From: a virus
Lineage: Duplodnaviria > Caudoviricetes
IMG/VR virus record: IMGVR_UViG_3300048066_000293
Coordinates: 1-54,854 of that record
Reading direction: 5' to 3' (one strand)
Length of the DNA: 54,854 bases
Part shown: positions 1 to 54,854 of the stretch, one piece after another
How the letters are laid out: the number at the start of each line of letters is the position of its first letter
Numbering within the stretch: the stretch's first letter is position 1
Made by a program: the position numbers and the translations under genes
Notes under the pieces: model-generated
What the model was told of the DNA's origin: nothing
What the model saw: the letters and a program-made list of their open reading frames with translations, nothing else
Database searches by the model: none

Positions 1-310
1 GTTCAACTGTTGCGTTGAGCAGCATGTTCATTTGATTGTGTGTGTTCTGCATAACAGCATTATCATCAACGTCAGCTAGATAGGTAATACCTAGATTTAG
101 ATTGGTGCGTCTTGATTGCTTTACGCCACCGCCTATGGTTTCTGCACGTTGCCAGCTGACCAAATTGTCAGTATCTGCACACTCCTGTTCTATTCTAGCT
201 ACAGTTTGTTCAGGGTTGGGCCATGCACGTTCGTATATTGAAATGCAGCCTGCTATAGTTGTTGTGGGTTCAATTTCACCAACAAAGTACCCATTGATGT
301 TATTTGCCAT
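1..310 (-). CDS. Partial CDS running off the left edge (MANNINGYFVGEIEP...); possibly the N-terminus of a 2OG-Fe(II) oxygenase
   Basis: Hand-translated open frame from ATG 310, overlapping the stop of the upstream gene and preceded by GGAGG; no catalytic motif inside the window. Confidence 0.55.
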   Translation of the reverse strand, partial: MANNINGYFVGEIEPTTTIAGCISIYERAWPNPEQTVARIEQECADTDNLVSWQRAETIGGGVKQSRRTNLNLGITYLADVDDNAVMQNTHNQMNMLLNATVE

Positions 311-464
311 GTTCTTGTGTCCTTCTCCATGTGCAGTAGTATTCGGCCCACAGTACCCATAGACCATATGCGACAGCGCCGCCCACTATTCCTCCTGTGA
401 AGAAAACAGTTAGCATTAACCATGCCCATACCACCGCGAGAATAATATCATAAGTTCTTATCAT
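300..464 (-). CDS. Small membrane protein, 54 aa (MIRTYDIILAVVWAW...)
   Basis: Hand-translated; two hydrophobic segments; TAAGTA 5 nt upstream of the ATG. Confidence 0.6.
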   Translation of the reverse strand: MIRTYDIILAVVWAWLMLTVFFTGGIVGGAVAYGLWVLWAEYYCTWRRTQEHGK

Positions 465-520
465 AACAATACTTATCTTGGGTTTTAATTAACTGTGTAT
501 ATAACTGGCTAAATATACAC

Positions 521-871
521 ATGACGTTTTACTGCACAACTCAACAGCTACTCAACAGTGTGTGGACACTGGAAGGCACTGTAGATGCACCCGCAAGCTC
601 AGACTGGGACTACACACTCACACCCTCACTTGCAAGCATACGCACTTGGGAAGTAGTTGAACACATACCCGGAGTTGCCACAGTTGCAGCAGCACATGAT
701 CCTTTTTGCGAATACTATGTGATTGTGAGCAGACTAGCAGGTGTAGAACCACAAGAGTTCTACGGTGAGACTGCTAGTGATCGTTGCTGTGCGCGAGCCG
801 GTGAGTTGGGTATTTCAATCTCTGCGACCACACAAACCACTACACTATACCGTTCAACTACCGAATTCTAA
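521..871 (+). CDS. Hypothetical protein
   Basis: 116-aa ORF; TAAATA at 510-515, 5 nt before the ATG. Confidence 0.7.
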   Translation: MTFYCTTQQLLNSVWTLEGTVDAPASSDWDYTLTPSLASIRTWEVVEHIPGVATVAAAHDPFCEYYVIVSRLAGVEPQEFYGETASDRCCARAGELGISISATTQTTTLYRSTTEF

Positions 872-1063
872 CAGCCACAGTGTGTGCAGTCGCTCATCTG
901 AAAACACCAATCGCTCACCCACAGGTCGAACTCCCCAACGCAGTAGTGCTACGTGTTCTATGTCTGACTGTGAGTGTACAGGATATTCTTGATGTATCTT
1001 AAGACACATTCTACACCAACCATCCCACCCTTCACTAGTGCTACAGTGATACCATTCTTGCAT
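854..1063 (-). CDS. Hypothetical protein (start revised to MQEWYHC)
   Basis: TAAATA at 1068-1073, 4 nt before ATG 1063; C-terminal F-x-D-x-R...LL pattern resembles 1299-1526. Confidence 0.6.
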   Translation of the reverse strand: MQEWYHCSTSEGWDGWCRMCLKIHQEYPVHSQSDIEHVALLRWGVRPVGERLVFSDERLHTLWLLEFGS

Positions 1064-1095
1064 AGTGTATTTACGCACACCGCACAAGCCTGAAC

Positions 1096-1166
1096 CCGCG
1101 AAGCGGCTTGCGCAACCAAACAGCCGCGAAGCGGTAAACGCTTTTTACAAAAAATTAGCGTTTACC
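1096..1166 (+). repeat. Two CCGCGAAGCGG mini-hairpins plus a 10-bp inverted repeat
   Basis: CCGCGAAGCGG at 1096-1106 and 1124-1134; GGTAAACGCT (1133-1142) pairs with AGCGTTTACC (1157-1166). Confidence 0.8.
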
Positions 1167-1298
1167 CACAGCAAAATCTACACGGTGTATACTAGCCGCA
1201 AACGCACATATAAAAAATAAAATCTCATAACCTAGCGTACACACCATTTGCAAAGCACTGCATTACACCGTAACAACAGGTTAAGCAAAAGATGAGTC

Positions 1299-1526
1299 TT
1301 ATTCAACAATCACAGGAGTAAACTTTGTGCTATCACTGAGCAGCAAACTAGCAAACATTCTATCTCTGTCACTAGTGAAGTGTATAGTAGTCGCCGACGT
1401 TTGATATGACTCTATACCGTGTGTTACGTACAAGTCTATAGTAGCACAGTGTGTGATTGACTCTTTGTAGTGCTGACTAGGAGTGTGCTGTTTGTGCGTA
1501 GGGTATATGAGTTTGAGTGTGTACAC
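1299..1526 (-). CDS. Hypothetical protein (probable GTG start at 1526)
   Basis: In-frame GTG 5 nt downstream of TAAGTA (1532-1537). Confidence 0.55.
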   Translation of the reverse strand: MYTLKLIYPTHKQHTPSQHYKESITHCATIDLYVTHGIESYQTSATTIHFTSDRDRMFASLLLSDSTKFTPVIVE

Positions 1527-1636
1527 ACAGTTACTTATGCTCGCCACAAGGGTAGAGGTTCTGTTTTTAGCGTACAAGAGCTAAAGCTCTAAATGCTCAT
1601 GCGAATCGCATTTGTGCAGCTTCGCTTAAATACAGT

Positions 1637-1843
1637 ATGACAATAACAAGATTCTTACAACTAGCAGCAACACCTACATTCCTAGCGTTAGCAGTGTACA
1701 CAGAACTACAGCCCGTGAGCATATGCACAGCAGTTACTCCCTTGCTAAAGAGCATGACTGTGATGTATGCGCTAATGGCTGTGTTTCATGTTACTCCATG
1801 GTTCCACACACGGTGCAGACAAGGTTGTGGGTGTAATACCTAA
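1637..1843 (+). CDS. Small membrane protein
   Basis: 68 aa with two hydrophobic stretches; TAAATA at 1627-1632. Confidence 0.65.
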   Translation: MTITRFLQLAATPTFLALAVYTELQPVSICTAVTPLLKSMTVMYALMAVFHVTPWFHTRCRQGCGCNT

Positions 1844-2032
1844 ATTCCCTACATAGAGTAAAAAAAATTGTGCGCAAAAAAATTTAGGGAAGTACTTACA
1901 CATTTCCGAAAGGGGTTTTTGCGTGAGAAAAAATTGGCGCTGCGGTTTCATTAAGCATAGTACTTATAGTTTCAACCTGGTGATTTCTATACCCCCCGGC
2001 CTCGAGAAAATTTTTTTTTATTTTTTCTTTTC

Positions 2033-2062
2033 AAAAAAAAAGCAACCGTTTCCGATTGCTTT
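2033..2062 (-). terminator. Intrinsic terminator ending the minus-strand early array
   Basis: Minus strand AAAGCAATCG-GAAA-CGGTTGC followed by a T9 run. Confidence 0.85.
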
Positions 2063-2140
2063 CCCCACACTGAAGTTTTTATGTGAGCTAACGAGGAGGA
2101 GTTCTCAGTGTGTTTGTAACCTCCCCGCGCCCTTTAGCAG

Positions 2141-2506
2141 TTAGTCAGCTCTGCTGCCTGCATAGCAAGTAAAGCCAGCTGCCTTGAACACTTGCGCTGC
2201 CGCTCGTGCTCCTGCTTCCTTAGTACTCATACACTGAGTACCTAAGCCACTTGGGTTCCATATTGAATATGCTCCCGTGTAGTCCTTCTCAAAGCCTGCA
2301 CTCTTCATACGGCGTCCTAGCTTGGTGCTGCCTTTGATGCCGTAGATGTTGATCCAAGCAAAGCCACAGTAGGCATGCTCGCCGTACTGCTCTAGATGTG
2401 CGTTGGCTGCATCACTTGCATGTTGCAGTGCCGCTGCCTTAATAGCCTGTAGGTCCTCTACAGTGTAGTCATTAAGGTTAGTAGTTGTTAAGTTGATTGT
2501 AGTCAT
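2141..2506 (-). CDS. Hypothetical early phage protein (CGFAW motif)
   Basis: 121-aa ORF; own sigma70 promoter; GAGGGC leader at 2514-2519. Confidence 0.8.
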   Translation of the reverse strand: MTTINLTTTNLNDYTVEDLQAIKAAALQHASDAANAHLEQYGEHAYCGFAWINIYGIKGSTKLGRRMKSAGFEKDYTGAYSIWNPSGLGTQCMSTKEAGARAAAQVFKAAGFTCYAGSRAD

Positions 2507-2580
2507 TTAAGAAGCCCTCTTAATTTGTTAGTGTCTATACAGTATACGATCTAGTTGACTGTTTGTCAACCCCTAATTGC

Positions 2581-3168
2581 CTATGCTTCATACACTGTAG
2601 GACGTTGGATAGAGTTAGCATCACAGTAGATGTTGAGCTCGTCCAATACACTAGTAAGGAAGTTATACTTGCGCATCGCTTCAGCGTGGCTGATCTCTCC
2701 ATCACAGTGTAGGTTCTCTGGTGATAGTTCACCGTCCAGCTTTGATCCAATGTATTGTGCTGTTGAAGCATCTAGTGGGAACTCAATGCTGGCATCCTTA
2801 AAGATAGCGTTCCAGCTGTTGATCTGCTCTACATAGTTAGTGAGCACATCACCTGGAGTAGCCATAGTCTCGTCTAGGATCTTGCCTGGCACAAAGTTCG
2901 AATGCATGCCTCGTGAGTACTGTGCAAATGAACGGCATGGTTGACGATCCCAACGCTTGCCTTCCTTGGTCTTAGCCTCTACACCATGCTTGGCTCTGTA
3001 TGCATCCAAGAAGCGAGCCGCATCACAGTCGCCTTCTAGATATGCTGTTGAACCTTTTTGGTATGAGTATGCTGAGATTTGATCTGCAATGCCCAGTTCT
3101 TCTAGTTCTGACTTGCGAACTGCTAACCACTCGTGACCTGCATCTATTGCCCAAATATATGTCTTCAT
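2581..3168 (-). CDS. Hypothetical early protein, apparently two domains
   Basis: 195 aa; DAGHEWL...YLEGDCD N-terminal part and LSPENLHCDGE C-terminal part; GAGGGC at 3175-3180. Confidence 0.8.
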   Translation of the reverse strand: MKTYIWAIDAGHEWLAVRKSELEELGIADQISAYSYQKGSTAYLEGDCDAARFLDAYRAKHGVEAKTKEGKRWDRQPCRSFAQYSRGMHSNFVPGKILDETMATPGDVLTNYVEQINSWNAIFKDASIEFPLDASTAQYIGSKLDGELSPENLHCDGEISHAEAMRKYNFLTSVLDELNIYCDANSIQRPTVYEA

Positions 3169-3231
3169 GTTGTTGCCCTCTTTGCTAGTTTATGTATACA
3201 TTATATGATCTAAATTGAGGTTTGTCAACCC

Positions 3232-3510
3232 CTAATTTAGGTATTCTGTATTCTTTTTTAGGTACCATTTCTCCAGCACAGGAAGACCAAACTCGTCTTC
3301 GTCCACAGCCACGTATGCCACAGTCTTCTTGACTATAGCATAACGGTAGCCTCGCATGCCGCATACACCTTCACCACCTACCCAAACCTTGTGCGGAAAG
3401 TCTTCGCACCAGTTCATAGGATCATCGTTGAGTGAATATTCAAAGTAATTGCCCACTTCCCGCTCTACGAAGCAACCTATTGGATCTTTGGTGTAGGTGT
3501 AATATGCCAT
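3232..3510 (-). CDS. Hypothetical early protein
   Basis: 92-aa ORF; own promoter; TAGGGC and AAGGGC in the leader. Confidence 0.8.
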   Translation of the reverse strand: MAYYTYTKDPIGCFVEREVGNYFEYSLNDDPMNWCEDFPHKVWVGGEGVCGMRGYRYAIVKKTVAYVAVDEDEFGLPVLEKWYLKKNTEYLN

Positions 3511-3582
3511 GTGCTGTGCCCTTTGCCCTAACTGTTATATACAGTATACGATCTAATCGTGTGTTTGTCAACCATTATTTGT

Positions 3583-3749
3583 AAAAAAAAGCTCCCACTA
3601 GCGAGGGCACACTAGTGAGAGCTCCAGTCGATATGTGAGCGTGAGGGCATACTCTCAACATATCTAGTTGGCGCACAGCTCTTGATGGCTGCTTGCCAGT
3701 CGGTGCGTGGATGAGGGCGGTCCACTACACCATACAGTTCAGCGGAGCG
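3583..3749 (-). ncRNA. Candidate structured RNA / 3'-UTR sRNA: four hairpins, three with GCCCUC loops, the last doubling as a terminator
   Basis: Hairpins at 3701-3732 (loop CCGCCCUCA), 3669-3698, 3630-3664 (loop AUGCCCUC) and 3590-3623 (loop GUGCCCUC, then a U8 run); several stem mismatches become G-U pairs only on the minus strand. Confidence 0.75.
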
Positions 3750-4751
3750 TTATGCTCGACGCATCACCGTATTCTCTGCCATTGCTTCCCACTTGGTGGG
3801 GAATGCTTTGGCTAAGTCTGCGATCTTTAGTACTGTGCGCAATGACAGTTCACGCAGTCTGTTCTTGTTAATATCAACGAAGTCTACAATCTCCTCTTTG
3901 ACTTCATCTGACAGCTTGTATGCATCCAACATGCCATCATTGGTGACCTGCTTGATGCGTAGCATCTTGTCCTTGTCGGTATCGATCGTAAGATCCATAT
4001 AGTGACAACGCGACTCTAGTGCAGTCAAGTGCTCACGCAACTTGCCTTTGACTTTGTCAAACTTCATATTGGTAATGAAGATTGCACTTGCTTCGAACTT
4101 GAAGCTGTCTGGCACACCTTCGTTACGCAACTTGAAGCTGTCTGTGTTCCAGTGAATGGTGCGTGTCTTCTTAGAGTCTAGAGCAGCTTTTAGAATGTTC
4201 AAGCTCAGATCATCTTGGAAGATGCTGTCACAGTCATCAAACACCACAACGTTGCCTTTGGCACTCATGTTGAACAGCTTGCAGTAGAGGCCAATGGGCG
4301 ACATAGCACCTTTGATCACCTCGAACGATTTTCCGGCGCCCAACGACTCCATAGTCTTGTAGCGGTCTAGTACTTCTTCAACACCGTGGCTCTTACCTAC
4401 GCCCGGAGGGCCGGAGACGATCATTGCTCGCACATCTCCCTTTTTGACGGCTTTGGTCATGTCTTTCAACATTTCAAAACGTTCGCGGATGCGCTCTACA
4501 ATTTCAGCGTCTGACTCCTCGCGGACAGTTGTCTTGACATTCTCACCAACAAGCTCGTAACCCTCCGGGCCTAACACCTTAATCTTGATGTTCCGGTCCG
4601 GAAAACCGTTCACAGCCGCACCGTCGACTGTCACGTAACCTCCCTTTGCTCCTACTTTAAACTCTTCTACCATCGGAAACACAAGACCTGAAATGTCTGT
4701 ATCGTTGCCTCTGATCTTGTATGTGCCTTCAATAATTCTAATATTTGTCAT
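3750..4751 (-). CDS. AAA+/SF3-like P-loop ATPase (start revised to MTNIRII)
   Basis: Walker A GPPGVGKS, Walker B VVVFDDCD, motif C IFITN; the ORF-track start lies inside the promoter; GAGGGC at 4755-4760. Confidence 0.85.
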   Translation of the reverse strand: MTNIRIIEGTYKIRGNDTDISGLVFPMVEEFKVGAKGGYVTVDGAAVNGFPDRNIKIKVLGPEGYELVGENVKTTVREESDAEIVERIRERFEMLKDMTKAVKKGDVRAMIVSGPPGVGKSHGVEEVLDRYKTMESLGAGKSFEVIKGAMSPIGLYCKLFNMSAKGNVVVFDDCDSIFQDDLSLNILKAALDSKKTRTIHWNTDSFKLRNEGVPDSFKFEASAIFITNMKFDKVKGKLREHLTALESRCHYMDLTIDTDKDKMLRIKQVTNDGMLDAYKLSDEVKEEIVDFVDINKNRLRELSLRTVLKIADLAKAFPTKWEAMAENTVMRRA

Positions 4752-4807
4752 GTTGCCCTCGCATGTGTTAATGTATGTATACATTATATGATCAACTGTG
4801 CTAGTTG

Positions 4808-4975
4808 TCAACCAAAAATTAACCTAAGGATGATATATCCTACAACAATAGTCGTTGTCCACCATACTAGACTAGTCAGCATCTGCTCAATGAAACCTAC
4901 CTCTGTGTTACAAGAGTGGCACTTGGGAGCAAAGAAACCTTTATCCATAGTATGACAGTTCGGACATATCGCCAT
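4808..4975 (-). CDS. Small zinc-ribbon membrane protein (start MAICPNCH)
   Basis: CPNC...CHSC plus a C-terminal hydrophobic helix; GGAG SD; TAATG coupling. Confidence 0.7.
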   Translation of the reverse strand: MAICPNCHTMDKGFFAPKCHSCNTEVGFIEQMLTSLVWWTTTIVVGYIILRLIFG

Positions 4976-5115
4976 TATAAAACTCCAATCATCACGGTTG
5001 GTTGCAGCATCGCAGCTAACCATATCAGCAAACCTCCTGCAACAGCAAAGATGCTGCTGAGGATGCCCGTTTGCCAAAGTATTAATACCAAAAGAACTTT
5101 AAGGAGTGTTCTCAC
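4975..5115 (-). CDS. Small membrane protein, 46 aa (VRTLLKVLLVLILW...)
   Basis: Hand-translated; GTGA overlap with the upstream stop and TAATG overlap with the downstream start. Confidence 0.65.
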   Translation of the reverse strand: MRTLLKVLLVLILWQTGILSSIFAVAGGLLIWLAAMLQPTVMIGVL

Positions 5116-5303
5116 GCGAACATCTCCTCCCAAGCATCTGCTGTGATGCCTGTCTTGAAAAACTCGCGGTCGTCCGCGCTCAGTTGGGGGAATGCATTTT
5201 GGAGCAGCGCACCTGCTTCGTAAGCAGCAACTTGCTCTGGAGTAATATCCAGATCCATTGTGTTGACTTCACCGTTGAAAGGATTAGTACGTGTAATAAG
5301 CAT
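5112..5303 (-). CDS. Hypothetical early protein
   Basis: 63 aa (LLQNAFPQLSADDREFFKTGIT); own promoter. Confidence 0.8.
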   Translation of the reverse strand: MLITRTNPFNGEVNTMDLDITPEQVAAYEAGALLQNAFPQLSADDREFFKTGITADAWEEMFA

Positions 5304-5384
5304 GATGTTCCCTCTTTGATTGCCCTAACTGTTATAAACAGTATAACAGGGGTTAACGCAATTGTCAACCCCTATTATTAAGTT

Positions 5385-5630
5385 TTATGAAAAAACTTTA
5401 GCTCGTGAGCCGTTGACGTCACGTGCTGACACTGCATATCGTGCAGTACCTTTTGAGCTTGTGTCAACTCGGACGTTAAGTCCTGCTGAACGCAGTTCGC
5501 TCATTCGAGCAGCCAACTTCTGAATGCCGAATCGCGCATTCGCATCTGCTGCTGTCAAAGTCTTGCCTGTTCCACGTAGGTACGTTTCAAGGAAAGCCTT
5601 TTGATTAGTCTTAATAGTAGTAAATGACAT
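5385..5630 (-). CDS. Winged helix-turn-helix DNA-binding protein
   Basis: LT..DA..RFGI.KLAARMSELR..G pattern of phage wHTH (HTH_39-like); canonical GGAG SD. Confidence 0.75.
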   Translation of the reverse strand: MSFTTIKTNQKAFLETYLRGTGKTLTAADANARFGIQKLAARMSELRSAGLNVRVDTSSKGTARYAVSARDVNGSRAKVFS

Positions 5631-5749
5631 ATGTCTTTCTCCGTTTGCCTAAGTTTAAGTTTTAACAGTCTTTCTCTAACTGTTATATACAGTATAGCAC
5701 CTTCTGTGCTTTTGTCAACCCCTAATTGCATCTTTTTTGCAATTAATTT

Positions 5750-5836
5750 TGGTGCCTCCACCCAGACTCGAACTGGGACGCCATTACTAGCGAGAGATTT
5801 TAAGTCTCTTGTGTCTACCTATTCCACCATGGAGGC
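5750..5836 (-). tRNA. tRNA-Leu (TAA)
   Basis: GCCTCCATGGTGGAATAGGTAGACACAAGAGACTTAAAATCTCT...GTTCGAGTCTGGGTGGAGGCACCA; long variable arm; encoded CCA. Confidence 0.95.
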
Positions 5837-5840
5837 TAAT

Positions 5841-5917
5841 TGGCCTGCCCTGCAGGATTCGAACCTGCGACCCACAGCTTAGAAGGCTGTTGCTCTATCC
5901 AGCTGAGCTAAGGGCAG
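5841..5917 (-). tRNA. tRNA-Arg (TCT)
   Basis: CTGCCCTTAGCTCAGCTGGATAGAGCAACAGCCTTCTAAGCTGT...GGTTCGAATCCTGCAGGGCAGGCCA. Confidence 0.95.
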
Positions 5918-6082
5918 TTAGAAGTGTTCCTCCTGCTCTAAGTGACGCTCATACTCATCAGCTTGTGTTTTATAGTTGTTGAGCATGGTGTCCAGCTCTC
6001 TGCTGAACGTTGGTGAACATGCTGAGCCCGCTAGCCGCTTGAGGCGTTCGAGATTGTCGATGAAATCTAGCAGATCAATCAT
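5918..6082 (-). CDS. Hypothetical protein, 54 aa (MIDLLDFIDNLERL...)
   Basis: Hand-translated; TAATG coupling; stop codon abuts the tRNA-Arg 5' end. Confidence 0.6.
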   Translation of the reverse strand: MIDLLDFIDNLERLKRLAGSACSPTFSRELDTMLNNYKTQADEYERHLEQEEHF

Positions 6083-6276
6083 TACTGCACCCACACATGG
6101 TTAAACTTTGCGGGGTAGTTGGAGCAGTTGAATTGCTCGTCTGTGTAGTTAACGACCTTGACACACTGGTCTGTGCTGTAGCTGAAGTGTACATCTGGTA
6201 TCTTCAATGCTTCATTACCTGCATATGCTGCCAATGCAACCACTCCTGCTACTACTGCGCCTGTTAAATATTTCAT
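6082..6276 (-). CDS. Small exported or membrane-anchored protein
   Basis: N-terminal hydrophobic helix; two Cys; GAGGGC at 6282-6287. Confidence 0.75.
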   Translation of the reverse strand: MKYLTGAVVAGVVALAAYAGNEALKIPDVHFSYSTDQCVKVVNYTDEQFNCSNYPAKFNHVWVQ

Positions 6277-6317
6277 GTTCTGCCCTCTGTTTCCTAACTG
6301 TTATATACAGTATATGG

Positions 6318-6755
6318 TCAGTTGAACTCTTTGTCAACCACTTTTGGGTCAATATCTTGAAATAATTTCATGCCTAGGAAGTCCTGTTTGAGGATCTCTA
6401 GCATACGAACAGCTTCTTGTTGAGCTTCGCTGATGGCATCATCTACCATATCTTCTACTTGATCTTGCCCATCGTTTGCCAGCCACTTGGCAGGACTCTC
6501 ACTTACGATAGAGCCTAGATAGCTCTCGCCCATGACCTTGCCGTCATACTTGGCTTGGACTCTACAGATCATGTGCTGCCAAAAGCCTGACTCCAAGTTC
6601 TCGATCAGCTCTGGATAGTAGTCTGCATCTGTATCAAACAGGAGATCCAGCTGCGTATCGTCTGGTGCGAACGCAATCTCAACAATGAACTGATCTCGAT
6701 CGAACTGTTCTTCTACTTGATAGTTCGAGTTGTTTTCAAAAAAGGTATGTGTCAT
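6318..6755 (-). CDS. Acidic hypothetical protein
   Basis: 145-aa ORF; TAATG coupling. Confidence 0.75.
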   Translation of the reverse strand: MTHTFFENNSNYQVEEQFDRDQFIVEIAFAPDDTQLDLLFDTDADYYPELIENLESGFWQHMICRVQAKYDGKVMGESYLGSIVSESPAKWLANDGQDQVEDMVDDAISEAQQEAVRMLEILKQDFLGMKLFQDIDPKVVDKEFN

Positions 6756-6967
6756 TAAGCAAACTCTTCTTCCTGAGCTGATTCAATCAAGCTCGCTAGG
6801 GTTGTATCATAAGGATTAGAACTAGTACCAAACTCAAATGCACCGTAGGCTTCGCCTTGATCGTGCAAACTGGGACAGTTCTCTTGGAAAATTTCAGCAG
6901 CTTCTGCACCCAGTGCTGCCAGTTCTTCTTGGATCTGCTCCAAGCGTTGCATCATTTCATTATTCAT
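6755..6967 (-). CDS. Acidic hypothetical protein (start MNNEMMQ)
   Basis: GGAG before ATG 6967; overlaps the upstream stop. Confidence 0.7.
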   Translation of the reverse strand: MNNEMMQRLEQIQEELAALGAEAAEIFQENCPSLHDQGEAYGAFEFGTSSNPYDTTLASLIESAQEEEFA

Positions 6968-7175
6968 ATGACTCTCCAAAGTCTGCCCATTCCTGCTCCC
7001 AGGTAGGTTGCCCATCATCTTCGTCTTCGAAGAATCGCTCACTCAACTCGTTTGAGTCAAGCATGTCTTCAACATCATCGTTGCTCATATACTTGAGCGC
7101 CATAGTCAGCAGCTCTTCTGCTGATACCATACCGTTCTCAACAAGCTCTAATGCGATATCTCTGTAGTTTGCCAT
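6960..7175 (-). CDS. Acidic hypothetical early protein
   Basis: 71 aa ending DGQPTWEQEWADFGE; GAGGGC at 7184-7189. Confidence 0.8.
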   Translation of the reverse strand: MANYRDIALELVENGMVSAEELLTMALKYMSNDDVEDMLDSNELSERFFEDEDDGQPTWEQEWADFGESYE

Positions 7176-7247
7176 TTGCGTTTGCCCTCGCTTTGTTTAA
7201 CTATACATACACTATAACACCACTTGACGGTGCTGTCAACCCCTAAT

Positions 7248-7448
7248 TTAAATTAATTTCTCATACACAGCTTCACGAACGGCTGTGTCAGTTGCTTCCT
7301 CAAAGCCTTCCGCATGTCCCAGCTTGATCAGCTCGTGTTCTGCCCATTCCCAAACACGCTCGAATGAATCGAACTTGCGTAGTGCAACCCCTGCCTCAAC
7401 AATGCGGTGAACCAGTTCGTTGCCTTCTTTTGTAAACATCTCGTACAT
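7248..7448 (-). CDS. Hypothetical early protein
   Basis: 66 aa; own promoter; GAGGGC at 7453-7458. Confidence 0.8.
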   Translation of the reverse strand: MYEMFTKEGNELVHRIVEAGVALRKFDSFERVWEWAEHELIKLGHAEGFEEATDTAVREAVYEKLI

Positions 7449-7549
7449 ATTAGCCCTCTTCTTTATTGTTTAACTGTATACAGTATACAGTCTAATTAGG
7501 GGTTTGTCAACCCCTAATGTTAAAAAAGATTCCCTTGCAGATCAATGAC

Positions 7550-8089
7550 TTACATGTTTGGTGATAAATCAGTTAGATCTTCATCTTCTTCGTAATCTGC
7601 AAGCTGTTCATCTAGAGCAAACTCGTCTACGAGATACTCTGGAATCATGTTGCGAATAGTGTCTGAAGTTGCACTATCATACTCGTAATGGTCATCAGCA
7701 CCTTCTGAGTCCCAATAACCAACGAAGCACATGCCACTCTCGTGATAGTAGAGTTCAATGTAGCACGAGTCCCAGTCGTCTGCTAGACTGCTGAATGCTT
7801 CAATAGGCGGAGCCCATGCAGTATCGAACCAGCCAGTGATCTCAGCTGTGCCGTCACCATTGTCTACATACTCTAGGTGGACTTCAGGATCCCACTTGGT
7901 GCCCCAGTTGGTAACGCACCAGTCGTACCAGTTAGGAGTATCGCTAGGAGCCGTTGTGCCTTCTAGCTCTGCTGGCATAGGACAGATTGCTTGCAACAGT
8001 CCTTCGCCTGAGTCTACTACATCTTTGAGCTCTGACAGCGACTCAACAGCGCCGCGGATTGTGATTGTGTTGTTGCACCAATTAGGCAT
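7550..8089 (-). CDS. DUF1281/Api92-like ferredoxin-fold protein
   Basis: MPNWCNN start, WYDWCVTNWGTKWD, FDTAWAPP. Confidence 0.8.
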   Translation of the reverse strand: MPNWCNNTITIRGAVESLSELKDVVDSGEGLLQAICPMPAELEGTTAPSDTPNWYDWCVTNWGTKWDPEVHLEYVDNGDGTAEITGWFDTAWAPPIEAFSSLADDWDSCYIELYYHESGMCFVGYWDSEGADDHYEYDSATSDTIRNMIPEYLVDEFALDEQLADYEEDEDLTDLSPNM

Positions 8090-8537
8090 GATCTAAACCC
8101 TCCACTCGAACGTCTAAGCAGTCAAAGATTGGAAAGCCATTCTTGTCTTGGCCTACATGATAGCGGTCATGCACGATCCAACCGCTGGCTGTGTGCAAGT
8201 AAAAGAACTCGCAACCTGAGTCTGTGTAGTAGTCAACAAACTCGCCTACAGTGTCAAACTCAACTGCTTCTGTGTTTGACTCTCCTCTGTCACGTCCGTA
8301 GAAGATAATAACACCTTCTTCGGGTGTGTTGAAGCTGTGTGTCTTGACTGTTGGAAATACATTTGGAGCGATGATACTCTGATCGCCTAGCTCTACCATC
8401 TGTGCAATCTTGCGAGCCTCTTGGTAGTGCTGTTCCAGCATCACGCCTGTGTATGCAGGGTAGCCATCGTAGTGTGAATATTTTGCTCGGATCTTGCCTT
8501 CTGGAGTCTTGTAACCTATTGCGGAACGTGTTCCCAT
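8082..8537 (-). CDS. Conserved phage early protein (MGTRS...HYDGYP type)
   Basis: MGTRSAIG and YSHYDGYP motifs; GAGGGC at 8545-8550. Confidence 0.8.
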   Translation of the reverse strand: MGTRSAIGYKTPEGKIRAKYSHYDGYPAYTGVMLEQHYQEARKIAQMVELGDQSIIAPNVFPTVKTHSFNTPEEGVIIFYGRDRGESNTEAVEFDTVGEFVDYYTDSGCEFFYLHTASGWIVHDRYHVGQDKNGFPIFDCLDVRVEGLDHA

Positions 8538-8611
8538 GATATATGCCCTCTTGCTTTGTTTAACTTACTAATACACTATAACACCGAATGTGCTATGTGT
8601 CAACCCCTAAT

Positions 8612-8833
8612 TTAGTCTTTATCTAAAAAAGGTGCTTCTTCGATTGTTACTACATATGCCTTGCCGTTGCGGTCATGCACAGTAATAGTCTTCTTTGGTG
8701 ACACAAACCAACCGCCTACAGGATCTAGATCTGATTTGATCATCCCTGCTTCTGCTATGATCCCATCTGGGTCTGGCGCAGCAATAGCTTTTTTGATAGT
8801 GTCTGCGATCTTATCACAATATGCTAGTTTCAT
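8612..8833 (-). CDS. Hypothetical early protein (start MKLAYCD)
   Basis: GAGGGC at 8838-8843 precedes ATG 8833. Confidence 0.75.
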   Translation of the reverse strand: MKLAYCDKIADTIKKAIAAPDPDGIIAEAGMIKSDLDPVGGWFVSPKKTITVHDRNGKAYVVTIEEAPFLDKD

Positions 8834-8872
8834 CTTTGCCCTCATTTCCTAACTGTTATATACAGTATACGA

Positions 8873-9079
8873 TCAACTGTAGGTTTTGTCAACCTCTTTT
8901 TTGTGTTTTTTGAAACTTTTACGTAAGTCATTGATATTGTTGCGATAGTACTGTTCGAACGTATAGGGCTGCTCTTGCCCTATACTGTGATACTCATCTC
9001 GGTTCTCATAGTACTTGTTGGTGACGAACGCTCTGAACAGACTTGGTTTGAATGGATACATGCTGTGTCCGTGACTCAT
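8873..9079 (-). CDS. Hypothetical protein
   Basis: 68 aa; TAATG coupling. Confidence 0.65.
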   Translation of the reverse strand: MSHGHSMYPFKPSLFRAFVTNKYYENRDEYHSIGQEQPYTFEQYYRNNINDLRKSFKKHKKEVDKTYS

Positions 9080-9411
9080 TACATACTCCAGTAGGCTTCA
9101 GATGAAGGGCTCATATAATTAGGTGTGTTAACAGGCTCAACTATAGGCTTGCCTGACATCATGTTACTGGTAGTGCGACTCTTCTCAATTGACTTGTGGA
9201 AGTACTCTGCTTCTGCTATACCATAACGGAACACAGGATCATTCACAGTCTCCAGCAGGTCCGCTCTATAACGTTTGCTCATCCTAGTGAGCGCAGCTTT
9301 TGCAGCAGCCATTGTCTTGTAGCTCTGGCGGTGGTCTGGACGAACTTCACCTGTTCGTGTGTTCATCTTGCCCATAATGTAGGTGCTGGATTTTTCATAT
9401 ACGTAAAACAT
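9079..9411 (-). CDS. Hypothetical early protein
   Basis: 110 aa ending NTP..SPSSEAYWSM; GAGGGC at 9417-9422. Confidence 0.8.
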   Translation of the reverse strand: MFYVYEKSSTYIMGKMNTRTGEVRPDHRQSYKTMAAAKAALTRMSKRYRADLLETVNDPVFRYGIAEAEYFHKSIEKSRTTSNMMSGKPIVEPVNTPNYMSPSSEAYWSM

Positions 9412-9482
9412 TGTTTGCCCTCTCTGTTACGTTATATAAACACTATAGCACAAGTGCGCTATAGTGTCAAGTGTTTTTTAAA

Positions 9483-9752
9483 TTATTTGGCGCAATGTAC
9501 AATGCGCAAATAACGTGCATTAGGATGCACATTGTAAAATTTAGGTTTTGTTGCGTGTACTTTTGCAACGTTTAAGTTTAAAGCAATATGTTCCAAAACT
9601 TCATCTGTTAAATTTAAAGTTAAAAAACACAAGTTGCGCAAGTTGCTGTTAGCACATTTGTTTGTATAGCTGTGTGCGCTATACTTTACATTGTTTGCTT
9701 TTAAGATTTTGCGTACAATAGAACGTGCAGTTTTTGTTGTAGTGTTTTGCAT
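9483..9752 (-). CDS. Hypothetical early protein, compositionally constrained
   Basis: 89 aa with no Gly or Trp; own promoter; GAGGGC at 9758-9763. Confidence 0.7.
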   Translation of the reverse strand: MQNTTTKTARSIVRKILKANNVKYSAHSYTNKCANSNLRNLCFLTLNLTDEVLEHIALNLNVAKVHATKPKFYNVHPNARYLRIVHCAK

Positions 9753-9845
9753 GGGAAGCCCTCCATATGCATGTTACGTTATATAAACAATATAGCACAA
9801 GCAGCGCACTTTGTCAAGTAAAAAATGCGCTGCTGTGTAAGTTTT

Positions 9846-10106
9846 TTAACTTAGTGCTTCAAATGCTTCGTCTATAATATTATGCGCACTTGCGTCACTA
9901 GCAAAGCCCTCTTCTTCAGCAAAGTCTATGCTGCTGCTGTGCATAATAGTGTCTGTAAGCACACAAATGTTGTGCTGCAAAAATACTTGCACAAGTGCGT
10001 CTGCAGTTTGTACGTCATTTGCTACGCACACGTTATTAACATACACTTGCAGTGCAGCGTTTGCAGCGTTTAAAAATACGTAGTTTGTTTTTGTAGTAGT
10101 TTGCAT
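9846..10106 (-). CDS. Hypothetical early protein (start MQTTTKT), compositionally constrained
   Basis: GAGGGC at 10113-10118; no Pro or Trp and one Gly. Confidence 0.75.
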   Translation of the reverse strand: MQTTTKTNYVFLNAANAALQVYVNNVCVANDVQTADALVQVFLQHNICVLTDTIMHSSSIDFAEEEGFASDASAHNIIDEAFEALS

Positions 10107-10208
10107 ATTATAGCCCTCTATGCTAGTTAACTTATACATACACTATAGCACAAGTATACGTGTTTGTAAAGAGAAAAATGCACAGCTAACCTGTTGAAAA
10201 CATTGACA

Positions 10209-10354
10209 AATCAATCTTTTATTTGTGTTTAAAAACAATGACTTAGCAGCCCAGCTCAGAACTGTTCGAACATCGCCTCGCTACCCTGAGCCAAAAGAAC
10301 CCAACAATAACAATGAGTTAGCCGAAAAAAAACCCCAACGATATCAAAAGGTTA
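10209..10354 (+). promoter_or_regulatory. Cluster of four IHF-like boxes (WATCAANNNNTTR)
   Basis: AATCAATCTTTTA 10209, AAACAATGACTTA 10233, TAACAATGAGTTA 10308, TATCAAAAGGTTA 10342. Confidence 0.55.
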
Positions 10355-10487
10355 CAGATGTTCCCATATGCACACAGCAGCAGCAACGTTCAACGCTGCT
10401 AACCACACAAAGCTGATGGTGATGATTGCTAGTTCATACACAGTGAACCTCTCCTAAGCTCTACTAAGCTGCACAGTAGTAAGCCTC

Positions 10488-10757
10488 CTAGGCCACACTA
10501 AGCATACTAGCGGTCACACGCCAACGACCTGAAGTGGCAGTGTCCACAATCACAGTCTTGGGATTGACCTTGTGAACTGTGCCTTGAACCAAGACCCCGC
10601 CTCGACCGGTGAATGAAACTCGATCTCCCACTCGGATTGATCTCGCAGCACCTTTGGCCAGCGCAGTCCTACGCAGCTTTACAGCCTCAATTACTCGATC
10701 GATCTGGTCTGATGTCATAGTGTGAATAGCACTAACGGTAGTAGTAATATCTGTCAT
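10488..10757 (-). CDS. Small SH3/KOW-like protein (start MTDITT)
   Basis: IRVGDRVSF...GTVHKVNPKTV...WRV; AAGGGC leader. Confidence 0.75.
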   Translation of the reverse strand: MTDITTTVSAIHTMTSDQIDRVIEAVKLRRTALAKGAARSIRVGDRVSFTGRGGVLVQGTVHKVNPKTVIVDTATSGRWRVTASMLSVA

Positions 10758-10880
10758 GATGTTTTGCCCTTGTTTGTTTACGTTACATATACTACTATAA
10801 GCTCTAAACAACCATTTGTCAACCATTATTTTGAACGATTTTACGGTCAAGCGCAACTATACAAGAGTTACGGTGTAGCG

Positions 10881-11410
10881 TATATAGTAGTAGTAGGGAC
10901 TATAGTAGTAGACAGTATAGTAGTAGACCTCATTCCCTAGAGTGTGTGTAGTAGTATAGTAGTAGTAGAGGAGAGCGAGCAGCACGAGCGAATGGTCTTG
11001 TGCCTTGTGTACAGTAGTAGAGCTGTAGAGTAGGCTCAAAACCATGGTCACTAGCAGCGGGGCCTATTGCAAATGTGGCTTTTCTTGGGTGAATTTATCC
11101 TAAAAAATGTGGTTCTGGTGTAAAGAAACCATTGATTTCTTAACACTTTGGGTGTAACATAATAGGCGATTTCTTAACGGTTCTCGAGGTGAAGAGAGGC
11201 ATAGTTCAAATACTTTTGACCCTAAACCGTGGCATTACCATAAGTTTTTGTACGTACACTTTTGACTAGTTTCTTTACAGTGTGTGGAGATTAGTACAGT
11301 TTCTTTACAGTAGTAGACGCACACGTTAACAGCGGGGCCTTACTGTGCGCACAGTCTACTACTACTACTATAGTCATTACTACTACTACAGTCTACTCGA
11401 CTACTACTAT
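10881..11410. repeat. Non-coding region with TAG-rich left arm and CTA-rich right arm (imperfect inverted repeat) and internal direct repeats
   Basis: GACTATAGTAGTAGAC near 10898 versus GTCTACTACTACTACTATAGTC near 11354; CAGCGGGGCCT at 11055 and 11330; AGTTTCTTTACAGT at 11268 and 11298. Confidence 0.75.
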
Positions 11411-11625
11411 CACTGTGACTGTTGTTGTTGTGATTGTTCGCTTCTTTCTAGTAGTGTAGCAGCAGCTAAAGGTTCAATCCTATAGTTGCCTTTGTATTTT
11501 TTGTGTGCAAACTTATCTTGATAGTATTCCGCTATACGTTTGTTAGTAGTGGCTAGAACTACTACACCATCTACTACTAGTGCATAACCACTCTTGCCAA
11601 CATCTTCAATACACATACTACGCAT
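11410..11625 (-). CDS. Hypothetical protein (start MRSMCIE)
   Basis: TAAATA at 11631-11636, 5 nt before ATG 11625. Confidence 0.55.
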   Translation of the reverse strand: MRSMCIEDVGKSGYALVVDGVVVLATTNKRIAEYYQDKFAHKKYKGNYRIEPLAAATLLERSEQSQQQQSQ

Positions 11626-11690
11626 ATACATATTTATTCGGTGTTTTGTGTAAATACAATTATATACATACATAACACGAGGGCTATAGT

Positions 11691-11795
11691 ATGATACAAC
11701 TACAAACCAAATCGTTTGCGAGAGACTTTGCGGTATACTGTTCAGTGGGTTTCAACATTGGACTTGTGATAGGATTATTTCTCTACGTGTTCTAA
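11691..11795 (+). CDS. 34-aa single-TM peptide (MIQLQTKSFARDFAVY...)
   Basis: Hand-translated; GAGGGC at 11679-11684; TAAATA at 11651. Confidence 0.55.
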   Translation: MIQLQTKSFARDFAVYCSVGFNIGLVIGLFLYVF

Positions 11796-11833
11796 AAATT
11801 TTTTTAGAACGCTTCGCGCAGGTAAATATTTGC

Positions 11834-12655
11834 ATGAAGCAGCACCTATTAGTTGGAGGGGATTCATTTGCTGAGTTTCCTAGAGGCACTACAGATCCTA
11901 GAACACTAGAACGAGGTCGTCACGATGATCCTGTGCGCTCTTGGGATGGTTCAACACTGCATTGGTGTGAACAATGGGCAGCTCGTCACGATGTGAACGC
12001 ACACTCAGTTGGTTGGGGAGGCGCAGACAACACAGCAGCAGTCAACATGGTCACACGCGAACTCATGGGCTCAACTGCATACACACACTGTGTTTATTTT
12101 CTAACAGATCCCAACAGAACCTACAAGCGCAACACCAGTCATCTCACTAAAGGAGATCGACACTTTGACAAGCGAGACTATGTCTCTAGACGTTGGCAAG
12201 TCGGCTACAATTGGGATCACACCAATTGGCCTACAGCAATTGAATATCCTGAGGATGAAATGCCCTTGTGCGTGGGCAACACAGCAGCAAGCCTACGTTT
12301 CAACTCAATTCACAACAAAAAGTCAGCACCTTGGGAATGGATCAAGTACAGCATGAACCTAACACCTACACCTCAGCCTCTACAAAACACTGTGGCACAG
12401 ATTGCACTACTGAATTCACAGTGTGCAGCTCGTGGCATCAAGTTTATGGTCACAAGTGGGTTTTCATGGCCTAGAGCATTTGAAACGTGGCGCGACTCAG
12501 AATGTTATCCGCAATTTGCAAAGTTTGACTTTCAAGACCAAGTTCGTGTGAACCCAAAGACAGGATGGAAGTTGCGTTCACACTATACGCATTCAGAACA
12601 CACACAAATACTCAACTACCTAGAGTCACAAGGTCTAGATGGGTGGCTTACTTAG
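11834..12655 (+). CDS. SGNH/GDSL-hydrolase-like protein
   Basis: LVGGDSF near the N-terminus, GWGGADN, C-terminal SHY..H. Confidence 0.6.
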   Translation: MKQHLLVGGDSFAEFPRGTTDPRTLERGRHDDPVRSWDGSTLHWCEQWAARHDVNAHSVGWGGADNTAAVNMVTRELMGSTAYTHCVYFLTDPNRTYKRNTSHLTKGDRHFDKRDYVSRRWQVGYNWDHTNWPTAIEYPEDEMPLCVGNTAASLRFNSIHNKKSAPWEWIKYSMNLTPTPQPLQNTVAQIALLNSQCAARGIKFMVTSGFSWPRAFETWRDSECYPQFAKFDFQDQVRVNPKTGWKLRSHYTHSEHTQILNYLESQGLDGWLT

Positions 12656-13013
12656 AGTCTTTTGGGTCTGAGTCAGCATCAATCACACGTATCTTTAGTC
12701 CAGGCAACTGAGGAACTTCGTCAGGATCTGGGTAGTAGTCTGCATAGGGATTTGTGCCTGTAAATGTTACACTTTCTACAACAGTTTCACCACTTTCTTC
12801 GTCTTCTCTGCGAATCATCATGGTGCGTTCAATTTGAAAGTATTCTGCTATTAGATCACACATAGCCCATATGTCGTCTGCACCCTGTTTGGTGCCCTGT
12901 AGTTCAGCTACGCCCGCAGCAATGTCCAATAGATCTCCAACAGCGTATTTGACTACACCTTCTACATCATTTGGATCAAGCTCAGGCAAATTGTCATCAT
13001 TGTTGCTGTTCAT
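12648..13013 (-). CDS. Acidic hypothetical protein
   Basis: 121-aa ORF. Confidence 0.7.
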   Translation of the reverse strand: MNSNNDDNLPELDPNDVEGVVKYAVGDLLDIAAGVAELQGTKQGADDIWAMCDLIAEYFQIERTMMIRREDEESGETVVESVTFTGTNPYADYYPDPDEVPQLPGLKIRVIDADSDPKDSK

Positions 13014-13287
13014 TGTCTACCCACTCCACTGTGTCAATGTCCCATATATTTTCTCTATCAACTACAAATTCAAATTGTGTAGCTGTGTCTACTAGTCTTA
13101 CTCGGCCGTTTTCAAGATCTCTTATTTGAATAACACCGATTGACTCGTACACTCCGGGTTTGCCTGGATGGCTTTGACCCAATTGTAGATCTTTTGCACG
13201 AACAGGTGTGCCGTCCGTGTCTAAGAATGTTGTTGTTTTAAAACGACATCCCCAACTCTCTCCAGGTTTACAGTTTTCTAATTCCAT
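12997..13287 (-). CDS. Hypothetical protein
   Basis: 96 aa; GAGG SD; TAAGTA upstream. Confidence 0.75.
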   Translation of the reverse strand: MELENCKPGESWGCRFKTTTFLDTDGTPVRAKDLQLGQSHPGKPGVYESIGVIQIRDLENGRVRLVDTATQFEFVVDRENIWDIDTVEWVDNEQQQ

Positions 13288-13369
13288 GTAGGTATTCCTC
13301 TTTATGTGCTAATACTTATCACCGAACAACACATGATAAATATTTTTGTTAATCAACAGGAGATCTCCC

Positions 13370-13591
13370 ATGAGTACACTAAAAAACATTAGCCTTAACC
13401 TTGAGTTGGGCCAAACTATCCTAGTAGGGAAAAATCGTGAGCAAGCACAAATCACAAAAATAGAATTCCATGAAAAAAGTGGGGAGATTGCGATCAACAC
13501 AACCAAGGGTCCTAGGAAGGCTCTTACATTTAGTCTATTCAGCGAATCAGATGAATTACAGCTAGAAAATCCAGCTGACCGTTATCGCTAG
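13370..13591 (+). CDS. Hypothetical protein (start MSTLKN)
   Basis: AGGAG SD; TAAATA upstream. Confidence 0.7.
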   Translation: MSTLKNISLNLELGQTILVGKNREQAQITKIEFHEKSGEIAINTTKGPRKALTFSLFSESDELQLENPADRYR

Positions 13592-13604
13592 ACTAAATAC
13601 TTTT

Positions 13605-13859
13605 ATGAGAATAGATGAAGTCCTTACCAGTGAACAAGACCTAGAAGATTGGGCAGCAAGTAGAAGCCTGTGTAAAAGCTCAAAGCCAAACTCGGCTCTG
13701 GGCGCCAGCGCACTCGCTTCATGCAAGTCGCAAGGCTACCGCAGGCGTGAAGGTGGCAAAAGTCATAAACTAGGAAAGTCTAAGAGTAGTAGAGTAAAAG
13801 TCGGCGGCAAGAAGATCAAGGGCAAGAAGTACGGCGGCCCATTACCGGATTGGAGTTAA
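13605..13859 (+). CDS. Small basic putative internal head protein
   Basis: MRIDEV N-terminus; K/S/G-rich body; TAAATA 5 nt upstream. Confidence 0.7.
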   Translation: MRIDEVLTSEQDLEDWAASRSLCKSSKPNSALGASALASCKSQGYRRREGGKSHKLGKSKSSRVKVGGKKIKGKKYGGPLPDWS

Positions 13860-13863
13860 CAGA

Positions 13864-14397
13864 TTGCAGTTGATTACCGGTAGCCTTCTCGTAGCCCATC
13901 CAGTTCATGCAAAATATGAATCTGCTGAAACTGTAGTTTATATTACTGAAAGCACAGAACACAGCACAGTAGGACTAATTCTAAACAACCCTAGTACTGA
14001 AACAATGAAAACTGTAATGCGTGAAAACAATACAGAATGGGGCTGGAATCAAAAAATCTATAATGGCGGACAGTATAATAGAACTGCTATGGTAATGTTG
14101 CATTCAGACAATTGGTATAGTCGTAATACAATTCAAGTCAACAATGATCTAAGTATAAGCTCAGACGAACTTATGATAGACAAAATGGCAATGGGAGACT
14201 TTCCTGATTGGCATAAACTTTTTATTGGTTGCTCGGGTTGGTCACCAAGTGAACTAGAGCATCAAGTACGCAGACGCAAGCCCGAATGGTTAGTACTGCC
14301 ACACCCTACACGTAGTCTTATTGAATCAAACTCAAACGACTTATGGAACAAGGCAGTAGCTGAAATAAGCCAAGATCAAGTTAAAACTTTCTTTTAG
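13864..14397 (+). CDS. YqgE/AlgH (DUF179) family protein
   Basis: GSLLVAHP, GLILNNP, YNGG, FIGCSGWSPSELE..W, LW. Confidence 0.8.
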   Translation: MQLITGSLLVAHPVHAKYESAETVVYITESTEHSTVGLILNNPSTETMKTVMRENNTEWGWNQKIYNGGQYNRTAMVMLHSDNWYSRNTIQVNNDLSISSDELMIDKMAMGDFPDWHKLFIGCSGWSPSELEHQVRRRKPEWLVLPHPTRSLIESNSNDLWNKAVAEISQDQVKTFF

Positions 14398-14428
14398 CTA
14401 TAAATACTCTATACAAAGGAGAAGGCAT

Positions 14429-14791
14429 ATGTCCAGATTACTACTGGCGTTTGCAGTTGGTATCTCACTTCTTGCTACTACAGCACTCGCTCAAGAACAA
14501 CAAGAACAAAGCAAAAGATTCATAACAACACAGGCATGTGATCCTGTGTTGAAGATGAGCGATATTGTGATGAACAAATATGGTGAGACTCCATTATTTC
14601 AAGGCGAAGGACTACAGTTTGCAGCACAAACAGGACAACCATTTAGAAGCTCAATGATGTTCTTTGTCAATCAAGACTCAGGAACGTGGAGTCTAATTAG
14701 TTTATACCCAGATGGCACAGCCTGTATGGTAGCAAACGGCAGAACATTTGAACCCTACTCAGGACCTATTGGCAAAAAGACACCAGGCTGA
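14429..14791 (+). CDS. Exported hypothetical protein
   Basis: Signal peptide (ALA-Q); YGETP...FFVN..SGTWS...ACMVA.G. Confidence 0.8.
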   Translation: MSRLLLAFAVGISLLATTALAQEQQEQSKRFITTQACDPVLKMSDIVMNKYGETPLFQGEGLQFAAQTGQPFRSSMMFFVNQDSGTWSLISLYPDGTACMVANGRTFEPYSGPIGKKTPG

Positions 14792-15015
14792 TGTGGGTAC
14801 TAGTTTATATTGTGATACAACCGTTTGTCGCAGGAGATGTCAATAGTTTAGAGCCATATGCAATCAATCCTATGGGTCCAAGAGTTACATTTGATTCTAT
14901 GATCGAGTGCTTTGAAGCAAGAGAAAGACTCAGTGATAAAGTTGGATTAGGTAACGGATACTATGGACCTAACAAGCAAGCCATCTGCATCGCCACTGAT
15001 GCTAAACAGTTATAA
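14791..15015 (+). CDS. Hypothetical protein
   Basis: 74 aa; MWVLVYI...F.SM.EC...AICI; TGATG coupling. Confidence 0.7.
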   Translation: MWVLVYIVIQPFVAGDVNSLEPYAINPMGPRVTFDSMIECFEARERLSDKVGLGNGYYGPNKQAICIATDAKQL

Positions 15016-15044
15016 ATATTAAAATAACATAGGATATCTATAAC

Positions 15045-15554
15045 GTGGCAGACACTCTTGTACTTAATGCAGACGGACAACCAGTATCATTACTACCTCC
15101 CAGTACTATTCAATGGAAAGAAGCAATCACATACATGTGGCTAGACAAAGTCAATGTACTTGAATGGTATGATGATTGGATTGTTAGTAGCGCAAGATGG
15201 GAAACTAGAGTACCAGCAATCATTATGCTAAAGCAAATGTATCGACGGCGAAGCACACCTCGCTTTTCCAAATACAACTGCCACCTAAGAGACAAATTTG
15301 TCTGCCAATATTGCTCAAACACCTTTTCCAAACAAGATTTAACATTAGATCACGTAATACCAATTAGCCTTGGTGGTAAAACATCTTGGGATAACATTGT
15401 GAGTGCGTGTAACCCGTGCAACAGCACAAAAGGTAGCAAACTAATCAAACCAAAGAATGCACCTTACCAACCTACTTATTATGAGCTTGCAAACAATCGT
15501 AAACTAATAGGATTTGAAAACAAGCACCCTAGCTGGGAAACATTTTTAAAATGA
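15045..15554 (+). CDS. HNH endonuclease (McrA-like)
   Basis: RD..CQYC, TLDHVIP.S.GG..WDN.V.AC..CN..KG. Confidence 0.9.
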   Translation: MADTLVLNADGQPVSLLPPSTIQWKEAITYMWLDKVNVLEWYDDWIVSSARWETRVPAIIMLKQMYRRRSTPRFSKYNCHLRDKFVCQYCSNTFSKQDLTLDHVIPISLGGKTSWDNIVSACNPCNSTKGSKLIKPKNAPYQPTYYELANNRKLIGFENKHPSWETFLK

Positions 15555-16531
15555 GACACTATCGATATAAGCAATGGCCGTCACATGTCAAAGGTAGATT
15601 TGCAGGAATTTATAAAGAAATTGGAGATAGGACACCTGACAGAGTAGATTGGTTTGCTCCAGAAGAATGGGTTCACAACTGGAAGAGAGAAGCCCGTTGG
15701 AAAAACTTTCAAGTACAAGCACATTCAAGAGAGCTTAATATGTTGTTTGGTACACAACGAGGATGTAAAGAACAAACTGAAAGATGTCCTGCTGGAGCAA
15801 ATATAATCCATTGGCCTACTTTTTGGATAAGTGCAACAGTAGATCAAACACAATATGCAGAATTTCCGCGACAAGGGAAAATAACAAAAGCCTTTATGAG
15901 TTTAAATGGCCAACCGCATGTACATAGATGTATGATAATGGATGAGTTAGTAAGACGCAAAATGCACAAACATGCAGTTATGACTTGGCATTATCCTAAT
16001 GTTGATTGGGATTGGAAAGCATGGAAGCCTGAGCTTTTAGAAATAGAACCTAATTGGAATCGTGATAGTGCCGACAGTTTTAAATATTCAACATTTATGC
16101 ACAGCGCACTTAGCAGCTCGTTTATGAATTTAATTGCCGAATCACAAGCTGATATTCCTTTCCTTACAGAAAAAACATTCCAACAAATTATCTACAAGCG
16201 TCCGTTCTTAACTATGGCAGGAGCTGGTATATACAAAGATATGGATAAACTTGGTTTTAAAAGATACGATGAGATATTTGATTATTCTTTTGATGAAGTA
16301 GAAGATTCAATGGAAAGAGGACTAATGATCATTGATCAGGTTGAGTCTATAATAGGAAAGGATTACGAAGCAATGAATCGGAAGATAATGCCTAAATTAG
16401 AATACAATTATCAACGAGCAAGAACACTAGCAAACGATCCTAGTTATGTTCCAGACATAGTAAAAGAAATGATAAGGTGGAACCCTAAGTTTAGCCCACC
16501 TTATGTTCGATTTTTACAAGGCGTTACTTAA
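15551..16531 (+). CDS. Hypothetical protein, glycosyltransferase-like
   Basis: 326 aa; FLTEKT...RPF...LGFK.Y...FDYSFD pattern. Confidence 0.6.
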   Translation: MRHYRYKQWPSHVKGRFAGIYKEIGDRTPDRVDWFAPEEWVHNWKREARWKNFQVQAHSRELNMLFGTQRGCKEQTERCPAGANIIHWPTFWISATVDQTQYAEFPRQGKITKAFMSLNGQPHVHRCMIMDELVRRKMHKHAVMTWHYPNVDWDWKAWKPELLEIEPNWNRDSADSFKYSTFMHSALSSSFMNLIAESQADIPFLTEKTFQQIIYKRPFLTMAGAGIYKDMDKLGFKRYDEIFDYSFDEVEDSMERGLMIIDQVESIIGKDYEAMNRKIMPKLEYNYQRARTLANDPSYVPDIVKEMIRWNPKFSPPYVRFLQGVT

Positions 16532-16937
16532 ACCAAGCAATCTTTTTACCTGCAGAAACTCTACGTTCTTGTTCTTCAACACTGCCAGGATAGCGCCAAG
16601 CCCATATAGCAACCAGTGCCATAAAGCCTCCGCTCCACATAACAGCTTTGATGTTACCTGTAGTAAACCACAAAAACGCAAGAGAACTACTCATTACTAG
16701 TACCATTGCGTATTTGCCCCATGTAGGGAATACTTTCTTCTCAACCCAATTAGTTAGGAACGGACCAAAGTATTTGTGATTGTATAACCATTTGTGCATT
16801 CTAGGCGAACTTTTTGCAAAACAATATGCTGCGAACACTAAGAATACGGAAAACGGAATGCCCGGCACGACAACGCCAATGTAGGCCATTCCTAAGGATA
16901 GAAAGCCTAAGCCCATCCACATATATTTTTTAACCAT
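16524..16937 (-). CDS. YbaN/DUF454 inner-membrane protein
   Basis: G.IG.VVPG.P...F...[18 protein letters not shown]. Confidence 0.85.
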
Positions 16938-18117
16938 TAATTACCTCTGTTAATGCTTTAATTAAATCCTCAATCATACCATCAGTATGATACGGCGTGG
17001 GAGCAAAGCGTAGTCTCTCAGTACCTTCGGCTACTGTAGGATAATTAATAGGTTGCACATATATCCCATAGTCATTAATAAGTGAATCACTTACAGCTTT
17101 ACATGTTTTTGCTTCACCTATGAGTAAAGGAACAATATGAGTAGTAGAGCAATCCATAGGATCTAAACCAGCTTTGGTCATCCTATGCTTTAGTTTGCGA
17201 GCTCTTTCCTGATGCTGTTCCCTAAGTTCGTTATGATCTCGCAAGTATTTGATACTAGCAAGGGCACCAGCACAAGTCACAGGACTCATACTGGTTGTAA
17301 AAATAAAGCCTGAAGCTACAGAACGAATCGCATCTATGATGTCAGCGTCCGCTGCTATGTACCCGCCCTGTACTCCAAAGGCTTTGCCTAGCGTACCGTT
17401 TACGATATCCACATTATCCTGCAGGTTTAGTTTCTGTAAATAGCCTGCTCCTTGTTCTCCGTATAATCCTACGGCATGAACCTCATCAATGTATGTCATC
17501 GCCCCATACTGGTCTGCTAAGGTGCAAATATCGAGGATAGGCGACACATCTCCATCCATGCTATACACAGATTCGAACACAATACAAGGTGTTCCGGAAA
17601 CACTTTTTAGCTTATCCTCTAGGTCGTTCATATCATTGTGCTGCCATATGATCTTGTCAGCACCACTGTGTCTTATCCCTTGGATCAAAGATGCGTGATT
17701 ATTTGAATCACTTAAAAACACAATGTCGGGAATGATTTGTTTAAGAGCGACCAAACTCCATTCATTTGCAACATACGCACTAGAAAAGAGGAGCGCACTC
17801 TGCTTGCTATGCAAGTCAGCCAGCTCGTGTTCTAGTGCTACATGATAGTGTGAAGTGCCTCCTATGTTTCTGGTGCCTCCACTGCCAGCGCCTGTTTGAT
17901 CTAATGCAGTGTGCATTGCATCTATTACAATTTTATTCTGGCCCATTCCGAGGTAATCATTTGAGCACCAGTTTACAATCTCTTTGATTGCATACTTTCC
18001 GTACCAAATAGCTTTAGGAAACTTTCCGCGTTCTCTAAGAATGTCATTAAACACACGGTACTTGCCTTCCTGTTTTAACTGTGCAAGTACTTGTTGGAAT
18101 GGTTTTTTATCTATCAT
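16930..18117 (-). CDS. hemA: 5-aminolevulinate synthase (start MIDKKP)
   Basis: [32 protein letters not shown]-lysine motif GTLGKAFG. Confidence 0.95.
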
Positions 18118-18154
18118 GTGCATATTTAACTAAATATTGTATAGGAGTTTACAG

Positions 18155-18463
18155 ATGCGAGCAACAGATATAGTAAGACAAGTATTAGATTTATTAGATG
18201 CTGTAGAAGGCCAACAAGATCTAAAGCCTAAGGTTATTCCTGATGACACTTGCGGAGCAGAACAAGGTGAACCGATTGCAGGACGATTCAAACAAATATT
18301 TGCAATGTTAGATGCACCTAGCAATGGACCTCTTGCTAACAGCCCAAACGAAGTAGTTGCTCCTGTAAGTGCAGTAACAACAGATGCAGGCGGTGGAGTA
18401 AATGGACCTAAAGATCCTGCAGACATTAGAGTAAAAGACCCAGGAGCATACAATGGCAGCTAA
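18155..18463 (+). CDS. Putative virion protein (start MRATDIV)
   Basis: TAAATA then AGGAG SD. Confidence 0.7.
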   Translation: MRATDIVRQVLDLLDAVEGQQDLKPKVIPDDTCGAEQGEPIAGRFKQIFAMLDAPSNGPLANSPNEVVAPVSAVTTDAGGGVNGPKDPADIRVKDPGAYNGS

Positions 18464-18677
18464 CGGAATATCAACACTAGCAACTAAACAGCTAAGACAA
18501 GAAGCAAAACTTACACTTGCAGGACAAGATAGAGCAGCTCGTAATGTGATACAACCAGGACGTTACGCAGATACAACAGCAGATTTAACACAACTACCTA
18601 CAAGATATGTAGACGACACAGTTGTAAACAATGATAATACAGGTGGCCTCAAGCAGGGCAGACCGTGGGCTACATAA
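18453..18677 (+). CDS. Putative virion protein
   Basis: 74 aa; MAANGIST...GRPW. Confidence 0.75.
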   Translation: MAANGISTLATKQLRQEAKLTLAGQDRAARNVIQPGRYADTTADLTQLPTRYVDDTVVNNDNTGGLKQGRPWAT

Positions 18678-18680
18678 TCA

Positions 18681-19544
18681 ATGCCCAATCTAAATCCAAA
18701 CTCAACTAACTACGTACACAGTCATGAGCCAAACACTAATGACTTACATATGGCAATGGACTACAACAGTGTAGGGCAACCTGTTATTAGAACGGTAGGC
18801 GGAGACATCTACAACAGTATCAACCTACCAGCAGGCTTTGGACAGATACACAAGTTTGGTGCTGTTCCTACTATGAGCATAGACACCGTTGGAACCATAT
18901 GGGACGAGGACGACACCATCTACCCTTGGGCGGCGATTGATGCCAACGGTGTGTTGAATATCAAAGTTACCAATACAAACAATGAAAACAATCTCAACAC
19001 AGACTTAGATGGTGACACAGTAGAGATACAAGGGTTAGATGAAAACTATGAAATACAGACTGAAACTGTAACCATATCAGGTTCAACAGCAACAACAGTC
19101 AATCCTTACAAAAGAATCTACAGAGCAAGATATCAAAACGGCGGCGGCTTTGATGTTAATACAACTGCTCGTATATTAATACAAACACAGACTAATGTGA
19201 CTGTGGCAAAGATACTAGAGAATCAAGGTCAAACACTGATGGCTATCTATACTGTACCTGCGGGCTTCACAGGTTACTTGATGAGATTAGATGTTACAGC
19301 ACAGGATGACGCAACAGGCGAATTCAAATTAATGGTTAGAGAAGGTGGCACTGGATCGTTTGCCATTAGGCACGTTGCTGAAGTAGTTGGCCGCGGCGGC
19401 CCGTATCAGTTGGAATATCCTATTCCACAATCATTTCCAGAGAAGTCAGACATTGATGCCCGTATGCACACTCTTGCAAACAACGGACGTTATACTTGCA
19501 CGTTTGATATCTTATTAGTAGATAATACAGCAGGCACTCCCTAA
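18681..19544 (+). CDS. Putative beta-rich structural protein
   Basis: 287 aa; IHKFG, YTVPAG.TGYL, PEKSDI. Confidence 0.7.
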   Translation: MPNLNPNSTNYVHSHEPNTNDLHMAMDYNSVGQPVIRTVGGDIYNSINLPAGFGQIHKFGAVPTMSIDTVGTIWDEDDTIYPWAAIDANGVLNIKVTNTNNENNLNTDLDGDTVEIQGLDENYEIQTETVTISGSTATTVNPYKRIYRARYQNGGGFDVNTTARILIQTQTNVTVAKILENQGQTLMAIYTVPAGFTGYLMRLDVTAQDDATGEFKLMVREGGTGSFAIRHVAEVVGRGGPYQLEYPIPQSFPEKSDIDARMHTLANNGRYTCTFDILLVDNTAGTP

Positions 19545-19559
19545 TTAGGTAAATACATT

Positions 19560-19856
19560 ATGCGCATAGATGAAATCACAATAAACATTCCAATCACAAT
19601 TGACCTAGACGGTGACAAACCTCGTGTAAACGTAGCAGGTAAGGATGCTACTAAAAAAGATGATAGTGATTTAGATCAAAATCCAGTAATGTTATCACCT
19701 CCACAGCAAGAAATTGAACTTGCTAAATCAGAACAAGGTAAAGAAAGTCCATATATTGACACTTTACTTGACGATGACGACGAAGGATCAGAAGAAACTA
19801 CTGATCAAGAAGATAATCTCGATAACATCAAAGCATTAGCCGGCTTAACCAAATAA
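19560..19856 (+). CDS. Acidic putative internal head protein
   Basis: MRIDEI N-terminus; C-terminal IKALAGL. Confidence 0.7.
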   Translation: MRIDEITINIPITIDLDGDKPRVNVAGKDATKKDDSDLDQNPVMLSPPQQEIELAKSEQGKESPYIDTLLDDDDEGSEETTDQEDNLDNIKALAGLTK

Positions 19857-19885
19857 ATACAGTTGTATTATAGGAGGGCACCTAG

Positions 19886-21583
19886 TTGGGATTGGTCCGC
19901 AAAATCAAAGCCGGTCTAGTCAAAATCAGCGTAAATGATTTTGTAGGAGAAGACGGCAATATATTCTTTGACATTGACGATGGCGTTATGCGCCTGTCAG
20001 ATGGTGCCACACCAGGAGGAATACCTCTAAGTTCTGGGGGCGGAGAAGGCGGAGCAAGTACATTTAGACAACTCTTAGATACACCTGGTTCTTTCAGTGG
20101 ACATGGTGGCAAATATCTAAAAGTAAATGCACAAGCAAGTGCAATTGAGTTTGTAGATGAAACTGTTTTTGATGGCGACTATGACTCTTTAACTAATACT
20201 CCTACACTGTTTAATCCATCAAATATAACTTCAAATCTTATTCCTGGTACAACTGAACTAATTGATTTAGGTAGCACTTCTAAAAAATTCCGTGACTTAT
20301 ATCTTAGCGGCAATACAATCTTTTTAGGTACAGCAGAAATAAGCCGCAATTCAGGAGGCGGCATTGATTTACCTTCTGGAAGTAAAGTTGGCGGCGTAGC
20401 AATTACTAGCACACCTAGTTATAATAATCTTACAGACTTACCAACTTTATTCAGCGGAGCATATGCTGACCTAACTGGCAAGCCAAATATACCTGTAGAT
20501 GTAAGTGACCTAACAGACACAGGTAGTTTGTTAGGTGGTGGAGGCGGTGGCGGAGGAGGTACATCAAACTATAATGATCTAACTAATCTGCCCGACTTAA
20601 CAGTATATCAACTAGCGTCGACTGCCTTTAGTGGAGCATATGCAGACTTAACAGGCAAGCCTACACTATTCAGCGGAAGCTATACTGATCTAACTGATAC
20701 TCCTGCATTGTTCAGCGGAGACTATACTGACTTAACTAACAAACCTACTACACTATCTGGTTATGGAATTACAGACGCTGCTACATCAGCACAGGGCGCA
20801 CTAGCAGACAGCGCACTACAAAGTTTTACAGTTACAGAAGGTATGGTAACTGCCCATCAAGCAGCTCTAAGTATAACAGAAAGCCAAATAAGCGATCTGC
20901 AAAGTTATCTAACAGCAGTATCTGAAGCACAAGTTACTGCTCATCAAGCAGCTCTAAGTATAACAGAAAGTCAAATTAGTGACTTTGGTACATATCTTAC
21001 AACAGTAGCATTTGCAGATTTAACTAGTAAACCTACGACACTTGTAGGATATGGAATAACAGATGCAGCAACAGCAGCCCAAGGTGCATTAGCTGATACA
21101 GCATTACAGAGTTATACAGTTACAGAATCAGATGTTACTACACACCAGGCTGCTCTATTAATTACAGAGAGTCAAATAAGTGATCTGCAAAGTTATCTAA
21201 CATCAGTTGCGTTTGGTGATCTAACAACAACACCTACTACTGTAGCAGGATATGGCATTACAGATGTATATACTAAAACAGAAACAGATAGCGCAGTATC
21301 AACAGCAGTATCAAATCTAGTAGGAGATGCTCCTGCTGTACTAGATACGCTAAGTGAACTAGCAGATGCTATAGGCGATGATGCAGACTTTTTAACTACT
21401 TTGAACGGAAATATTGCGCTCAAAGCAAACACAGCTGATCTTGCAACAGTAGCAACATCAGGCAGTTATAATGATCTAGCAGATCAACCTGACGTGTCTG
21501 ACCTAACTGACGTACAAGGTAAACTTGCAGCAGCAGGCGGCGTATCGGACGACGATGCTCTTGCTTATAGTATTATCTTTTAA
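19886..21583 (+). CDS. Tail fibre-like repeat protein
   Basis: FSGxYxDLTxKP repeats; duplicated PTTLxGYGITDAA...HQAALxITESQISD block; APAVLDTLSELADAIGDD. Confidence 0.8.
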   Translation: MGLVRKIKAGLVKISVNDFVGEDGNIFFDIDDGVMRLSDGATPGGIPLSSGGGEGGASTFRQLLDTPGSFSGHGGKYLKVNAQASAIEFVDETVFDGDYDSLTNTPTLFNPSNITSNLIPGTTELIDLGSTSKKFRDLYLSGNTIFLGTAEISRNSGGGIDLPSGSKVGGVAITSTPSYNNLTDLPTLFSGAYADLTGKPNIPVDVSDLTDTGSLLGGGGGGGGGTSNYNDLTNLPDLTVYQLASTAFSGAYADLTGKPTLFSGSYTDLTDTPALFSGDYTDLTNKPTTLSGYGITDAATSAQGALADSALQSFTVTEGMVTAHQAALSITESQISDLQSYLTAVSEAQVTAHQAALSITESQISDFGTYLTTVAFADLTSKPTTLVGYGITDAATAAQGALADTALQSYTVTESDVTTHQAALLITESQISDLQSYLTSVAFGDLTTTPTTVAGYGITDVYTKTETDSAVSTAVSNLVGDAPAVLDTLSELADAIGDDADFLTTLNGNIALKANTADLATVATSGSYNDLADQPDVSDLTDVQGKLAAAGGVSDDDALAYSIIF

Positions 21584-21591
21584 TCAAGATT

Positions 21592-21621
21592 AAGCCCGAG
21601 CTAGTTTCCTAACCCGGGCTT
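21592..21621. terminator. Hairpin between convergent genes
   Basis: AAGCCCG...CGGGCTT. Confidence 0.55.
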
Positions 21622-21689
21622 GCCAAATACTCTCTTATAGTTATTTACAGCTATGCTGCATTTTATTCTTTAAGGTTGTTTGTGTATAA

Positions 21690-22007
21690 TTATTTAGTTG
21701 GTTTACCGTTTACGAACTCGTAAAACTTTTCAGCCGCTTCTAATACAGCATCAGCACCTGGTACTTCAGGCATTTTTACTGTAGTTACAACTTCGTCGCC
21801 GTCCTTAGCAACAGTTGTTTCAAACTGTCCTAGTTTAGCGTGGTAGTCGTTCCAAATATTGTTCTGCGCCATTTCTAGCACTTTGGTACGAATCTCATAA
21901 CCGTTTTTGTTTGTTGTGACTTTTGGCATTGCTTGCTTGAACATATCTGCAATCTCTTGAGTTTGTTTCAAGATAGTTTCACCGTAAGTAGTTTCTACTT
22001 TTGACAT
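21690..22007 (-). CDS. Hypothetical protein
   Basis: 105 aa; AGGAG SD; sigma70-like promoter at about 22044-22072. Confidence 0.8.
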   Translation of the reverse strand: MSKVETTYGETILKQTQEIADMFKQAMPKVTTNKNGYEIRTKVLEMAQNNIWNDYHAKLGQFETTVAKDGDEVVTTVKMPEVPGADAVLEAAEKFYEFVNGKPTK

Positions 22008-22058
22008 AATATTTCTCCTTGTGTGTCTGTGTGTAGTGTTATTAATATAACGTATTAT

Positions 22059-22679
22059 TTAGTACTTGTCAACCTTTACATTGCCGTATGTAGCAATATA
22101 ATGATTAACATCTCTATGTCCTGCTTCGTCATCTCTAACAGCTAGAATTACATCACGCAACCTAGCATCATCCGCTAAGTTCCAATACGTAATTGCAATT
22201 CTAGGTGCAGGAACATTCTCAATGCGCCCTTCGTCAAGCTCATTAAGATATTCTGTGTACGAATACACAGCTTCTTCTTCAAAGTAACCTACTATTCTGT
22301 GTGCAGTAGATGGCGATATAAGAAATACTATAAAGTATACATGCCAGAATATAACTTGTGCAACCAGTATGAGCAGTCTTTCAAACCAATTAGGCTTTGC
22401 AATTTCAATGAACGTCATTAAATGCATACGTTCATTTTCTGCTTCTGCTAGTAGGGTACGGATTAGTGGCCCATATCCAGGGCGTAGTTTACGCAAACTT
22501 CTAAGATGCGTCCACATGCCGCCTACCATTCCTGGCACTGCGGCTACTGTTTCTAATACAACTGCTCTATGTCCATAACGCTTGCGGAAGAACGTATCCG
22601 CAAACCATCGCATACTTTTAGTAAAGCCGTATGCAAAATAGTCAGACGTAGAGGTTGGCTTGTAGTGGACCAGCGTCAT
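22059..22679 (-). CDS. aox: Alternative oxidase (di-iron quinol oxidase)
   Basis: [42 protein letters not shown]. Confidence 0.95.
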
Positions 22680-22683
22680 ATTA

Positions 22684-22809
22684 CTACGCAGTCATTTGCG
22701 CAATAGATATGTACATGATGCTGAATACAGTTATAGCAAGCGCCGCTTCCATAATCTGATCGCAAAATTGTCCATCGCAATTCTTAATTGCATTTCTTAA
22801 CCTATTCAT
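22684..22809 (-). CDS. 41-aa single-TM peptide ([16 protein letters not shown]...)
   Basis: Hand-translated; AGGAG SD. Confidence 0.6.
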
Positions 22810-22818
22810 TTTTAACTC

Positions 22819-22953
22819 CTATGATGTTTTATACATGTTGTGTTTGAACTCAGAAATTCTTTGAGCTTCTTTGTACAAACCTTTTGTACGCAATTCTCTA
22901 ATTGCCATACAATAACTTCTATATTCCATTGCTTTAATAAAACGTTTCCACAT
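22819..22953 (-). CDS. 44-aa basic peptide (MWKRFIKAMEYRSY...)
   Basis: Hand-translated; TAATG coupling; AIRELRTKGLYKEAQRI resembles AAAELSRQGYHAEAKRL of the upstream gene. Confidence 0.65.
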   Translation of the reverse strand: MWKRFIKAMEYRSYCMAIRELRTKGLYKEAQRISEFKHNMYKTS

Positions 22954-23138
22954 TAGCGTTTCTCTAACATTAAACGTTTTGCTTCTGCGTGATAGCCTTG
23001 ACGACTTAATTCAGCGGCAGCTCTTGCTCTGCCTGCTGACTCGCCAAATGCAATGAAGCCAATCCAAATTGCAATTATAGTTTTGCCAATTGCTTTGAAA
23101 GGATTAATTTTAATAGTTGTCTCACCTACAGCTTCCAT
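22953..23138 (-). CDS. Small hypothetical protein (start MEAVGE)
   Basis: TAATG coupling on both sides. Confidence 0.7.
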   Translation of the reverse strand: MEAVGETTIKINPFKAIGKTIIAIWIGFIAFGESAGRARAAAELSRQGYHAEAKRLMLEKR

Positions 23139-23395
23139 TACACCCACCCCTTGAGGTTTGTGTTAGCATCTGTGTGGACTTGGATACCTCTTTTCATAGT
23201 GATATCACCATTAGCAACAGCACGGATATCTCCACGGGAAATACCAATGTCATTTAGTTCATAGTCTGATAGTGATGAAAGGTCTTTTACTGCTTGACGC
23301 ACAGATCTTCTGTGTGCCATTTTAGCGTTTATTTTTTTGATCCAGTTCGCTACTCCTGAAAGGCTGTAACCAGCCGCCATTGTCAACGTAGTCAT
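23138..23395 (-). CDS. DUF1127 (YjiS-like) small protein
   Basis: R.....L..LSD.EL.DIGI.RGDI; AAGGAG SD. Confidence 0.9.
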   Translation of the reverse strand: MTTLTMAAGYSLSGVANWIKKINAKMAHRRSVRQAVKDLSSLSDYELNDIGISRGDIRAVANGDITMKRGIQVHTDANTNLKGWV

Positions 23396-23693
23396 TGCTA
23401 CATTCTCCTTTGTATATATGTGTGTGTGATTTTAGGAATCAACTAACCCCGGAACTTCCCCGGCTGTGCAGTCTGTTGTATGGCGTAAGACACGCCCTAG
23501 TCTTTCCCAGTGCCATTCATTTTTTCTGAGCTGAAGCCGCTCTTCGTTACGTTTGTATATAATAGCATCTTACAGGGTGTATGTCAACCATTACTTATTG
23601 TAACGCTTTTATTTATCATGCACAAGCTACATACCTGAGCGTTTTGGTATGTATTTTATGCATACACGATATGTTTGTAGTTAATACCATGAG

Positions 23694-23756
23694 TGTAATC
23701 TGTATGTAATCATTATTCAATTAAATATTGACAGTACAACAAACCTGTAGTACTAT
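23694..23756 (+). promoter_or_regulatory. sigma70 promoter with a candidate Pho box
   Basis: TGTAAT at 23694 and 23705 (11-nt period); TTGACA 23728; TACTAT 23751. Confidence 0.5.
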
Positions 23757-23830
23757 AAACACGAAGGCAACGTCGAGCCTTCTTGACTATGTGAGCGATG
23801 TGGTAAAGACATCAAGCAGAGGAGAAAACA

Positions 23831-24802
23831 ATGGACGCACTCACCTTATGGAGCCTGACCGGGTTCCTATTTGCCGCTTATGCGGTTATCGCAAATGATT
23901 CAGTACAAACTCTCGGTACATGGATGGCATCAAACAATGAGAGATTCAACTACAAAACATTATGGATTGCAGCATCCGCTGTACTGTTAGCCACATTATG
24001 GTATGGCTGGCATGTAAATGGTGGAGACATCAGTTATGGACGACTAAACAAAATCCCATGGCAAGAGGTACAATGGTATCACGCAGCCGCACCTGCTATT
24101 CTTGTAGCACTTACAAGGATGGGCGTACCAGTTAGCACAAGTTTCTTAGTGCTATCGGTATTTGCTTCAACCTTTGTGTTGGAGAAGATGCTTATGAAAT
24201 CAATCATGGGCTATGGTGTAGCAGCAGGCTTTGCATATGTAGTATGGTTTGCAATACACAAATATTTTGGCAAATGGTATGATGAGACAGCACCTGTCAC
24301 AGAAAGCAACAAGAAGTTTTGGCGCATTGCTCAATGGGTAGCAACAGGCGGCCTGTGGTGGACATGGCTGAGTCATGACATGGCAAACATTGCAGTGTTC
24401 CTTCCACGTGAAGTTCCACTGGACCTAATGTTCCTAGTCAGCGCAGTGTTTGTAGGCGGCTTGTTCTTTATGTTTAAAGAACGTGGCGGCAAGATCCAAC
24501 AGATTGTATTAGAGAAACACAACACAAGATACGTGCGTAGTGCAACGTTGATTGACTTGTTCTATTGGTTGTGCTTGTACTTCTTCAAAGAGCTGAATGA
24601 CATTCCAATGAGTACAACATGGGTGTTCGTAGGCTTGTTAGCAGGACGTGAGTTGGCTATGGCAACATACTTTGGCAAGAAGAAAACCAAGAGTGTGTTT
24701 CCGTTAGTAGCAAAGGACTTTGGTAAGATGATGGTAGGATTGGGTGCAAGTGTTGCACTAGTTCTTGCTATACATTACATAATTTTACCAAACGGAATGT
24801 AA
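23831..24802 (+). CDS. Multi-TM transporter, PiT/PHO4-like
   Basis: About 9-10 TM segments; IANDSVQ/SHDMAN and PVSTS/PMSTT repeats characteristic of the PiT fold. Confidence 0.7.
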   Translation: MDALTLWSLTGFLFAAYAVIANDSVQTLGTWMASNNERFNYKTLWIAASAVLLATLWYGWHVNGGDISYGRLNKIPWQEVQWYHAAAPAILVALTRMGVPVSTSFLVLSVFASTFVLEKMLMKSIMGYGVAAGFAYVVWFAIHKYFGKWYDETAPVTESNKKFWRIAQWVATGGLWWTWLSHDMANIAVFLPREVPLDLMFLVSAVFVGGLFFMFKERGGKIQQIVLEKHNTRYVRSATLIDLFYWLCLYFFKELNDIPMSTTWVFVGLLAGRELAMATYFGKKKTKSVFPLVAKDFGKMMVGLGASVALVLAIHYIILPNGM

Positions 24803-24808
24803 CAAACA

Positions 24809-24841
24809 AGGAAGGTTGTGTTCGACGGCACAACCTTTTCT
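24809..24841. terminator. Terminator hairpin between convergent genes
   Basis: AAGGTTGTG...CACAACCTT followed by TTC. Confidence 0.75.
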
Positions 24842-24846
24842 CTTGA

Positions 24847-25632
24847 CTAGTGTTGTGTATTTTCTTTACCCTTTGCAAATAATGAAAGATAAAGAATATA
24901 ATTATCTATAGAATGATCAGAAAAGTTATCAATTTTTCCTCTCTTTATTCCCATCCACATACCACGCCAGCGATCCTTAACACGCTGCCACCTAGTCAAA
25001 TTGCGAACATTGCCATATGCATTCATATAGTGTTCTTCGCCATGATGTGTATAACCCATCCATTTATAAGGAACAGTAGTGACAATGTCATTATTGTTCT
25101 TCCAACGATGGTGTACGACACCTAAATGGACAACATAACCTTTCCAACCTACTCTTGGTGAACCATAAGTGTATAATTCCTCTGGATTTGGCAAACGTGT
25201 GTTAAAGTGACAGCGACTTGCCATTATAGTTGCCATTGCAGCTCCTAAACTATGACCGCAGAACCAAAGTTTTTGCTTAGGTTGCTTTGACATTAGGTCT
25301 GCCATTATTCTTGGCCACAGTTCATCTACTTCTGCTTTAAATCCTCTATGAACTCTACTAACAGTTTCAGCAACGACAGGCATTGCTTTTAAATCTGCTG
25401 CAATATCGTTAAATTGTGTAGGTTGTGTTCCGCGACACGCAATTACTATATCTGTGTCATTCATAAAACGATATGCTTGCGCACCGTCTTTGTTATAAAA
25501 TTCTACTTCAGTGAAACCTAATCTTTCCGCTTGCTTTTTAGCTACTTTGATGTTATTATAAGATATCTTGGATAGTCTAGCAAATAAAAGAGAACGTTTT
25601 TTGAAGTCAATGTCCTTAATACCGCTTGTCAT
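24847..25632 (-). CDS. Class 3 lipase
   Basis: ACRGT, VHRGF, GHSLGAAMA, YTYGSPRVG, NDIVT.VP. Confidence 0.92.
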   Translation of the reverse strand: MTSGIKDIDFKKRSLLFARLSKISYNNIKVAKKQAERLGFTEVEFYNKDGAQAYRFMNDTDIVIACRGTQPTQFNDIAADLKAMPVVAETVSRVHRGFKAEVDELWPRIMADLMSKQPKQKLWFCGHSLGAAMATIMASRCHFNTRLPNPEELYTYGSPRVGWKGYVVHLGVVHHRWKNNNDIVTTVPYKWMGYTHHGEEHYMNAYGNVRNLTRWQRVKDRWRGMWMGIKRGKIDNFSDHSIDNYILYLSLFAKGKENTQH

Positions 25633-25693
25633 TGTTTTCTCCGTTCGATGTTATAATATTTATATGTGTTAAGACACTAAATACTGCATAGGA

Positions 25694-25966
25694 ATGGAAA
25701 ACATGAAAAAACGTACTAGATCAATTTTAGAAGAACTTAACAGTGTCCACGGGACTCGCGACAACGAGCGTTTGATTGAGTCTACTGCTAATAATATTAT
25801 AGAAAGTTCTATTAATCTTTTAAGCAGAATTCACGAACAATTTGATATGGAAACTGCTTCTGAACTTGAAAGACGTTTTATTAATAGTATTAGATCGGGA
25901 GATCCCCGTAAGTTCCGTCGCAGCATAAACAAAATTATAGAGAACAAAAACAATGACAATACTTAA
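25694..25966 (+). CDS. Conserved phage hypothetical protein
   Basis: KRTRSILEEL...; TAAATA upstream. Confidence 0.75.
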   Translation: MENMKKRTRSILEELNSVHGTRDNERLIESTANNIIESSINLLSRIHEQFDMETASELERRFINSIRSGDPRKFRRSINKIIENKNNDNT

Positions 25967-26813
25967 CGAAGGCGGAAACGTATTTAAAACACCACAAGGT
26001 CCTTTGACTCAACGTATTGCTACAAAGGATGTACATCCTACTATTCAGTTTATTGAAAAGATTACAGGCTTGACCTTTGACGAAGAAGATTGGTTAGGTA
26101 CAACAGGTAAAAAGAATGATCCAGACGGAGCGTTTGAAAAGAATAGTTCAGGCGACTTAGATCTAAACACAGATGCAAACAAAGTAAGCAAAGAACAATT
26201 GATTGCTAAACTAAGTGCATGGCTTGCAACACAAGGTGTTGACAAAGCAGATATTATGAATCAAGGCAGAGGGAAGACAGACGGCTGGATACATAACGCA
26301 GGAGACCAAATTCACTTCCGTACACCTATTGACGGCAATTCTAAGAATGGCTTTGTGCAGACTGACTTTATGTTTACATCTAATCCTGACTTTCAGCGTG
26401 GAGCCAAGCGTGGTGGAACACAACAATATTCAGGCAAGGACAGAGCTATCTTGTTATCAGCAATTGCTAGAGGCAGAGGCTTAAAATTTAGTCCTAAGTT
26501 TGGATTAGTTGACCCAGAGCAAGGCGACAAAGTTATTGCTGATACATGGAAAACAATTGCACCAGCGTTGTTAGGTAAAGGTGCAAAAGAAACTGATACA
26601 CATACTGTTGAAAGTATGCTTAAATATTTAAAGAAAGATCCAAACTACGAAGAACTGATTGCTCCGTGGAAAGAAGCGATGGAGAAAGCAGGTAAAGAAG
26701 TTCCTGAGTCACAATCTAAAACACTAGAAGATAAACAACTTGATCGTATTAAAGAACTAAGCGGAGTATTGTTAAACAGTACTGTAATGGTATCAGGAAG
26801 TTTTGTAAAATGA
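25953..26813 (+). CDS. Pol-beta-superfamily nucleotidyltransferase-like protein, probably virion-packaged
   Basis: LGTTG...SGDLDL...QTDFM; ILNE-G N-terminal putative cleavage site; C-terminal RIKELSG. Confidence 0.65.
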   Translation: MTILNEGGNVFKTPQGPLTQRIATKDVHPTIQFIEKITGLTFDEEDWLGTTGKKNDPDGAFEKNSSGDLDLNTDANKVSKEQLIAKLSAWLATQGVDKADIMNQGRGKTDGWIHNAGDQIHFRTPIDGNSKNGFVQTDFMFTSNPDFQRGAKRGGTQQYSGKDRAILLSAIARGRGLKFSPKFGLVDPEQGDKVIADTWKTIAPALLGKGAKETDTHTVESMLKYLKKDPNYEELIAPWKEAMEKAGKEVPESQSKTLEDKQLDRIKELSGVLLNSTVMVSGSFVK

Positions 26814-27985
26814 GATGGTCAGAGTTTAAAGTATTAAAAGAAACCTGGTTCTGTCAAAAGTGTTACACCGAGCCTTGCATCTGCAAGGACAAAGACAGAG
26901 ACACAGGTAATCAACTCACAGAAGCTAAGGTAGGTAGAGAATATCAACACCTAGAGGATCTTGTATTTGTTAAAGGTTCAGCTGGAGCATTAGAAGCTGC
27001 TGACATCTTAGAAAAGATGGGCAGTGACTCAGGCGATATCGCAATCAAATGGGACGGCAACCCTACTATCTATTGGGGGCGCGAGCCAGATGGAGAGTTT
27101 GTACTTGTTGGCAAGAACGGCTGGGGCCGTAATAAATCAACAAGCGCAGAGAATCTTATGAATTTTATTAGAAGCTCAGGCAAAGGTGTAGAAGAAGAGC
27201 CTTGGCGCGAAGACTTTAGTGAAGAGATGGCAGAAGTTTTTAACATAATGAAAGCAGCTACACCTCCAAACTTTAGAGGATATGTATACGGTGATTTGTT
27301 ATACAGTCCACGTAAACCCTTTACTGTAACTAAAGGTGCAGTAGAGTTTGAACCCAACAATGTCAAATACACAGTAGATACAAAGGGCCAACTCGGTGGA
27401 CGCATAGCGAATTCAAAAGTTGGTGTAGTAGTTCACACAAAATTTGACAGTTGGGGGAGCAAACAAGGCACTCCTATTAAGGATGTAAAAGAACTTAACT
27501 CGCAAGATGCAGTGGTGTTAGGACAAACTTATGTTACACACCAACCAAAAGTAGATACAAAAGAAGTAAAAAGTATTAGAGCCTACGCAGAAAAAAATGC
27601 ACAAGCAATTGATCAATTCTTAGCAGGTGAAAAAGGTTTAAGTAATCCTGCAGGAATTATATATACATATATGAATCACATGACTCGAACACAACAAATA
27701 AAAAATATAGAGTCAGGCTTTTTTGATTGGCTCAAAACATCAAAAGTAAGTCAAGGACAGCAGCAAAGATTAGCAGCAATGAGTCAAAGTAATCCTAAAG
27801 CACTACCTGCTATTTTTAATCTTGTAAAACAAATTATGTCTGCTAAAGATCATATCATAGATCAATTAGACGATGCTGATGCAGACGTTAAGGCAACAAC
27901 AAAAGGCGAGAAGGGTGGCGAAGGTTACGTGGCTCTTGGAAGTAAAACTAAACTAGTACCACGTACTAGATGGCAACCAAATTAA
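26810..27985 (+). CDS. ATP-dependent ligase-fold protein (DUF6267-like, RNA-ligase-like)
   Basis: HLEDLV, motif I KWDG, YGDLLY, EGYV, KLV.R. Confidence 0.7.
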   Translation: MRWSEFKVLKETWFCQKCYTEPCICKDKDRDTGNQLTEAKVGREYQHLEDLVFVKGSAGALEAADILEKMGSDSGDIAIKWDGNPTIYWGREPDGEFVLVGKNGWGRNKSTSAENLMNFIRSSGKGVEEEPWREDFSEEMAEVFNIMKAATPPNFRGYVYGDLLYSPRKPFTVTKGAVEFEPNNVKYTVDTKGQLGGRIANSKVGVVVHTKFDSWGSKQGTPIKDVKELNSQDAVVLGQTYVTHQPKVDTKEVKSIRAYAEKNAQAIDQFLAGEKGLSNPAGIIYTYMNHMTRTQQIKNIESGFFDWLKTSKVSQGQQQRLAAMSQSNPKALPAIFNLVKQIMSAKDHIIDQLDDADADVKATTKGEKGGEGYVALGSKTKLVPRTRWQPN

Positions 27986-28006
27986 AAACAACCAAAGGAA
28001 ATAGAT

Positions 28007-28414
28007 ATGAAGATCAATGAAGTAACAGAAGGTCCAAGAAGTTCAATTTACGACCCTAATGCAGAAAAGTTAGCCGGCGTTCGTAGACTTGGACAACAGA
28101 TTACAAACGCACTAGAACCAAAGTCTGGTGTAAAATGGCCAGATGATGAAGTATGGAACAAAGCAAGTATGCTAGGAACTATGCTATCTGAATTACCAGA
28201 TGGACAAGCAAAGACTCCAGGTGAAGCTCTTAAGAAAGCCGGTGTATCTAAAGATGAATTAGATGACATTATGGCTAAAGCTAAACAAGCCCGTAAAGTT
28301 GCTATGCCCGACCCTGAACCGTCAGCAGATCCAGAAGATGATGACGAGTTAGATGACAAAGGTCCAAGCGATGACGAGATTGATCGCGATGCAAAAATGT
28401 ATGCTAAAGGCTAA
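28007..28414 (+). CDS. Putative internal head protein
   Basis: MKINEVTE-G N-terminus; acidic tail. Confidence 0.7.
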   Translation: MKINEVTEGPRSSIYDPNAEKLAGVRRLGQQITNALEPKSGVKWPDDEVWNKASMLGTMLSELPDGQAKTPGEALKKAGVSKDELDDIMAKAKQARKVAMPDPEPSADPEDDDELDDKGPSDDEIDRDAKMYAKG

Positions 28415-28416
28415 TA

Positions 28417-29358
28417 ATGTCTGAAAAGTATACAGCAGCACAGTGGGCAGAGATTGAAGGTGGTCATGAAATGACTCCCGACTCTGAAGTTGCATTTTCT
28501 TTCTTAAAAGACTTGCACGAGTCACGCATGACCAAAGACAATGGCAGCTCACAACGTCTAACGTATACTGACTGTGGCGAACGTATGTACCTTATGCTTT
28601 TAGTATTTGAAACAATGCGCAACTATCCAGACTTTAAAGGATATGTACAACGATACGCAAAGAAAACTATTGGCTTTGATCTTTATAAATTTTATCGTAT
28701 AATGGGCACTGACCTATATAACTTTATCTATTTCCTAGTAGGGGATGATAGTGCTCAAGATAAACTTAAAGATCCGGACAAGGCTAAACTTCTTAAGAAG
28801 AATACTAAGCTACCAATTGCAGCTATTAATAGATACCTTCGGGCATTAGCGCAAGGAGCTAATCCTATAACTCCTGGAAAGATGTTAATGGCAATCGAAG
28901 GCGCACTTAACATATCTAATACAGATTACAAAGCAATACGTAGGAATATAGCTAACTTTCCTCGTTTAACTAAAGCAGAAAAGCGTCTAGTATCAACACG
29001 TTTAATATTTGCTGTTAGGGCTAAACTAAGAAACTCAGATATAATTGAAGACTTTGAAAAGTTTGCAGCAGTTAAAGACCTAGAGAAAGCAAGTGTTATA
29101 GATCCAGAACCAACTGTATCTACACCTGATATTGCAACTACAGGTGATGAATTAGCACTATATCGTTATCTAGTTGGCACAGGTAATTTAGCATTGACTA
29201 AGAAGTTTTTAGAGCAAGCTAAGAACAATAAAGCAGCATCTGCAAGCATGATTCAAGCATACATGCCAGCAATTAAAGCAATAGATGACATTGTACAAGG
29301 CGGCCCTGCGTTTGTACAACAGCTAAGAGCCCTTCAACAACGAGCTAAAAAACGCTAA
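28417..29358 (+). CDS. Hypothetical protein, probably virion
   Basis: 313-aa helical ORF in the late operon. Confidence 0.75.
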   Translation: MSEKYTAAQWAEIEGGHEMTPDSEVAFSFLKDLHESRMTKDNGSSQRLTYTDCGERMYLMLLVFETMRNYPDFKGYVQRYAKKTIGFDLYKFYRIMGTDLYNFIYFLVGDDSAQDKLKDPDKAKLLKKNTKLPIAAINRYLRALAQGANPITPGKMLMAIEGALNISNTDYKAIRRNIANFPRLTKAEKRLVSTRLIFAVRAKLRNSDIIEDFEKFAAVKDLEKASVIDPEPTVSTPDIATTGDELALYRYLVGTGNLALTKKFLEQAKNNKAASASMIQAYMPAIKAIDDIVQGGPAFVQQLRALQQRAKKR

Positions 29359-29447
29359 TATAACCACAAAAATCTCCTAAATTGATAAATACTTTATACA
29401 AGTTAGAAGAGGTCTAACTTGCCATTAGAGAATCTAGGAGAAATAAA

Positions 29448-29762
29448 ATGGCAGCAGTAACTAAAGTAAACGGCGTAAATGTAATCGAAGGTAACGGACT
29501 AGGTCCAGTAACACGTATTATCTCGCTTTCAAAAACAGCAATCACAACAACAGCAATTGCAGATCTTAACGCAGTAGTAGAAGCAATGACAGCTGGCGGC
29601 GTTGCAGGTACAGACGATGCAGTAACAATTGCAGGCGTTGATCACACATCAGCAGACGTTGCACACGTTGCAGTACAAGGCACAGGCGTATTAACACCTG
29701 GCGCAGCATACCGCGGTGTAACAGGCGTAACAGCAGCATTAGTAGCAACGTTTGAAGACTAA
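29448..29762 (+). CDS. Small Ala/Val/Thr-rich structural (decoration-like) protein
   Basis: Strong AGGAG SD; GCA/GTA/ACA codon bias; own TAAATA promoter and terminator. Confidence 0.75.
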   Translation: MAAVTKVNGVNVIEGNGLGPVTRIISLSKTAITTTAIADLNAVVEAMTAGGVAGTDDAVTIAGVDHTSADVAHVAVQGTGVLTPGAAYRGVTGVTAALVATFED

Positions 29763-29807
29763 ATCCTAACTACCTTAGGTATCGTGAAACGCGGACAGGC
29801 GTCACAC

Positions 29808-29839
29808 AAAGAGCTCACATTTATGTGGGCTCTTTTTTT
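29808..29839 (+). terminator. Intrinsic terminator
   Basis: AAAGAGCTCACA-TTTA-TGTGGGCTC followed by T7. Confidence 0.85.
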
Positions 29840-29856
29840 ATGACCATAAGTATAGT

Positions 29857-30252
29857 ATGCGCTTTATAATACATACTCTAGTTGACATAACAGAAACCAA
29901 TAGTCGTCGCGGCGAAGATCTAATAAAGCATAGACAACAACAGAACTATCTTACAGTTATGCAAACTATTGGATTGAGGGTTAACCCAACATATGTTATG
30001 CCACCGGAAACTATTAAAGAAATACCTTCTAAATTAGGACTAGGCAAAGTATATAAAACAAAACAAACTGTATGGAAATATACGTTTGATGTAGAGTATG
30101 AAGCAGCATTAGATATAGAAACACTTGAAAACGACTTTGATCTAATACCTATTATTGGAGGATTACAAGAAAGTGTTGTTTTAGAAATACCTCATTTTAT
30201 TACCAAAAATCCTGACAAAAACAATATTAATTTTATTATATCGGATAAATAA
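29857..30252 (+). CDS. Hypothetical protein
   Basis: TLVDITET...RQQQN; TAAGTA 4 nt upstream. Confidence 0.8.
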   Translation: MRFIIHTLVDITETNSRRGEDLIKHRQQQNYLTVMQTIGLRVNPTYVMPPETIKEIPSKLGLGKVYKTKQTVWKYTFDVEYEAALDIETLENDFDLIPIIGGLQESVVLEIPHFITKNPDKNNINFIISDK

Positions 30253-30350
30253 AACTGTAACAGAAATAATAATACACTTTTTAGGCATTCAAACTAACAC
30301 ATTATAAAAGGCCAACTACGAGTTTACTTTAACCATACATGGAGTTATGA

Positions 30351-30590
30351 ATGCCAACAGCACCGACAACAGATTTAGAAAAAACAAGCCTTGAAGCACA
30401 CGTTGATCTGTGCGCCTTACGTTACGCTAACCTCGACAACCGACTATCTACAGTCGAAGGTACCCTCAAAGAAATACATCAAGACATCAAAGTTGGACAA
30501 ACATCAGTTACTAAAGTACTAGTAGGTACAGCAGGAACAGTTGTTGCAGGATTACTATCCACAGTAGTTGTCATATTAATGAAATTCTAA
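30351..30590 (+). CDS. Coiled-coil plus C-terminal TM protein (holin/XhlA-like architecture)
   Basis: LEAHVDLCALRY..L..RL..VE followed by a hydrophobic C-terminus. Confidence 0.6.
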   Translation: MPTAPTTDLEKTSLEAHVDLCALRYANLDNRLSTVEGTLKEIHQDIKVGQTSVTKVLVGTAGTVVAGLLSTVVVILMKF

Positions 30591-30612
30591 TCCGCTCACG
30601 ATAAATAACTAT

Positions 30613-30909
30613 ATGTTATTACGTGAGTTTTTTATTGATCAAAATGAACAGGACCTCGATGAAGGTCAAACTTGGGCACGTTCTGGAAAGAAGGTAGTTC
30701 GCAAGTACCGTTGTACTGGCGGCCCACGCAAGAATCGAATTGTATCAAAAATGGCACAATGTTTTGCTGCTCCTGACATAAAGAAAAGAATGACTCTTAA
30801 AAAGACTAAAGCAAGACTAGGCGGAAGAATGGCACGTAAAGCACGTAAAACAAAACGTATTAATCCAGCAAGTAAAAGAGTACAAGCTCTAAATAAAAGG
30901 AGACGCTAA
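30613..30909 (+). CDS. Highly basic putative internal head protein
   Basis: MLLREF...LDE-G leader; RKYRCTGGPRKNRIV. Confidence 0.75.
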   Translation: MLLREFFIDQNEQDLDEGQTWARSGKKVVRKYRCTGGPRKNRIVSKMAQCFAAPDIKKRMTLKKTKARLGGRMARKARKTKRINPASKRVQALNKRRR

Positions 30910-31253
30910 TGCAACTCCGAGAGCTCTTTATTGAAGTGGATGAAGGTGTCGCTACAGTATTTGGCCACGGGTCAAAGAAGACGCCTAAAAGTGGAACAGG
31001 TCATACGTCACGCAAGTACCGTTGTACTAGTGGTCCACGCAAAGGTAGGGTTGTTGCTAAGGCAGCAACCTGCAATGCTCCAATGAATGTTAAGAAGAGC
31101 AATCAATTAAAGAAAACACGTAGATCAAAAGCATCTACTATAGATGTTAAACGTAGTAGAACAACTAGAACAAGTCCTACTACAAATAAATTGAAAAGAT
31201 TAAATACAGGTAGACGTAGGATTAAACCTAGGAAGCGTAGAGGTGCAAGATGA
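30909..31253 (+). CDS. Highly basic putative internal head protein, paralog of 30613-30909
   Basis: MQLREL...VDE-G leader; RKYRCTSGPRKGRVV. Confidence 0.75.
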   Translation: MQLRELFIEVDEGVATVFGHGSKKTPKSGTGHTSRKYRCTSGPRKGRVVAKAATCNAPMNVKKSNQLKKTRRSKASTIDVKRSRTTRTSPTTNKLKRLNTGRRRIKPRKRRGAR

Positions 31254-31504
31254 GAGTAGATGAACTAGTAGGAACTCCAGCAGATCAACAAGGTGCCTCA
31301 GGCGTATCAGGAGGGCAAATGAAACAACAAATGTCAAAAATGAATGCCCAACAAGCAGGCGTAGACAATACTATAGGGCAACCTGATCCAAACTCACCAG
31401 AAGCTAGAAAAGCTGCACAACAACAAAAGAAACAAATTCAAGCACAAATTAAAGCAACACAACAACAGTTGAAACAATTACAATCACAGTTACGAACATT
31501 ATGA
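31250..31504 (+). CDS. Gln-rich coiled-coil protein
   Basis: MRVDEL N-terminus; ATGA coupling. Confidence 0.7.
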   Translation: MRVDELVGTPADQQGASGVSGGQMKQQMSKMNAQQAGVDNTIGQPDPNSPEARKAAQQQKKQIQAQIKATQQQLKQLQSQLRTL

Positions 31505-31716
31505 AGTTAAATGAACTTATAAAAACCTTTGATGTTAAAGTTTACATGACTAATGAAGAACGTGAACTTTTGGAAGCATTAGACGACAGTCGGCCTCGAC
31601 CCCTAACGTCTTTTCCAGAACGCGAGCAAGTCATAATTAATAATCTCATTCGTAAAAGTGTAATAAGTAAAGTTCTATACAACGGATCTGTTATGGTGTT
31701 GCCAAATGTACTCTGA
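31501..31716 (+). CDS. Hypothetical protein
   Basis: MKLNEL N-terminus. Confidence 0.75.
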   Translation: MKLNELIKTFDVKVYMTNEERELLEALDDSRPRPLTSFPEREQVIINNLIRKSVISKVLYNGSVMVLPNVL

Positions 31717-32128
31717 AAAAATAATAAAAGATTTAGATGAGATTGTAAACAAGGGTCTCGAAGACGTTGCCATTCCTTATGCAAAAGGAAATAGTATAAG
31801 AATTAAACACATCGTAATTCGCAAGAGTCGCAATGGGTATTTGATATATAATGCAAAGGATAACGTACAAGTTACACGCACAGTATTTAAATCTACAGCA
31901 ATTGCAATAGCAAAGAACCTTGCAAGTAACAACGATGTACTTGATAAAGTTATAAAGATTGATAATGATATGGCAAAACATTATAATGATGCGGTATTTT
32001 TTAAACATATTATAAAAACAAGCAAAGATCAGTCTAAAATACAAATAAGAGAGAACAGATTAGACATTGCACTTGAAGAATCTTCAAAACTAAGAAACAG
32101 TTTAGATAGATTTATTTTTGGACAATGA
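31706..32128 (+). CDS. Hypothetical protein
   Basis: 140-aa ORF in the operon. Confidence 0.75.
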   Translation: MYSEKIIKDLDEIVNKGLEDVAIPYAKGNSIRIKHIVIRKSRNGYLIYNAKDNVQVTRTVFKSTAIAIAKNLASNNDVLDKVIKIDNDMAKHYNDAVFFKHIIKTSKDQSKIQIRENRLDIALEESSKLRNSLDRFIFGQ

Positions 32129-32168
32129 TAAATATAAGTATATAAAACATTCATCTAGGAAAGAATCA

Positions 32169-32912
32169 ATGAACATTAGAGAATTTAGCAAACCAGTAAC
32201 ATCAAAGACACTCAACGAGAGTCTTGCACAACGCTTTGGCACAAAGATTGATGTCGAGCAGTTTACAACTGAGCAACTACAAGATGCTCGTAATAAAATA
32301 AGAACAACGCTTAGTCAAGTAGAAACTACTGAAAGCTATGACGGCGTTCAGACAAATGAGTATTCAAAAAACAAATTATTCCTAGATGTTTTAAATGCTG
32401 CACTTTCTGAACGTGACGATGTTGCTGTTGCAATTGACGAAGCAATTGAATCTCTTAACGAAGGTGAAGAAGATAAAGCAGAGCTTGTTATGGCAGCAAA
32501 AGATATGGTCGACCGTGTTACTGGTTGGATGGAAGACACAGCTGAAATGCAAACTGAATCAATGTTAGAATTAGCAGATGCTATCCGTGATGAAATGGGT
32601 AGTGAAGCAAGTGAAACATTTACTTCTACAGTTAAGCCTGCGCTTGAAGCAATGTATGCAGCAATGGAAAGCACACGAGGTTCATTAACATCAGGTGTTG
32701 GTCAACTAACAGGCGAAGCTGAGCCAATGGACACAATGGGTGCAGATGATATGGACATGGATATGGACATGGAGCCAACTGACGACATGGACGCTCCTGC
32801 AGATGACATGGACATGGACGACGAATTTGGTGCAGCAGATCCAGCAGCTGGCGGCGAAGAAGAAGCTGGCAGAGAAAAGCGTGAGAGCGTAGACCATTCA
32901 AAAAAAAAGTAA
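32169..32912 (+). CDS. Acidic prohead scaffold/core-like protein (start MNIREF)
   Basis: Several (L/I)xE sites; D/M-rich acidic tail; ends TCA AAA AAA AAG TAA. Confidence 0.7.
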   Translation: MNIREFSKPVTSKTLNESLAQRFGTKIDVEQFTTEQLQDARNKIRTTLSQVETTESYDGVQTNEYSKNKLFLDVLNAALSERDDVAVAIDEAIESLNEGEEDKAELVMAAKDMVDRVTGWMEDTAEMQTESMLELADAIRDEMGSEASETFTSTVKPALEAMYAAMESTRGSLTSGVGQLTGEAEPMDTMGADDMDMDMDMEPTDDMDAPADDMDMDDEFGAADPAAGGEEEAGREKRESVDHSKKK

Positions 32913-33232
32913 ATGAAGGTGTAGATTCAGACTACATTTATCGTTTATTACGTCAACAAAAAGCGGCCGGAGTGGCCGCTTTATCTATGATTAAACTAGA
33001 CAAATTTATGCAGAATCAAGGACGCGGCAGCTTTGACTATGAAACGTTCAAAGCAGCATATGATTCTGATCCAAGACTACAACAACTAGTAACTAACTTT
33101 GATCAAGAAAAGATTGAGTTTAAACAAAGTGAAGTTGATGATGTTGCAGGAGCAGTGCCAGGCAATCCAGGACGTCCAAGCGACACAGTGGGAAATATGG
33201 CCAAAAATGCGGTTGACTTAACAGATCTTTGA
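32909..33232 (+). CDS. -1 frame continuation of the scaffold-like gene (VNEGVDSDY...AVDLTDL)
   Basis: The frame of ORF 32972-33232 is open back through the A9 run, with no start codon before GTG 32972. Confidence 0.6.
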   Translation, partial: VNEGVDSDYIYRLLRQQKAAGVAALSMIKLDKFMQNQGRGSFDYETFKAAYDSDPRLQQLVTNFDQEKIEFKQSEVDDVAGAVPGNPGRPSDTVGNMAKNAVDLTDL

Positions 33233-33247
33233 TGTTATACTTGTTGT

Positions 33248-33931
33248 ATGAGCTTAATTATAGAGAAGTACAAATACGAACGACTAAAACGTGTTGAAGT
33301 AGATGGCAAGCGCCGTTATGCAGCACCAGGTCACCCTCCAGTAGCAAGTGTTACAACTATCCTCAGCGGAACCAAAGACATGAGTCATCTCATTGCTTGG
33401 AAGAAGCGTGTAGGTGAAAAGAAAGCACAAGAGATTGTTACTGAAGCAAGTGGCGTTGGTACACGTATGCACAAGTATCTTGAAGACTATGTTGATAATG
33501 GTGTATGGACAGAAAGCGCAGGCAGCAATCCATATGCACAGCAAGCATATGAAATGGCATGTGTTATACGTGACGAAGCTATGGGCGATGTAGATGAAAT
33601 CTGGGGCAGTGAAGTTCCACTTTATGTTCCTGGTATCTTTGCAGGCACAACTGACTTGGTAGGACAATACAAAGGCAATCCTTGTATTATGGACTTCAAG
33701 CAAACTAACAAGCCTAAGAAGCCTGAATGGGTAGAAGATTATTATCTACAACTTACAGCCTATGCACTAGGACACAACGAAGTACACGGCACAGATATAC
33801 GTGAAGGACATATCTTCATGTGCAGCCGAGACTTACAGTACCAACAGTTTGATCTATGGCCAGACGAGTTCGCAGAGTGGGAACAAGAATGGTGGAATAG
33901 ATGCAGACAGTATTATGAGAAACACGGATAA
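33248..33931 (+). CDS. PD-(D/E)XK exonuclease
   Basis: SVTTILS, GTRMH, SEV.L, AGTTDL, IMDFKQ, QLTAY; sigma70 promoter at 33213/33236. Confidence 0.9.
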   Translation: MSLIIEKYKYERLKRVEVDGKRRYAAPGHPPVASVTTILSGTKDMSHLIAWKKRVGEKKAQEIVTEASGVGTRMHKYLEDYVDNGVWTESAGSNPYAQQAYEMACVIRDEAMGDVDEIWGSEVPLYVPGIFAGTTDLVGQYKGNPCIMDFKQTNKPKKPEWVEDYYLQLTAYALGHNEVHGTDIREGHIFMCSRDLQYQQFDLWPDEFAEWEQEWWNRCRQYYEKHG

Positions 33932-34009
33932 TTAATCCCTAAATAGAAAAATACAGCAGACTTACGGTGGTATCATGTGCTGTGACATAAGCAAGTCAAG
34001 GAGTCTGCT

Positions 34010-35608
34010 ATGTTTATTGATATCTGTAACGCCCTTTTCCTCTACGGAGTTTTATCATCTTGGTGCAGTGTTGAACCTCCAACACATCCAGAGCAAGGTA
34101 CTGTCCTTGGCACATCTTGTAACGGCACAACTTTAGTAGAAGAGATTGCCGACGGTGTAGGCGGCAGCACAACAATGTTATACTTAGAGTCAGAACAATG
34201 TGGTTATATGCCGCCTGTTCCAGAAGCAGGCACACTGCTACGCGAAGGTTGTTCTAAAAGTTATCCTGGTGTCAAATGGTTCCAATATGCTGATGGCGAA
34301 GGCGGAACATATTCTGAAAAGGATAGCCAGTCTGTAGAGTGTGGATGGGAACCGCCAACACTAGTGTTAGAGTTAGAGAAAGCAGAGGGTGACAGGTTTA
34401 AACCTGCTGTGATAAACGTAATCTACACAGACTTTTTAGGACGTGAAGAGCCGTGGGGTATGGTTCATGCTTCAACAACACTAGGACACATAGAACGCAG
34501 AGGCAATGACATACTAGTCTATGGTGCTGGACAAACAGGAGAAGGTATTGTTACAGTTGGACGTGAGGAAATACAGTTTACTATTTTAGAAGAACCTAGA
34601 TGTGGTAAAGCCAGCACTGGCTATGCACCAGATTGTCAAGGCTATGCCTACAGTGGGCCTACACAAGGATATATCTATTATGGCGAAGATGACGATCAAA
34701 TTGTAGAATGGGAACTTGCATACTTTATTTACGATAGCGAGGAATCTTCAGATGAGAATTATCATCAATCACACATTACAGAACTGTTTGAAAAAGGATC
34801 AGCAGAATGGGACAAAGTTCAAAAAACTGTAAACACCTATAACGAAGCGTATGAAAGATCGGGTATACACATACGTTATGTACTCAAGGAAGGCAACGTA
34901 GGCCGTATGCACTATCATGGTAGTGGAGGTCTCAAATCTATTGTTCGAACTCAAACTAATGCAGACGTTGGTATAGGTGTAGGATCTGTATGCCCGAATA
35001 CGTGCGGATGTGCATATGTGAACAGATATTTTCAGGAAAACTCTAACGTAGCTCCTGTGGGTTTATCTAGATGTGGTGCATACACTGACCTACATGAAAT
35101 AGGACACTCAGTAGGATTAGCACATGGTCCTGAGAATCGTGCTTACGCAAACAGTGGATACATTTGGAGTGAGTTTGGTCATGGATGGGAATCGCTGTGT
35201 GGTAGAAGTTTTCCAGATATAATGTCATACGATTCAGGTGAAAGAGGACATCACAATTCTAAACTTACTTGTGGTGAGATGTACGGTGATCTTATACGAG
35301 GAAATGATCCTAGATCATGGGCGCCTTGGGACGATCCAGCAGGATATCGTGACTATGCTGATGCAGCCTATCATCTTAACCGTGTAAGATATGATGTAAG
35401 TCTTATTAACTGCGAGGATAGTAAGTGTGATAATGCACCAAGAGGCAAATTAGAAGAACAAGACTACTACATAGAAGGTGTAGGTGAGCCTCTAGAAATT
35501 ATAGAAGATTATACATATGACTTTGAAGACGGTGAACAACTACAACGGAAAGAACTACAAAGGATAAAAGGTTTTGATCGTTTAAGACAACGCAGACAAC
35601 TTCCTTAA
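34010..35608 (+). CDS. Cys-rich metzincin metalloprotease
   Basis: HEIGHSVGLAH zinc motif; DIMSY Met-turn; hydrophobic N-terminus; two Cys-bracketed repeats. Confidence 0.8.
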   Translation: MFIDICNALFLYGVLSSWCSVEPPTHPEQGTVLGTSCNGTTLVEEIADGVGGSTTMLYLESEQCGYMPPVPEAGTLLREGCSKSYPGVKWFQYADGEGGTYSEKDSQSVECGWEPPTLVLELEKAEGDRFKPAVINVIYTDFLGREEPWGMVHASTTLGHIERRGNDILVYGAGQTGEGIVTVGREEIQFTILEEPRCGKASTGYAPDCQGYAYSGPTQGYIYYGEDDDQIVEWELAYFIYDSEESSDENYHQSHITELFEKGSAEWDKVQKTVNTYNEAYERSGIHIRYVLKEGNVGRMHYHGSGGLKSIVRTQTNADVGIGVGSVCPNTCGCAYVNRYFQENSNVAPVGLSRCGAYTDLHEIGHSVGLAHGPENRAYANSGYIWSEFGHGWESLCGRSFPDIMSYDSGERGHHNSKLTCGEMYGDLIRGNDPRSWAPWDDPAGYRDYADAAYHLNRVRYDVSLINCEDSKCDNAPRGKLEEQDYYIEGVGEPLEIIEDYTYDFEDGEQLQRKELQRIKGFDRLRQRRQLP

Positions 35609-35647
35609 TTGAATAAATACATATAATTACAATGTAGGAGACACTCA

Positions 35648-37279
35648 GTGGCTGTTGTTCAAATATCAAGAATACAAGTTCGTAGAGGACAAAAGAATCA
35701 AGGTACAGGTTTACCGCAATTAGCAAGCGGCGAACTTGGATGGGCTGTTGATACACAAGAACTGTTTATTGGAAATGGTGCAGTATCAGAAGGCTCGCCA
35801 TATGTAGGCAACACAAAACTGCTAAGTGAGCATGATAACTTATTCGAGTTTGCAAACACATATACGTATAGAAAAGATTTAAATATTACGACAGGCACAT
35901 CTACTAACGCACCTGTATTAAGAACTCTGCAAGCTAGATTAGATGATAGAGTAAGCATACGTTCTTTTGGAGCTTCGGGTGACGGATCAGATCAAACAAC
36001 ATCTCTTCAACGAGCAATTGATCAGTTATTTTTAAATCCATCAAACAAAGGCACTTCGCAGTCTAGAGTAGTTTTGCATATTGAAGCAGGCACGTATACA
36101 CTATCTGATTCATTACACTTACCCCCGTACTGTACTATACAAGGTGCAGGCGCTGATAAAACAATCTTTATATCAGGTGCATTTCCAGCATTTAAAACAG
36201 TAAACGATACAAGTATTCCGGGCACTCCTGCACCTGATTCAACTAGTACAACACTAAATCAAGCAAGAAATATTACATTAGACGGTTTAAGTATTCAATC
36301 AACAGCAGGCGCAGGACTTGCGTTACAAAGTTGTGTTGACAGTGTCTTTAGTAACATAAAAATTACTGGTTCATATAGTTTAGGTGATGCAGTAGATGGC
36401 ACAGTAAACGGAATTGAACTAACAGCTCTTAGCACAACAGTTAATACAAAAAGGAATACATTTACTAATGTTAATGTTGAAGGCTTTGTAACAGCAGTTA
36501 AATCTAATAATGATATTATCGATAACGTTTGGCAAAACTGTGAGTTTAAAACATTGTGGCAAGGTTTTGCATTTGGACTCGATACTATATTAGGTGTTGA
36601 CGGACAATTAACAGGACCAATCAATAACTTAATTACAAAATGTAAATTTGATAGCATCTACCAATCTGCAATTAAAATTGTTGCTGGCAAGGAGAATCAA
36701 AGTCTTAACAATAAATTTTATAGAGTTGGTAATGAAGCAGGCACAGATATTAACATAACTCATCCTGTCATTGATTTTACTAATTCGTATAACTCCTCAA
36801 AAGGAGATTGGTTCGAACGAACAGACATCTTAGCTAATAACCGTACACCGGCTTGGGCACAAGATGATACATATGTAGAGTGGACAACGATGCAATATGT
36901 ACCAGAAGTAAAAGGTCCAGTTATTACTGACCTAGACTACACACATCAACTGTCAATCGGGCAGTTTAATGAGTTTACAAAATTATTTAAGCTACCTGCT
37001 GAAGGAATTCGTGCATTAGAGGTTGACTATTTGTATAAATCTGCTATAATACAAGCATACCGTTCGGGAAAGATGACTATTATTGTTGATCCTGTAAATG
37101 ACACGTACAATTTGTCCGATGATTTTGATTTTACAGGAACAGAAAGCGAAGCTGATAATTTGTCATTCGATGCTGAATATACTGTAGACGATGGAACAGC
37201 TACTATATCAATTAAGGCAAGAAACACTACGCCTAGTGATGTTGGAGAGTTTCATTATAAATTAAAAACAAAAGCATGA
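35648..37279 (+). CDS. Virion structural protein with a pectate-lyase-like beta-helix
   Basis: VQISRIQVRRG...LPQLASGELGW N-terminus; FGASGDG.DQT..LQRAI; AGTY. Confidence 0.8.
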   Translation: MAVVQISRIQVRRGQKNQGTGLPQLASGELGWAVDTQELFIGNGAVSEGSPYVGNTKLLSEHDNLFEFANTYTYRKDLNITTGTSTNAPVLRTLQARLDDRVSIRSFGASGDGSDQTTSLQRAIDQLFLNPSNKGTSQSRVVLHIEAGTYTLSDSLHLPPYCTIQGAGADKTIFISGAFPAFKTVNDTSIPGTPAPDSTSTTLNQARNITLDGLSIQSTAGAGLALQSCVDSVFSNIKITGSYSLGDAVDGTVNGIELTALSTTVNTKRNTFTNVNVEGFVTAVKSNNDIIDNVWQNCEFKTLWQGFAFGLDTILGVDGQLTGPINNLITKCKFDSIYQSAIKIVAGKENQSLNNKFYRVGNEAGTDINITHPVIDFTNSYNSSKGDWFERTDILANNRTPAWAQDDTYVEWTTMQYVPEVKGPVITDLDYTHQLSIGQFNEFTKLFKLPAEGIRALEVDYLYKSAIIQAYRSGKMTIIVDPVNDTYNLSDDFDFTGTESEADNLSFDAEYTVDDGTATISIKARNTTPSDVGEFHYKLKTKA

Positions 37280-37292
37280 TGTGTAAAAATTA

Positions 37293-37718
37293 ATGTTTGA
37301 CAAAAAATTTGAAGATAGAATGTCTCTCTGGCGTGAGTTTAGAGATATGTTAGAAATTTGCGAAGACCCTATACAAACCGCAATCGACTTCTATAATCAA
37401 GCACCATTAACTACACTTGCAATTGATCCATATACACAAAGTACATGGCCTGATCCTTGGCAACTATTAGAGGAAAATGTCTATTGTAAATTTGTAAAAA
37501 TCCTTGCAATATGTTACTCTTTACAGTTAACAGATCGTTTATCTACCTCGAATTTTGAGATAAACATAACACGCGACAACAAAAACTCAGACACTCATTA
37601 CCTACTAATGATAGATAATTTTGTTGTTGGATTCAACGGAGATTCCTATGTTCATAGAAAAGACTTACCACAAACCGTCTACTCTGAACTTGAATATAAG
37701 ATGCCTCCACTTCACTAA
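37293..37718 (+). CDS. Hypothetical protein
   Basis: 141 aa; WPDPWQLL.EN.YC. Confidence 0.75.
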   Translation: MFDKKFEDRMSLWREFRDMLEICEDPIQTAIDFYNQAPLTTLAIDPYTQSTWPDPWQLLEENVYCKFVKILAICYSLQLTDRLSTSNFEINITRDNKNSDTHYLLMIDNFVVGFNGDSYVHRKDLPQTVYSELEYKMPPLH

Positions 37719-37744
37719 ATATCAAATAACAAAGAGGAAAAGAA

Positions 37745-40048
37745 ATGTCTAATGGAACAATGATCGTCAAGCGTGACGGCACTAAAGAATCACTCAACAT
37801 TGATAAGATCCACAAAGTTGTGGAACATGCATGTGAAAACTTAGCCGGTGTGAGTTCAAGTCAAATTGAAATGAACGCCAATTTACAATTTTACGATGGC
37901 ATGAGTACTGCTGAGATTCAAGAAGTGTTAGTACGTAGCGCAAACGATCTTATTAGTTTAGACAATCCAAACTATCAATATGCGGCAGCACGTTTACTAT
38001 CTTATGGTGTAAACAAAATGGTCTTTGGCGAGTACAATGCTATTACATTACAGCAAAATATTAATAGTAATATTGAGCGTAAGGTATACGACCCAGCTAT
38101 ATTAGAGTCATACACAGCAGACGAGATTGCAACATTAGACAGTTACATTCGGCACAAGCGAGATGAGAACTTTACTTATGCTGGACTACGTCAAGTAGTT
38201 GACAAGTATCTATGTCAGGATCGTTCTACTGGAGAAATTTTTGAAACTCCTCAAATGATGTACATGATGATCGCAGCAACATTGTTTGCTAACTACCCAA
38301 AAGAAACACGTATGCATTACGTAAGGAGATACTATGATGCGACCTCATTATTTAAGATCAACATACCGACACCCGTTATGGCTGGTGTGCGTACCCCTGT
38401 TCGCCAGTTTGCTAGTTGTGTTCTTGTTGACAGTGACGATACTCTCGATAGTATTTTTGCCAGTGACATGGCTATTGGACGCTATACGGCCCAACGAGCA
38501 GGAATTGGCATCAATGCGGGAAGAATCAGAGGCGTTAATTCAAAAATTAGGGGCGGGGAAGTAGCACACACAGGTATTGTCCCGTTTCTAAAGAAGTTCG
38601 AGTCAACTGTACGTTGTTGTACACAAAACGGTGTACGTGGCGGCAGTGCTACAACACACTTCCCGTTTTGGCATCAAGAGATTGAAGACATCCTTGTGCT
38701 AAAGAACAACAAAGGCACAGAGGACAATAGAGTACGTAAGCTAGACTACAGCATACAATTAAACAAAACAATGTATGAAAGATTGTTATCCGGCGGAGAT
38801 ATAACCCTTTTCTCACCACACGATGTGCCTGGACTATATGAAGCATACTTTGGTGATGCAGACAAGTTCCAAGAGCTTTATGAAAAGTATGAACGTGCTA
38901 CAAGTATTAAAAAACGTTCTATACCAGCTATGGAATTGTTTTCTGCTCTAGTTAAAGAACGTGCAGAAACAGGACGCATTTATATTATGAATGTTGATCA
39001 TTGTAACACGCACAGTTCATTTAAAGATACAGTATACATGAGCAACTTGTGCCAAGAGATTACACTTCCAACAAAGCCTTTAACACACATTGATGATCCA
39101 GAAGGTGAAATTGCATTATGTATTTTGTCAGCAATTAACGTTGGCATTATTAGACAGTTAGACGACTTAGAAGAATTGTGCGATTTAGCAGTTAGAGCAT
39201 TAGAAGAAATTATTGATTATCAAAAGTATCCAATCAAGGCAGCTGAAATTAGCACAAAAGCAAGACGTTCATTAGGTATAGGCTACATTGGACTAGCGCA
39301 CTTCCTTGCTAAGAATAAAGTACAATATAGTGATAAAGAAGCATGGAAGTTAGTACATGACTTAACTGAAGCGTTCCAATACTATCTGCTTAAAGCCAGC
39401 AACAATTTAGCGCAGGAGAGAGGCGCATGTGATTACTTTGAGCGTACTAAATATGCAGACGGCATCCTTCCTATTGATACCTATAAGACAGATGTTGACA
39501 CAGTAGTGGAGAATAAATTAAATTATGATTGGGATAGCTTACGCAATGATATCAGGGAGCATGGCTTACGCCACTCGACCTTGTCCGCACAAATGCCATC
39601 GGAGAGCAGTTCTGTTGTGTCAAATGCCACAAACGGAATTGAACCACCTAGAGGCTACTTGTCCGTTAAGAAGTCAAAGAAAGGGCCTCTTAAGCAGATT
39701 GTTCCGCAGTATCAAACATTAAAAAATTATTATTCTTTGCTTTGGGATATGCCAAACAATGAAGGTTATATTAATGTTGTTGCAGTTATGCAGAAGTTTT
39801 TTGATCAAGCCATATCAGGAAATTGGAGTTATAATCCTACGCAGTTTGAAAATAATGAAGTACCAATGAGTGTAATGATAAAAGATTTGTTAAACACATA
39901 CAAGTATGGTTGGAAAACATCTTACTACCAGAACACTTACGATTACAAAACTGATCCAAGTGAATTAGAAGATGAACAGCCGAAGGTTGAATTACAACCT
40001 TCACAAATAACAGAAGATGACGAAGAGTGCGAGGCATGCGCTATTTAA
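37745..40048 (+). CDS. nrdA: Class Ia ribonucleotide reductase alpha subunit
   Basis: ATP cone (IVKRDG), PTPVMAG, SCVL, SNLCQEI, WKTSYY, C-terminal CEACAI. Confidence 0.98.
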   Translation: MSNGTMIVKRDGTKESLNIDKIHKVVEHACENLAGVSSSQIEMNANLQFYDGMSTAEIQEVLVRSANDLISLDNPNYQYAAARLLSYGVNKMVFGEYNAITLQQNINSNIERKVYDPAILESYTADEIATLDSYIRHKRDENFTYAGLRQVVDKYLCQDRSTGEIFETPQMMYMMIAATLFANYPKETRMHYVRRYYDATSLFKINIPTPVMAGVRTPVRQFASCVLVDSDDTLDSIFASDMAIGRYTAQRAGIGINAGRIRGVNSKIRGGEVAHTGIVPFLKKFESTVRCCTQNGVRGGSATTHFPFWHQEIEDILVLKNNKGTEDNRVRKLDYSIQLNKTMYERLLSGGDITLFSPHDVPGLYEAYFGDADKFQELYEKYERATSIKKRSIPAMELFSALVKERAETGRIYIMNVDHCNTHSSFKDTVYMSNLCQEITLPTKPLTHIDDPEGEIALCILSAINVGIIRQLDDLEELCDLAVRALEEIIDYQKYPIKAAEISTKARRSLGIGYIGLAHFLAKNKVQYSDKEAWKLVHDLTEAFQYYLLKASNNLAQERGACDYFERTKYADGILPIDTYKTDVDTVVENKLNYDWDSLRNDIREHGLRHSTLSAQMPSESSSVVSNATNGIEPPRGYLSVKKSKKGPLKQIVPQYQTLKNYYSLLWDMPNNEGYINVVAVMQKFFDQAISGNWSYNPTQFENNEVPMSVMIKDLLNTYKYGWKTSYYQNTYDYKTDPSELEDEQPKVELQPSQITEDDEECEACAI

Positions 40049-40113
40049 TGGTTGACAAAACCGCATAGAACTACTATACTGGTATAGTAAGACAGATATA
40101 CAGAGGAAAGCAA

Positions 40114-41217
40114 ATGGCAAAGACCGTTTTTAATAAAGAAAAAGTAGACTTCACCAAACAGAATATGTTCTTTGGTGCAGATCAAAATACACAGCGTTAT
40201 GATGTGTTTAAGTTCCCAGTATTTGATAAACTAAATCAAACTATGCTTGGATACTTTTGGCGCCCAGAAGAAGTAAGTCTACAAAAAGACAGAGCGGATT
40301 TTGCTAACTTCCGTCCAGAGCAGAAACATATCTTTACTGCTAATTTAAAATATCAAACACTGCTTGACAGTGTGCAAGGACGTGGACCGTGCCTAGCATT
40401 TTTGCCGCATGTTTCACTTCCGGAACTAGAAGGATGTATTGTTACTTGGGATTTCTTTGAAACAATTCACTCACGTAGTTATACACACATTATGAAGAAC
40501 GTGTATGCTGATCCTGCAGAAGTGTTTGATACTATTCTAGATGATAAGAAAATTATTGCACGAGCAGAAAGTGTAACTAAACACTACGATGCATTTAACG
40601 ATGCAGCTGATGCATATTTCCATCGTGGCGAAGGCAGCATGAAAGATGTAAAAAAGAAAATGTATCTTGCAATGCAAACTGTAAACATTTTAGAAGGCTT
40701 ACGTTTCTATGTAAGTTTTGCATGTACGTTTGGCTTCGGCGAACTAAAGCTAATGGAAGGCTCAGCTAAGATTATTAGTCTTATTGCTCGTGATGAAGCA
40801 CAACACCTAGCACTAAGCACACACGTATTGAAATTGTGGGCGCAAGGCAAAGACGATCCAGAGATGGCTAAGATTGCAAAAGAGTGCGAAGAAGAAGTTT
40901 ATGATCTGTGGCGCGAGTGTGTTGCAGAAGAAAAAGATTGGGCAGACTATCTGTTCAAAGACGGTTCTATGATTGGACTCAACAGCACATTATTACATCA
41001 ATATGTGGAGTACATTGCAAACCGTAGACTAAAGGCGCTGGGGTTCAATGCAATATTTGATCAACCAGTAAATACTAACCCTCTTCCTTGGACTACACAT
41101 TGGTTAAGTAGCTCAGGGCTACAAGTTGCTCCACAAGAGACAGAAGTAGAGTCTTATATTATTGGCGGCATCAAACAAGATGTAGACAAGGATTCATTGA
41201 AAGGCTTTTCATTATGA
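40114..41217 (+). CDS. nrdB: Class Ia ribonucleotide reductase beta subunit
   Basis: FWRPEEV, LDSVQGR, ETIHSRSY, EGLRFYVSF, RDEAQH, VAPQETE; promoter at 40052/40075. Confidence 0.98.
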   Translation: MAKTVFNKEKVDFTKQNMFFGADQNTQRYDVFKFPVFDKLNQTMLGYFWRPEEVSLQKDRADFANFRPEQKHIFTANLKYQTLLDSVQGRGPCLAFLPHVSLPELEGCIVTWDFFETIHSRSYTHIMKNVYADPAEVFDTILDDKKIIARAESVTKHYDAFNDAADAYFHRGEGSMKDVKKKMYLAMQTVNILEGLRFYVSFACTFGFGELKLMEGSAKIISLIARDEAQHLALSTHVLKLWAQGKDDPEMAKIAKECEEEVYDLWRECVAEEKDWADYLFKDGSMIGLNSTLLHQYVEYIANRRLKALGFNAIFDQPVNTNPLPWTTHWLSSSGLQVAPQETEVESYIIGGIKQDVDKDSLKGFSL

Positions 41218-41465
41218 TTGAAATTTACGGTAAGCCAGCATGTCCAAGTTGTACAAAGGCAAAGGCATTTTGTGAAAAGTATAATCTAAAATTTGAGTAC
41301 TATACACTGGACACAGATTTTACTCGTGAAGAATTGTTTGAACAGTTTCCTACAGCAAGAACATTTCCGCAAATTAAGATAAGCGGAACAAGTGTAGGCG
41401 GCTACGAGCAAATGATAGAATACATTGATAACACCGGATATAACGGAACAGGATACACTTTATAA
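41214..41465 (+). CDS. Glutaredoxin
   Basis: CPSC, TFPQI, VGGY; coupled to nrdB. Confidence 0.92.
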   Translation: MIEIYGKPACPSCTKAKAFCEKYNLKFEYYTLDTDFTREELFEQFPTARTFPQIKISGTSVGGYEQMIEYIDNTGYNGTGYTL

Positions 41466-41466
41466 T

Positions 41467-41757
41467 ATGTTAATTGAAACCCCATATAAAAACGGAGACA
41501 CCGTGTCTCTAAAACTAAGCTCAGGCGAAGAGATTGTTGCTCGTCTTGAAGATGAATCAGATACAAAATTTACACTACATAAACCTATGGTACTAGTTAT
41601 GCAACAGCAAGGACTAGGCCTAGCACCATACATGTACAGCGTATCACCTGATGCTAAATTTAATGTTTTAGCATCAACAGTAAGTTGTATTGCTAAAACA
41701 GAATCAGATATCGCAAAACAATACACTACGAGTACCAGCAATATTCAAATGGTCTAA
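41467..41757 (+). CDS. Sm/SH3-like hypothetical protein (start MLIETP)
   Basis: VSLKLSSGEEIVAR...L.KP. Confidence 0.7.
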   Translation: MLIETPYKNGDTVSLKLSSGEEIVARLEDESDTKFTLHKPMVLVMQQQGLGLAPYMYSVSPDAKFNVLASTVSCIAKTESDIAKQYTTSTSNIQMV

Positions 41758-41798
41758 AACCTCGGCTAAATATATAGTAATATAAAGCGAGGACTACC

Positions 41799-42887
41799 AT
41801 GGCTGCAAGACCCGGCAATATTTTTGAAGAAGCGACCGTTGAAGGTACTGGCCAAACCACGGTTAATCATACAGACATTGATACTGATCCGGGTAGTAGT
41901 CCTCCGGATCACGTTCATATTGACCATGATTTAGCACACCAAGCATGTCTTAGAGAAATAGCATCTATATTTGAAGATATACAATATGATATGCGTATCA
42001 TTGCAGATAGATTAGATACTGACACTAAAGGCGTGTATATGAGACAAGCAGATACCGTAGCTAACAACCCTGCAAATATTGCACAACATGCAATGAAAAT
42101 GGAAGCTCTTAAGAGTTCAGGGCAGTTAGATCAAATTAACGGAGAACTTGCAAATCCTACAAATTGGGTAAATGTAAATCCTACTACATATGCATCTGTG
42201 CAATCAGCAGGCGCTGCTATTGGCGGGTATCTAGGCGGAGTAGGAACTACACAAAACAAACCTACAGGTTACGGAGGAAAAGAAGTTGTTACAACTCCAG
42301 AAGGAACTATTGTTTCACTTCCTGATGCACCGTTTAGTGCGTTTTCAGTTAAGACAGGAAGTGCTACTGGCAAAGTTAAATATGGCAATGCTGGTACTTT
42401 TAGGTCTTTGCCTATACAACAAGAATTATACAGTATTATAGAAGGTGCAGCAGCAACAGCAAAAGTTGATGTTTTAATTACTAGCGGTGGACAAGTTCCA
42501 AAGAACCAAGGCGGAGTTAATCGTAAAAATAGAACAGGGTCTAACAGACACGACAAAGGCTACGGTGCTGATGTAGTACTCTACTTAGATAAGATGGGTG
42601 GCAAAGAACTATATGCAACTAATAAAGATGACCTTGAAATAATGTTAAATTTTGTCCAGGCTTGTGCGAATGCAGGCTGTACTGGTATTGGAATAGGACG
42701 AGGTTATATGAAAAATAGAGACATACATGTTGATATTGCTTGGAAGGGACAACAAGCCGGAAAAATCACAGGAATTCTTTCAAACAGATATTGGGGCGGA
42801 GGCGATTCAGAAGGACTCCCAACTAAAACAATTTATGCTCCGTTATACCTAGCAGACATAATGAAAACAAGGGATAATATAGGCTAA
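41799..42887 (+). CDS. Protein with a C-terminal peptidase M15 (Hedgehog/DD-peptidase fold) domain
   Basis: ITSG, SNRHDKGYGADV, GIGIG...IHVD. Confidence 0.75.
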   Translation: MAARPGNIFEEATVEGTGQTTVNHTDIDTDPGSSPPDHVHIDHDLAHQACLREIASIFEDIQYDMRIIADRLDTDTKGVYMRQADTVANNPANIAQHAMKMEALKSSGQLDQINGELANPTNWVNVNPTTYASVQSAGAAIGGYLGGVGTTQNKPTGYGGKEVVTTPEGTIVSLPDAPFSAFSVKTGSATGKVKYGNAGTFRSLPIQQELYSIIEGAAATAKVDVLITSGGQVPKNQGGVNRKNRTGSNRHDKGYGADVVLYLDKMGGKELYATNKDDLEIMLNFVQACANAGCTGIGIGRGYMKNRDIHVDIAWKGQQAGKITGILSNRYWGGGDSEGLPTKTIYAPLYLADIMKTRDNIG

Positions 42888-45800
42888 TGTCAGATCCGTA
42901 TAAGCATTTAGATTTAACACCAGAATATAATCGTATCATCACTGCTACTACTAATATTAGAGATGAAATTAGATTAATGCGCAAACGTTCAGAAAATCCA
43001 GACACAGGATTAGTTGCTAGTTGGGTAATGAACGATTTAGAAAAAGCACAGTTGGCAGTTTCATTAAGTGGTGCAAGTGGAAATAAAGCTGAAGAAGTAA
43101 GGAAACTAATAGAAACACCTGAGCCTTTGAACGGAGGTATAGGTGATCCTGCAGAAATGACAGGCGAAGACGGTATTCTTGGCGATGTTGATAAACAAAG
43201 AGAATATTATCTTGCAGCATTTGATCAAGAAATAGATCCTGAAGAAACAAGAGCTTTAATACGAGTAGACGGTAAATTTTATTGGGAAGCAGATGGCGGC
43301 GTATCTGAAGACGAAGGAGAAGTAGGACCTATTAAGCAAACTACTCCTTATGCTCTAGGAGAGTATATTGGTTATAAAAGTATGGATGCCCAGATTGGAT
43401 ATTCTACAGCACAACCTTCAAATGCTAAAAAAGGCCCTGGTAGAGTTGTAGATATTGCAGACAAAACACTACCTAACAAAAGATGGGCAGCACCTAGACC
43501 AGAATACAAATCATCATTAGATATTCCAAATCTTTTAGCTGATCTAATTAATCCAATTACTGGAGCTATTGTAGCAAAAAGTATTCTACAGCAAAAGCAA
43601 GAAGCTGTTAATGCAGCAGCATCACCTGCATCTGCTAATCCTTTACAATCTCTAGGTGCAACGGCTGCTAAAGAACTTGTTAAACAGTTGCCAGACTTTG
43701 CTGCAATGACTACTGATAGAGAATTTGGCCTTGGAAGCGGCTACGGTTTAGTAGCAGATGCTCCTGCATCTTTTAGAGGTGCACCTGACATGCTTCCATT
43801 TGTTGGGAGTACTATCGCTGATGAAGGCGGAGTACCTAGTTGGGTAGAATTTCCACAGTATCAATACGAAGGATACGGTGGAGGTCCATATCGTGTTTGT
43901 GAGTTTCCAAACTTCATGGGTCAAGGTCATACTGGTCCAATGAATTTTAATGCTGGAGTGCCAGTACCATATAACGGCAAAGTGTATAGTTATCCAATTC
44001 CTTTAGATGGCCAATTTGTTAATCACCGTTTTATACAACCTATATCACCTCCTGATAGTAATCCTGTAACCACTATGAGTTTAATCAATTTCAACCATGA
44101 CGCAAGCTATATTGCTTGGTTTAGTGCTACACCCGGAGGAGCCCCACACCCTTCAGCAGATGGTGTACCATTAGTTATGTTATTAGGACGAGTTGAGTTT
44201 ACATTGTCATACTACCAAGCGTTTAGTTTGACTGACAGAGATTTTGGACCTAAGAATATAGTTTTTCCAATTATAACAAAAACCTACTATTTTAACGTTG
44301 CACTTGTAAAAAATGAAACAGTACAACGTATTTGTAATTCTAGGGTAGGCGGTGTTCCGTCCCCTGCACCAAGAGCTCCTCGACCAGAAGAATTAGTTAG
44401 TTTTGATCCTACTGAAATATATGATGTCCGCGGGGATAGAATACCTATTATTGGTGGTAGCCAGAGTCATCCAAACAATAATCCTCCGCAACCAGAATCA
44501 GGCCCTAACTATGTTATAATGTTAATGGCTCCGAGAAGTAATCGGGCTAGAGAATCTCAGGGTCAGCCGTACAATGGAGTTTATGATCTTATGACATTCC
44601 AAGAATATGTTGATTTCTACGAAGTTGATACATCACCTGAGCTTCCTAGTGCGCCGCCGCCTACAGATGAATCCGGACAATCTCCATTTACAGATTTAAA
44701 AACATTAGTAGGTTCACCGGCACTTGGACAATTTACAAACGTTGCTTATAATGAAGAGATTATAGTACTAGCTGACGAAGCATTTCCAGATAGAGCGTTT
44801 ACAGCAATAAGAATTAATGAAAGTGAACTAGCTGATTTCTTTGGTCTAGAAACTTTTGAAGATGAAAACCTCTACCGTATGGACGACCTAAGTATTATTG
44901 ACAGCAAGTTTACAGCTTTTGGCGAAGCAAGATCATTTTTTGCAAAAAACTTTATACAAGGAAGAAGACACAAGTATAAGTTGAAGTATGCTTCTAATGG
45001 TGAAACTCCTAGCACATGGAAGGAAGAGCAATTTCAAGGCGAGAGATATGTTTCTGCTACAGGTACTCCGTATCGGCTGTTCTTTATAGAAACACTAACA
45101 ACTCCAAAGGATGGATCAACACCATCTTATCAACAAATTAATGATATTAGTATGGAGGGTAGTGACGGAACTGGTCTTGGTCCTAGTAGCTACAATGGAG
45201 CATATGATCAGCTGCCTTTCCAAAGTGCTCCTAATCCGTTTAATTACACAATAGCAGATAAAGTGGCGTTTAGTGATCCTAGCTGGATTGTGGGCACAAA
45301 GCCTTTTAATGGCAATAGCATATATGCCACTGACATCGAGTATGACAATAGATTTTCTATACCATTTACTTTACCTTATGTTGTGCCTAGTGACCCAAGC
45401 AATAAAGACAATTTAGAAACATATGGAACATTTCAAATAGGTTCAAATAGAGCATTTGTAGGTAGCACTGCGACTGGGAATAGGTTTGTAGGTATAGCTT
45501 GGATTTCAGAAACTCCAGGAGGAACACCAATTGCAACACCAAATGGTTCTACTTATACAGCTTTTTCAGCAGATGCTGGCCGGTTTGAAAGACTTTACTG
45601 GAGTGGCGATCCGGGAGTTTTCTCTGGTGCGTATGGAGGTGATACTTGGACCAATATATTAAACGCTGGAATTTGTAATACTCCGGGTGGAGAACTAAGA
45701 TTCTTTAACACTGCTTGGGTTGACATCTCTCTATTTAATAATAACGTAATCCTAACTGACGGAATAAAAGCGCAGCCAGGTACAAGTACGTTTGAATCTT

Positions 45801-47830
45801 ATATTATATCAAACTCAATGCAGGTCTTAGTAGATAAAATGGTATTCAGCGCCGGATATCCACCGTCATCAGTTGGTCCTTCAGGACTTAGCAATAGTGA
45901 TTTTGGAGAAAAAGTGATTGAGTTTGTACCTAGAGAATCGTATAATGATAAGTATACATTCTTAGGAGATACTTATTCATCTCTTCCTAATCCATATGGA
46001 TATAATATACCGCCAGAACTTACGCCATCAAACATTGTTGACGAGGTAGGCTTTGGTCGCACAGAAGACCCTATACCATTTACTAACAAAATGAGTATAC
46101 CATTGACTGTACCTCCGGTGACAGCTGATGATAACTATTCTGAAGAAAAGTTTTCTCAGTATGGTAGAATATCATGGTCAAGTAATACTTTTGTATGGCA
46201 AGGGCAAGAGCAAGCGCCACGCGGAACTTATGCATTAGTCACGTGGATAAGTGCCACTCCGGGTGGACCGCCCCTTGGCATAGGTAGGAATTATGATGTT
46301 TCAGTAGTTAATACCAATTACTATAATGATAGGTATTTAATCAATGATACAAAGTATTGGCAAGCTGAATATGACTATTTTGATGATGTTAATTATCCTT
46401 TAAGCCAAGTGGGAAATTCTGTACAAAGTATGGGCGGCGTAAGGATGGATCTAATTAATCCTACAGGTGATGAAGCAGAAGTTAGATTTGTAAATTTTGC
46501 TCTTGTAAATAACGACAACACTACCTTTACAGATAGACCTGCTGAATTTTATGAACTTGGTCAAACATTGAGCTCACCGCCCGGAACAGCAGCTTTTAAT
46601 AATTTTATTGCAACAGATGCTTATTGGACATCTGATCAATTTTCCGTTCTCCCAAATTATGTTGACAGTTATATAACTGAGCTAACACCTGTAGTAACTA
46701 ATATTCCTACTTTATTTATTGGTGAAAAAATAGATGTAAGATTAAAAGAACTAACAGACTGGTTTGGAGGCTTCTTTACAAGAGAATCTGTAGAAGCTGT
46801 TGATTACTTACCGTGGGAAAAAGCAAAAGAAGCACCTTTTCCGATCAGATGGCCAGTAGTTGGTGCATACTTTAGCAGTGCAAATACATTAGTACCAAAT
46901 CCAAACTTTACTACCAAGTACCCAGCACTTAATTTTATTAGTTATTTTAAAGTTGGTAATAATTTTGTGTATCAAATCGGATTTCAAAGAGATCACGATA
47001 CAACAGCAGTATTTGACGGAACATTTAAAGCAGCTACTAGGCTAGTAATCGGTAAAGATGAAACTATTATCATTGATCAAGAAGCAGAAGAAGAAGCAGA
47101 AGCAGAAGCAGGTCCAGTAAAAAGTCAAGATACTATGTTACCTTATCTTGGACAAGCATGGTCTAATCAAGTTCCACAAAATGTAAGACTATCTACTTAT
47201 GGAGGCAGTCGATATCCTGATGTAACAGAAGGATATGTAAGTCCTGACATAGGCTTTGATAGTTTAGAACCTTTAACTATCGACCAACCAAGAGCATGGT
47301 ATTTGCCATTAGATGGAAAAATCTTAGTTTATCCTTTCTCCTTTGGTAAAGAAAATATTAATACTGATTTTCAAATTTCTCTAAAATCTCCTACACAGGG
47401 TGAAGTAGTAACTAACACTGACGGAGCAGGAAATCAAATTGTTCCGGTTATTTGGATTAGTAGTGTTCCAGGCGGCGCACCACAAACTACTGTAGACAAT
47501 GTACCAGTGTTTATGACAGGATTTGACGCCGTGTTAAAATGCCAGCAGTGTTTTGATGTTTCAGAAGCAAGGCCAGACACAATGTTGTTTCCAGTAGTTA
47601 CTAAAGATTACTATATTAATACTGCAATGGTTATGGAAAGCACTACACTAGATTGGACTTTAAATCCGCAAAATTTTGCAGTTAATAAAGATAATTTGAT
47701 AGCTTGGCAGCCGGAAGATGCATTTCCTGTAGCAGGGTCTGATAATAACCAACTAGGAGTTCTTACATTGTTAACAAGCGCACTAGAACCACTAACAGAC
47801 TTTTTAGGTGATTCAACAACAGGAGTATAA
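42887..47830 (+). CDS. 1647-aa acidic Pro/Gly-rich protein with four repeated beta modules
   Basis: WFSATPGG, WISETPGG, WISATPGG, WISSVPGG, each followed by (Y/R)(Y/F)xNxAxV. Confidence 0.8.
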   Translation: MSDPYKHLDLTPEYNRIITATTNIRDEIRLMRKRSENPDTGLVASWVMNDLEKAQLAVSLSGASGNKAEEVRKLIETPEPLNGGIGDPAEMTGEDGILGDVDKQREYYLAAFDQEIDPEETRALIRVDGKFYWEADGGVSEDEGEVGPIKQTTPYALGEYIGYKSMDAQIGYSTAQPSNAKKGPGRVVDIADKTLPNKRWAAPRPEYKSSLDIPNLLADLINPITGAIVAKSILQQKQEAVNAAASPASANPLQSLGATAAKELVKQLPDFAAMTTDREFGLGSGYGLVADAPASFRGAPDMLPFVGSTIADEGGVPSWVEFPQYQYEGYGGGPYRVCEFPNFMGQGHTGPMNFNAGVPVPYNGKVYSYPIPLDGQFVNHRFIQPISPPDSNPVTTMSLINFNHDASYIAWFSATPGGAPHPSADGVPLVMLLGRVEFTLSYYQAFSLTDRDFGPKNIVFPIITKTYYFNVALVKNETVQRICNSRVGGVPSPAPRAPRPEELVSFDPTEIYDVRGDRIPIIGGSQSHPNNNPPQPESGPNYVIMLMAPRSNRARESQGQPYNGVYDLMTFQEYVDFYEVDTSPELPSAPPPTDESGQSPFTDLKTLVGSPALGQFTNVAYNEEIIVLADEAFPDRAFTAIRINESELADFFGLETFEDENLYRMDDLSIIDSKFTAFGEARSFFAKNFIQGRRHKYKLKYASNGETPSTWKEEQFQGERYVSATGTPYRLFFIETLTTPKDGSTPSYQQINDISMEGSDGTGLGPSSYNGAYDQLPFQSAPNPFNYTIADKVAFSDPSWIVGTKPFNGNSIYATDIEYDNRFSIPFTLPYVVPSDPSNKDNLETYGTFQIGSNRAFVGSTATGNRFVGIAWISETPGGTPIATPNGSTYTAFSADAGRFERLYWSGDPGVFSGAYGGDTWTNILNAGICNTPGGELRFFNTAWVDISLFNNNVILTDGIKAQPGTSTFESYIISNSMQVLVDKMVFSAGYPPSSVGPSGLSNSDFGEKVIEFVPRESYNDKYTFLGDTYSSLPNPYGYNIPPELTPSNIVDEVGFGRTEDPIPFTNKMSIPLTVPPVTADDNYSEEKFSQYGRISWSSNTFVWQGQEQAPRGTYALVTWISATPGGPPLGIGRNYDVSVVNTNYYNDRYLINDTKYWQAEYDYFDDVNYPLSQVGNSVQSMGGVRMDLINPTGDEAEVRFVNFALVNNDNTTFTDRPAEFYELGQTLSSPPGTAAFNNFIATDAYWTSDQFSVLPNYVDSYITELTPVVTNIPTLFIGEKIDVRLKELTDWFGGFFTRESVEAVDYLPWEKAKEAPFPIRWPVVGAYFSSANTLVPNPNFTTKYPALNFISYFKVGNNFVYQIGFQRDHDTTAVFDGTFKAATRLVIGKDETIIIDQEAEEEAEAEAGPVKSQDTMLPYLGQAWSNQVPQNVRLSTYGGSRYPDVTEGYVSPDIGFDSLEPLTIDQPRAWYLPLDGKILVYPFSFGKENINTDFQISLKSPTQGEVVTNTDGAGNQIVPVIWISSVPGGAPQTTVDNVPVFMTGFDAVLKCQQCFDVSEARPDTMLFPVVTKDYYINTAMVMESTTLDWTLNPQNFAVNKDNLIAWQPEDAFPVAGSDNNQLGVLTLLTSALEPLTDFLGDSTTGV

Positions 47831-47831
47831 T

Positions 47832-48593
47832 ATGCCAGCAGTACATAGAGTAGGTGATATTGATAGCGCAGGCGACAGCGCACAAACTGGCGCTGAAGGC
47901 GTTTTTGTAAATGGCGGTCCAACGCTAGGCGGCGGCGTAGCTGATACGTTAGGTGTTGATAACATTGTTGGGTTATCGGATGAAGATGCTAGAGCAATAT
48001 TGTCAGGTTATTCTGCTGAACTTGCTGAAGGAAATGATCCCGAGATAAATGAACAATTAGAATCGTTTGGAGGCGGCAGTCCTAACGGAGTTAGTCCAAC
48101 AACTGGAGAGTCAGGAGTTATTCCTGCACCAGGTTCAGACGCAGCAGGAGTTGGATCAGATGATGGTACTCCTCCAATAGAAACAACAAAACCAGTTACC
48201 GAATGGCTAAATTTTTTACCGCACGTTAGTGATTCTATCAAAGACGAAGTATGGGATAAACTATATGACTTAGCAAAGAATAAAATAAAAAGACCTATAC
48301 GAATTACATGCGGTTATCGTTCGCCAGCTTATAATGCACGAGTAGGTGGCGCAAAGAAAAGTCAGCATATGCAAGGCAATGCTGTAGATATTCTTTGGGA
48401 TACTACTAATGTTCAAGTACGTATTGATTTTATTCAACAGGCTATAAATGCAGGATTTACAGGAATAGGTTGTTATTCAAACTTTATACATCTTGATATA
48501 GGTCCAAAGCGACATTGGGGTCCTAATGGCAGTTTTACAGGACAAATACAACAATATAAACCTATACTAGAAAACAATGGTTATACTTTCTAG
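47832..48593 (+). CDS. PAAR-like N-terminus fused to peptidase M15A (start MPAVHR)
   Basis: MPAVHRVGD...VFVNG; ITCGYRSPAYNARVGGAKKSQHMQGNAVDI; FIHLD; AGGAG SD. Confidence 0.8.
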   Translation: MPAVHRVGDIDSAGDSAQTGAEGVFVNGGPTLGGGVADTLGVDNIVGLSDEDARAILSGYSAELAEGNDPEINEQLESFGGGSPNGVSPTTGESGVIPAPGSDAAGVGSDDGTPPIETTKPVTEWLNFLPHVSDSIKDEVWDKLYDLAKNKIKRPIRITCGYRSPAYNARVGGAKKSQHMQGNAVDILWDTTNVQVRIDFIQQAINAGFTGIGCYSNFIHLDIGPKRHWGPNGSFTGQIQQYKPILENNGYTF

Positions 48594-48658
48594 TGATAAT
48601 GGTTGACAACTACTATTTTGTATGCTATTATAGTTTATAATTTAATAATAGGCAAAAT

Positions 48659-49261
48659 ATGAAATACAATAATAAGGTAATACTAACAGACGCTGATGGC
48701 GTACTTCTTAATTGGGAGTATGCATTTACAGTCTGGATGGAGCAACACGGACATACGCAAGTTGATGACGCTAACTTTATATACGACATTGGCAAACGTT
48801 TTGGTTTAGAATCTAATAACATGGGGCATAGGCTTGTTAAGCAATTTAATGAGAGTGCTGCAATTGGCTTCCTACCAGCATTACGTGATGCAATGTATTA
48901 CGTTAAAAGACTACACGAAGAACACGGATATGTATTCCGTTGCATTACAAGTTTGTCTACAGACAGGAATGCATATAAACTTCGTAAAATGAATTTGGAA
49001 AAACTGTTCGGAGAAACAGCTTTTGAAGAATTAGTTTGTTTGGATACAGGTGCAGATAAAGACGAAGCACTAAAACCGTATAAAGATTCAGGTTTATACT
49101 GGATTGAAGACAAACTATCTAACGCAGTAACAGGTTTAGACTTAGGTCTAAAACCAATACTCATCGAACATGGATTTAATATGCTCGATGACATCCCTGA
49201 AGGTATGACTAAGGTAGTTAACTGGAAGGAAATTTATAACCACATAACAGGAGAAAAATAA
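48659..49261 (+). CDS. HAD-superfamily 5'(3')-deoxyribonucleotidase-like phosphatase
   Basis: ILTDADGVLLNW, CITS, K, WIEDK..N; sigma70 promoter at 48603. Confidence 0.85.
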   Translation: MKYNNKVILTDADGVLLNWEYAFTVWMEQHGHTQVDDANFIYDIGKRFGLESNNMGHRLVKQFNESAAIGFLPALRDAMYYVKRLHEEHGYVFRCITSLSTDRNAYKLRKMNLEKLFGETAFEELVCLDTGADKDEALKPYKDSGLYWIEDKLSNAVTGLDLGLKPILIEHGFNMLDDIPEGMTKVVNWKEIYNHITGEK

Positions 49262-49443
49262 TGTCACAACCGACACATGAAGAAATTGTACAGGCTTTTA
49301 ACAACTATCTAAAAGAGCATGAGACTTTTGAAGGTAAAGGTGTAAAAGCTGCCGCAACACGAGCACGTTCAGCATTAGGTGATTTAGGCAAACTTACTAA
49401 AGAGCGCCGTAAAGAAATCATTGAAAAAAAGAACGCAATGTAA
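49261..49443 (+). CDS. Hc1 histone-H1-like small protein
   Basis: KGVKAAATRARSAL..L.KL.KERRKEI. Confidence 0.8.
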   Translation: MSQPTHEEIVQAFNNYLKEHETFEGKGVKAAATRARSALGDLGKLTKERRKEIIEKKNAM

Positions 49444-49652
49444 TGAGCGGACAACGGCGATGGCTTAAATTATGGGCTAGAACTGTTGGCATGCCAATAG
49501 GCATTACGGACGACGACAAGCCAGAGTTGCAGCCCATCAAACAAAAAGATGTGAAACGGGCTCTGGCTTTTCGGACGTTTTGGATTGTATTACATGTTGT
49601 TACATGTTTTATGATTATCATTGGTAATGGACGAGTACTTAATTTTTGGTAA
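49443..49652 (+). CDS. Small membrane protein
   Basis: 69 aa; C-terminal hydrophobic helix; TAATG coupling. Confidence 0.7.
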   Translation: MSGQRRWLKLWARTVGMPIGITDDDKPELQPIKQKDVKRALAFRTFWIVLHVVTCFMIIIGNGRVLNFW

Positions 49653-49665
49653 GAAAGATAATAAA

Positions 49666-49830
49666 ATGAATCCTGTTTCAAGGAAACACAGCCCAGAGAC
49701 GCAGAAACTAATCGACGAGTGGCTAAAGAAAAATGAGCCAACTAAGTTTGCGTACAATCAAAGATCAGAACACGTAGAAGTAACAAAAGGGTTCTACGGC
49801 AGAAAGAAAAAGAAAAAGACAGAGGATTAA
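49666..49830 (+). CDS. Small basic hypothetical protein (start MNPVSRK)
   Basis: In-frame ATG downstream of the previous stop. Confidence 0.6.
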   Translation: MNPVSRKHSPETQKLIDEWLKKNEPTKFAYNQRSEHVEVTKGFYGRKKKKKTED

Positions 49831-49831
49831 C

Positions 49832-50443
49832 ATGCCATACGTAGATGTATTTCCTTCGGCTGTGTCAGTAGACAATATTGGTAGAGCATTTACAGAAGAA
49901 GAAACTAAACTTTGCGAACAAGAATTTGAAGTTGCTATGCATAACATTGGCAACATGATGGGGTCTGATCAATATGTCTTAAATAGACCCGAGTTATCTG
50001 ATATACGACAGTTTATACAGCAAAGACTAGATGCGTATCTACATGAAGTGTATGCACCTCATAATGATTTAGAAATATATATTACTCAAAGTTGGTTCAG
50101 CTGGCTAACGCCTGGACAACATTTCCATGAGCACCAACATCAAAATAGCTTAGTATCAGGGTGTCTTTATTTTAGTGCAGATAGAAATCAAGATGCTCTT
50201 ATTCTACACAAAAAAGAATTTCAACAAATTTATATTCCAACCGCACCTGAAAATACAAATTTATGGAATGCGCAAATGGCAAATATTCCTGTAGCAACAG
50301 GAGATATAGTTTTGTTTCCGTCTAAGATTACTCATAGTGTTGCACCAACACAAGGAAAGCATTTACGCACAACACTTGCGTTTAATAGTTTTATAAAAGG
50401 CAATATTAGAGAAGGCCTTCATCTTTTAGATTTAGACCTATGA
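49832..50443 (+). CDS. 2OG-Fe(II) oxygenase superfamily protein
   Basis: SWF, HEHQHQNSLVSGCLY, GDIVLFPS...HSV, R.TLAFN. Confidence 0.88.
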   Translation: MPYVDVFPSAVSVDNIGRAFTEEETKLCEQEFEVAMHNIGNMMGSDQYVLNRPELSDIRQFIQQRLDAYLHEVYAPHNDLEIYITQSWFSWLTPGQHFHEHQHQNSLVSGCLYFSADRNQDALILHKKEFQQIYIPTAPENTNLWNAQMANIPVATGDIVLFPSKITHSVAPTQGKHLRTTLAFNSFIKGNIREGLHLLDLDL

Positions 50444-50444
50444 T

Positions 50445-51308
50445 ATGCAAGAAACTGTCGACTTTGAAGATATAAGAAAACTATTTGACGACACATGGGA
50501 CGTTGGATATCTTAGTCCTGAACATTTATTACAATGCGCACATTCACCAGTTAAGAATAAATTTCATGTGTATGGTGTAGACTACACAAATAATACACAC
50601 TTTAAAAATCTATTCAATTCGATAGTACTAGTAAAAACAGGCCATACATGGGATTACAGCCATTACGACCAAGCCAAAGACATTATGTCAAATAGCGGCA
50701 TCGTTGGTTGGTATCCTTCTTACACTAATTACAAACAGGCAGTAATACATGCAGGACTAGGTGTTCGAGCAAAAAACAGTCTTGTTTATAGTTTCAAGTT
50801 TGGATTTGATTGTCATATATGCATGATAAGTTTCCAACCTACTATTGTAAATTATCCTGATAGAAGTAAAAAACGTAACTACGGACTTTGGAAACATTGC
50901 GAAGGTTGTGATGATTGTATTGTTAATTGTCCTGCAAAAGCAATACACTATGATGAAAAAGAACCTCCGTGGATTGATTCAGGAGCATGTGAAAATTTTA
51001 TATTTTTTGGTAAAGATGAAAATGTTCCAAATGTTATTAACTATTGGCATAAAAATGTACATCCTGAAATACCACAGCAAGTAATTGATAATATCAAAAC
51101 TGTAAAAGATATGAAGGACACAATAGGAGATATCAAATGGGACACAAACGGCTATAGTTACGATGGCAATGTTACCCGTAAAGATGGTGAAATAGTTTAT
51201 GTACCGCACTGTAGAGAATGTACAAGTCAACCACGGTGTAGTAAATGGGAAGGAAACTATCCTTATGATGGATCAGGCCCCATAGAAAAGATTAGGATCG
51301 TAAAATGA
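50445..51308 (+). CDS. QueG/reductive-dehalogenase-like 4Fe-4S protein
   Basis: YKQAVIHAGLG..AKNSL....FG, CEGCDDCIVNCPAKAI, C, CREC...C. Confidence 0.7.
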   Translation: MQETVDFEDIRKLFDDTWDVGYLSPEHLLQCAHSPVKNKFHVYGVDYTNNTHFKNLFNSIVLVKTGHTWDYSHYDQAKDIMSNSGIVGWYPSYTNYKQAVIHAGLGVRAKNSLVYSFKFGFDCHICMISFQPTIVNYPDRSKKRNYGLWKHCEGCDDCIVNCPAKAIHYDEKEPPWIDSGACENFIFFGKDENVPNVINYWHKNVHPEIPQQVIDNIKTVKDMKDTIGDIKWDTNGYSYDGNVTRKDGEIVYVPHCRECTSQPRCSKWEGNYPYDGSGPIEKIRIVK

Positions 51309-51628
51309 ATTGTGAACAAGGCGATAAAGCCGTAATTGTATTTTCAATAAACCCAAAAAATGTTGGAAGAATTGTAGATGTAACAGAGTATATTGGAAAG
51401 TTTAGCGAACGCGAACAGTTTCAGTTTAGAGGATTAGTTTGTCAAGCACCTGTTACAGATCACTACTGGTGGATAGAAGCAGATGATATAGACATACAAC
51501 TAGGTCCAAGTCCTCGAGCATATATTGCTGATAGTTGGTTACGACCAATACGTCCAGAGGGCGAGTCTAAAAAACAAAAGGCATCAAAAGGATTAGATGT
51601 TAGCGCACTAACTACCCTTAATTTGTAA
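51305..51628 (+). CDS. Hypothetical protein
   Basis: MNCEQGDKAVIV...DSWLRPIRP. Confidence 0.75.
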   Translation: MNCEQGDKAVIVFSINPKNVGRIVDVTEYIGKFSEREQFQFRGLVCQAPVTDHYWWIEADDIDIQLGPSPRAYIADSWLRPIRPEGESKKQKASKGLDVSALTTLNL

Positions 51629-51656
51629 ATATAGATATAAGCAAAGGAGGTCCACA

Positions 51657-51911
51657 ATGTGCAGTCCATTTGTACGTAAAGAAGCCAACAGACTTTTTTG
51701 GTTAGTTAAAGGTCATCTAATTCCTATATCGGAGCCAGACGATATTGTAGAAGGTTACTATGAAAGTTATTTCAAACGGTTATGGAATAATGAATCTGGA
51801 TGCTTAGAGCAGTATGAACATGGATTTGAGCAAGCATGGAAAGCTCGTGAAGCAGAAATGTATGCTACGGATATCCAAAAAGTAGCAGTACTAGGCGGAC
51901 ACTACGATTAA
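51657..51911 (+). CDS. Hypothetical protein
   Basis: 84 aa; AAGGAGG SD; TAAATA upstream. Confidence 0.75.
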   Translation: MCSPFVRKEANRLFWLVKGHLIPISEPDDIVEGYYESYFKRLWNNESGCLEQYEHGFEQAWKAREAEMYATDIQKVAVLGGHYD

Positions 51912-52151
51912 AGGTAGACAAATATATCAAACTGTGTTATAGTATAACATAACAATTAGGGAGATAGATATGACTACATTTGAAAAGATTGAATTTGTTG
52001 TTGGTTTATCGTGTTTAGGACTTCTCCTATCACTATAAGCGAATACTCACAAACGTAGTATTGCTTTTATATTTTTGGTGCATTGACGAAGATCCAGAAA
52101 TGTGTAGACTAAAAAAGAAAGGTGAACAAACTTCTACTATTGAAATAGAGG

Positions 52152-52182
52152 TTGACATCTAGTATTACTTATGTTATAAATA
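52152..52182 (+). promoter_or_regulatory. tmRNA promoter: sigma70 site overlapping a full TATAAATA late box
   Basis: TTGACA 52152-52157, N17, TATAAATA 52175-52182. Confidence 0.8.
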
Positions 52183-52186
52183 GTAT

Positions 52187-52571
52187 TGTAACGTTGAAGC
52201 AATTCAAACGGCATACAGGACCCGGGGGCGGTACCCGGCAGCTCCACCATAAGCACATTTGGAAACACAATGAAGACACGTATTAAAATGCAAGGCGGCG
52301 ATGAGTTTGATGCTCTAAGCAAGAAGGCTAAAAATTACTATCATTGGAAACCAGGTGAACGCAAGAAGATTAAGCGTGGTTATAACAAAAGACTTCGCAA
52401 GTGTGCTTATGATGGGGCTGAAATAGGATCGACTGGTGTTTAATAGGAGAGTGGAGTTGCCCGGATGTAAGCTCGGTTAACGCGAACAAACTTAATAATT
52501 GCAAACGCAAATTATTCATTAGCAGCCTAAGGGCAGCTACGAGGTAGTTAGACCTTGTTACCAAACATAGC
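52187..52571 (+). ncRNA. ssrA: Circularly permuted two-piece tmRNA (acceptor piece about 52187-52249; coding piece from 52414; tag ANANYSLAA)
   Basis: T-arm CCGGG-GGCGGTA-CCCGG then CAGCTCCACCA, upstream of GGGGCTGAAATAGGATCGAC; G3-U70 pair; tag frame 52501-52530; outer ends approximate. Confidence 0.95.
52270..52443 (+). CDS. 57-aa basic protein encoded in the tmRNA intervening segment
   Basis: MKTRIKMQGGDEFDALSKKAKNYYHWKPGERKKIKRGYNKRLRKCAYDGAEIGSTGV; hand-translated, below the ORF-track cutoff. Confidence 0.6.
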   Translation: MKTRIKMQGGDEFDALSKKAKNYYHWKPGERKKIKRGYNKRLRKCAYDGAEIGSTGV

Positions 52572-52600
52572 AGAAAAGCATCTTCGGATGCTTTTCTTTT
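52572..52600 (+). terminator. Intrinsic terminator after tmRNA
   Basis: AGAAAAGCATC-TTCG-GATGCTTTTCTTTT. Confidence 0.9.
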
Positions 52601-52691
52601 ATCTGCTACGTTTTAGCGCAGTTATAATACTTGACTTTTGGCTAAAATCGTGCTAAATTAATATACACACATAGACAGAAAGGACTCTACT

Positions 52692-53054
52692 ATGAAACCC
52701 TCTACTAAGCCCATTGGCTGGGCAACTACTATTTCATCACTAATTTCCATACCACGTGAGATGTGGGACAGCGTGATGACAGTAGAAAAGTCACCACTAC
52801 GTAATTTAGACCCTATGGTTGGTCATATGATTTTTCAATGTTTGTTCTTTATTTGGTCAGGCATCTTTGCAGTAATGGTAGGAAGTTTTTATGCGTTTGG
52901 CATTAGTGCAGCATTTCATATCTTGTTGATCAGTGGTATTACAATTACAGCAGTGATATTCCGTCAAGCAGAAAAGAATCCAGAATCACTTAACAGTTTG
53001 TTAAAGTCAGGACGCAAATACAACGGCCGAGCAAACGGAGGCGAGCATGAGTGA
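52692..53054 (+). CDS. Two-TM membrane protein
   Basis: 120 aa; SPLRNLDP...FQCL..IWS; promoter at about 52631. Confidence 0.8.
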   Translation: MKPSTKPIGWATTISSLISIPREMWDSVMTVEKSPLRNLDPMVGHMIFQCLFFIWSGIFAVMVGSFYAFGISAAFHILLISGITITAVIFRQAEKNPESLNSLLKSGRKYNGRANGGEHE

Positions 53055-53208
53055 GCAAACAAACTATTGCACAACTAAAGGCCTAGGCTGGGCTTTTCTA
53101 ATTATTATTATTGGAATGGTTGGTATGCCTATTCTCGGGTCAGCTATTGCTTATCCAGACAACTGCAAACAGTCTATTCTTATTCCTTGTTTAGGACTAG
53201 AAAAATGA
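53047..53208 (+). CDS. 53-aa single-TM peptide (MSEQTNYCTTKGLGW...)
   Basis: Hand-translated; GGAGG SD; overlaps both neighbours. Confidence 0.65.
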   Translation: MSEQTNYCTTKGLGWAFLIIIIGMVGMPILGSAIAYPDNCKQSILIPCLGLEK

Positions 53209-53417
53209 TACCTAAAGAAACAGCACAAAAAACAGCAGAACATACCTTCACAGGTTTTATGAACTGGACAAAATACACAGTATACGGCTCGCTTGCTTTT
53301 TTCTTAGCAGTAGCAAGTTGTAATTTTGGCGTAGAAGACGGACCTAATAGAACAGGTTCGCAGTATGACGGGAGTGCGTATGCTCCTATGAATCTTAACG
53401 TAAAGGATAACAAATGA
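53205..53417 (+). CDS. aa3-type cytochrome c oxidase subunit IV-like peptide (start MIPKE)
   Basis: AEHTFTGFMNW followed by a TM helix, resembling the E.TF.GF motif of alphaproteobacterial CoxIV. Confidence 0.5.
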   Translation: MIPKETAQKTAEHTFTGFMNWTKYTVYGSLAFFLAVASCNFGVEDGPNRTGSQYDGSAYAPMNLNVKDNK

Positions 53418-53830
53418 GATTAACATTAGCAGCAATTTTAATTGCAATTGGTATGGGCACTGCTCATGCAGAAGATATGACCATTGACATGTTAAACAAG
53501 CGTGACGATGGTGCAAAGATGGTTTATTCACAAGACATTGCACGTATTGATGTAGGCGATACAATTACATGGACACCAGAGGATAAAGGACACAATGTAG
53601 AATTTATTGCAGGTCCAGACGGATGGGACGCACCACGTAAATCAAAACTATCAAAAGAAGTTGCGATTACATTTGATACACCAGGCGTATATCTCTATCA
53701 ATGCACACCACACAAGTCAATGGGCATGATTGCTATTGTCGTTGTAGGTGACGGAGACAATGATGTATCCAAAGCTAAAGTAAAAGGCAAATCAAAGAAA
53801 AAATTAAAAGCGTTATTGGCTGAGCTATGA
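53414..53830 (+). CDS. Pseudoazurin (blue copper protein)
   Basis: Signal peptide AHA-E; MLNK; GHNVE; YQCTPHKSMGM copper ligands. Confidence 0.92.
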   Translation: MRLTLAAILIAIGMGTAHAEDMTIDMLNKRDDGAKMVYSQDIARIDVGDTITWTPEDKGHNVEFIAGPDGWDAPRKSKLSKEVAITFDTPGVYLYQCTPHKSMGMIAIVVVGDGDNDVSKAKVKGKSKKKLKALLAEL

Positions 53831-54042
53831 AACCGAACAAAAACTTTGAGCTTTCTGTAAGAGATATTGAAGTTATAGAATCAGCACTAAGAGCAAAGGC
53901 TGGTCGTAGAGGATTGGCTATTGCTCAAGGTGACGTATCTGTACAACTCCATGAAGAAATGACAGAGATACAACAACTGCTTGGTCGCATACATGATCAA
54001 AAACAGTGGTATAGGCCAAAGGATTTTGTTCCGGGCGGATAG
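53827..54042 (+). CDS. Hypothetical protein
   Basis: 71 aa; FELSV.DIE.IE.AL...LLG.IH.QK.WYRP. Confidence 0.75.
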   Translation: MKPNKNFELSVRDIEVIESALRAKAGRRGLAIAQGDVSVQLHEEMTEIQQLLGRIHDQKQWYRPKDFVPGG

Positions 54043-54132
54043 TGTTGCAAATAAGTAACAAGTATATGTTAACTTTTTAAAACACGCTCTAAAGCACTCC
54101 GTAACATAAATTACTAGTGTAAATAAAACGTC

Positions 54133-54161
54133 AAAGGGCAAGCGCGAACTTGCCCTTTTTT
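54133..54161 (+). terminator. Terminator-like hairpin
   Basis: AAAGGGCAAG...CTTGCCC followed by T6. Confidence 0.7.
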
Positions 54162-54189
54162 ATGACATTACAACTTGAAAGGTATTATA

Positions 54190-54570
54190 ATGCGTACAGT
54201 ATTTATCGCGGCAGCATTGACTGCATCAGCAACAGTAGCAGGAGCAGTTGACTTAGGTACAACTGGTGTTACTCTTAACACAGACGTTGTAGCAACACAT
54301 ATGGTGGATGCAGAAACAACAACAATGACAATTGAGCCAGAATTAGGTTATGCATTTGGCATGGCTAACTTCACAATGGGTACAATGTTGAATATTTGGG
54401 ACAACGACAATAAAGTAACATTTGATGATGAGTTTGATCATCTTCCAGTGGTTGATTTTGGTGTAACTTATGGTTTGACAGATAGCGTTGAATTAGAAGC
54501 AACGACATCATATGACCTAGAAGCAGAAGAACGCGGTGAAATCAAATTAATGACAACGTTTAGTTTCTAA
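54190..54570 (+). CDS. Small outer-membrane beta-barrel-like protein (start MRTVFI)
   Basis: Signal peptide; alternating beta strands; C-terminal Phe. Confidence 0.7.
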   Translation: MRTVFIAAALTASATVAGAVDLGTTGVTLNTDVVATHMVDAETTTMTIEPELGYAFGMANFTMGTMLNIWDNDNKVTFDDEFDHLPVVDFGVTYGLTDSVELEATTSYDLEAEERGEIKLMTTFSF

Positions 54571-54588
54571 GTTAACAATATAACAACT

Positions 54589-54619
54589 AAAAGAAGGCGC
54601 TCTTAGAGCGTCTTTTTTT
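54589..54619 (+). terminator. Intrinsic terminator
   Basis: AGGCGCTC-TTA-GAGCGTCT with a T run. Confidence 0.8.
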
Positions 54620-54658
54620 GTGACTAAATAAACGTAGTATATTATAGAGGAGCAACTC

Positions 54659-54796
54659 ATGTCTGAAGGTGACGTACAAGCAGGGATACAATTTATATAT
54701 GACATGCGCGAGCACGTTGTAGACATAGCTCTCGCAACAGTCTATGGCATTGTAGTTTATGCTACTATCTTATGGATTAAAAAGAAATTAAGCTAA
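54659..54796 (+). CDS. 45-aa single-TM peptide (MSEGDVQAG...)
   Basis: Hand-translated; GAGGAG SD; TAAATA upstream. Confidence 0.65.
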   Translation: MSEGDVQAGIQFIYDMREHVVDIALATVYGIVVYATILWIKKKLS

Positions 54797-54811
54797 TAAA
54801 GGGCAAAAATT

Positions 54812-54854
54812 ATGCAACAAAATGAATATGATGTAAGAGTCGTTAAAGTAGTAG
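54812..54854 (+). CDS. Partial CDS (MQQNEYDVRVVKVV...), start resembles the thermonuclease/SNase family
   Basis: Only 14 codons visible; AAGGGC leader. Confidence 0.4.
   Translation, partial: MQQNEYDVRVVKVV

Follow-up and report, generated by a model that had tools for sequence, protein, structure and literature searches.

A candidate loop RNA complementary to a class-specific leader motif probably provides joint control of early genes in a marine giant phage

Background

Enterobacterial sRNAs derived from 3'UTRs, such as CpxQ and SroC, share the terminator of their mRNA, lie directly after the stop codon and use one linear seed with Hfq, and sponge RNAs of the CsrB/RsmZ type carry GGA in many hairpin loops and bind the protein CsrA or RsmA. 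Closer to the locus described here are regulators that act on ribosome sites. RNAIII of Staphylococcus aureus and the Rsa sRNAs, among them RsaE with unpaired C-rich UCCC motifs, are described as pairing through their loops with the Shine-Dalgarno (SD) region of many mRNAs and blocking the initiation complex (PMC2790875). In phages P1 and P7, the c4 RNA is reported to have loops complementary to the ribosome-binding region of a phage mRNA and to block its translation, with differing matches underlying heteroimmunity (PMC12197685). The T4 proteins RegB and RegA act after transcription and on one class of messages, inactivating early mRNAs at ribosome sites, where the regulator is itself early and acts on its own mRNA, and RegB is described as recognising GGAG with an A-rich 3' context, S1 helping (PMC3014915).

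In this study, we analysed a stretch of 54,854 bases (the window), about 16% of the genome of a marine giant phage that is apparently lytic. An initial annotation had noticed that early genes use the leader GAGGGC, and had proposed that it is a class-specific address read by an RNA or a protein, or a means of escaping a GGAG-directed nuclease or sRNA. Our comparison suggests that the phage probably controls its early genes jointly, by means of a loop RNA encoded in the early block.

The GAGGGC leader of early genes

The promoters, leaders and neighbouring features of the early block are as follows.

2541..10822, minus strand: 15 sigma-70-type early promoters, TTGACA-N16/17-TATAnT, at least 10/12 consensus matches; first hexamers start at 10822, 10170, 9817, 9470, 8892, 8603, 7510, 7239, 6337, 5718, 5368, 4811, 3571, 3228 and 2569
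2514..2519, minus strand: GAGGGC leader, 7 nt to ATG 2506 of a 121-aa gene
3175..3180, minus strand: GAGGGC(A) leader, 6 nt to ATG 3168
3518..3530, minus strand: double near match UAGGGCAAAGGGCA before ATG 3510, AAGGGC at 3518 and TAGGGC at 3525
4755..4760, minus strand: GAGGGC(A) leader of the AAA-ATPase gene, 3 nt to ATG 4751
5309..5327, minus strand: near matches UAGGGCA (5322-5327) and GAGGGA (5309-5314) before ATG 5303
5385..5630, minus strand: winged-helix (HTH_39) protein gene with GGAGA and a long leader
6282..6287, minus strand: GAGGGC(A) leader before ATG 6276
7184..7189, minus strand: GAGGGC(A) leader before ATG 7175
7453..7458, minus strand: GAGGGC(U) leader before ATG 7448
8545..8550, minus strand: GAGGGC(A) leader before ATG 8537
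8838..8843, minus strand: GAGGGC(A) leader before ATG 8833
9417..9422, minus strand: GAGGGC(A) leader before ATG 9411
9758..9763, minus strand: GAGGGC(U) leader before ATG 9752
10113..10118, minus strand: GAGGGC(U) leader before ATG 10106
10766..10771, minus strand: near match AAGGGC(A) before ATG 10757
11679..11684, plus strand: extra GAGGGC, 6 nt to ATG 11691 of a 34-codon hydrophobic ORF (11691-11795)

The 11 exact leaders and the five near matches (AAGGGC at 3518 and 10766, TAGGGC at 3525 and 5322, GAGGGA at 5309) agree with the initial annotation, as does its count of 14 tagged genes among the 15 that follow these promoters (11 exact, 3 with near matches). The sole promoter-proximal early gene without the tag is the HTH_39 gene, with GGAGA before ATG 5630. 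Early leaders are about 24-31 nt long, if transcription is assumed to start 7 nt past the -10, and the C of GAGGGC stands 3-8 nt from the ATG in the window. The base 3' of the motif is U rather than A in 4 of the 11 leaders, and AGGGCA, the complement of a UGCCCU loop described below, is retained by 4 of the 5 near matches, both copies at 3518..3530 included. The plus-strand GAGGGC at 11679 is likely a further instance missed by the initial annotation; its leader is early-like and the promoter upstream is weak (9/12 matches).

Promoter and initial transcribed sequence are much alike from unit to unit, and a 21-mer occurs in 4 copies in the window and in 56 stretches of IMG/VR. The early promoters have a separate palindromic operator-like site as well, so DNA-level control is present in the early block.

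The window holds 20 copies of GAGGGC against 9.69 +/- 3.07 expected (at least 20 in 0 of 100 shuffles). The 12 minus-strand copies among them all fall within 2514-10118 (binomial p 5e-11); one, at 9906, lies within a coding frame, and the others are the 11 leaders. The tag precedes 14 of 15 promoter-proximal early genes versus 2 of 74 other ORFs (starts TTG 19886 and ATG 31319, the latter doubtful; Fisher p 2.6e-9), where ORFs and starts are those of our own ORF caller and some of the 74 are doubtful. Internal early genes have GGAG, GGAGG or no SD, and non-early genes have AGGAG, GGAG or GAGGA.

In four whole relatives (155-275 kb), GAGGGC-N3-8-ATG is concentrated on a single strand within one block of about 8-12 kb, with 19 of 24 occurrences in the block at 275 kb, 18/29 at 237 kb, 19/20 at 155 kb and 12/16 in a 262 kb record, versus 0-3 per record for reversed-pattern controls. 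The tag is confined to the early block, and is not equally common before late genes, a possibility that the initial annotation had raised. Among the SD-positioned sites of all fetched loci, the C-to-ATG spacing is 3-7 nt in 160 of 187 and a promoter lies at most 75 nt upstream in 146 of 187.

A candidate RNA with GCCCUC loops

On the same strand, the 3'UTR of the early ATPase gene is predicted to form a structured non-coding RNA.

3750..4751, minus strand: early AAA-type ATPase gene, 333 aa, phrog_1250
3583..3752, minus strand: predicted structured non-coding RNA that forms the 3'UTR of the ATPase gene (stop codon to T-run)
3713..3718, minus strand: loop 1, GCCCUC in GUGGA-CCGCCCUCA-UCCAC
3643..3648, minus strand: loop 2, GCCCUC in GAGAGU-AUGCCCUC-ACGCUC
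3588..3625, minus strand: terminator hairpin of 16 pairs, loop UGCCCU (GCCCUC 3603-3608), then the T-run

The RNA folds into several hairpins, three of which display GCCCUC (MFE -71.7 kcal/mol, z -4.70), and no Rfam family matched it. Its terminator hairpin is the strongest terminator-like site within 2000-12000. The ATPase, whose relatives in T4-like phages are annotated nrdC.10, is the conserved neighbour upstream. The leader GAGGGC(A) is the exact complement of (U)GCCCUC in the three loops, and since the ATPase leader at 4755..4760 is tagged and the RNA is the 3'UTR of that gene, the RNA's own mRNA is tagged.

Seventeen distinct related loci encode the RNA, each with 1-5 GCCCUC loops, and its stems covary among them. 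Across these 17 RNAs the GCCCU bases have an unpaired probability of 0.89 versus 0.39 for the rest. Among 28 hairpins picked for having the 7-mer UGCCCUC, it is invariant in all 28; the covariation score of their stems is 0.419 versus 0.171 +/- 0.033 for shuffled stems (0 of 500 shuffles as high) and at most 0.24 for slid controls. The terminal hairpin has compensatory changes in 5 of 7 pairs. Each of the four GAGGGC-type genomes has one locus of several close-set GCCCUC, which lies within the tagged block and shares its strand; the genome G002 has one more isolated pair match, at 173.6 kb. No RNA was found directly 3' of the ATPase gene in a 10-locus subclade nested beside these loci (clade A), nor 3' of that gene in the relative L050, and a 328-kb genome with 2 GAGGGC sites has no clustered GCCCUC locus.

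The computed energy of AGAGGGCAA with GUGCCCUCG is -14.2 kcal/mol, versus -6.3 with the canonical anti-SD tail, while the late-type AAGGAGAAA gives -3.5 kcal/mol with the loop versus -8.4 with that tail. Folding predictions leave the tagged leaders largely unstructured, with the motif unpaired at a mean probability of 0.67. The predicted leader-loop pairing covers 6-7 nt only, and we know of no chaperone for it.

Leader and loop motifs in related phage clades

De novo, the top leader 6-mer of clade A (17 loci) is GAGGGC (93 observed versus 3.7 expected) and the top 3'UTR 6-mer is GCCCTC (17/17). At 140 of 185 sites GAGGGC is followed by A, the complement of the U that precedes GCCCUC, and TGCCCT occurs in 16 of 17 clade A UTRs. 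In the sister clade B (10 loci), leaders are enriched in AGGAGC (77), GGAGCG (70) and GAGCGA (52), each with about 2 expected, and the 3'UTRs have TCGCTC, CGCTCC and GCTCCC in 10/10 each; that is, UCGCUCC loops stand with promoter-proximal GGAGCGA leaders. In a third clade, C, AGGAGC (21 observed versus 1.1 expected) goes with GCUCCU, GCTCCT being found in 11 of 14 UTRs; the case is weaker because GCUCCU is possible by chance.

GAGG is followed by GC at 81 of 100 promoter-proximal starts in clade A, and GGAG by CG at 57 of 70 in clade B, versus 12/60 and 11/59, respectively, at starts without a promoter. Leader and loop motifs thus change together between the phage clades compared here. On the ATPase tree there is only a single change of leader type, so the covariation between A and B amounts to one evolutionary event, though one maintained at hundreds of sites.

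Discussion

Leader-loop pairing is well supported: computation shows the motif, its restriction to one class of genes, the fold and conservation of the RNA, and the complementarity of leader and loop in different clades. We infer pairing of the two RNAs in the cell, repression as its effect and a role of the RNA as a timer, and we consider it rather likely that a trans-acting anti-leader RNA occludes early ribosome sites and so exerts class-specific control. As a signal, GAGGGC(A) would have two parts, carried by promoter-proximal early mRNAs in their short 5' leaders, in which GAGG acts as an ordinary but weak SD core at normal spacing and GC(A) extends complementarity to (U)GCCCUC, not to 16S rRNA. 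The RNA would be transcribed within the early block and probably build up there; its loops may pair with tagged leaders across the ribosome binding site, blocking 30S binding and likely speeding mRNA decay, whereby early proteins, the ATPase included, would be kept low and switched off jointly. Ribosomes would still have access to internal, middle and late genes, which lack the tag and have AGGAG, GGAG or GAGGA. The stoichiometry of shut-off is uncertain, as the RNA would be made together with its targets and this fragment has at least 12 tagged leaders to its three loops. Among the readings of the initial annotation, an address read by the RNA (placed there at 3583-3749) is favoured by the three complementary loops, the covarying stems and the joint change of leader and loop, and a protein reader, while conceivable, is not needed.

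The pairing may instead be real and positive in sign, the RNA stabilising early mRNAs, shielding their ribosome sites from a nuclease or handing them to ribosomes. The same complementarity and covariation would be found, co-expression with the targets from early promoters suits a helper as well as a brake, and the GAGG core alone is a weak SD (-6.3 kcal/mol). However, the duplex covers the SD core, so that loop and 30S subunit would compete, and the largely unstructured leaders (0.67 unpaired) offer no obvious inhibitory fold to open. Known sRNAs with C-rich loops on the SD are, moreover, described as repressors (PMC2790875), and we regard a positive role as unlikely, although it survives best among the alternatives.

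Ranked just after it, and also unlikely, is a main use in competition between phages, in which the RNA silences a co-infecting or superinfecting relative with the same tag and a tag switch is an escape. This would resemble P1/P7 heteroimmunity, given the loop-borne complementarity of c4 RNA to a ribosome-site region (PMC12197685), and would suit the private pairs GAGGGC/GCCCUC, GGAGCGA/UCGCUCC and AGGAGC/GCUCCU. Differently tagged relatives are found among IMG/VR records and within the same seawater RNA libraries, and in the metatranscriptome data, which are assembled contigs, the same ATPase end is joined to related but different 3'UTRs. Yet nearly all early units of the RNA's own genome are tagged, which makes self-targeting unavoidable, and the tree has one switch only.

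It seems improbable that a phage or host protein recognises GAGGGC/GCCCTC as double-stranded DNA, in one orientation behind early promoters and in the opposite one, clustered, after the ATPase gene, with RNA complementarity as a by-product. While spacing from the -10 hexamer also varies rather little (120 of 146 sites lie 19-25 nt away) and the palindromic site mentioned above lies at the early promoters, the clustered motif is always in hairpin loops with covarying stems, which is meaningful for a single strand only, and in both clades the leader motif holds an SD core at SD spacing to the ATG in strict strand orientation.

We also disfavour, as very improbable, hitch-hiking of a functionless GC in a promoter-leader cassette that spread through duplication or gene conversion. 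The likeness of the units and the repeated 21-mer fit such a spread, but the stretch from the conserved start to GAGGGC differs in sequence and in length, and in the position table the bases flanking the motif are not conserved while the motif is exact. Some relatives have the same promoter and start sequence with AGGAG in place of the tag, and the matching loop RNA would be left unexplained.

Escape from a T4 RegB-type nuclease or a GGAG-aimed sRNA, the other proposal of the initial annotation, is just as improbable. RegB is reported to cut GGAG in early T4 ribosome sites (PMC3014915), and 10 of the 11 GAGGGC leaders lack GGAG; however, the sister clades' tag GGAGCG, in the same leader class, contains it. 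No RegB or RegA homologue, and no RegB-like PHROG match, was seen among the 64 proteins scanned from the window (about 16% of the genome), and the conserved C or A and the loop RNA are not accounted for.

Least probable of all is pairing of GAGGGC with an unusual host 16S tail or another rRNA site, which the initial annotation had also considered: the CCUCC tail of 16S rRNA is near-universal and pairs with the GAGG portion only, the AGGAG, GGAG or GAGGA of the phage's other genes imply, from phage leaders alone, an ordinary host anti-SD, the tag is limited to one block of about 10 kb in 155-275 kb genomes, and related clades put another extension on a canonical core.

Comparison with known systems

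The anti-leader RNA proposed here shares parts with several described regulators. Like CpxQ and SroC, the candidate shares the terminator of its mRNA and adjoins the stop codon, but it has repeated loops rather than a single linear seed. Like CsrB and RsmZ, it carries the same short motif in the loop of each of many hairpins, but the loops are GCCCUC, without GGA, and complementary to mRNA leaders. The tagging of the ATPase mRNA that carries the RNA recalls the logic reported for T4 RegB and RegA, which are proteins, whereas the proposed reader here is an RNA.

The phage-encoded c4 RNA of P1 and P7 is likewise described as having loops complementary to phage ribosome-binding regions. It acts on one operon (the antirepressor) in temperate phages, whereas here at least 12 separate early units are tagged in an apparently lytic giant phage, and the RNA, a 3'UTR, carries 1-5 identical loops and has no Rfam match. 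With S. aureus RNAIII and the Rsa sRNAs, to which it has no sequence or Rfam relationship, the phage RNA has in common several C-rich hairpin loops per RNA, here 1-5 with a terminator hairpin at the end. Those RNAs are bacterial and recognise ordinary SDs with individual flanks; in contrast, a single uniform extension of the SD, the mark of a temporal gene class, is common to the putative targets of the phage RNA, and this tag changes in step with the loop from clade to clade.

Early block and leader tag of the window

The window spans a complete IMG/VR virus record, which is linear and has a CheckV completeness estimate of ~16%; it thus represents part of a giant-phage genome. A PHROG scan of 64 proteins identified ribonucleotide reductase, tail-fibre-like and lysis genes, and two tRNAs are encoded as well. 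No cultured close relative was found by a near-identical DNA search of phage records, which gave tRNA matches only, or by protein search with the early ATPase, for which PA5oct-like Pseudomonas phages (46.7%) and T4-like phages (~35%) were the best cultured relatives; the homologue in Edwardsiella phage PEi20 is annotated nrdC.10. On the minus strand, 2141-10822 is a block of short genes under 15 near-consensus sigma-70 promoters (at least 10 of 12 matches; a stricter promoter pattern gave 13), and the promoter-proximal genes carry GAGGGC(A), here called the tag, at the ribosome site.

Features of the window accompanying the tagged leaders
3531-3545, 5328-5342, 5679-5693, 6297-6311 and 8852-8866: perfect palindrome ACTGT-N5-ACAGT, at five early promoters
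5385-5630, minus strand: gene of an HTH_39 winged-helix protein, the sole promoter-proximal early gene without the tag, with an unusually long leader
5750-5917, minus strand: tRNA-Leu(UAA) and tRNA-Arg(UCU), within the early block, immediately 3' of a small gene and with no separate promoter
10885-10968 and 11351-11409: TAG/CTA-rich short tandem repeats (periods 3, 15 and 18)
11679, plus strand: further GAGGGC, preceding a 34-codon ORF
52136-52585, plus strand: permuted (two-piece) tmRNA gene (Rfam tmRNA_permuted 108.5 bits, alpha_tmRNA 86.8 bits)

GAGGGC occurs 20 times in the window against 9.69 ± 3.07 expected (0 of 100 shuffles reached 20), and all 12 minus-strand copies lie within 2514-10118 (p = 5e-11). 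Eleven of them are the exact leader sites listed in the initial annotation, whose five near-match positions were recovered too; the twelfth (9906) lies within a gene. With start codons from our own ORF caller (89 ORFs, some doubtful), the tag precedes 14 of the 15 promoter-proximal early genes, 11 as exact GAGGGC and three as near matches, just as first described, and the C-to-ATG distance is 3-8 nt. The remaining gene (start 5630) has GGAGA, internal early genes have GGAG, GGAGG or no Shine-Dalgarno (SD) sequence, and GAGGGC stands upstream of just 2 of the 74 other ORFs (Fisher p = 2.6e-9).

Several further elements were observed in and around the block. The palindrome (5 observed, 0.14 expected) overlaps the -10 hexamer and the transcript start, and resembles a dimeric-repressor operator or an mRNA 5' hairpin; the HTH_39 product is a candidate regulator of the putative operator. 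A metatranscriptome contig spanning exactly 5347-5689 had the top contig depth in three runs, a measure that cannot rank genes. ATTAGGGG is conserved immediately 5' of TTGACA at most early -35 hexamers (e.g. 7511-7518, 8604-8611 and 3229-3236), and pairs in some units with CCCCT downstream of the -35 to form a hairpin across the promoter. The TAG/CTA-rich repeats separate the leftward early block from the plus-strand unit at 11679, filling the interval, and could be a regulatory or origin-like spacer. The tag peptide of the tmRNA is predicted as ANANYSLAA (ARAGORN), and the permuted gene may hint at the host lineage.

Restriction of the tag to one block was also found in four large relative genomes, in which GAGGGC-N3-8-ATG clusters on one strand in a single block of ~8-12 kb, with 19 of 24 sites (275 kb), 18 of 29 (237 kb), 19 of 20 (155 kb) and 12 of 16 (262 kb) in the block, and control patterns numbering 0-3. 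The possibility that GAGGGC is equally frequent before late genes is thus not borne out.

A predicted structured RNA displaying the complement of the tag

The plus-strand copies of GAGGGC correspond to GCCCUC in minus-strand RNA (n = 8), and three of the eight fall within 116 nt, at 3603, 3643 and 3713 (p = 5e-7), between the stop codon of the early AAA-type ATPase gene (3750-4751; phrog_1250) and a T-run. The fold of this stretch (RNA at 3583-3752) is predicted at -71.7 kcal/mol (z -4.70; 0 of 200 shuffles as good) and places every clustered GCCCUC in a hairpin loop, and its last hairpin, with 16 pairs, is the strongest terminator-like site in 2000-12000. Complementarity to the 11 window leaders is exact over 6-7 nt, and four of the five near matches retain AGGGCA, which is perfectly complementary to the UGCCCU loop. 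In four seawater RNA runs, assembled contigs lacking ends, strand and level cover much of 2000-11000, the RNA included; their depth was not counted as support.

A GCCCUC hairpin cluster occurs once in each of the four large relatives, within the tagged block and on the same strand; one of them (G002) has an additional isolated pair match at 173.6 kb. No such cluster was found in a complete 328-kb relative with only two GAGGGC sites.

A 21-mer taken from the promoter and start of the transcript was found in 56 stretches of IMG/VR, including several on contigs of 236-328 kb, and an ATPase profile search identified the gene on 586 contigs; the best 80 of these were retrieved. The ATPase was present in 99 loci; in 96 the sequence included its C-terminus and continued for at least 120 nt beyond the gene, and 91 of the 96 were distinct. 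An RNA of the same kind lies directly 3' of the ATPase gene in 17 of the 91, with 1-5 hairpins each displaying GCCCUC on stems that differ among relatives. Over all 17 RNAs the predicted probability of being unpaired is 0.89 for the GCCCU bases vs 0.39 for the rest. When 28 distinct hairpins, selected for containing the 7-mer, are aligned without gaps, UGCCCUC is invariant and the seven flanking pairs covary (score 0.419 vs 0.171 ± 0.033 for shuffles, of which 0 of 500 scored as high, and at most 0.24 for slid controls); the terminal hairpin has compensatory changes in 5 of 7 pairs. A free stem scan at GCCCTC (at least 4 pairs in 40 of 54 observed vs 165 of 354 control sites) was set aside for these covariation counts because its control background is high. 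The RNA is absent next to the ATPase gene in an AT-rich subclade beside clade A (n = 10 loci), whose leaders have AGGGCA in 4 of 12, too few to judge; in PA5oct other genes lie directly 3' of the ATPase homologue, and such an RNA was not evident there.

Leaders and loops change together

Leader and 3'UTR motifs were found de novo as 6-mers in three groups of ATPase-bearing loci.

Leader and 3'UTR motifs of clades A, B and C
Clade A; 17 loci; leader GAGGGC (93 observed, 3.7 expected), then AGGGCA; 3'UTR GCCCTC (17 of 17), then TGCCCT
Clade B; 10 loci; leader AGGAGC 77, GGAGCG 70 and GAGCGA 52 (~2 expected); 3'UTR TCGCTC, CGCTCC and GCTCCC (each 10 of 10)
Clade C (more distant, weaker); 14 loci; leader AGGAGC (21 observed, 1.1 expected); 3'UTR GCTCCT (11 of 14)

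The clade-B motifs lie in hairpin loops (P(unpaired) 0.92 vs 0.40), so that GGAGCGA faces UCGCUCC as GAGGGCA faces UGCCCUC in clade A; the clade-C motif is mostly in loops (0.77 vs 0.42). SD-positioned counts are reciprocal, with 111 GAGGGC and 1 GGAGCG in clade A, and 2 and 75 in clade B. In both clades the SD extension specifically marks promoter-proximal genes: GC follows GAGG at 81 of 100 promoter-proximal starts in clade A vs 12 of 60 starts without a promoter, and CG follows GGAG at 57 of 70 vs 11 of 59 in clade B. Two clade-B genomes mirror the block restriction with GGAGCG: in each, a single block ending at the ATPase gene holds most of the sites (14 of 15 and 14 of 18). Among 50 loci without the RNA directly after the ATPase gene, CG follows 79 of 132 promoter-proximal GGAG, and many of these loci have a CGCUCC hairpin ~0.8 kb further downstream. 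The leader type changes once on the ATPase tree (90 rows), so the A-vs-B covariation is a single event; despite this single switch, complementarity is kept at hundreds of sites.

Two additional observations concern these RNAs. ACGCUCCGC is kept just 3' of the ATPase stop codon in clade-A RNAs (window 3735-3752, minus strand, and relative loci L045, L048, L055 and L066), and includes CGCUCC, the clade-B loop motif, here partly buried in a stem, which may be a relic of an older address. Downstream of the RNA in six clade-B loci (L120, L127, L135, L139, L141 and L144), repeated GGTCGG...GGGGCATATA-like strings replace sigma-70 promoters and may represent a different, phage-specific promoter type.

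Proposed mechanism and alternatives

The supported core of our interpretation, drawn from sequence comparison, is that early leaders and RNA loops are kept complementary, which implies that they pair. The loop RNA putatively acts by repression: as we infer from the position of the duplex over the SD core, it would compete with 30S subunits on tagged mRNAs. Among the repressed genes would be that of the ATPase, on whose mRNA the RNA lies, and the early class would be first limited and then retired, with untagged genes remaining translatable. Many early transcripts may end at the loop RNA, since the block has no other strong terminator. Two other effects of the loop RNA were considered, namely activation or protection of the tagged mRNAs, and inter-phage exclusion.

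Explanations that dispense with the RNA were considered as well. GAGGGC might be a protein site at the DNA level, or a hitch-hiker in a promoter-leader cassette. A promoter lies at most 75 nt upstream in 146 of 187 SD-positioned GAGGGC sites from all fetched loci; 160 of the 187 are 3-7 nt from ATG, which puts GAGG at 5-9 nt, within the canonical position of a purine-rich SD ~5-10 nt before the start codon. The flanks are A-rich and not conserved, and in 140 of 185 sites GAGGGC is followed by A, the counterpart of the U before GCCCUC in the loops. Tagged leaders are short and the motif is predicted to be mostly unpaired (mean probability 0.67).

Alternatively, an odd host ribosome might read GAGGGC. 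With CCUCC, which we take to be the canonical 16S anti-SD motif, GAGG alone can pair and the conserved GC(A) cannot, as the initial annotation held; such pairing does not explain the conserved bases. The predicted duplex of a tagged leader is -14.2 kcal/mol with the phage loop vs -6.3 with a canonical anti-SD tail (a generic motif, not host-derived), and that of the late-type AAGGAGAAA is -3.5 with the loop vs -8.4 kcal/mol with the same tail. These are loop-only duplexes, used in place of the whole 170-nt RNA, for which energies are noisy because any part may pair. Escape from a GGAG-directed nuclease is contradicted by the sister clades, whose tag itself contains GGAG; GGAG is absent from 10 of the 11 tagged leaders, and no RegB-annotated PHROG was found among the 64 proteins scanned in a record representing ~16% of the genome. 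Of the class-specific address and the GGAG escape first proposed, an address read by an RNA is favoured by the exact loop complement and the matched clade changes, and nuclease escape is not.

A broader reading can be offered, tentatively and as one we consider rather unlikely to hold in full: a lineage-wide, private and evolvable translation address, with the RNA serving both as a built-in timer by which the early class is retired and, between competing phages, as an immunity specificity based on RNA. The lineage would comprise uncultivated phages with an nrdC.10-like ATPase gene, many giant and many marine, in which an extension of the SD core by 2-3 nt would mark promoter-proximal early mRNAs and match the repeated RNA loops, not the ribosome; the clade addresses would be GAGGGCA/UGCCCUC, GGAGCGA/UCGCUCC and AGGAGC/GCUCCU. 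If the pairing works as read, it would account for a conserved portion of a ribosome site that the ribosome does not read, and would bring in an RNA family so far without annotation among the 91 distinct loci examined (out of 586 ATPase-encoding contigs). Tag and RNA would then form a compact, orthogonal pair of which natural variants exist. The tag also offers a simple sequence criterion by which early genes can be called in contigs of uncultivated giant phages.

Comparison with known systems

Neither the tag nor the RNA was found described in the literature searched or, by key terms, in a 2025 phage sRNA review (PMC12197685); if the pairing works as read, this would be the first case in that literature of a phage marking a whole temporal class by a uniform SD extension read by its own multi-loop RNA. 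Rfam gave no match to a described RNA family for 3400-3900 up to E = 10, and for the clade-B RNA a chance snoRNA hit alone (E = 3.4).

By analogy, the proposed mode of action resembles that of S. aureus RNAIII and RsaE with their UCCC loops (PMC2790875): an unpaired C-rich motif lies in conserved hairpin loops, and is complementary to several mRNA ribosome sites (the 11 window leaders, and de novo in each of the three clades). Unlike CsrB/RsmZ-type protein sponges, the loops here are (U)GCCCUC, without GGA. In mechanism only, the likeness extends to the c4 RNA of P1/P7, whose loops are complementary to a phage ribosome-site region with matched differences between relatives (PMC12197685); the Rfam search of 3400-3900 gave no match to the c4 family. 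Whereas c4 targets the antirepressor operon of a temperate phage, the targets here would be many early units, and no lysogeny genes were found among the 64 window proteins scanned. In T4, early shut-off by RegB and RegA is protein-based (PMC3014915); the likeness lies in the shut-off of an early class, with an RNA as the proposed reader here, and if the pairing works as read, the loop RNA would be the RNA counterpart of this T4 system.

Follow-up and report, generated by a model that had tools for sequence, protein, structure and literature searches.

Why should a phage write two small adjacent genes almost without the steps TC and CC (together YC) on their coding strand, and what keeps them so? 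A dinucleotide scan of the window, the whole 54,854-nt viral record analysed here, finds a plus-strand run of 416 nt (9756-10171) free of GA and GG (together GR, the complement of YC), and as both genes lie on the minus strand, it is the mRNA-sense strand that is without YC over this interval. The runner-up measures 161 nt and belongs to this region as well (9545-9705); no other run in the record exceeds 128 nt. The original prediction, based on a hand count, held that each of about 75 plus-strand G between 9757 and 10170 precedes C or T, and exact counting bears it out: these 414 nt contain 75 G, as 38 GC, 37 GT and no GA or GG. The roughly nine GA or GG that it placed in 9421-9756 prove to be four GA and five GG, in a segment that also has just six TC and one CC, and the words that it called abundant, GCGC, TGCA and ACGT, occur 8, 14 and 9 times in 9421-10170.

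Under a first-order Markov model of the sense strand, 416 nt without YC carry a P of 9e-13, or about 1e-7 after all positions and both strands are allowed for. Codon controls, with 20,000 samples each, either recoded the genes by genome codon usage or shuffled synonymous codons within a gene. The upstream gene, gene B, has 0 YC compared with 11.9 ± 3.0 after recoding, where no sample was as low; the possibility that codon shuffling by itself yields such a text does not hold either, since shuffling gene B's own synonymous codons leaves 3.2 YC (fraction as low, 0.004), which means that the codon junctions are arranged too. Its downstream neighbour, gene A, has 6 YC vs. 16.1 (fraction 0.0002) and 4 GR vs. 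11.1 (fraction 0.001) in the codon control. The YC-free run is real and far beyond chance.

The record represents about 16% of a genome (CheckV-type completeness), and since its close relatives sit on contigs of 256-347 kb, the window is a piece of an uncultured marine jumbo phage. It encodes a ribonucleotide reductase, an exonuclease, an HNH endonuclease, an alternative oxidase, a plastocyanin-like protein and an aminotransferase, together with tRNA-Leu(UAA) and tRNA-Arg(UCU), and its permuted tmRNA matches the alphaproteobacterial model, which makes an alphaproteobacterium the probable host. The phage comes from surface seawater: near-identical DNA is present in at least 14 seawater DNA runs (at least 0.92 of the sampled words) and partly in six RNA-library runs. 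Contigs from the RNA libraries lie on 5000-10800 with exact pieces such as 9716-10063 and give no strand, ends or level, and nothing is read into their not covering 11020-14000; they also join 9479 to 10127, a junction at which both genes have been lost between promoter repeats, and cassettes are gained and lost between strains. Cultured phages yielded no DNA-level relative, the phage-collection DNA search returning tRNA matches only, and the window's 1647-aa ORF has no relative in the phage collection.

Each gene brings its own promoter, leader with Shine-Dalgarno sequence, ORF and 3' hairpin (Table 1) and thus forms an autonomous expression cassette. Within both, the order is promoter, conserved leader, GAGGG-type Shine-Dalgarno sequence and an ORF starting with MQ, as cassette ORFs nearly always do; in the relatives, the 3' hairpins are canonical hairpin-plus-T-run terminators. 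The start of the YC-free run coincides with the -35 hexamer of the gene B promoter. Gene B's leader, of a type conserved across cassettes in the aligned leaders of 26 promoters, has no stable predicted fold, so that its Shine-Dalgarno site is expected to be open. The hairpin behind gene B is made of YC- and GR-free words only and holds the -35 hexamer of the next promoter, while that behind gene A overlaps a further promoter (TTGACA 9470-9465, TATAGT 9447-9442) predicted to drive an ordinary gene at 9079-9411. A 69-nt promoter/leader module repeats at 9419, 9766 and 10119, and TAGTAG repeat arrays lie 0.7-1.2 kb upstream, at most a hint of a first-entering region like that of T5, which sits at one genome end and is bordered by an injection-stop region. 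The earlier designation of the two as early genes stands on the basis of their promoters: both are minus-strand genes with near-consensus sigma70-type promoters, which is what early genes would be expected to have, and between 10822 and 8575 there are six promoters of this kind (TTGACA, 17 nt, TG-extended TATAGT), all directed leftward.

Table 1. Elements of the two cassettes, in window coordinates
Feature	Position	Strand	Basis
GA/GG-free run (sense-strand YC-free run)	9756-10171	+	dinucleotide scan
Gene B promoter: -35 TTTACA, 17-nt spacer, TG-extended -10 TATAGT	10142-10170	-	10 of 12 consensus positions
Gene B 5' leader, Shine-Dalgarno AGAGGG	10107-10136	-	aligned leaders of 26 promoters
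Gene B, 86 aa, MQTTTKT..., ATG at 10106	9846-10106	-	ORF translation
Gene B 3' hairpin, -22.9 kcal/mol, z -3.2	9775-9850	-	fold prediction
Gene A promoter: TTGACA, 17 nt, TG-extended TATATT	9789-9817	-	11 of 12 consensus positions
Gene A, 89 aa, MQNTTTKT...	9483-9752	-	ORF translation
Gene A 3' hairpin, 13-bp stem, -18.9 kcal/mol, z -5.5	9425-9490	-	fold prediction

The two proteins were described at the outset as almost devoid of Gly, Pro and Trp, and they are: gene B (86 aa) has one Gly, no Pro and no Trp, and gene A no Gly, two Pro and no Trp. Gene B is acidic, with a net charge of -10 computed on the 97-aa ORF that begins at the in-frame ATG 10139, upstream of its likely transcription start; gene A is basic (+11). 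On the sense strand none of gene B's 51 C stands in a YC, and 12 of its 13 GR are unavoidable because they are placed in Asp, Glu or Gly codons, while gene A has GR at 4 of 37 G and YC at 6 of 53 C. Structure prediction returned confident models for both (pLDDT 90.4 for gene B; 91.2 for gene A, alpha-beta-beta-alpha-beta-beta) and no significant structural neighbour in a Foldseek search of the PDB (best E-values 0.27 and 0.078, respectively). Neither protein falls into a PHROG or Pfam family or has a likeness in sequence or fold to characterised inhibitors (Ocr, ArdA, Acr and similar), the atlas consulted places both in hypothetical viral clusters only, and no cultured phage has a protein that matches gene A. 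A weak LPD29 lead exists for gene A in the atlas (score 0.87), carried by 28% of the members.

The feature is much larger than the original prediction could see: it is conserved and abundant in the sea. One metagenome scan confirmed 381 close relatives of gene B (73-88% identity), from which 80 loci were kept, and the fetched loci hold 87 homologous ORFs with 78 distinct sequences. When the longest YC-free stretch of the sense strand is taken from each of 84 related loci, its median length is 573 nt and the extreme 1950 nt; in one locus (L004) eight cassettes in a row are affected. The window and 83 loci supplied 818 plus-strand ORFs, which clustered into 204 families, and among the 45 largest the share of C found in YC is bimodal, at 0.00-0.06 in 12 cassette families, gene B's with its 87 members being one of them, and 0.23-0.54 in 31 others. 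Two further families are nearly GR-free instead, that of gene A, with 14 members, and that of a 116-aa basic protein, with 7, so that, of the 14 cassette families, 12 are purged on the RNA-sense strand. Early genes next door, whose promoters are almost the same, show no such purge. More distant homologues of gene B (35-41% identity), in the Methylophilales phage Melnitz and in other viral contigs, have ordinary YC content and mark gene B as an old gene that has been recoded in this lineage.

Several features indicate what is being avoided. In the 12 YC-free families the odds ratios of CC and TC are both 0.05 while those of AC and GC rise to 1.53 and 2.01, and C content drops only from 0.213 to 0.183; it is the context and not cytosine that is shunned, and, as in a deaminase-type footprint, C is lost after a pyrimidine and retained after a purine. 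Pro makes up 0.2% of residues in these families vs. 3.4%, Ser is written AGY rather than TCN (619 vs. 20 and 242 vs. 4 in two YC-free groups), and a C-initial codon follows a T- or C-ending one at a frequency of 0.00-0.01 in cassettes compared with 0.12-0.19 in ordinary genes. Six YC-free families contain 83 distinct YC-creating variants vs. about 478 expected from the possible single changes; in family 8 none of 168 variants creates a YC (33.6 expected) and in family 16 one of 237 does, whereas three ordinary families used as control have 579 vs. 480 expected.

The noncoding parts follow the same rule. The hairpins of the cassettes are composed of YC- and GR-free words, and the spacers of first-in-array promoters, which come after an ordinary gene, have YC at 0 of 86 C (26 promoters, at least a dozen different spacers), whereas the 40 nt upstream of those 26 promoters are ordinary (46 of 139 C), as are the spacers of ordinary promoters (214 of 581 C). 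Except for the Shine-Dalgarno sequence and the GA of the -35 hexamer, the noncoding parts of the cassettes are clean on both strands. Since the rule extends to synonymous changes and codon junctions as well as to hairpins and promoter spacers, the pattern must be due to purifying selection at the nucleotide level: strong, continuing purifying selection keeps at least one strand of each unit YC-free, nearly always the mRNA-sense strand.

Such continuing selection bears directly on the null alternative that the composition has no function and was merely inherited, either through genes born de novo from the YC/GR-free promoter and hairpin repeats or through one past episode of hypermutation. The repeated promoter/leader modules that flank the cassettes, and the gain and loss of cassettes between strains (9479 joined to 10127), would suit it, but gene B belongs to an old family with homologues of ordinary composition elsewhere, hundreds of later substitutions still avoid YC, and the state is common to twelve unrelated families, which makes this account extremely improbable. 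An unstructured mRNA as the purpose of YC-free coding was also considered and rejected: the minimum free energy per nucleotide is -0.222 in native genes and -0.226 after recoding by ordinary codon usage, and in 17 of 35 cases the native gene is the less stable.

The second strand adds to this picture. After a codon ending in G, the next codon begins with a purine at a probability of 0.20, 0.40 and 0.05 in three cassette groups vs. 0.59 in ordinary genes. Synonymous variants that create GR occur at 0.89-1.0 of expectation in families 8 and 16, in which YC is essentially zero (absent from 18 of 18 and 10 of 12 members, respectively), at 0.73, 0.63, 0.52 and 0.42 in families 13, 6, 0 and 3, and at 0.05 and 0 in two families carrying several YC. 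The more YC a family still contains, the stronger is its selection against GR, as though harm came from having YC on both strands of a unit, however far apart they lie. In the simplest summary, each unit keeps at least one strand YC-free and the choice of strand follows the indispensable amino acids: where Pro is needed and Asp, Glu, Gly and Trp are dispensable, the opposite strand is the clean one. The family of gene A illustrates both states. Thirteen members are GR-free and keep two conserved Pro (gene A of the window has GR at 4 of 37 G), and the exceptions, the member of L024 (55% identical) and a distant homologue (L002 5230-5499), have neither YC nor Pro and make use of Asp, Glu, Gly and Trp; among the homologues of gene A, the YC-free and the GR-free state are thus exchanged for one another. 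An antisense promoter behind the GR-free genes was considered and rejected, the window having only a weak plus-strand match at 9437-9465 and L004 none by eye.

A two-strand rule invites the explanation put forward in the original prediction, that DNA expressed before it is protected avoids restriction sites, palindromes with GA/TC or GG/CC being impossible on a strand without GA and GG. The record's widest interval without GATC, GANTC, TCGA, CCGG, GGCC and similar sites does lie here (9258-10256, 998 nt), either strand can be the clean one, as palindromes would permit, and autonomous units from promoter to hairpin would still work on fragments. The phage, moreover, avoids some hexamers genome-wide (AAGCTT 0 vs. 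25, GTGCAC 1 vs. 15.7, AGCGCT 0 vs. 10, GCTAGC 1 vs. 12.9), an avoidance in which its cassettes take part (GTGCAC 0 vs. 25.5 expected under YC-free synonymous recoding). A palindrome, however, needs a nearby GR, and the share of C in YC is flat over the distance to the nearest GR in the YC-free families: 0.022 at 0-5 nt, 0.019 at 6-10, 0.024 at 11-20, 0.036 at 21-40 and 0.023 beyond 40. With a purge independent of GR distance, palindromic sites cannot be the unit selected, and any harm that requires a nearby YC and GR, be it at palindromes or through paired nicks, is ruled out. Most of the purged YC could in fact never have belonged to a palindrome; TGCA, ACGT, GCGC and GTAC are not avoided in cassettes, and gene A of L004 contains a TCCGGA site. 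Outside the region GATC, TCGA and CCGG stand at expectation (198 vs. 180, 78 vs. 78.5 and 52 vs. 53), and the neighbouring early genes hold them at normal density. Restriction-site avoidance as the cause does not survive these data; the reading is largely refuted, and we give it little credence.

A purge that strikes one dinucleotide class and its complement would also fit the loss of protospacer-adjacent motifs (PAMs). Many type I CRISPR PAMs are 5'-YC (CC, TTC) and many type II PAMs are 3'-GR; a duplex YC-free on both strands would be neither targeted nor sampled, and loss of sense-strand YC would remove the orientation that blocks elongation. The dinucleotide-level specificity, the complementarity of YC and GR, and the promoters and leaders clean on both strands beside ORFs clean mainly on the sense strand speak for this. 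The acidic cassettes, however, retain at least 30 GR per gene and their DNA is still targetable, cleavage elsewhere in the genome would be just as lethal, and the polarity of the gene A family is the opposite one. PAM depletion is a distant prospect on this evidence.

The predominance of the RNA-sense strand directs attention to the transcript, and the most concrete rival is evasion of the termination factor Rho, for which a nascent RNA without YC would offer no loading site and hence suffer no premature termination. Alphaproteobacteria, the probable hosts, have Rho. Its primary binding sites bind 5'-YC dinucleotides on RNA (PMC12360218). The RNA-sense strand is the YC-free one in 12 of 14 cassette families, and a target at the RNA level would explain why only some genes are purged. 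It is important to note, however, that Rho loading needs several YC in an unstructured stretch of RNA; the first one or two should be nearly neutral, yet even a lone synonymous YC is selected out, with 0 of 168 variants in family 8 and 1 of 237 in family 16. The purge of GR at codon junctions, in spacers and in the gene A family goes unexplained, G-richness being expected to be neutral or favoured; the YC-rich gene A mRNAs of L004 and L009 are C-rich with UCCU-type words that would suit Rho; and the units are short, with strong Shine-Dalgarno sequences and hairpins of their own. Rho evasion is therefore an unlikely explanation.

The remaining class, damage directed at TC and CC, had been offered by the original prediction as the alternative to restriction, and as a class it is now the one favoured, if tentatively, whereas its ultraviolet member is rated low. 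(6-4) photoproducts and UV-signature C-to-T changes form at TC and CC, so that a surface-ocean phage might keep the genes it needs first without such sites; the habitat agrees, and the context is exactly YC, with TT (odds ratio 1.31) and CT (1.00) tolerated in the 12 cassette families. But lesions that block RNA polymerase are those of the template strand, and the clean strand is the nontemplate one in 12 of 14 families; C has been moved into RC contexts and kept there, which speaks of selection and not erosion; and neighbouring early genes are unpurged. Sunlight is a very improbable cause.

Selection at single sites, synonymous ones included, and the keeping of C in purine-C contexts favour a damaging enzyme, and our best reading, held tentatively, is that the cassettes evade an enzyme whose point of attack is YC in single-stranded DNA or RNA. 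This enzyme would read single-stranded nucleic acid, either mRNA and/or the DNA strand exposed in strongly transcribed units, and the first-expressed, "stealth-coded" cassettes would have lost its substrate, YC. Candidates are a polynucleotide cytosine deaminase with a preference for a pyrimidine at -1, a dC/C-specific endonuclease or a base ADP-ribosyltransferase. Synthesis of the first proteins, which are plausibly counter-defence factors, could then go on while the enzyme is active. A literature search at listing level returned neither a deaminase nor a nuclease that acts on phages with YC specificity. One relative, on a 275-kb contig, has genes for an ordinary dCMP deaminase and for a 105-aa protein with a cytidine-deaminase fold (L091 1495-1809); no deaminase gene was found in the window or in a second relative. 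A cytosine C5-methyltransferase is absent from the window and from two large relatives, and the relatives have one thymidylate-synthase-like gene and one N6/N4 methyltransferase, findings that speak neither for base modification nor against it.

Each choice of substrate for such an enzyme meets an objection. As neighbours behind near-identical promoters are unpurged, the vulnerability must be specific to certain genes. Against a DNA target, protecting about 1% of a genome of at least about 300 kb gains little unless the cassettes are hot spots or enter first. Against a target on the sense strand or RNA only, the gene A family purges GR more strongly than YC; and as promoter spacers are not transcribed by their own promoter, an RNA target needs upstream read-through or frequent reshuffling of cassettes. 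Against a simple attack on one strand, selection against GR scales with residual YC. In its widest form the suggestion, again a tentative proposal, is an undescribed effector of marine bacteria, or of the phage itself, that would damage nucleic acid at every YC step as a polynucleotide cytosine deaminase, a nickase or an ADP-ribosyltransferase, faced with a shuffling array of first-expressed counter-defence genes rewritten YC-free on at least one strand. That the cause lies outside the explanations listed here is doubtful, but a chance to be taken seriously.

The presence of the feature in hundreds of seawater contigs calls for a selective agent that is strong and common in the ocean, and the pattern points at its specificity, 5'-YC-3'. 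It also marks about 14 small early protein families as counter-defence candidates. If the reading of enzyme evasion is true, the cassette array would chart which sites the effector attacks and, at the same time, list new anti-defence proteins, with the cost paid in the proteins themselves, as proline or else as Asp, Glu, Gly and Trp; YC-free coding is in addition a simple design rule. Motif avoidance is a known form of viral evasion; a search of listings and abstracts gave, for phages, no near-absolute, strand-wise dinucleotide loss over kilobases that goes so far as to strip proline from a dozen protein families.

Phages are known to avoid restriction palindromes, and the first-step-transfer DNA of T5 is free of such sites. 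The cassettes share with these the avoidance of sequence, possibly in early DNA, and AAGCTT, GTGCAC, AGCGCT and GCTAGC are avoided here as well; they differ in that what they avoid is a one-strand dinucleotide that needs no partner, while the matching 4-mers are normal elsewhere. Vertebrate RNA viruses are depleted of CpG in response to ZAP, and mRNAs engineered to be ACA-less resist MazF; both resemble the present case in the synonymous rewriting that loses a word read by a host factor or RNase, and both differ in hosts, words and scale, the MazF case being an engineered one. The rut sites of Rho consist of the same dinucleotide class read on RNA (PMC12360218). Theirs is a cooperative, C-rich signal, whereas in the cassettes selection already acts on a lone YC and extends to GR.

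Among enzymes of known specificity, Cas13 orthologues are described as having distinct dinucleotide cleavage preferences (PMC11417378), and DddA as acting in a strict TC context (PMC9463067). The closest bacterial defence in kind, and a precedent for attack on a dinucleotide, is CmdTAC, whose toxin CmdT is reported to ADP-ribosylate GA in single-stranded RNA, including mRNA, in defence against phages (PMC11618068), GA being among the steps purged in the gene A family. The main purge here, unlike its target, concerns UC and CC. To our knowledge, no toxin of the CmdTAC type is known for UC/CC, and the literature searched describes no GA-less phage transcript as an escape from CmdTAC. The nearest footprint is that of the APOBEC3 enzymes, which are described as preferring 5'-TC and leaving depletion footprints in viruses: in papilloma-, polyoma- and other human viruses a 5'-pyrimidine-C is under-represented, as it is here, and this is ascribed to evasion of a single-strand deaminase (PMC7449416, PMC4999249). 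As portrayed in those accounts, however, the human-virus footprint is partial and genome- or region-wide, whereas the one in these phages is near-total and strand-wise, takes in both TC and CC, and is confined to discrete cassettes.

Contigs from RNA libraries contain the junctions 9479/10127 and 9458/10151 (window coordinates), in both of which the points joined lie in the promoter/leader repeats that flank the small early-type genes A and B; both cassettes are therefore absent from related strains, and the repeats serve as recombination points. On L004, a locus from a related phage, the homologue of gene A is free of GA and GG (GR), and the TC and CC (YC) that it retains fall mainly in TCCT/CCT words (ATCCTA, TTCCTC, ATCCTG, TTCCTA and again TTCCTC). 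The Shine-Dalgarno sequence of this gene, AGAGG, finds its complement in one CCTCT, and pairing of the two could provide translational self-regulation.

Features of the window and of related phage loci
Feature	Location	Strand	Support
Adjacent tRNA-Leu(UAA) and tRNA-Arg(UCU)	window 5750-5917	-	
Inverted arrays of TAGTAG/CTACTA 15-18-nt repeats	window 10875-10985 and 11346-11410		
AlgH-like protein (auxiliary metabolic gene)	window 13864-14397	+	
Class I/II aminotransferase (auxiliary metabolic gene)	window 16930-18123	-	
Alternative oxidase, AOX (auxiliary metabolic gene)	window 22059-22679	-	270 bits
1647-aa ORF	window 42887-47830	+	
Permuted (two-piece) tmRNA	window 52136-52585	+	Rfam tmRNA_permuted 108.5 bits; alpha_tmRNA 86.8 bits
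Plastocyanin/azurin-family protein (auxiliary metabolic gene)	window 53414-53830	+	
TAGTAG-type array	L004 1325-1671		
Gene A homologue, GR-free	L004 3633-3815		
105-aa protein with cytidine-deaminase zinc motif (HAE...PCxxC)	L091 1495-1809	-	PF00383, 29.9 bits

Because YC-free coding excludes TC and CC from the sense strand, Leu and Arg codons without an initial C are required after Y-ending codons, and the adjacent tRNA pair of the window reads such codons, TTA and AGA, the latter itself containing GR. The match may be coincidence, since both tRNAs are common among AT-rich phages. The deaminase-motif protein of L091, a locus on a 275-kb contig of another related phage, is encoded next to a radical-SAM gene and is without a solved relative; it was found neither in the window nor in a second large relative.

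Leftward early genes are separated from rightward genes in the window by the inverted arrays, whose 27-nt arms are 93% complementary at a spacing of 450 nt and whose translation accounts for the poly-Tyr "ORFs". The comparable array of L004 likewise lies upstream of its cassette array, and these elements could serve as an origin or terminus, or else as an injection-stop region. Among the remaining genes, the 1647-aa ORF has no relative in PHROG, Pfam or cultured phages.

Across the whole window, hexamer palindromes are depleted (observed vs. expected: AAGCTT, 0 vs. 25; GTGCAC, 1 vs. 15.7; AGCGCT, 0 vs. 10; ACGCGT, 0 vs. 5.5; GCTAGC, 1 vs. 12.9; GCATGC, 5 vs. 16.4). The pattern is one of ordinary restriction avoidance, with the depleted words pointing to the enzymes of the host. 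The phage tmRNA, for which ARAGORN gives the tag peptide ANANYSLAA, hints that this host is alphaproteobacterial.

Follow-up and report, generated by a model that had tools for sequence, protein, structure and literature searches.

Research on two-piece tmRNA genes dates back to 2000, and the intervening segment between their two pieces has been treated as a short, discardable linker. The locus described here raises the question of why, in a phage, this linker holds a protein-coding frame that runs on into the mature RNA, and from which form of the transcript the protein would be made. The locus lies near the end of a window of 54,854 nucleotides, the whole stretch of a Caudoviricetes record (IMGVR_UViG_3300048066_000293) that was analyzed. 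A first-pass annotation had proposed that processing would turn the frame into a non-stop mRNA whose product is tagged by its own tmRNA, a possible built-in sensor or feedback loop on trans-translation.

In the available text of one survey, the 133 unique phage tmRNAs include 53 two-piece ones, 50 of them from marine or aquatic phages (PMC9004378). According to the available part of another source, the permuted tmRNA precursor is probably processed by RNase P and tRNase Z (PMC3985003), and in excerpts of a third, a repetitive element and a tRNA-Ala gene are described within the intervening sequences of permuted tmRNAs (PMC11915505). A spacer-borne protein ORF goes unmentioned in the available portions of PMC9004378 and PMC3985003, and no report of protein genes in this segment appeared in those of PMC11915505 and PMC9004378 or in a search of full-text literature, a body that leaves subscription papers and supplements outside.

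A permuted tmRNA locus with a 164-nt spacer

ARAGORN places a permuted tmRNA with the tag ANANYSLAA at 52153-52621 on the plus strand of the window. Two Rfam covariance models exceed their curated gathering thresholds over the full model: RF04321 (tmRNA_permuted) scores 108.5 bits against 47 at 52188-52530 (model positions 1-213; E 6.6e-24 in a repeat scan of the whole record), and RF01849 (alpha_tmRNA) scores 86.8 bits against 50 (model positions 1-355) in an alignment reaching 52585. These scores class the locus as a permuted, alpha-type tmRNA. The acceptor piece (52188-52249, plus strand; RF04321 model positions 1-63) comprises the T-arm, the 3' half of the acceptor stem and an encoded CCA (52247-52249), and ends ...CUCCACCA at 52249 in the Rfam alignment. 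The coding piece (52414-52571, plus strand, from ARAGORN and Rfam, with an approximate 3' limit) starts with GGGGCUGAAAUAGGAUCGAC at 52414, the 5' G at the predicted RNase P site, and carries the tag frame (52501-52530), which ARAGORN reads from an alanine start to a final LAA and a stop. The Rfam structure line and direct reading together give a tRNA-like domain with a T-arm, a 7-bp acceptor stem, a 3' CCA and, as third acceptor pair, the G-U of alanine identity (G52416-U52243).

A putative promoter (52152-52180, plus strand) was recognized by direct reading as TTGACA at 52152-52157, a 17-nt spacer and TATAAA at 52175-52180, ending about 7 nt 5' of the start of the Rfam match. The coding piece is followed by an intrinsic-terminator-like hairpin of 11 pairs and a T run (52572-52601, plus strand; consensus scan). 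The consensus promoter scan, which required the second hexamer to have T as its sixth base, did not list the TTGACA/TATAAA site and placed its candidates farther upstream, at 52046-52073 and 52083-52110. The RNA-library contigs described below start upstream of the favored site.

The CCA end at 52249 and the mature 5' G are separated by 164 nt (52250-52413, plus strand), as the first-pass annotation had counted; the Rfam alignments leave this segment as an unaligned insert between CCA and GGGG, and it is predicted to be absent from the mature tmRNA. The annotation had also seen the acceptor stem extended into a helix of about 23 bp, and a repeat search and folding recovered the same arms. The 5' arm (52239-52261, plus strand) runs from the acceptor stem through ACCA into the intervening segment, of which it takes in the first 12 nt, and the 3' arm (52398-52420, plus strand) doubles as ORF codons 43-51 (R K C A Y D G A E). 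The 23-nt arms are 87% Watson-Crick paired in the inverted-repeat search, 22 of 23 pairs form by direct reading when G-U is counted (one C-A mismatch remains), and the MFE and centroid folds of 52186-52545 both contain the helix. Its intervening-segment part covaries: across 79 unique viral segments, 87.4% of pairs are canonical in register, compared to 31-58% when the strands are slid.

The window locus resembles the two-piece tmRNA genes of Alphaproteobacteria and of marine myophages (OM43 phage Melnitz, pelagimyophages) in its order of acceptor piece, CCA, intervening segment and coding piece with tag, and in its alpha-type signature. Its spacer differs from the bacterial ones, for which the annotation's description of the segment as normally short and non-coding is accurate: in 116 alphaproteobacterial genomes with the same acceptor-piece pattern, spacers are 3-83 nt long and contain no credible ORF, whereas the window has 164 nt and a conserved protein gene ending in the mature RNA. 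A long, ORF-bearing spacer is phage-specific in the sample examined. An intron-borne ORF, with a group I intron and a homing endonuclease, was rejected, as only tmRNA and tRNA families appeared in the Rfam scans.

Metatranscriptome contigs span the acceptor piece, the spacer and the coding piece without a break, which suggests a continuous precursor-like RNA, although contigs from RNA libraries may derive from contaminating DNA and cannot reveal RNA ends. One such contig covers 52096-52544 with 0 differences (X1; X2 and X3 are from the same study), and a record from a second study (X4, record 13) covers 52235-52449, also with 0 differences. Stretches of the locus that X1, X2 and X4 leave uncovered carry no weight either way.

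A phrog_16066 family ORF in the spacer loop

The loop holds an ORF encoding 57 aa (52270-52443, plus strand; ATG at 52270, TAA at 52441-52443), defined by its translation and a family profile. Translation bears out the first-pass description of a K/R-rich product whose stop lies inside the tmRNA coding piece: K or R occupies 16 of 57 residues by direct count, and the TAA begins 27 nt, and ends 30 nt, past the mature 5' G. The core (codons 1-44) fills the loop, and the 13-residue tail (codons 45-57) takes its coding sequence from the stem and then from 27 nt at the start of the mature tmRNA.

Residues 10-46 of the window protein (P0001) match phrog_16066 at E 0.0018; of four free-standing relatives, three match this family at E 2e-9 to 4e-6, and the fourth (L011) only at E 0.084. 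The family profile (A3) finds the window at E 3.1e-29 over 52270-52425, and all 12 invariant columns of the family are kept. Like other members, the window ORF has the signature G-D-E-[YF]-D-A-L ... W ... G ... K-K-I-K-R-x-Y-N-K-R-x-R-K; members typically have 49-57 aa and reach their own stop 7-14 codons past R-x-R-K, whereas the tail of the window copy comes from the stem and the tmRNA. The family, 1232 proteins at E <=0.001 among 1453 candidates, consists of marine-phage proteins of about 50 aa, most of them free-standing, with lengths of 48-63 aa, their own stops and often a GGGAG site. One family survey had 0 nested copies among 43 loci, and another had 65 free and 12 nested. The window copy departs from a stand-alone gene in arrangement, not in homology, as it is nested in a spacer and stops inside a tmRNA. 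No tmRNA-like inverted repeats surround the free-standing members, and an ORF that carries its own stem was rejected for this reason. In a family tree of 143 rows and 40 columns, in which 84 of 139 branches are unsupported, free rows fall within the smallest clade that holds all nested rows, and one capture is not separable from several.

Comparisons with described proteins gave few leads. Pfam returned sub-threshold matches only for the ORF, with a best E of 0.04-0.06, and no endonuclease domain. A PDB sequence profile search with the family gave one chance-level match (E 0.015), a protein atlas search gave only "hypothetical protein" clusters of Uroviricota, and tblastn of P0001 against phage isolates gave no match. 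The locus itself, searched by blastn against phage isolates, gave only short acceptor-piece matches (Rhodobacter, Ruegeria and Phaeobacter phages) and no cultured relative.

The substitution pattern in nested copies indicates purifying selection. Counts are small, at most about 15 per pair, and in the more divergent pairs pN/pS is about 0.1-0.4; between the window and L002, pN is 0.038 and pS 0.162, or 0.023 and 0.203 in the core only. The first-pass annotation had held that the idea would fall if there were no homologs or codon-level conservation and no ribosome occupancy; phrog_16066 relatives were found, and it is in these more divergent pairs that pN/pS is low.

One alternative is that the ORF is unexpressed, the spacer being conserved only as RNA or inserted recently, and the open frame a relic. 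The cassettes are 93-99% alike between contigs, leaving little time for decay; in some close pairs pN equals or exceeds pS (0.043 and 0.021 between the window and L007), and the ribosome-binding site of the window copy is weak (GGAA; three relatives have GGAG with a GTG start). Against this stand the profile match and the 12 invariant residues, the tendency of variable core columns to be third codon positions (8 of 13 among nested copies), and an open frame in all the more divergent nested forms, both the second type described below, at the DNA level, and metagenome clusters that have nested-type tails and about 70% amino acid identity to P0001. Furthermore, ATG ORFs of at least 57 aa arise in only 32 of 10,000 mononucleotide shuffles of the spacer (0.3%; median longest ORF 18 aa). 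We consider a relic very unlikely. Given the family match, the selection and the rarity of such ORFs in shuffles, the window ORF is, judged by its sequence, a genuine protein-coding gene rather than a chance frame.

Other occupants of the spacer and their exchange

Our survey of viruses covered at least 114 tmRNA loci. In the 114 listed, the spacer consists of a conserved, covarying stem and a hypervariable loop of 5-266 nt, 33 of those listed being at least 100 nt long. Such long loops in the listed loci often hold unrelated small ORFs behind a ribosome-binding site, and about 12 different ORFs start 13-24 nt after the CCA, behind AGGAG, GGAG or AAGGA. The AAGGA site is part of the paired 5' strand in 5 of 14 cassettes, consistent with ribosomes initiating on an open helix. 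Besides the window gene, at least 11 other small ORFs occupy the slot. The proteins encoded there are 21-75 aa long and lack an endonuclease signature; some are hydrophobic, others Cys-rich. The tmRNA score exceeds the Rfam gathering threshold in all 18 cassette-bearing loci and in all 20 other long-spacer loci tested.

Coding is supported, by substitution patterns, for three other cassette families: L038 and L073 differ by 8 synonymous and 0 non-synonymous changes, and pN/pS is 0.10 for L064/L074 and 0.30 for L103/L122. Two of these families also occur elsewhere, with 56 of 80 loci of the L103 family and 38 of 49 of the L038 family lacking both tmRNA motifs (mostly free-standing). A PHROG scan of 10 other cassette ORFs gave only two weak matches (E ~0.005), and no known RNA family reached its Rfam gathering threshold in 20 mid-length spacers that have no ORF. 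The first-pass interpretation has stood in part: the window frame is protein-coding and lies in the removed segment, and its stop is past the predicted cut in every nested copy found, but the slot is exclusive to no one gene.

Cassettes have been exchanged sideways between divergent tmRNA genes. The 164-nt segment of the window is 92.7-99.4% identical in seven other viral contigs, whereas their tmRNA flanks are only 62.9-90.3% identical, a difference that points to lateral movement. Among the matches listed, the tmRNA genes nearest to that of the window (92-94% identical downstream) have spacers of 150, 29, 65, 83 and 205 nt. The first-pass annotation had suggested comparing relatives with ARAGORN and Infernal; the spacers could be compared and ORFs proved widespread, but ARAGORN found a tmRNA in only two of the eight nested relatives with the window's reading phase (L006 and L008 of L001-L008), so Rfam and sequence patterns were used on relatives.

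The protein might alternatively act on tmRNA or tRNA as a basic RNA-binding factor that aids or blocks processing, charging or SmpB binding, and such a role would account for its gene lying within RNA genes. Its richness in K and R is consistent with this, as is the location of family members in tmRNA genes, inside a 10-gene tRNA array (L012/L013) and, apparently, running into tRNA genes (P0051, P0056 and P0093). However, most members have no tRNA or tmRNA nearby: ARAGORN calls are absent within about 2 kb of 39 of 43 family loci, the remaining four including two whose hits are tRNA translations (L300/L301) and one whose tRNAs are about 660 nt or more away (L259), and CCACCA lies upstream of 0 of 43. 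Neighbors vary (a large terminase, MetK, a methyltransferase), the unrelated hydrophobic or Cys-rich proteins share the same slot, and the Pfam, PDB sequence and protein atlas searches offered no fold or family clue. We regard a role on tmRNA or tRNA as quite unlikely.

Reading past the predicted RNase P site

Thirteen nested loci of the window family were found, and in all 13 the ORF stop lies past the predicted RNase P site. Nine are of type I (the window and L001-L008), with stops ending 30-108 nt past the 5' G, and four (L347, L349, L350 and L355) are of type II, in a different phase; three of the latter stop at a UAG whose last base is 13 nt past the 5' G, and the frame of L347 continues beyond it. 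The first-pass annotation had stated that its non-stop model would fail if all homologs stopped before this site, and among nested copies the opposite is seen. Tails that translate the 5' end of a tmRNA occur in 53 of the 121 best protein clusters, and in two clusters (P0038 and P0046) the frame runs into the tag and ends ...NFALAA. Three clusters of the same subclade (P0051, P0056 and P0093) have tails that resemble translated tRNA genes and would also cross an RNase P site. A full-length match to P0051 was found at no locus, a viral scan giving only free-standing members and tRNA hits and one metagenome scan being swamped by tRNAs.

On this evidence no stop codon would be present in the excised spacer of the window family. 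Non-stop status follows logically if cleavage by RNase P at 52413/52414 precedes translation. One interpretation is that the phrog_16066 gene is a programmed non-stop message: the RNase P cut would set the 3' end of the mRNA, and the product would be tmRNA-tagged and degraded, with feedback on trans-translation or maturation. The balance between full-length protein from the precursor and tagged protein from the excised spacer would then report on trans-translation or on tmRNA maturation. The gene, lacking its own stop, would have settled repeatedly just upstream of RNase P sites, at the tmRNA 5' end in two phases and apparently at two different tRNA genes. The 13 nested loci in two phases, the tmRNA-derived tails, the two frames that run into a tag and the tRNA-like tails all speak for it, and a pure side effect of packing does not predict that every nested copy, in two phases, reads past the cut.

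Several observations weigh against such programming. Other cassettes stop before the cut, in 17 of 17 loci of the L103 family (1 nt before), in 7 of 7 of the L038 family (11-12 nt before) and in six further cassettes (L064, L115, L124, L066, L077 and L132), and a dedicated sensor loop is thus unsupported. The family is mostly free-standing with ordinary stops, selection on the core argues for a stable, working protein, and outside the core the ORF tails show no more conservation than the tmRNA does. Types I and II are about one base apart near the stem and may stem from one capture, in which case the number of independent events is small. We therefore judge the programmed non-stop message, with its two-way read-out and its repeated settling, to be unlikely. 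If it were true, protein level and lifetime would depend on whether the ribosome or RNase P comes first, and on trans-translation; the phage would possess a read-out or timer for tmRNA maturation and host rescue capacity, and the pre-tmRNA hairpin loop would serve as a platform for expressing cargo that tRNA-type processing releases or silences.

Discussion

The explanation that we favor, and hold as a whole to be somewhat more probable than its negation, is that the window contains a functional phage two-piece (permuted, alpha-type) tmRNA gene whose spacer loop has captured a small phage gene, translated from the precursor before the cut. In this phage tmRNA lineage the spacer consists of a conserved stem and a free loop, here occupied by a phrog_16066 gene, and insertions would be tolerated since loop contents are cut out in maturation. 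The loop has become a swappable cassette slot in which small genes would ride free on the tmRNA promoter. The cassette is tightly packed, with a ribosome-binding site next to or inside the 5' strand of the stem, a core that fills the loop, and a frame that continues through the 3' strand into the mature tmRNA to the first stop. We propose that the protein is made from the uncut, probably still nascent, precursor as the ribosome opens the helix, and that the RNA would afterwards refold and mature through RNase P cleavage and 3' trimming. If spacer RNA were translated once RNase P had cut, it would be a stop-less substrate for trans-translation, in our reading as a side effect of the packing and not its purpose. 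The purifying selection seen in nested copies implies production of a functional protein, and this is more readily reconciled with translation of the uncut precursor than with obligatory tagging and degradation. A single transcript seems to be both tmRNA precursor and messenger.

Parallels exist in other systems. Group I introns with homing-endonuclease ORFs in tmRNA genes likewise place cargo in a removed part, where insertion is tolerated; the window has no intron, removal would be by tRNA-type end processing, and the ORF overlaps the mature RNA. SgrS/SgrT and RNAIII/delta-haemolysin are dual-function RNAs, in which a regulatory or structural RNA is also the mRNA of a small protein. They share with the window locus one transcript that combines a structured RNA with a small ORF, but in the window the two functions would be split by cleavage, with the ORF in the discarded part and its last 10 codons from the retained part. 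The PeSL cassettes of T4-type phages are mobile small genes flanked by stem-loops, and here too small phage ORFs are shuffled between conserved, stem-forming sequences. The bounding stem in the window differs in that it extends the tmRNA acceptor stem, and free-standing family members are without such repeats.

These results suggest that in marine phages the linker of two-piece tmRNA genes is a structured slot that has captured small protein genes of several unrelated families. With cargo that is under selection and exchanged between divergent tmRNA genes, the pre-tmRNA would be bifunctional, a messenger as well as a structural-RNA precursor. In the window family, translation termination and RNA maturation would compete for the same nucleotides, and the old question of how tRNA-type processing and translation interfere with each other on one RNA becomes directly testable. 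The tmRNA-derived tails in the protein clusters indicate that gene callers extend such ORFs into the tmRNA. The slot may be a natural safe harbor for the expression of small genes from phage genomes.

The tmRNA gene of the window and its nested ORF

ARAGORN placed a permuted tmRNA with the tag ANANYSLAA at 52153-52621 (+), and Rfam matched tmRNA_permuted (RF04321) at 52188-52530 with 108.5 bits (gathering threshold 47) and alpha_tmRNA (RF01849) with 86.8 bits. Both Rfam alignments end the acceptor piece in ...GGCAGCUCCACCA at 52249 and start the coding piece with GGGGCUGAAAUAGGAUCGAC at 52414, leaving an unaligned insert of 164 nt between them, the spacer (52250-52413). Reading of the sequence shows that CCA is encoded in the gene and that the third acceptor stem pair is G52416-U52243. 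A promoter-like TTGACA-17-TATAAA lies at 52152-52180 (+), absent from the consensus-scan list because that scan demands T as the last base, and at 52572-52601 (+) there is a terminator-like hairpin followed by a T run. The IMG/VR record, a viral fragment, measures 54.9 kb at an estimated completeness of 16%; it encodes two tRNAs (ARAGORN) and proteins that include NrdA, NrdB, and tail-fibre-like proteins. Nearby are a 22-codon hydrophobic ORF, MTTFEKIEFVVGLSCLGLLLSL, behind GGGAG just 5' of the tmRNA gene (51970-52038, +), a Cys-rich 287-aa ORF upstream (50445-51308, +), and a 138-aa ORF (53414-53830, +) whose N-terminus is signal-like and which contains a motif reminiscent of small blue copper proteins; the latter two have no PHROG match at E <= 1e-5.

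The first-pass annotation had described a long helix formed by the spacer ends, an ORF within the loop, and a stop inside the tmRNA coding piece, and each of these observations held. The helix arms (52239-52261 and 52398-52420, 23 nt each) pair at 22 of 23 positions, including G-U, and both predicted structures of the 360-nt precursor, MFE and centroid, contain the helix. The ORF at 52270-52443 encodes MKTRIKMQGGDEFDALSKKAKNYYHWKPGERKKIKRGYNKRLRKCAYDGAEIGSTGV; because its codon 49 starts at the mature 5' G, the mature coding piece contains the final nine codons together with the stop. An ATG ORF of at least this length arose in just 32 of 10,000 spacer shuffles.

A family of small phage genes

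A back-translation scan of IMG/VR recovered 16 loci, which split into nested and free-standing groups. Viral loci L001-L008 have the same nested layout with a 164-nt spacer, and Rfam detected a tmRNA in all of them. Loci L009-L014 are free-standing genes of 53-59 aa, at which neither ARAGORN nor Rfam found a tmRNA. Their genomic contexts are ordinary: 3' of genes for the large terminase and a 127-aa protein (L009), 3' of MetK (L011), within a tRNA array and 3' of a MazG-like ORF (L012/L013), and 5' of a methyltransferase (L014). Three of the four free-standing copies scanned matched phrog_16066 at E values of 2e-9 to 4e-6 and L011 at 0.084, compared to 0.0018 for the window's 57-aa protein (P0001); Pfam gave nothing above threshold. 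A profile built from eight members retrieved 1232 proteins at E <= 0.001 among 1453 candidates. Most of these proteins measure 51-57 aa, come from marine metagenomes, and bear either no name or the label 'hypothetical'; 12 columns are invariant across 65 family members. Further scans added 43 free-standing loci, none with CCACCA upstream, and in a set of 80 family loci 65 were free and 12 nested, the other 3 lacking the motif.

Among nested copies, 8 of the 13 variable core columns are third positions. Between the window and L002 the core has pN 0.023 and pS 0.203; for the more divergent nested pairs pN/pS is about 0.1-0.4, and in a few close pairs pN equals or exceeds pS, in both cases from small counts. 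Taken together, the findings on the family identify the window ORF as a real gene. Our analysis shows an intact tmRNA gene that carries, in its spacer loop, a selected protein gene whose last ten codons overlap the mature RNA.

The spacer as a cassette slot

At least 119 viral stretches match the acceptor-piece pattern, and the spacer frequencies given here are those of a sample; the viral origin of IMG/VR contigs is itself a prediction. Both tmRNA landmarks occur in at least 114 viral loci, drawn from the pattern matches listed and the peptide scan, and all 38 loci checked with Rfam (sets of 20 and 18) score as tmRNA above gathering. Among the matches listed, spacers share a common stem, typically UAAACACAUU ... 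AGUGUGCUUAUGAU and then GGGG, and differ in their loops, which range from 5 to 266 nt. In 79 unique spacers of at least 25 nt, 87.4% of stem positions pair in register, compared to 31-58% when slid by 1-3, and most stem positions show several pair types. Spacers of at least 100 nt account for 33 of 114 among the matches listed, or 27 of 107 once six peptide-found loci are left out. By comparison, across 116 alphaproteobacterial genomes that share the pattern, spacers measure 3-83 nt, always below 100 nt, and lack any credible ORF.

In loops of at least 100 nt there is often an ORF whose start lies 13-24 nt past the CCA, behind AGGAG, GGAG, AAGGA, or GAGG. About eleven other small ORFs, each preceded by a ribosome-binding site, occur in viral permuted-tmRNA loops and encode 21 (L066), 34 (L046 and, separately, L084), 35 (L019/L131 and, separately, L124), 36 (L077/L127), 41 (L064/L074), 54 (L132), 62 (L103/L123/L122), 63 (L038/L073), or 75 aa (L115). 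The products of L066, L046, and L124 are hydrophobic, and those of L115 and the L103 family are Cys-rich. In 5 of 14 cassettes an AAGGA site lies inside the paired 5' strand. Coding of the L038, L064, and L103 families is supported by substitution patterns (eight synonymous and no non-synonymous changes between L038 and L073; pN/pS of 0.10 for L064 and L074 and 0.30 for L103 and L122); the remaining ORFs are candidates, proposed from an open frame and a ribosome-binding site. The L103 family (80 loci: 17 nested by both landmarks, 7 with CCACCA only, 56 with neither) and the L038 family (49 loci: 7, 4, and 38, respectively) resemble the window's family in behaviour. Some ORF-less spacers of 60-110 nt share conserved stretches, such as GTAAGTC ... 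GG.TCGCAACCTTG.GCAAC in L021 and L099. No Rfam family was found inside such mid-length spacers at the gathering threshold, and these loops may be structured RNAs of a new kind.

Exchange of cassettes between tmRNA genes

The spacers of L001-L008 are 92.7-99.4% identical to that of the window, compared to 72.6-90.3% for the 62 nt 5' of the spacer and 62.9-82.8% for the 116 nt 3' of it, and the tmRNA tags differ among these loci and the window. Conversely, the loci with the most window-like mature parts (87-94% identity downstream) have other spacers: 29 nt in L067/L117, 65 nt in L100/L130, 83 nt in L116, and 150 and 205 nt, with different ORFs, in L074 and L122. These patterns show that the slot's cargo is exchanged between tmRNA genes. 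Identity blocks stop within the acceptor stem, whose pairs covary between hosts, and the simplest route of exchange would be recombination through the conserved sequences flanking the loop. Free-standing family members have no flanking repeats like the tmRNA stem, which assigns the stem to the tmRNA gene rather than to the ORF.

Known systems and annotation

Two-piece tmRNA genes have been described in marine myophages (PMC9004378). A tRNA-Ala gene and a repetitive element within permuted-gene intervening sequences, and endonuclease genes within tmRNA group I introns, are described in a 2025 tmRNA database paper (PMC11915505); the portion of that paper on which we draw makes no mention of protein genes in the intervening sequence, and full-text searches of main texts found no report of them. 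As in these known cases, the cargo sits in the removed part of a structural-RNA gene. What sets it apart is that no intron is involved, that it is a family of swappable small genes, and that in the window its frame overlaps the mature RNA. Two annotation pitfalls were seen: ARAGORN missed the tmRNA in six of eight nested type I loci (L001-L005, L007), all detected by Rfam, and the gene callers behind public sets extend nested ORFs into the tmRNA.

Where the reading frames end

Depending on phase, the stem and tmRNA 5' end offer a UGA ending 1 nt before the cut (the predicted RNase P site, 52413/52414), a UAG ending 13 nt after it, or no stop for at least 30 nt. L124, L064/L074, the L038 family (7 of 7 nested), L115, and L066 have their own stops 11-15 nt before the cut; L077, L132, and the L103 family (17 of 17 nested) use the UGA; and L046 and L019 use the UAG. 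The window's family is nested in two phases. Type I frames end 30-108 nt past the cut (9 loci). Type II (L347, L349, L350, and L355; spacers 151-153 nt; Rfam 75-104 bits) is shorter by about one base close to the stem; three of the four stop at the UAG, and L347 reads on.

Among the best 121 protein clusters, 51 match a pattern for tails that translate the tmRNA 5' end, and inspection adds P0005 and P0015. In P0038 and P0046 the ORF continues in frame through the tmRNA 5' part into the tag, ending ...ANENFALAA or ...ANNNFALAA, and the full-length product would itself bear a degradation tag. Clusters P0051, P0056, and P0093, from the same subclade as nested members in a family tree too short for a count of captures, have tails that look like translated tRNA genes (e.g., ...GVAQLVERNLAKVKVESSSLF), which would take each ORF into a tRNA gene. 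A 'KCSYD' stretch resembling the tmRNA-stem tail is retained in P0051.

The first-pass annotation proposed that processing makes the excised RNA a non-stop message, which could act as a sensor or feedback loop on trans-translation. Stops before the RNase P site in all homologues would refute the non-stop model; nested copies of the window's family instead read past that site. Nevertheless, reading past the cut is not a property of the slot. We regard a programmed non-stop or feedback role as improbable.

Expression and processing

Metatranscriptome contigs from two studies, at 0-2 differences, join the acceptor piece through the spacer to the coding piece, covering 52096-52544, 52011-52543, and 52113-52529 in data sets X1, X2, and X3 of one study and 52235-52449 in X4 (record 13) of the other. 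Within the stretch compared, X1 and X2 yielded no contig for neighbouring genes. The joined contigs, which carry no RNA-end information and could reflect DNA carry-over, fit a detectable precursor. Separately, an X4 contig of depth about 3064 matches the window's acceptor and coding pieces, with 21 other letters replacing the spacer (joint 52249 to 52411); it has the appearance of an abundant precursor of a related tmRNA with a short spacer, or of the corresponding gene.

No separate promoter for the ORF was seen, and it is probably transcribed together with the tmRNA. Because cut-crossing cassettes of the window's family are under selection, a mechanism common to the slot would have to let ribosomes reach the stop, so that the uncut precursor would be what is translated. 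Initiation would occur while the 3' strand is still unmade, a timing that fits the position of ribosome-binding sites at or within the 5' strand. Next, the ribosome would unwind the helix and the acceptor stem and terminate, after which the RNA would refold and be cut. We favour this account, translation of the precursor followed by cutting, with some reservation. Under it, the spacer RNA left by RNase P in the window's family would lack a stop and become a tmRNA substrate as a consequence of how the two genes are packed together.
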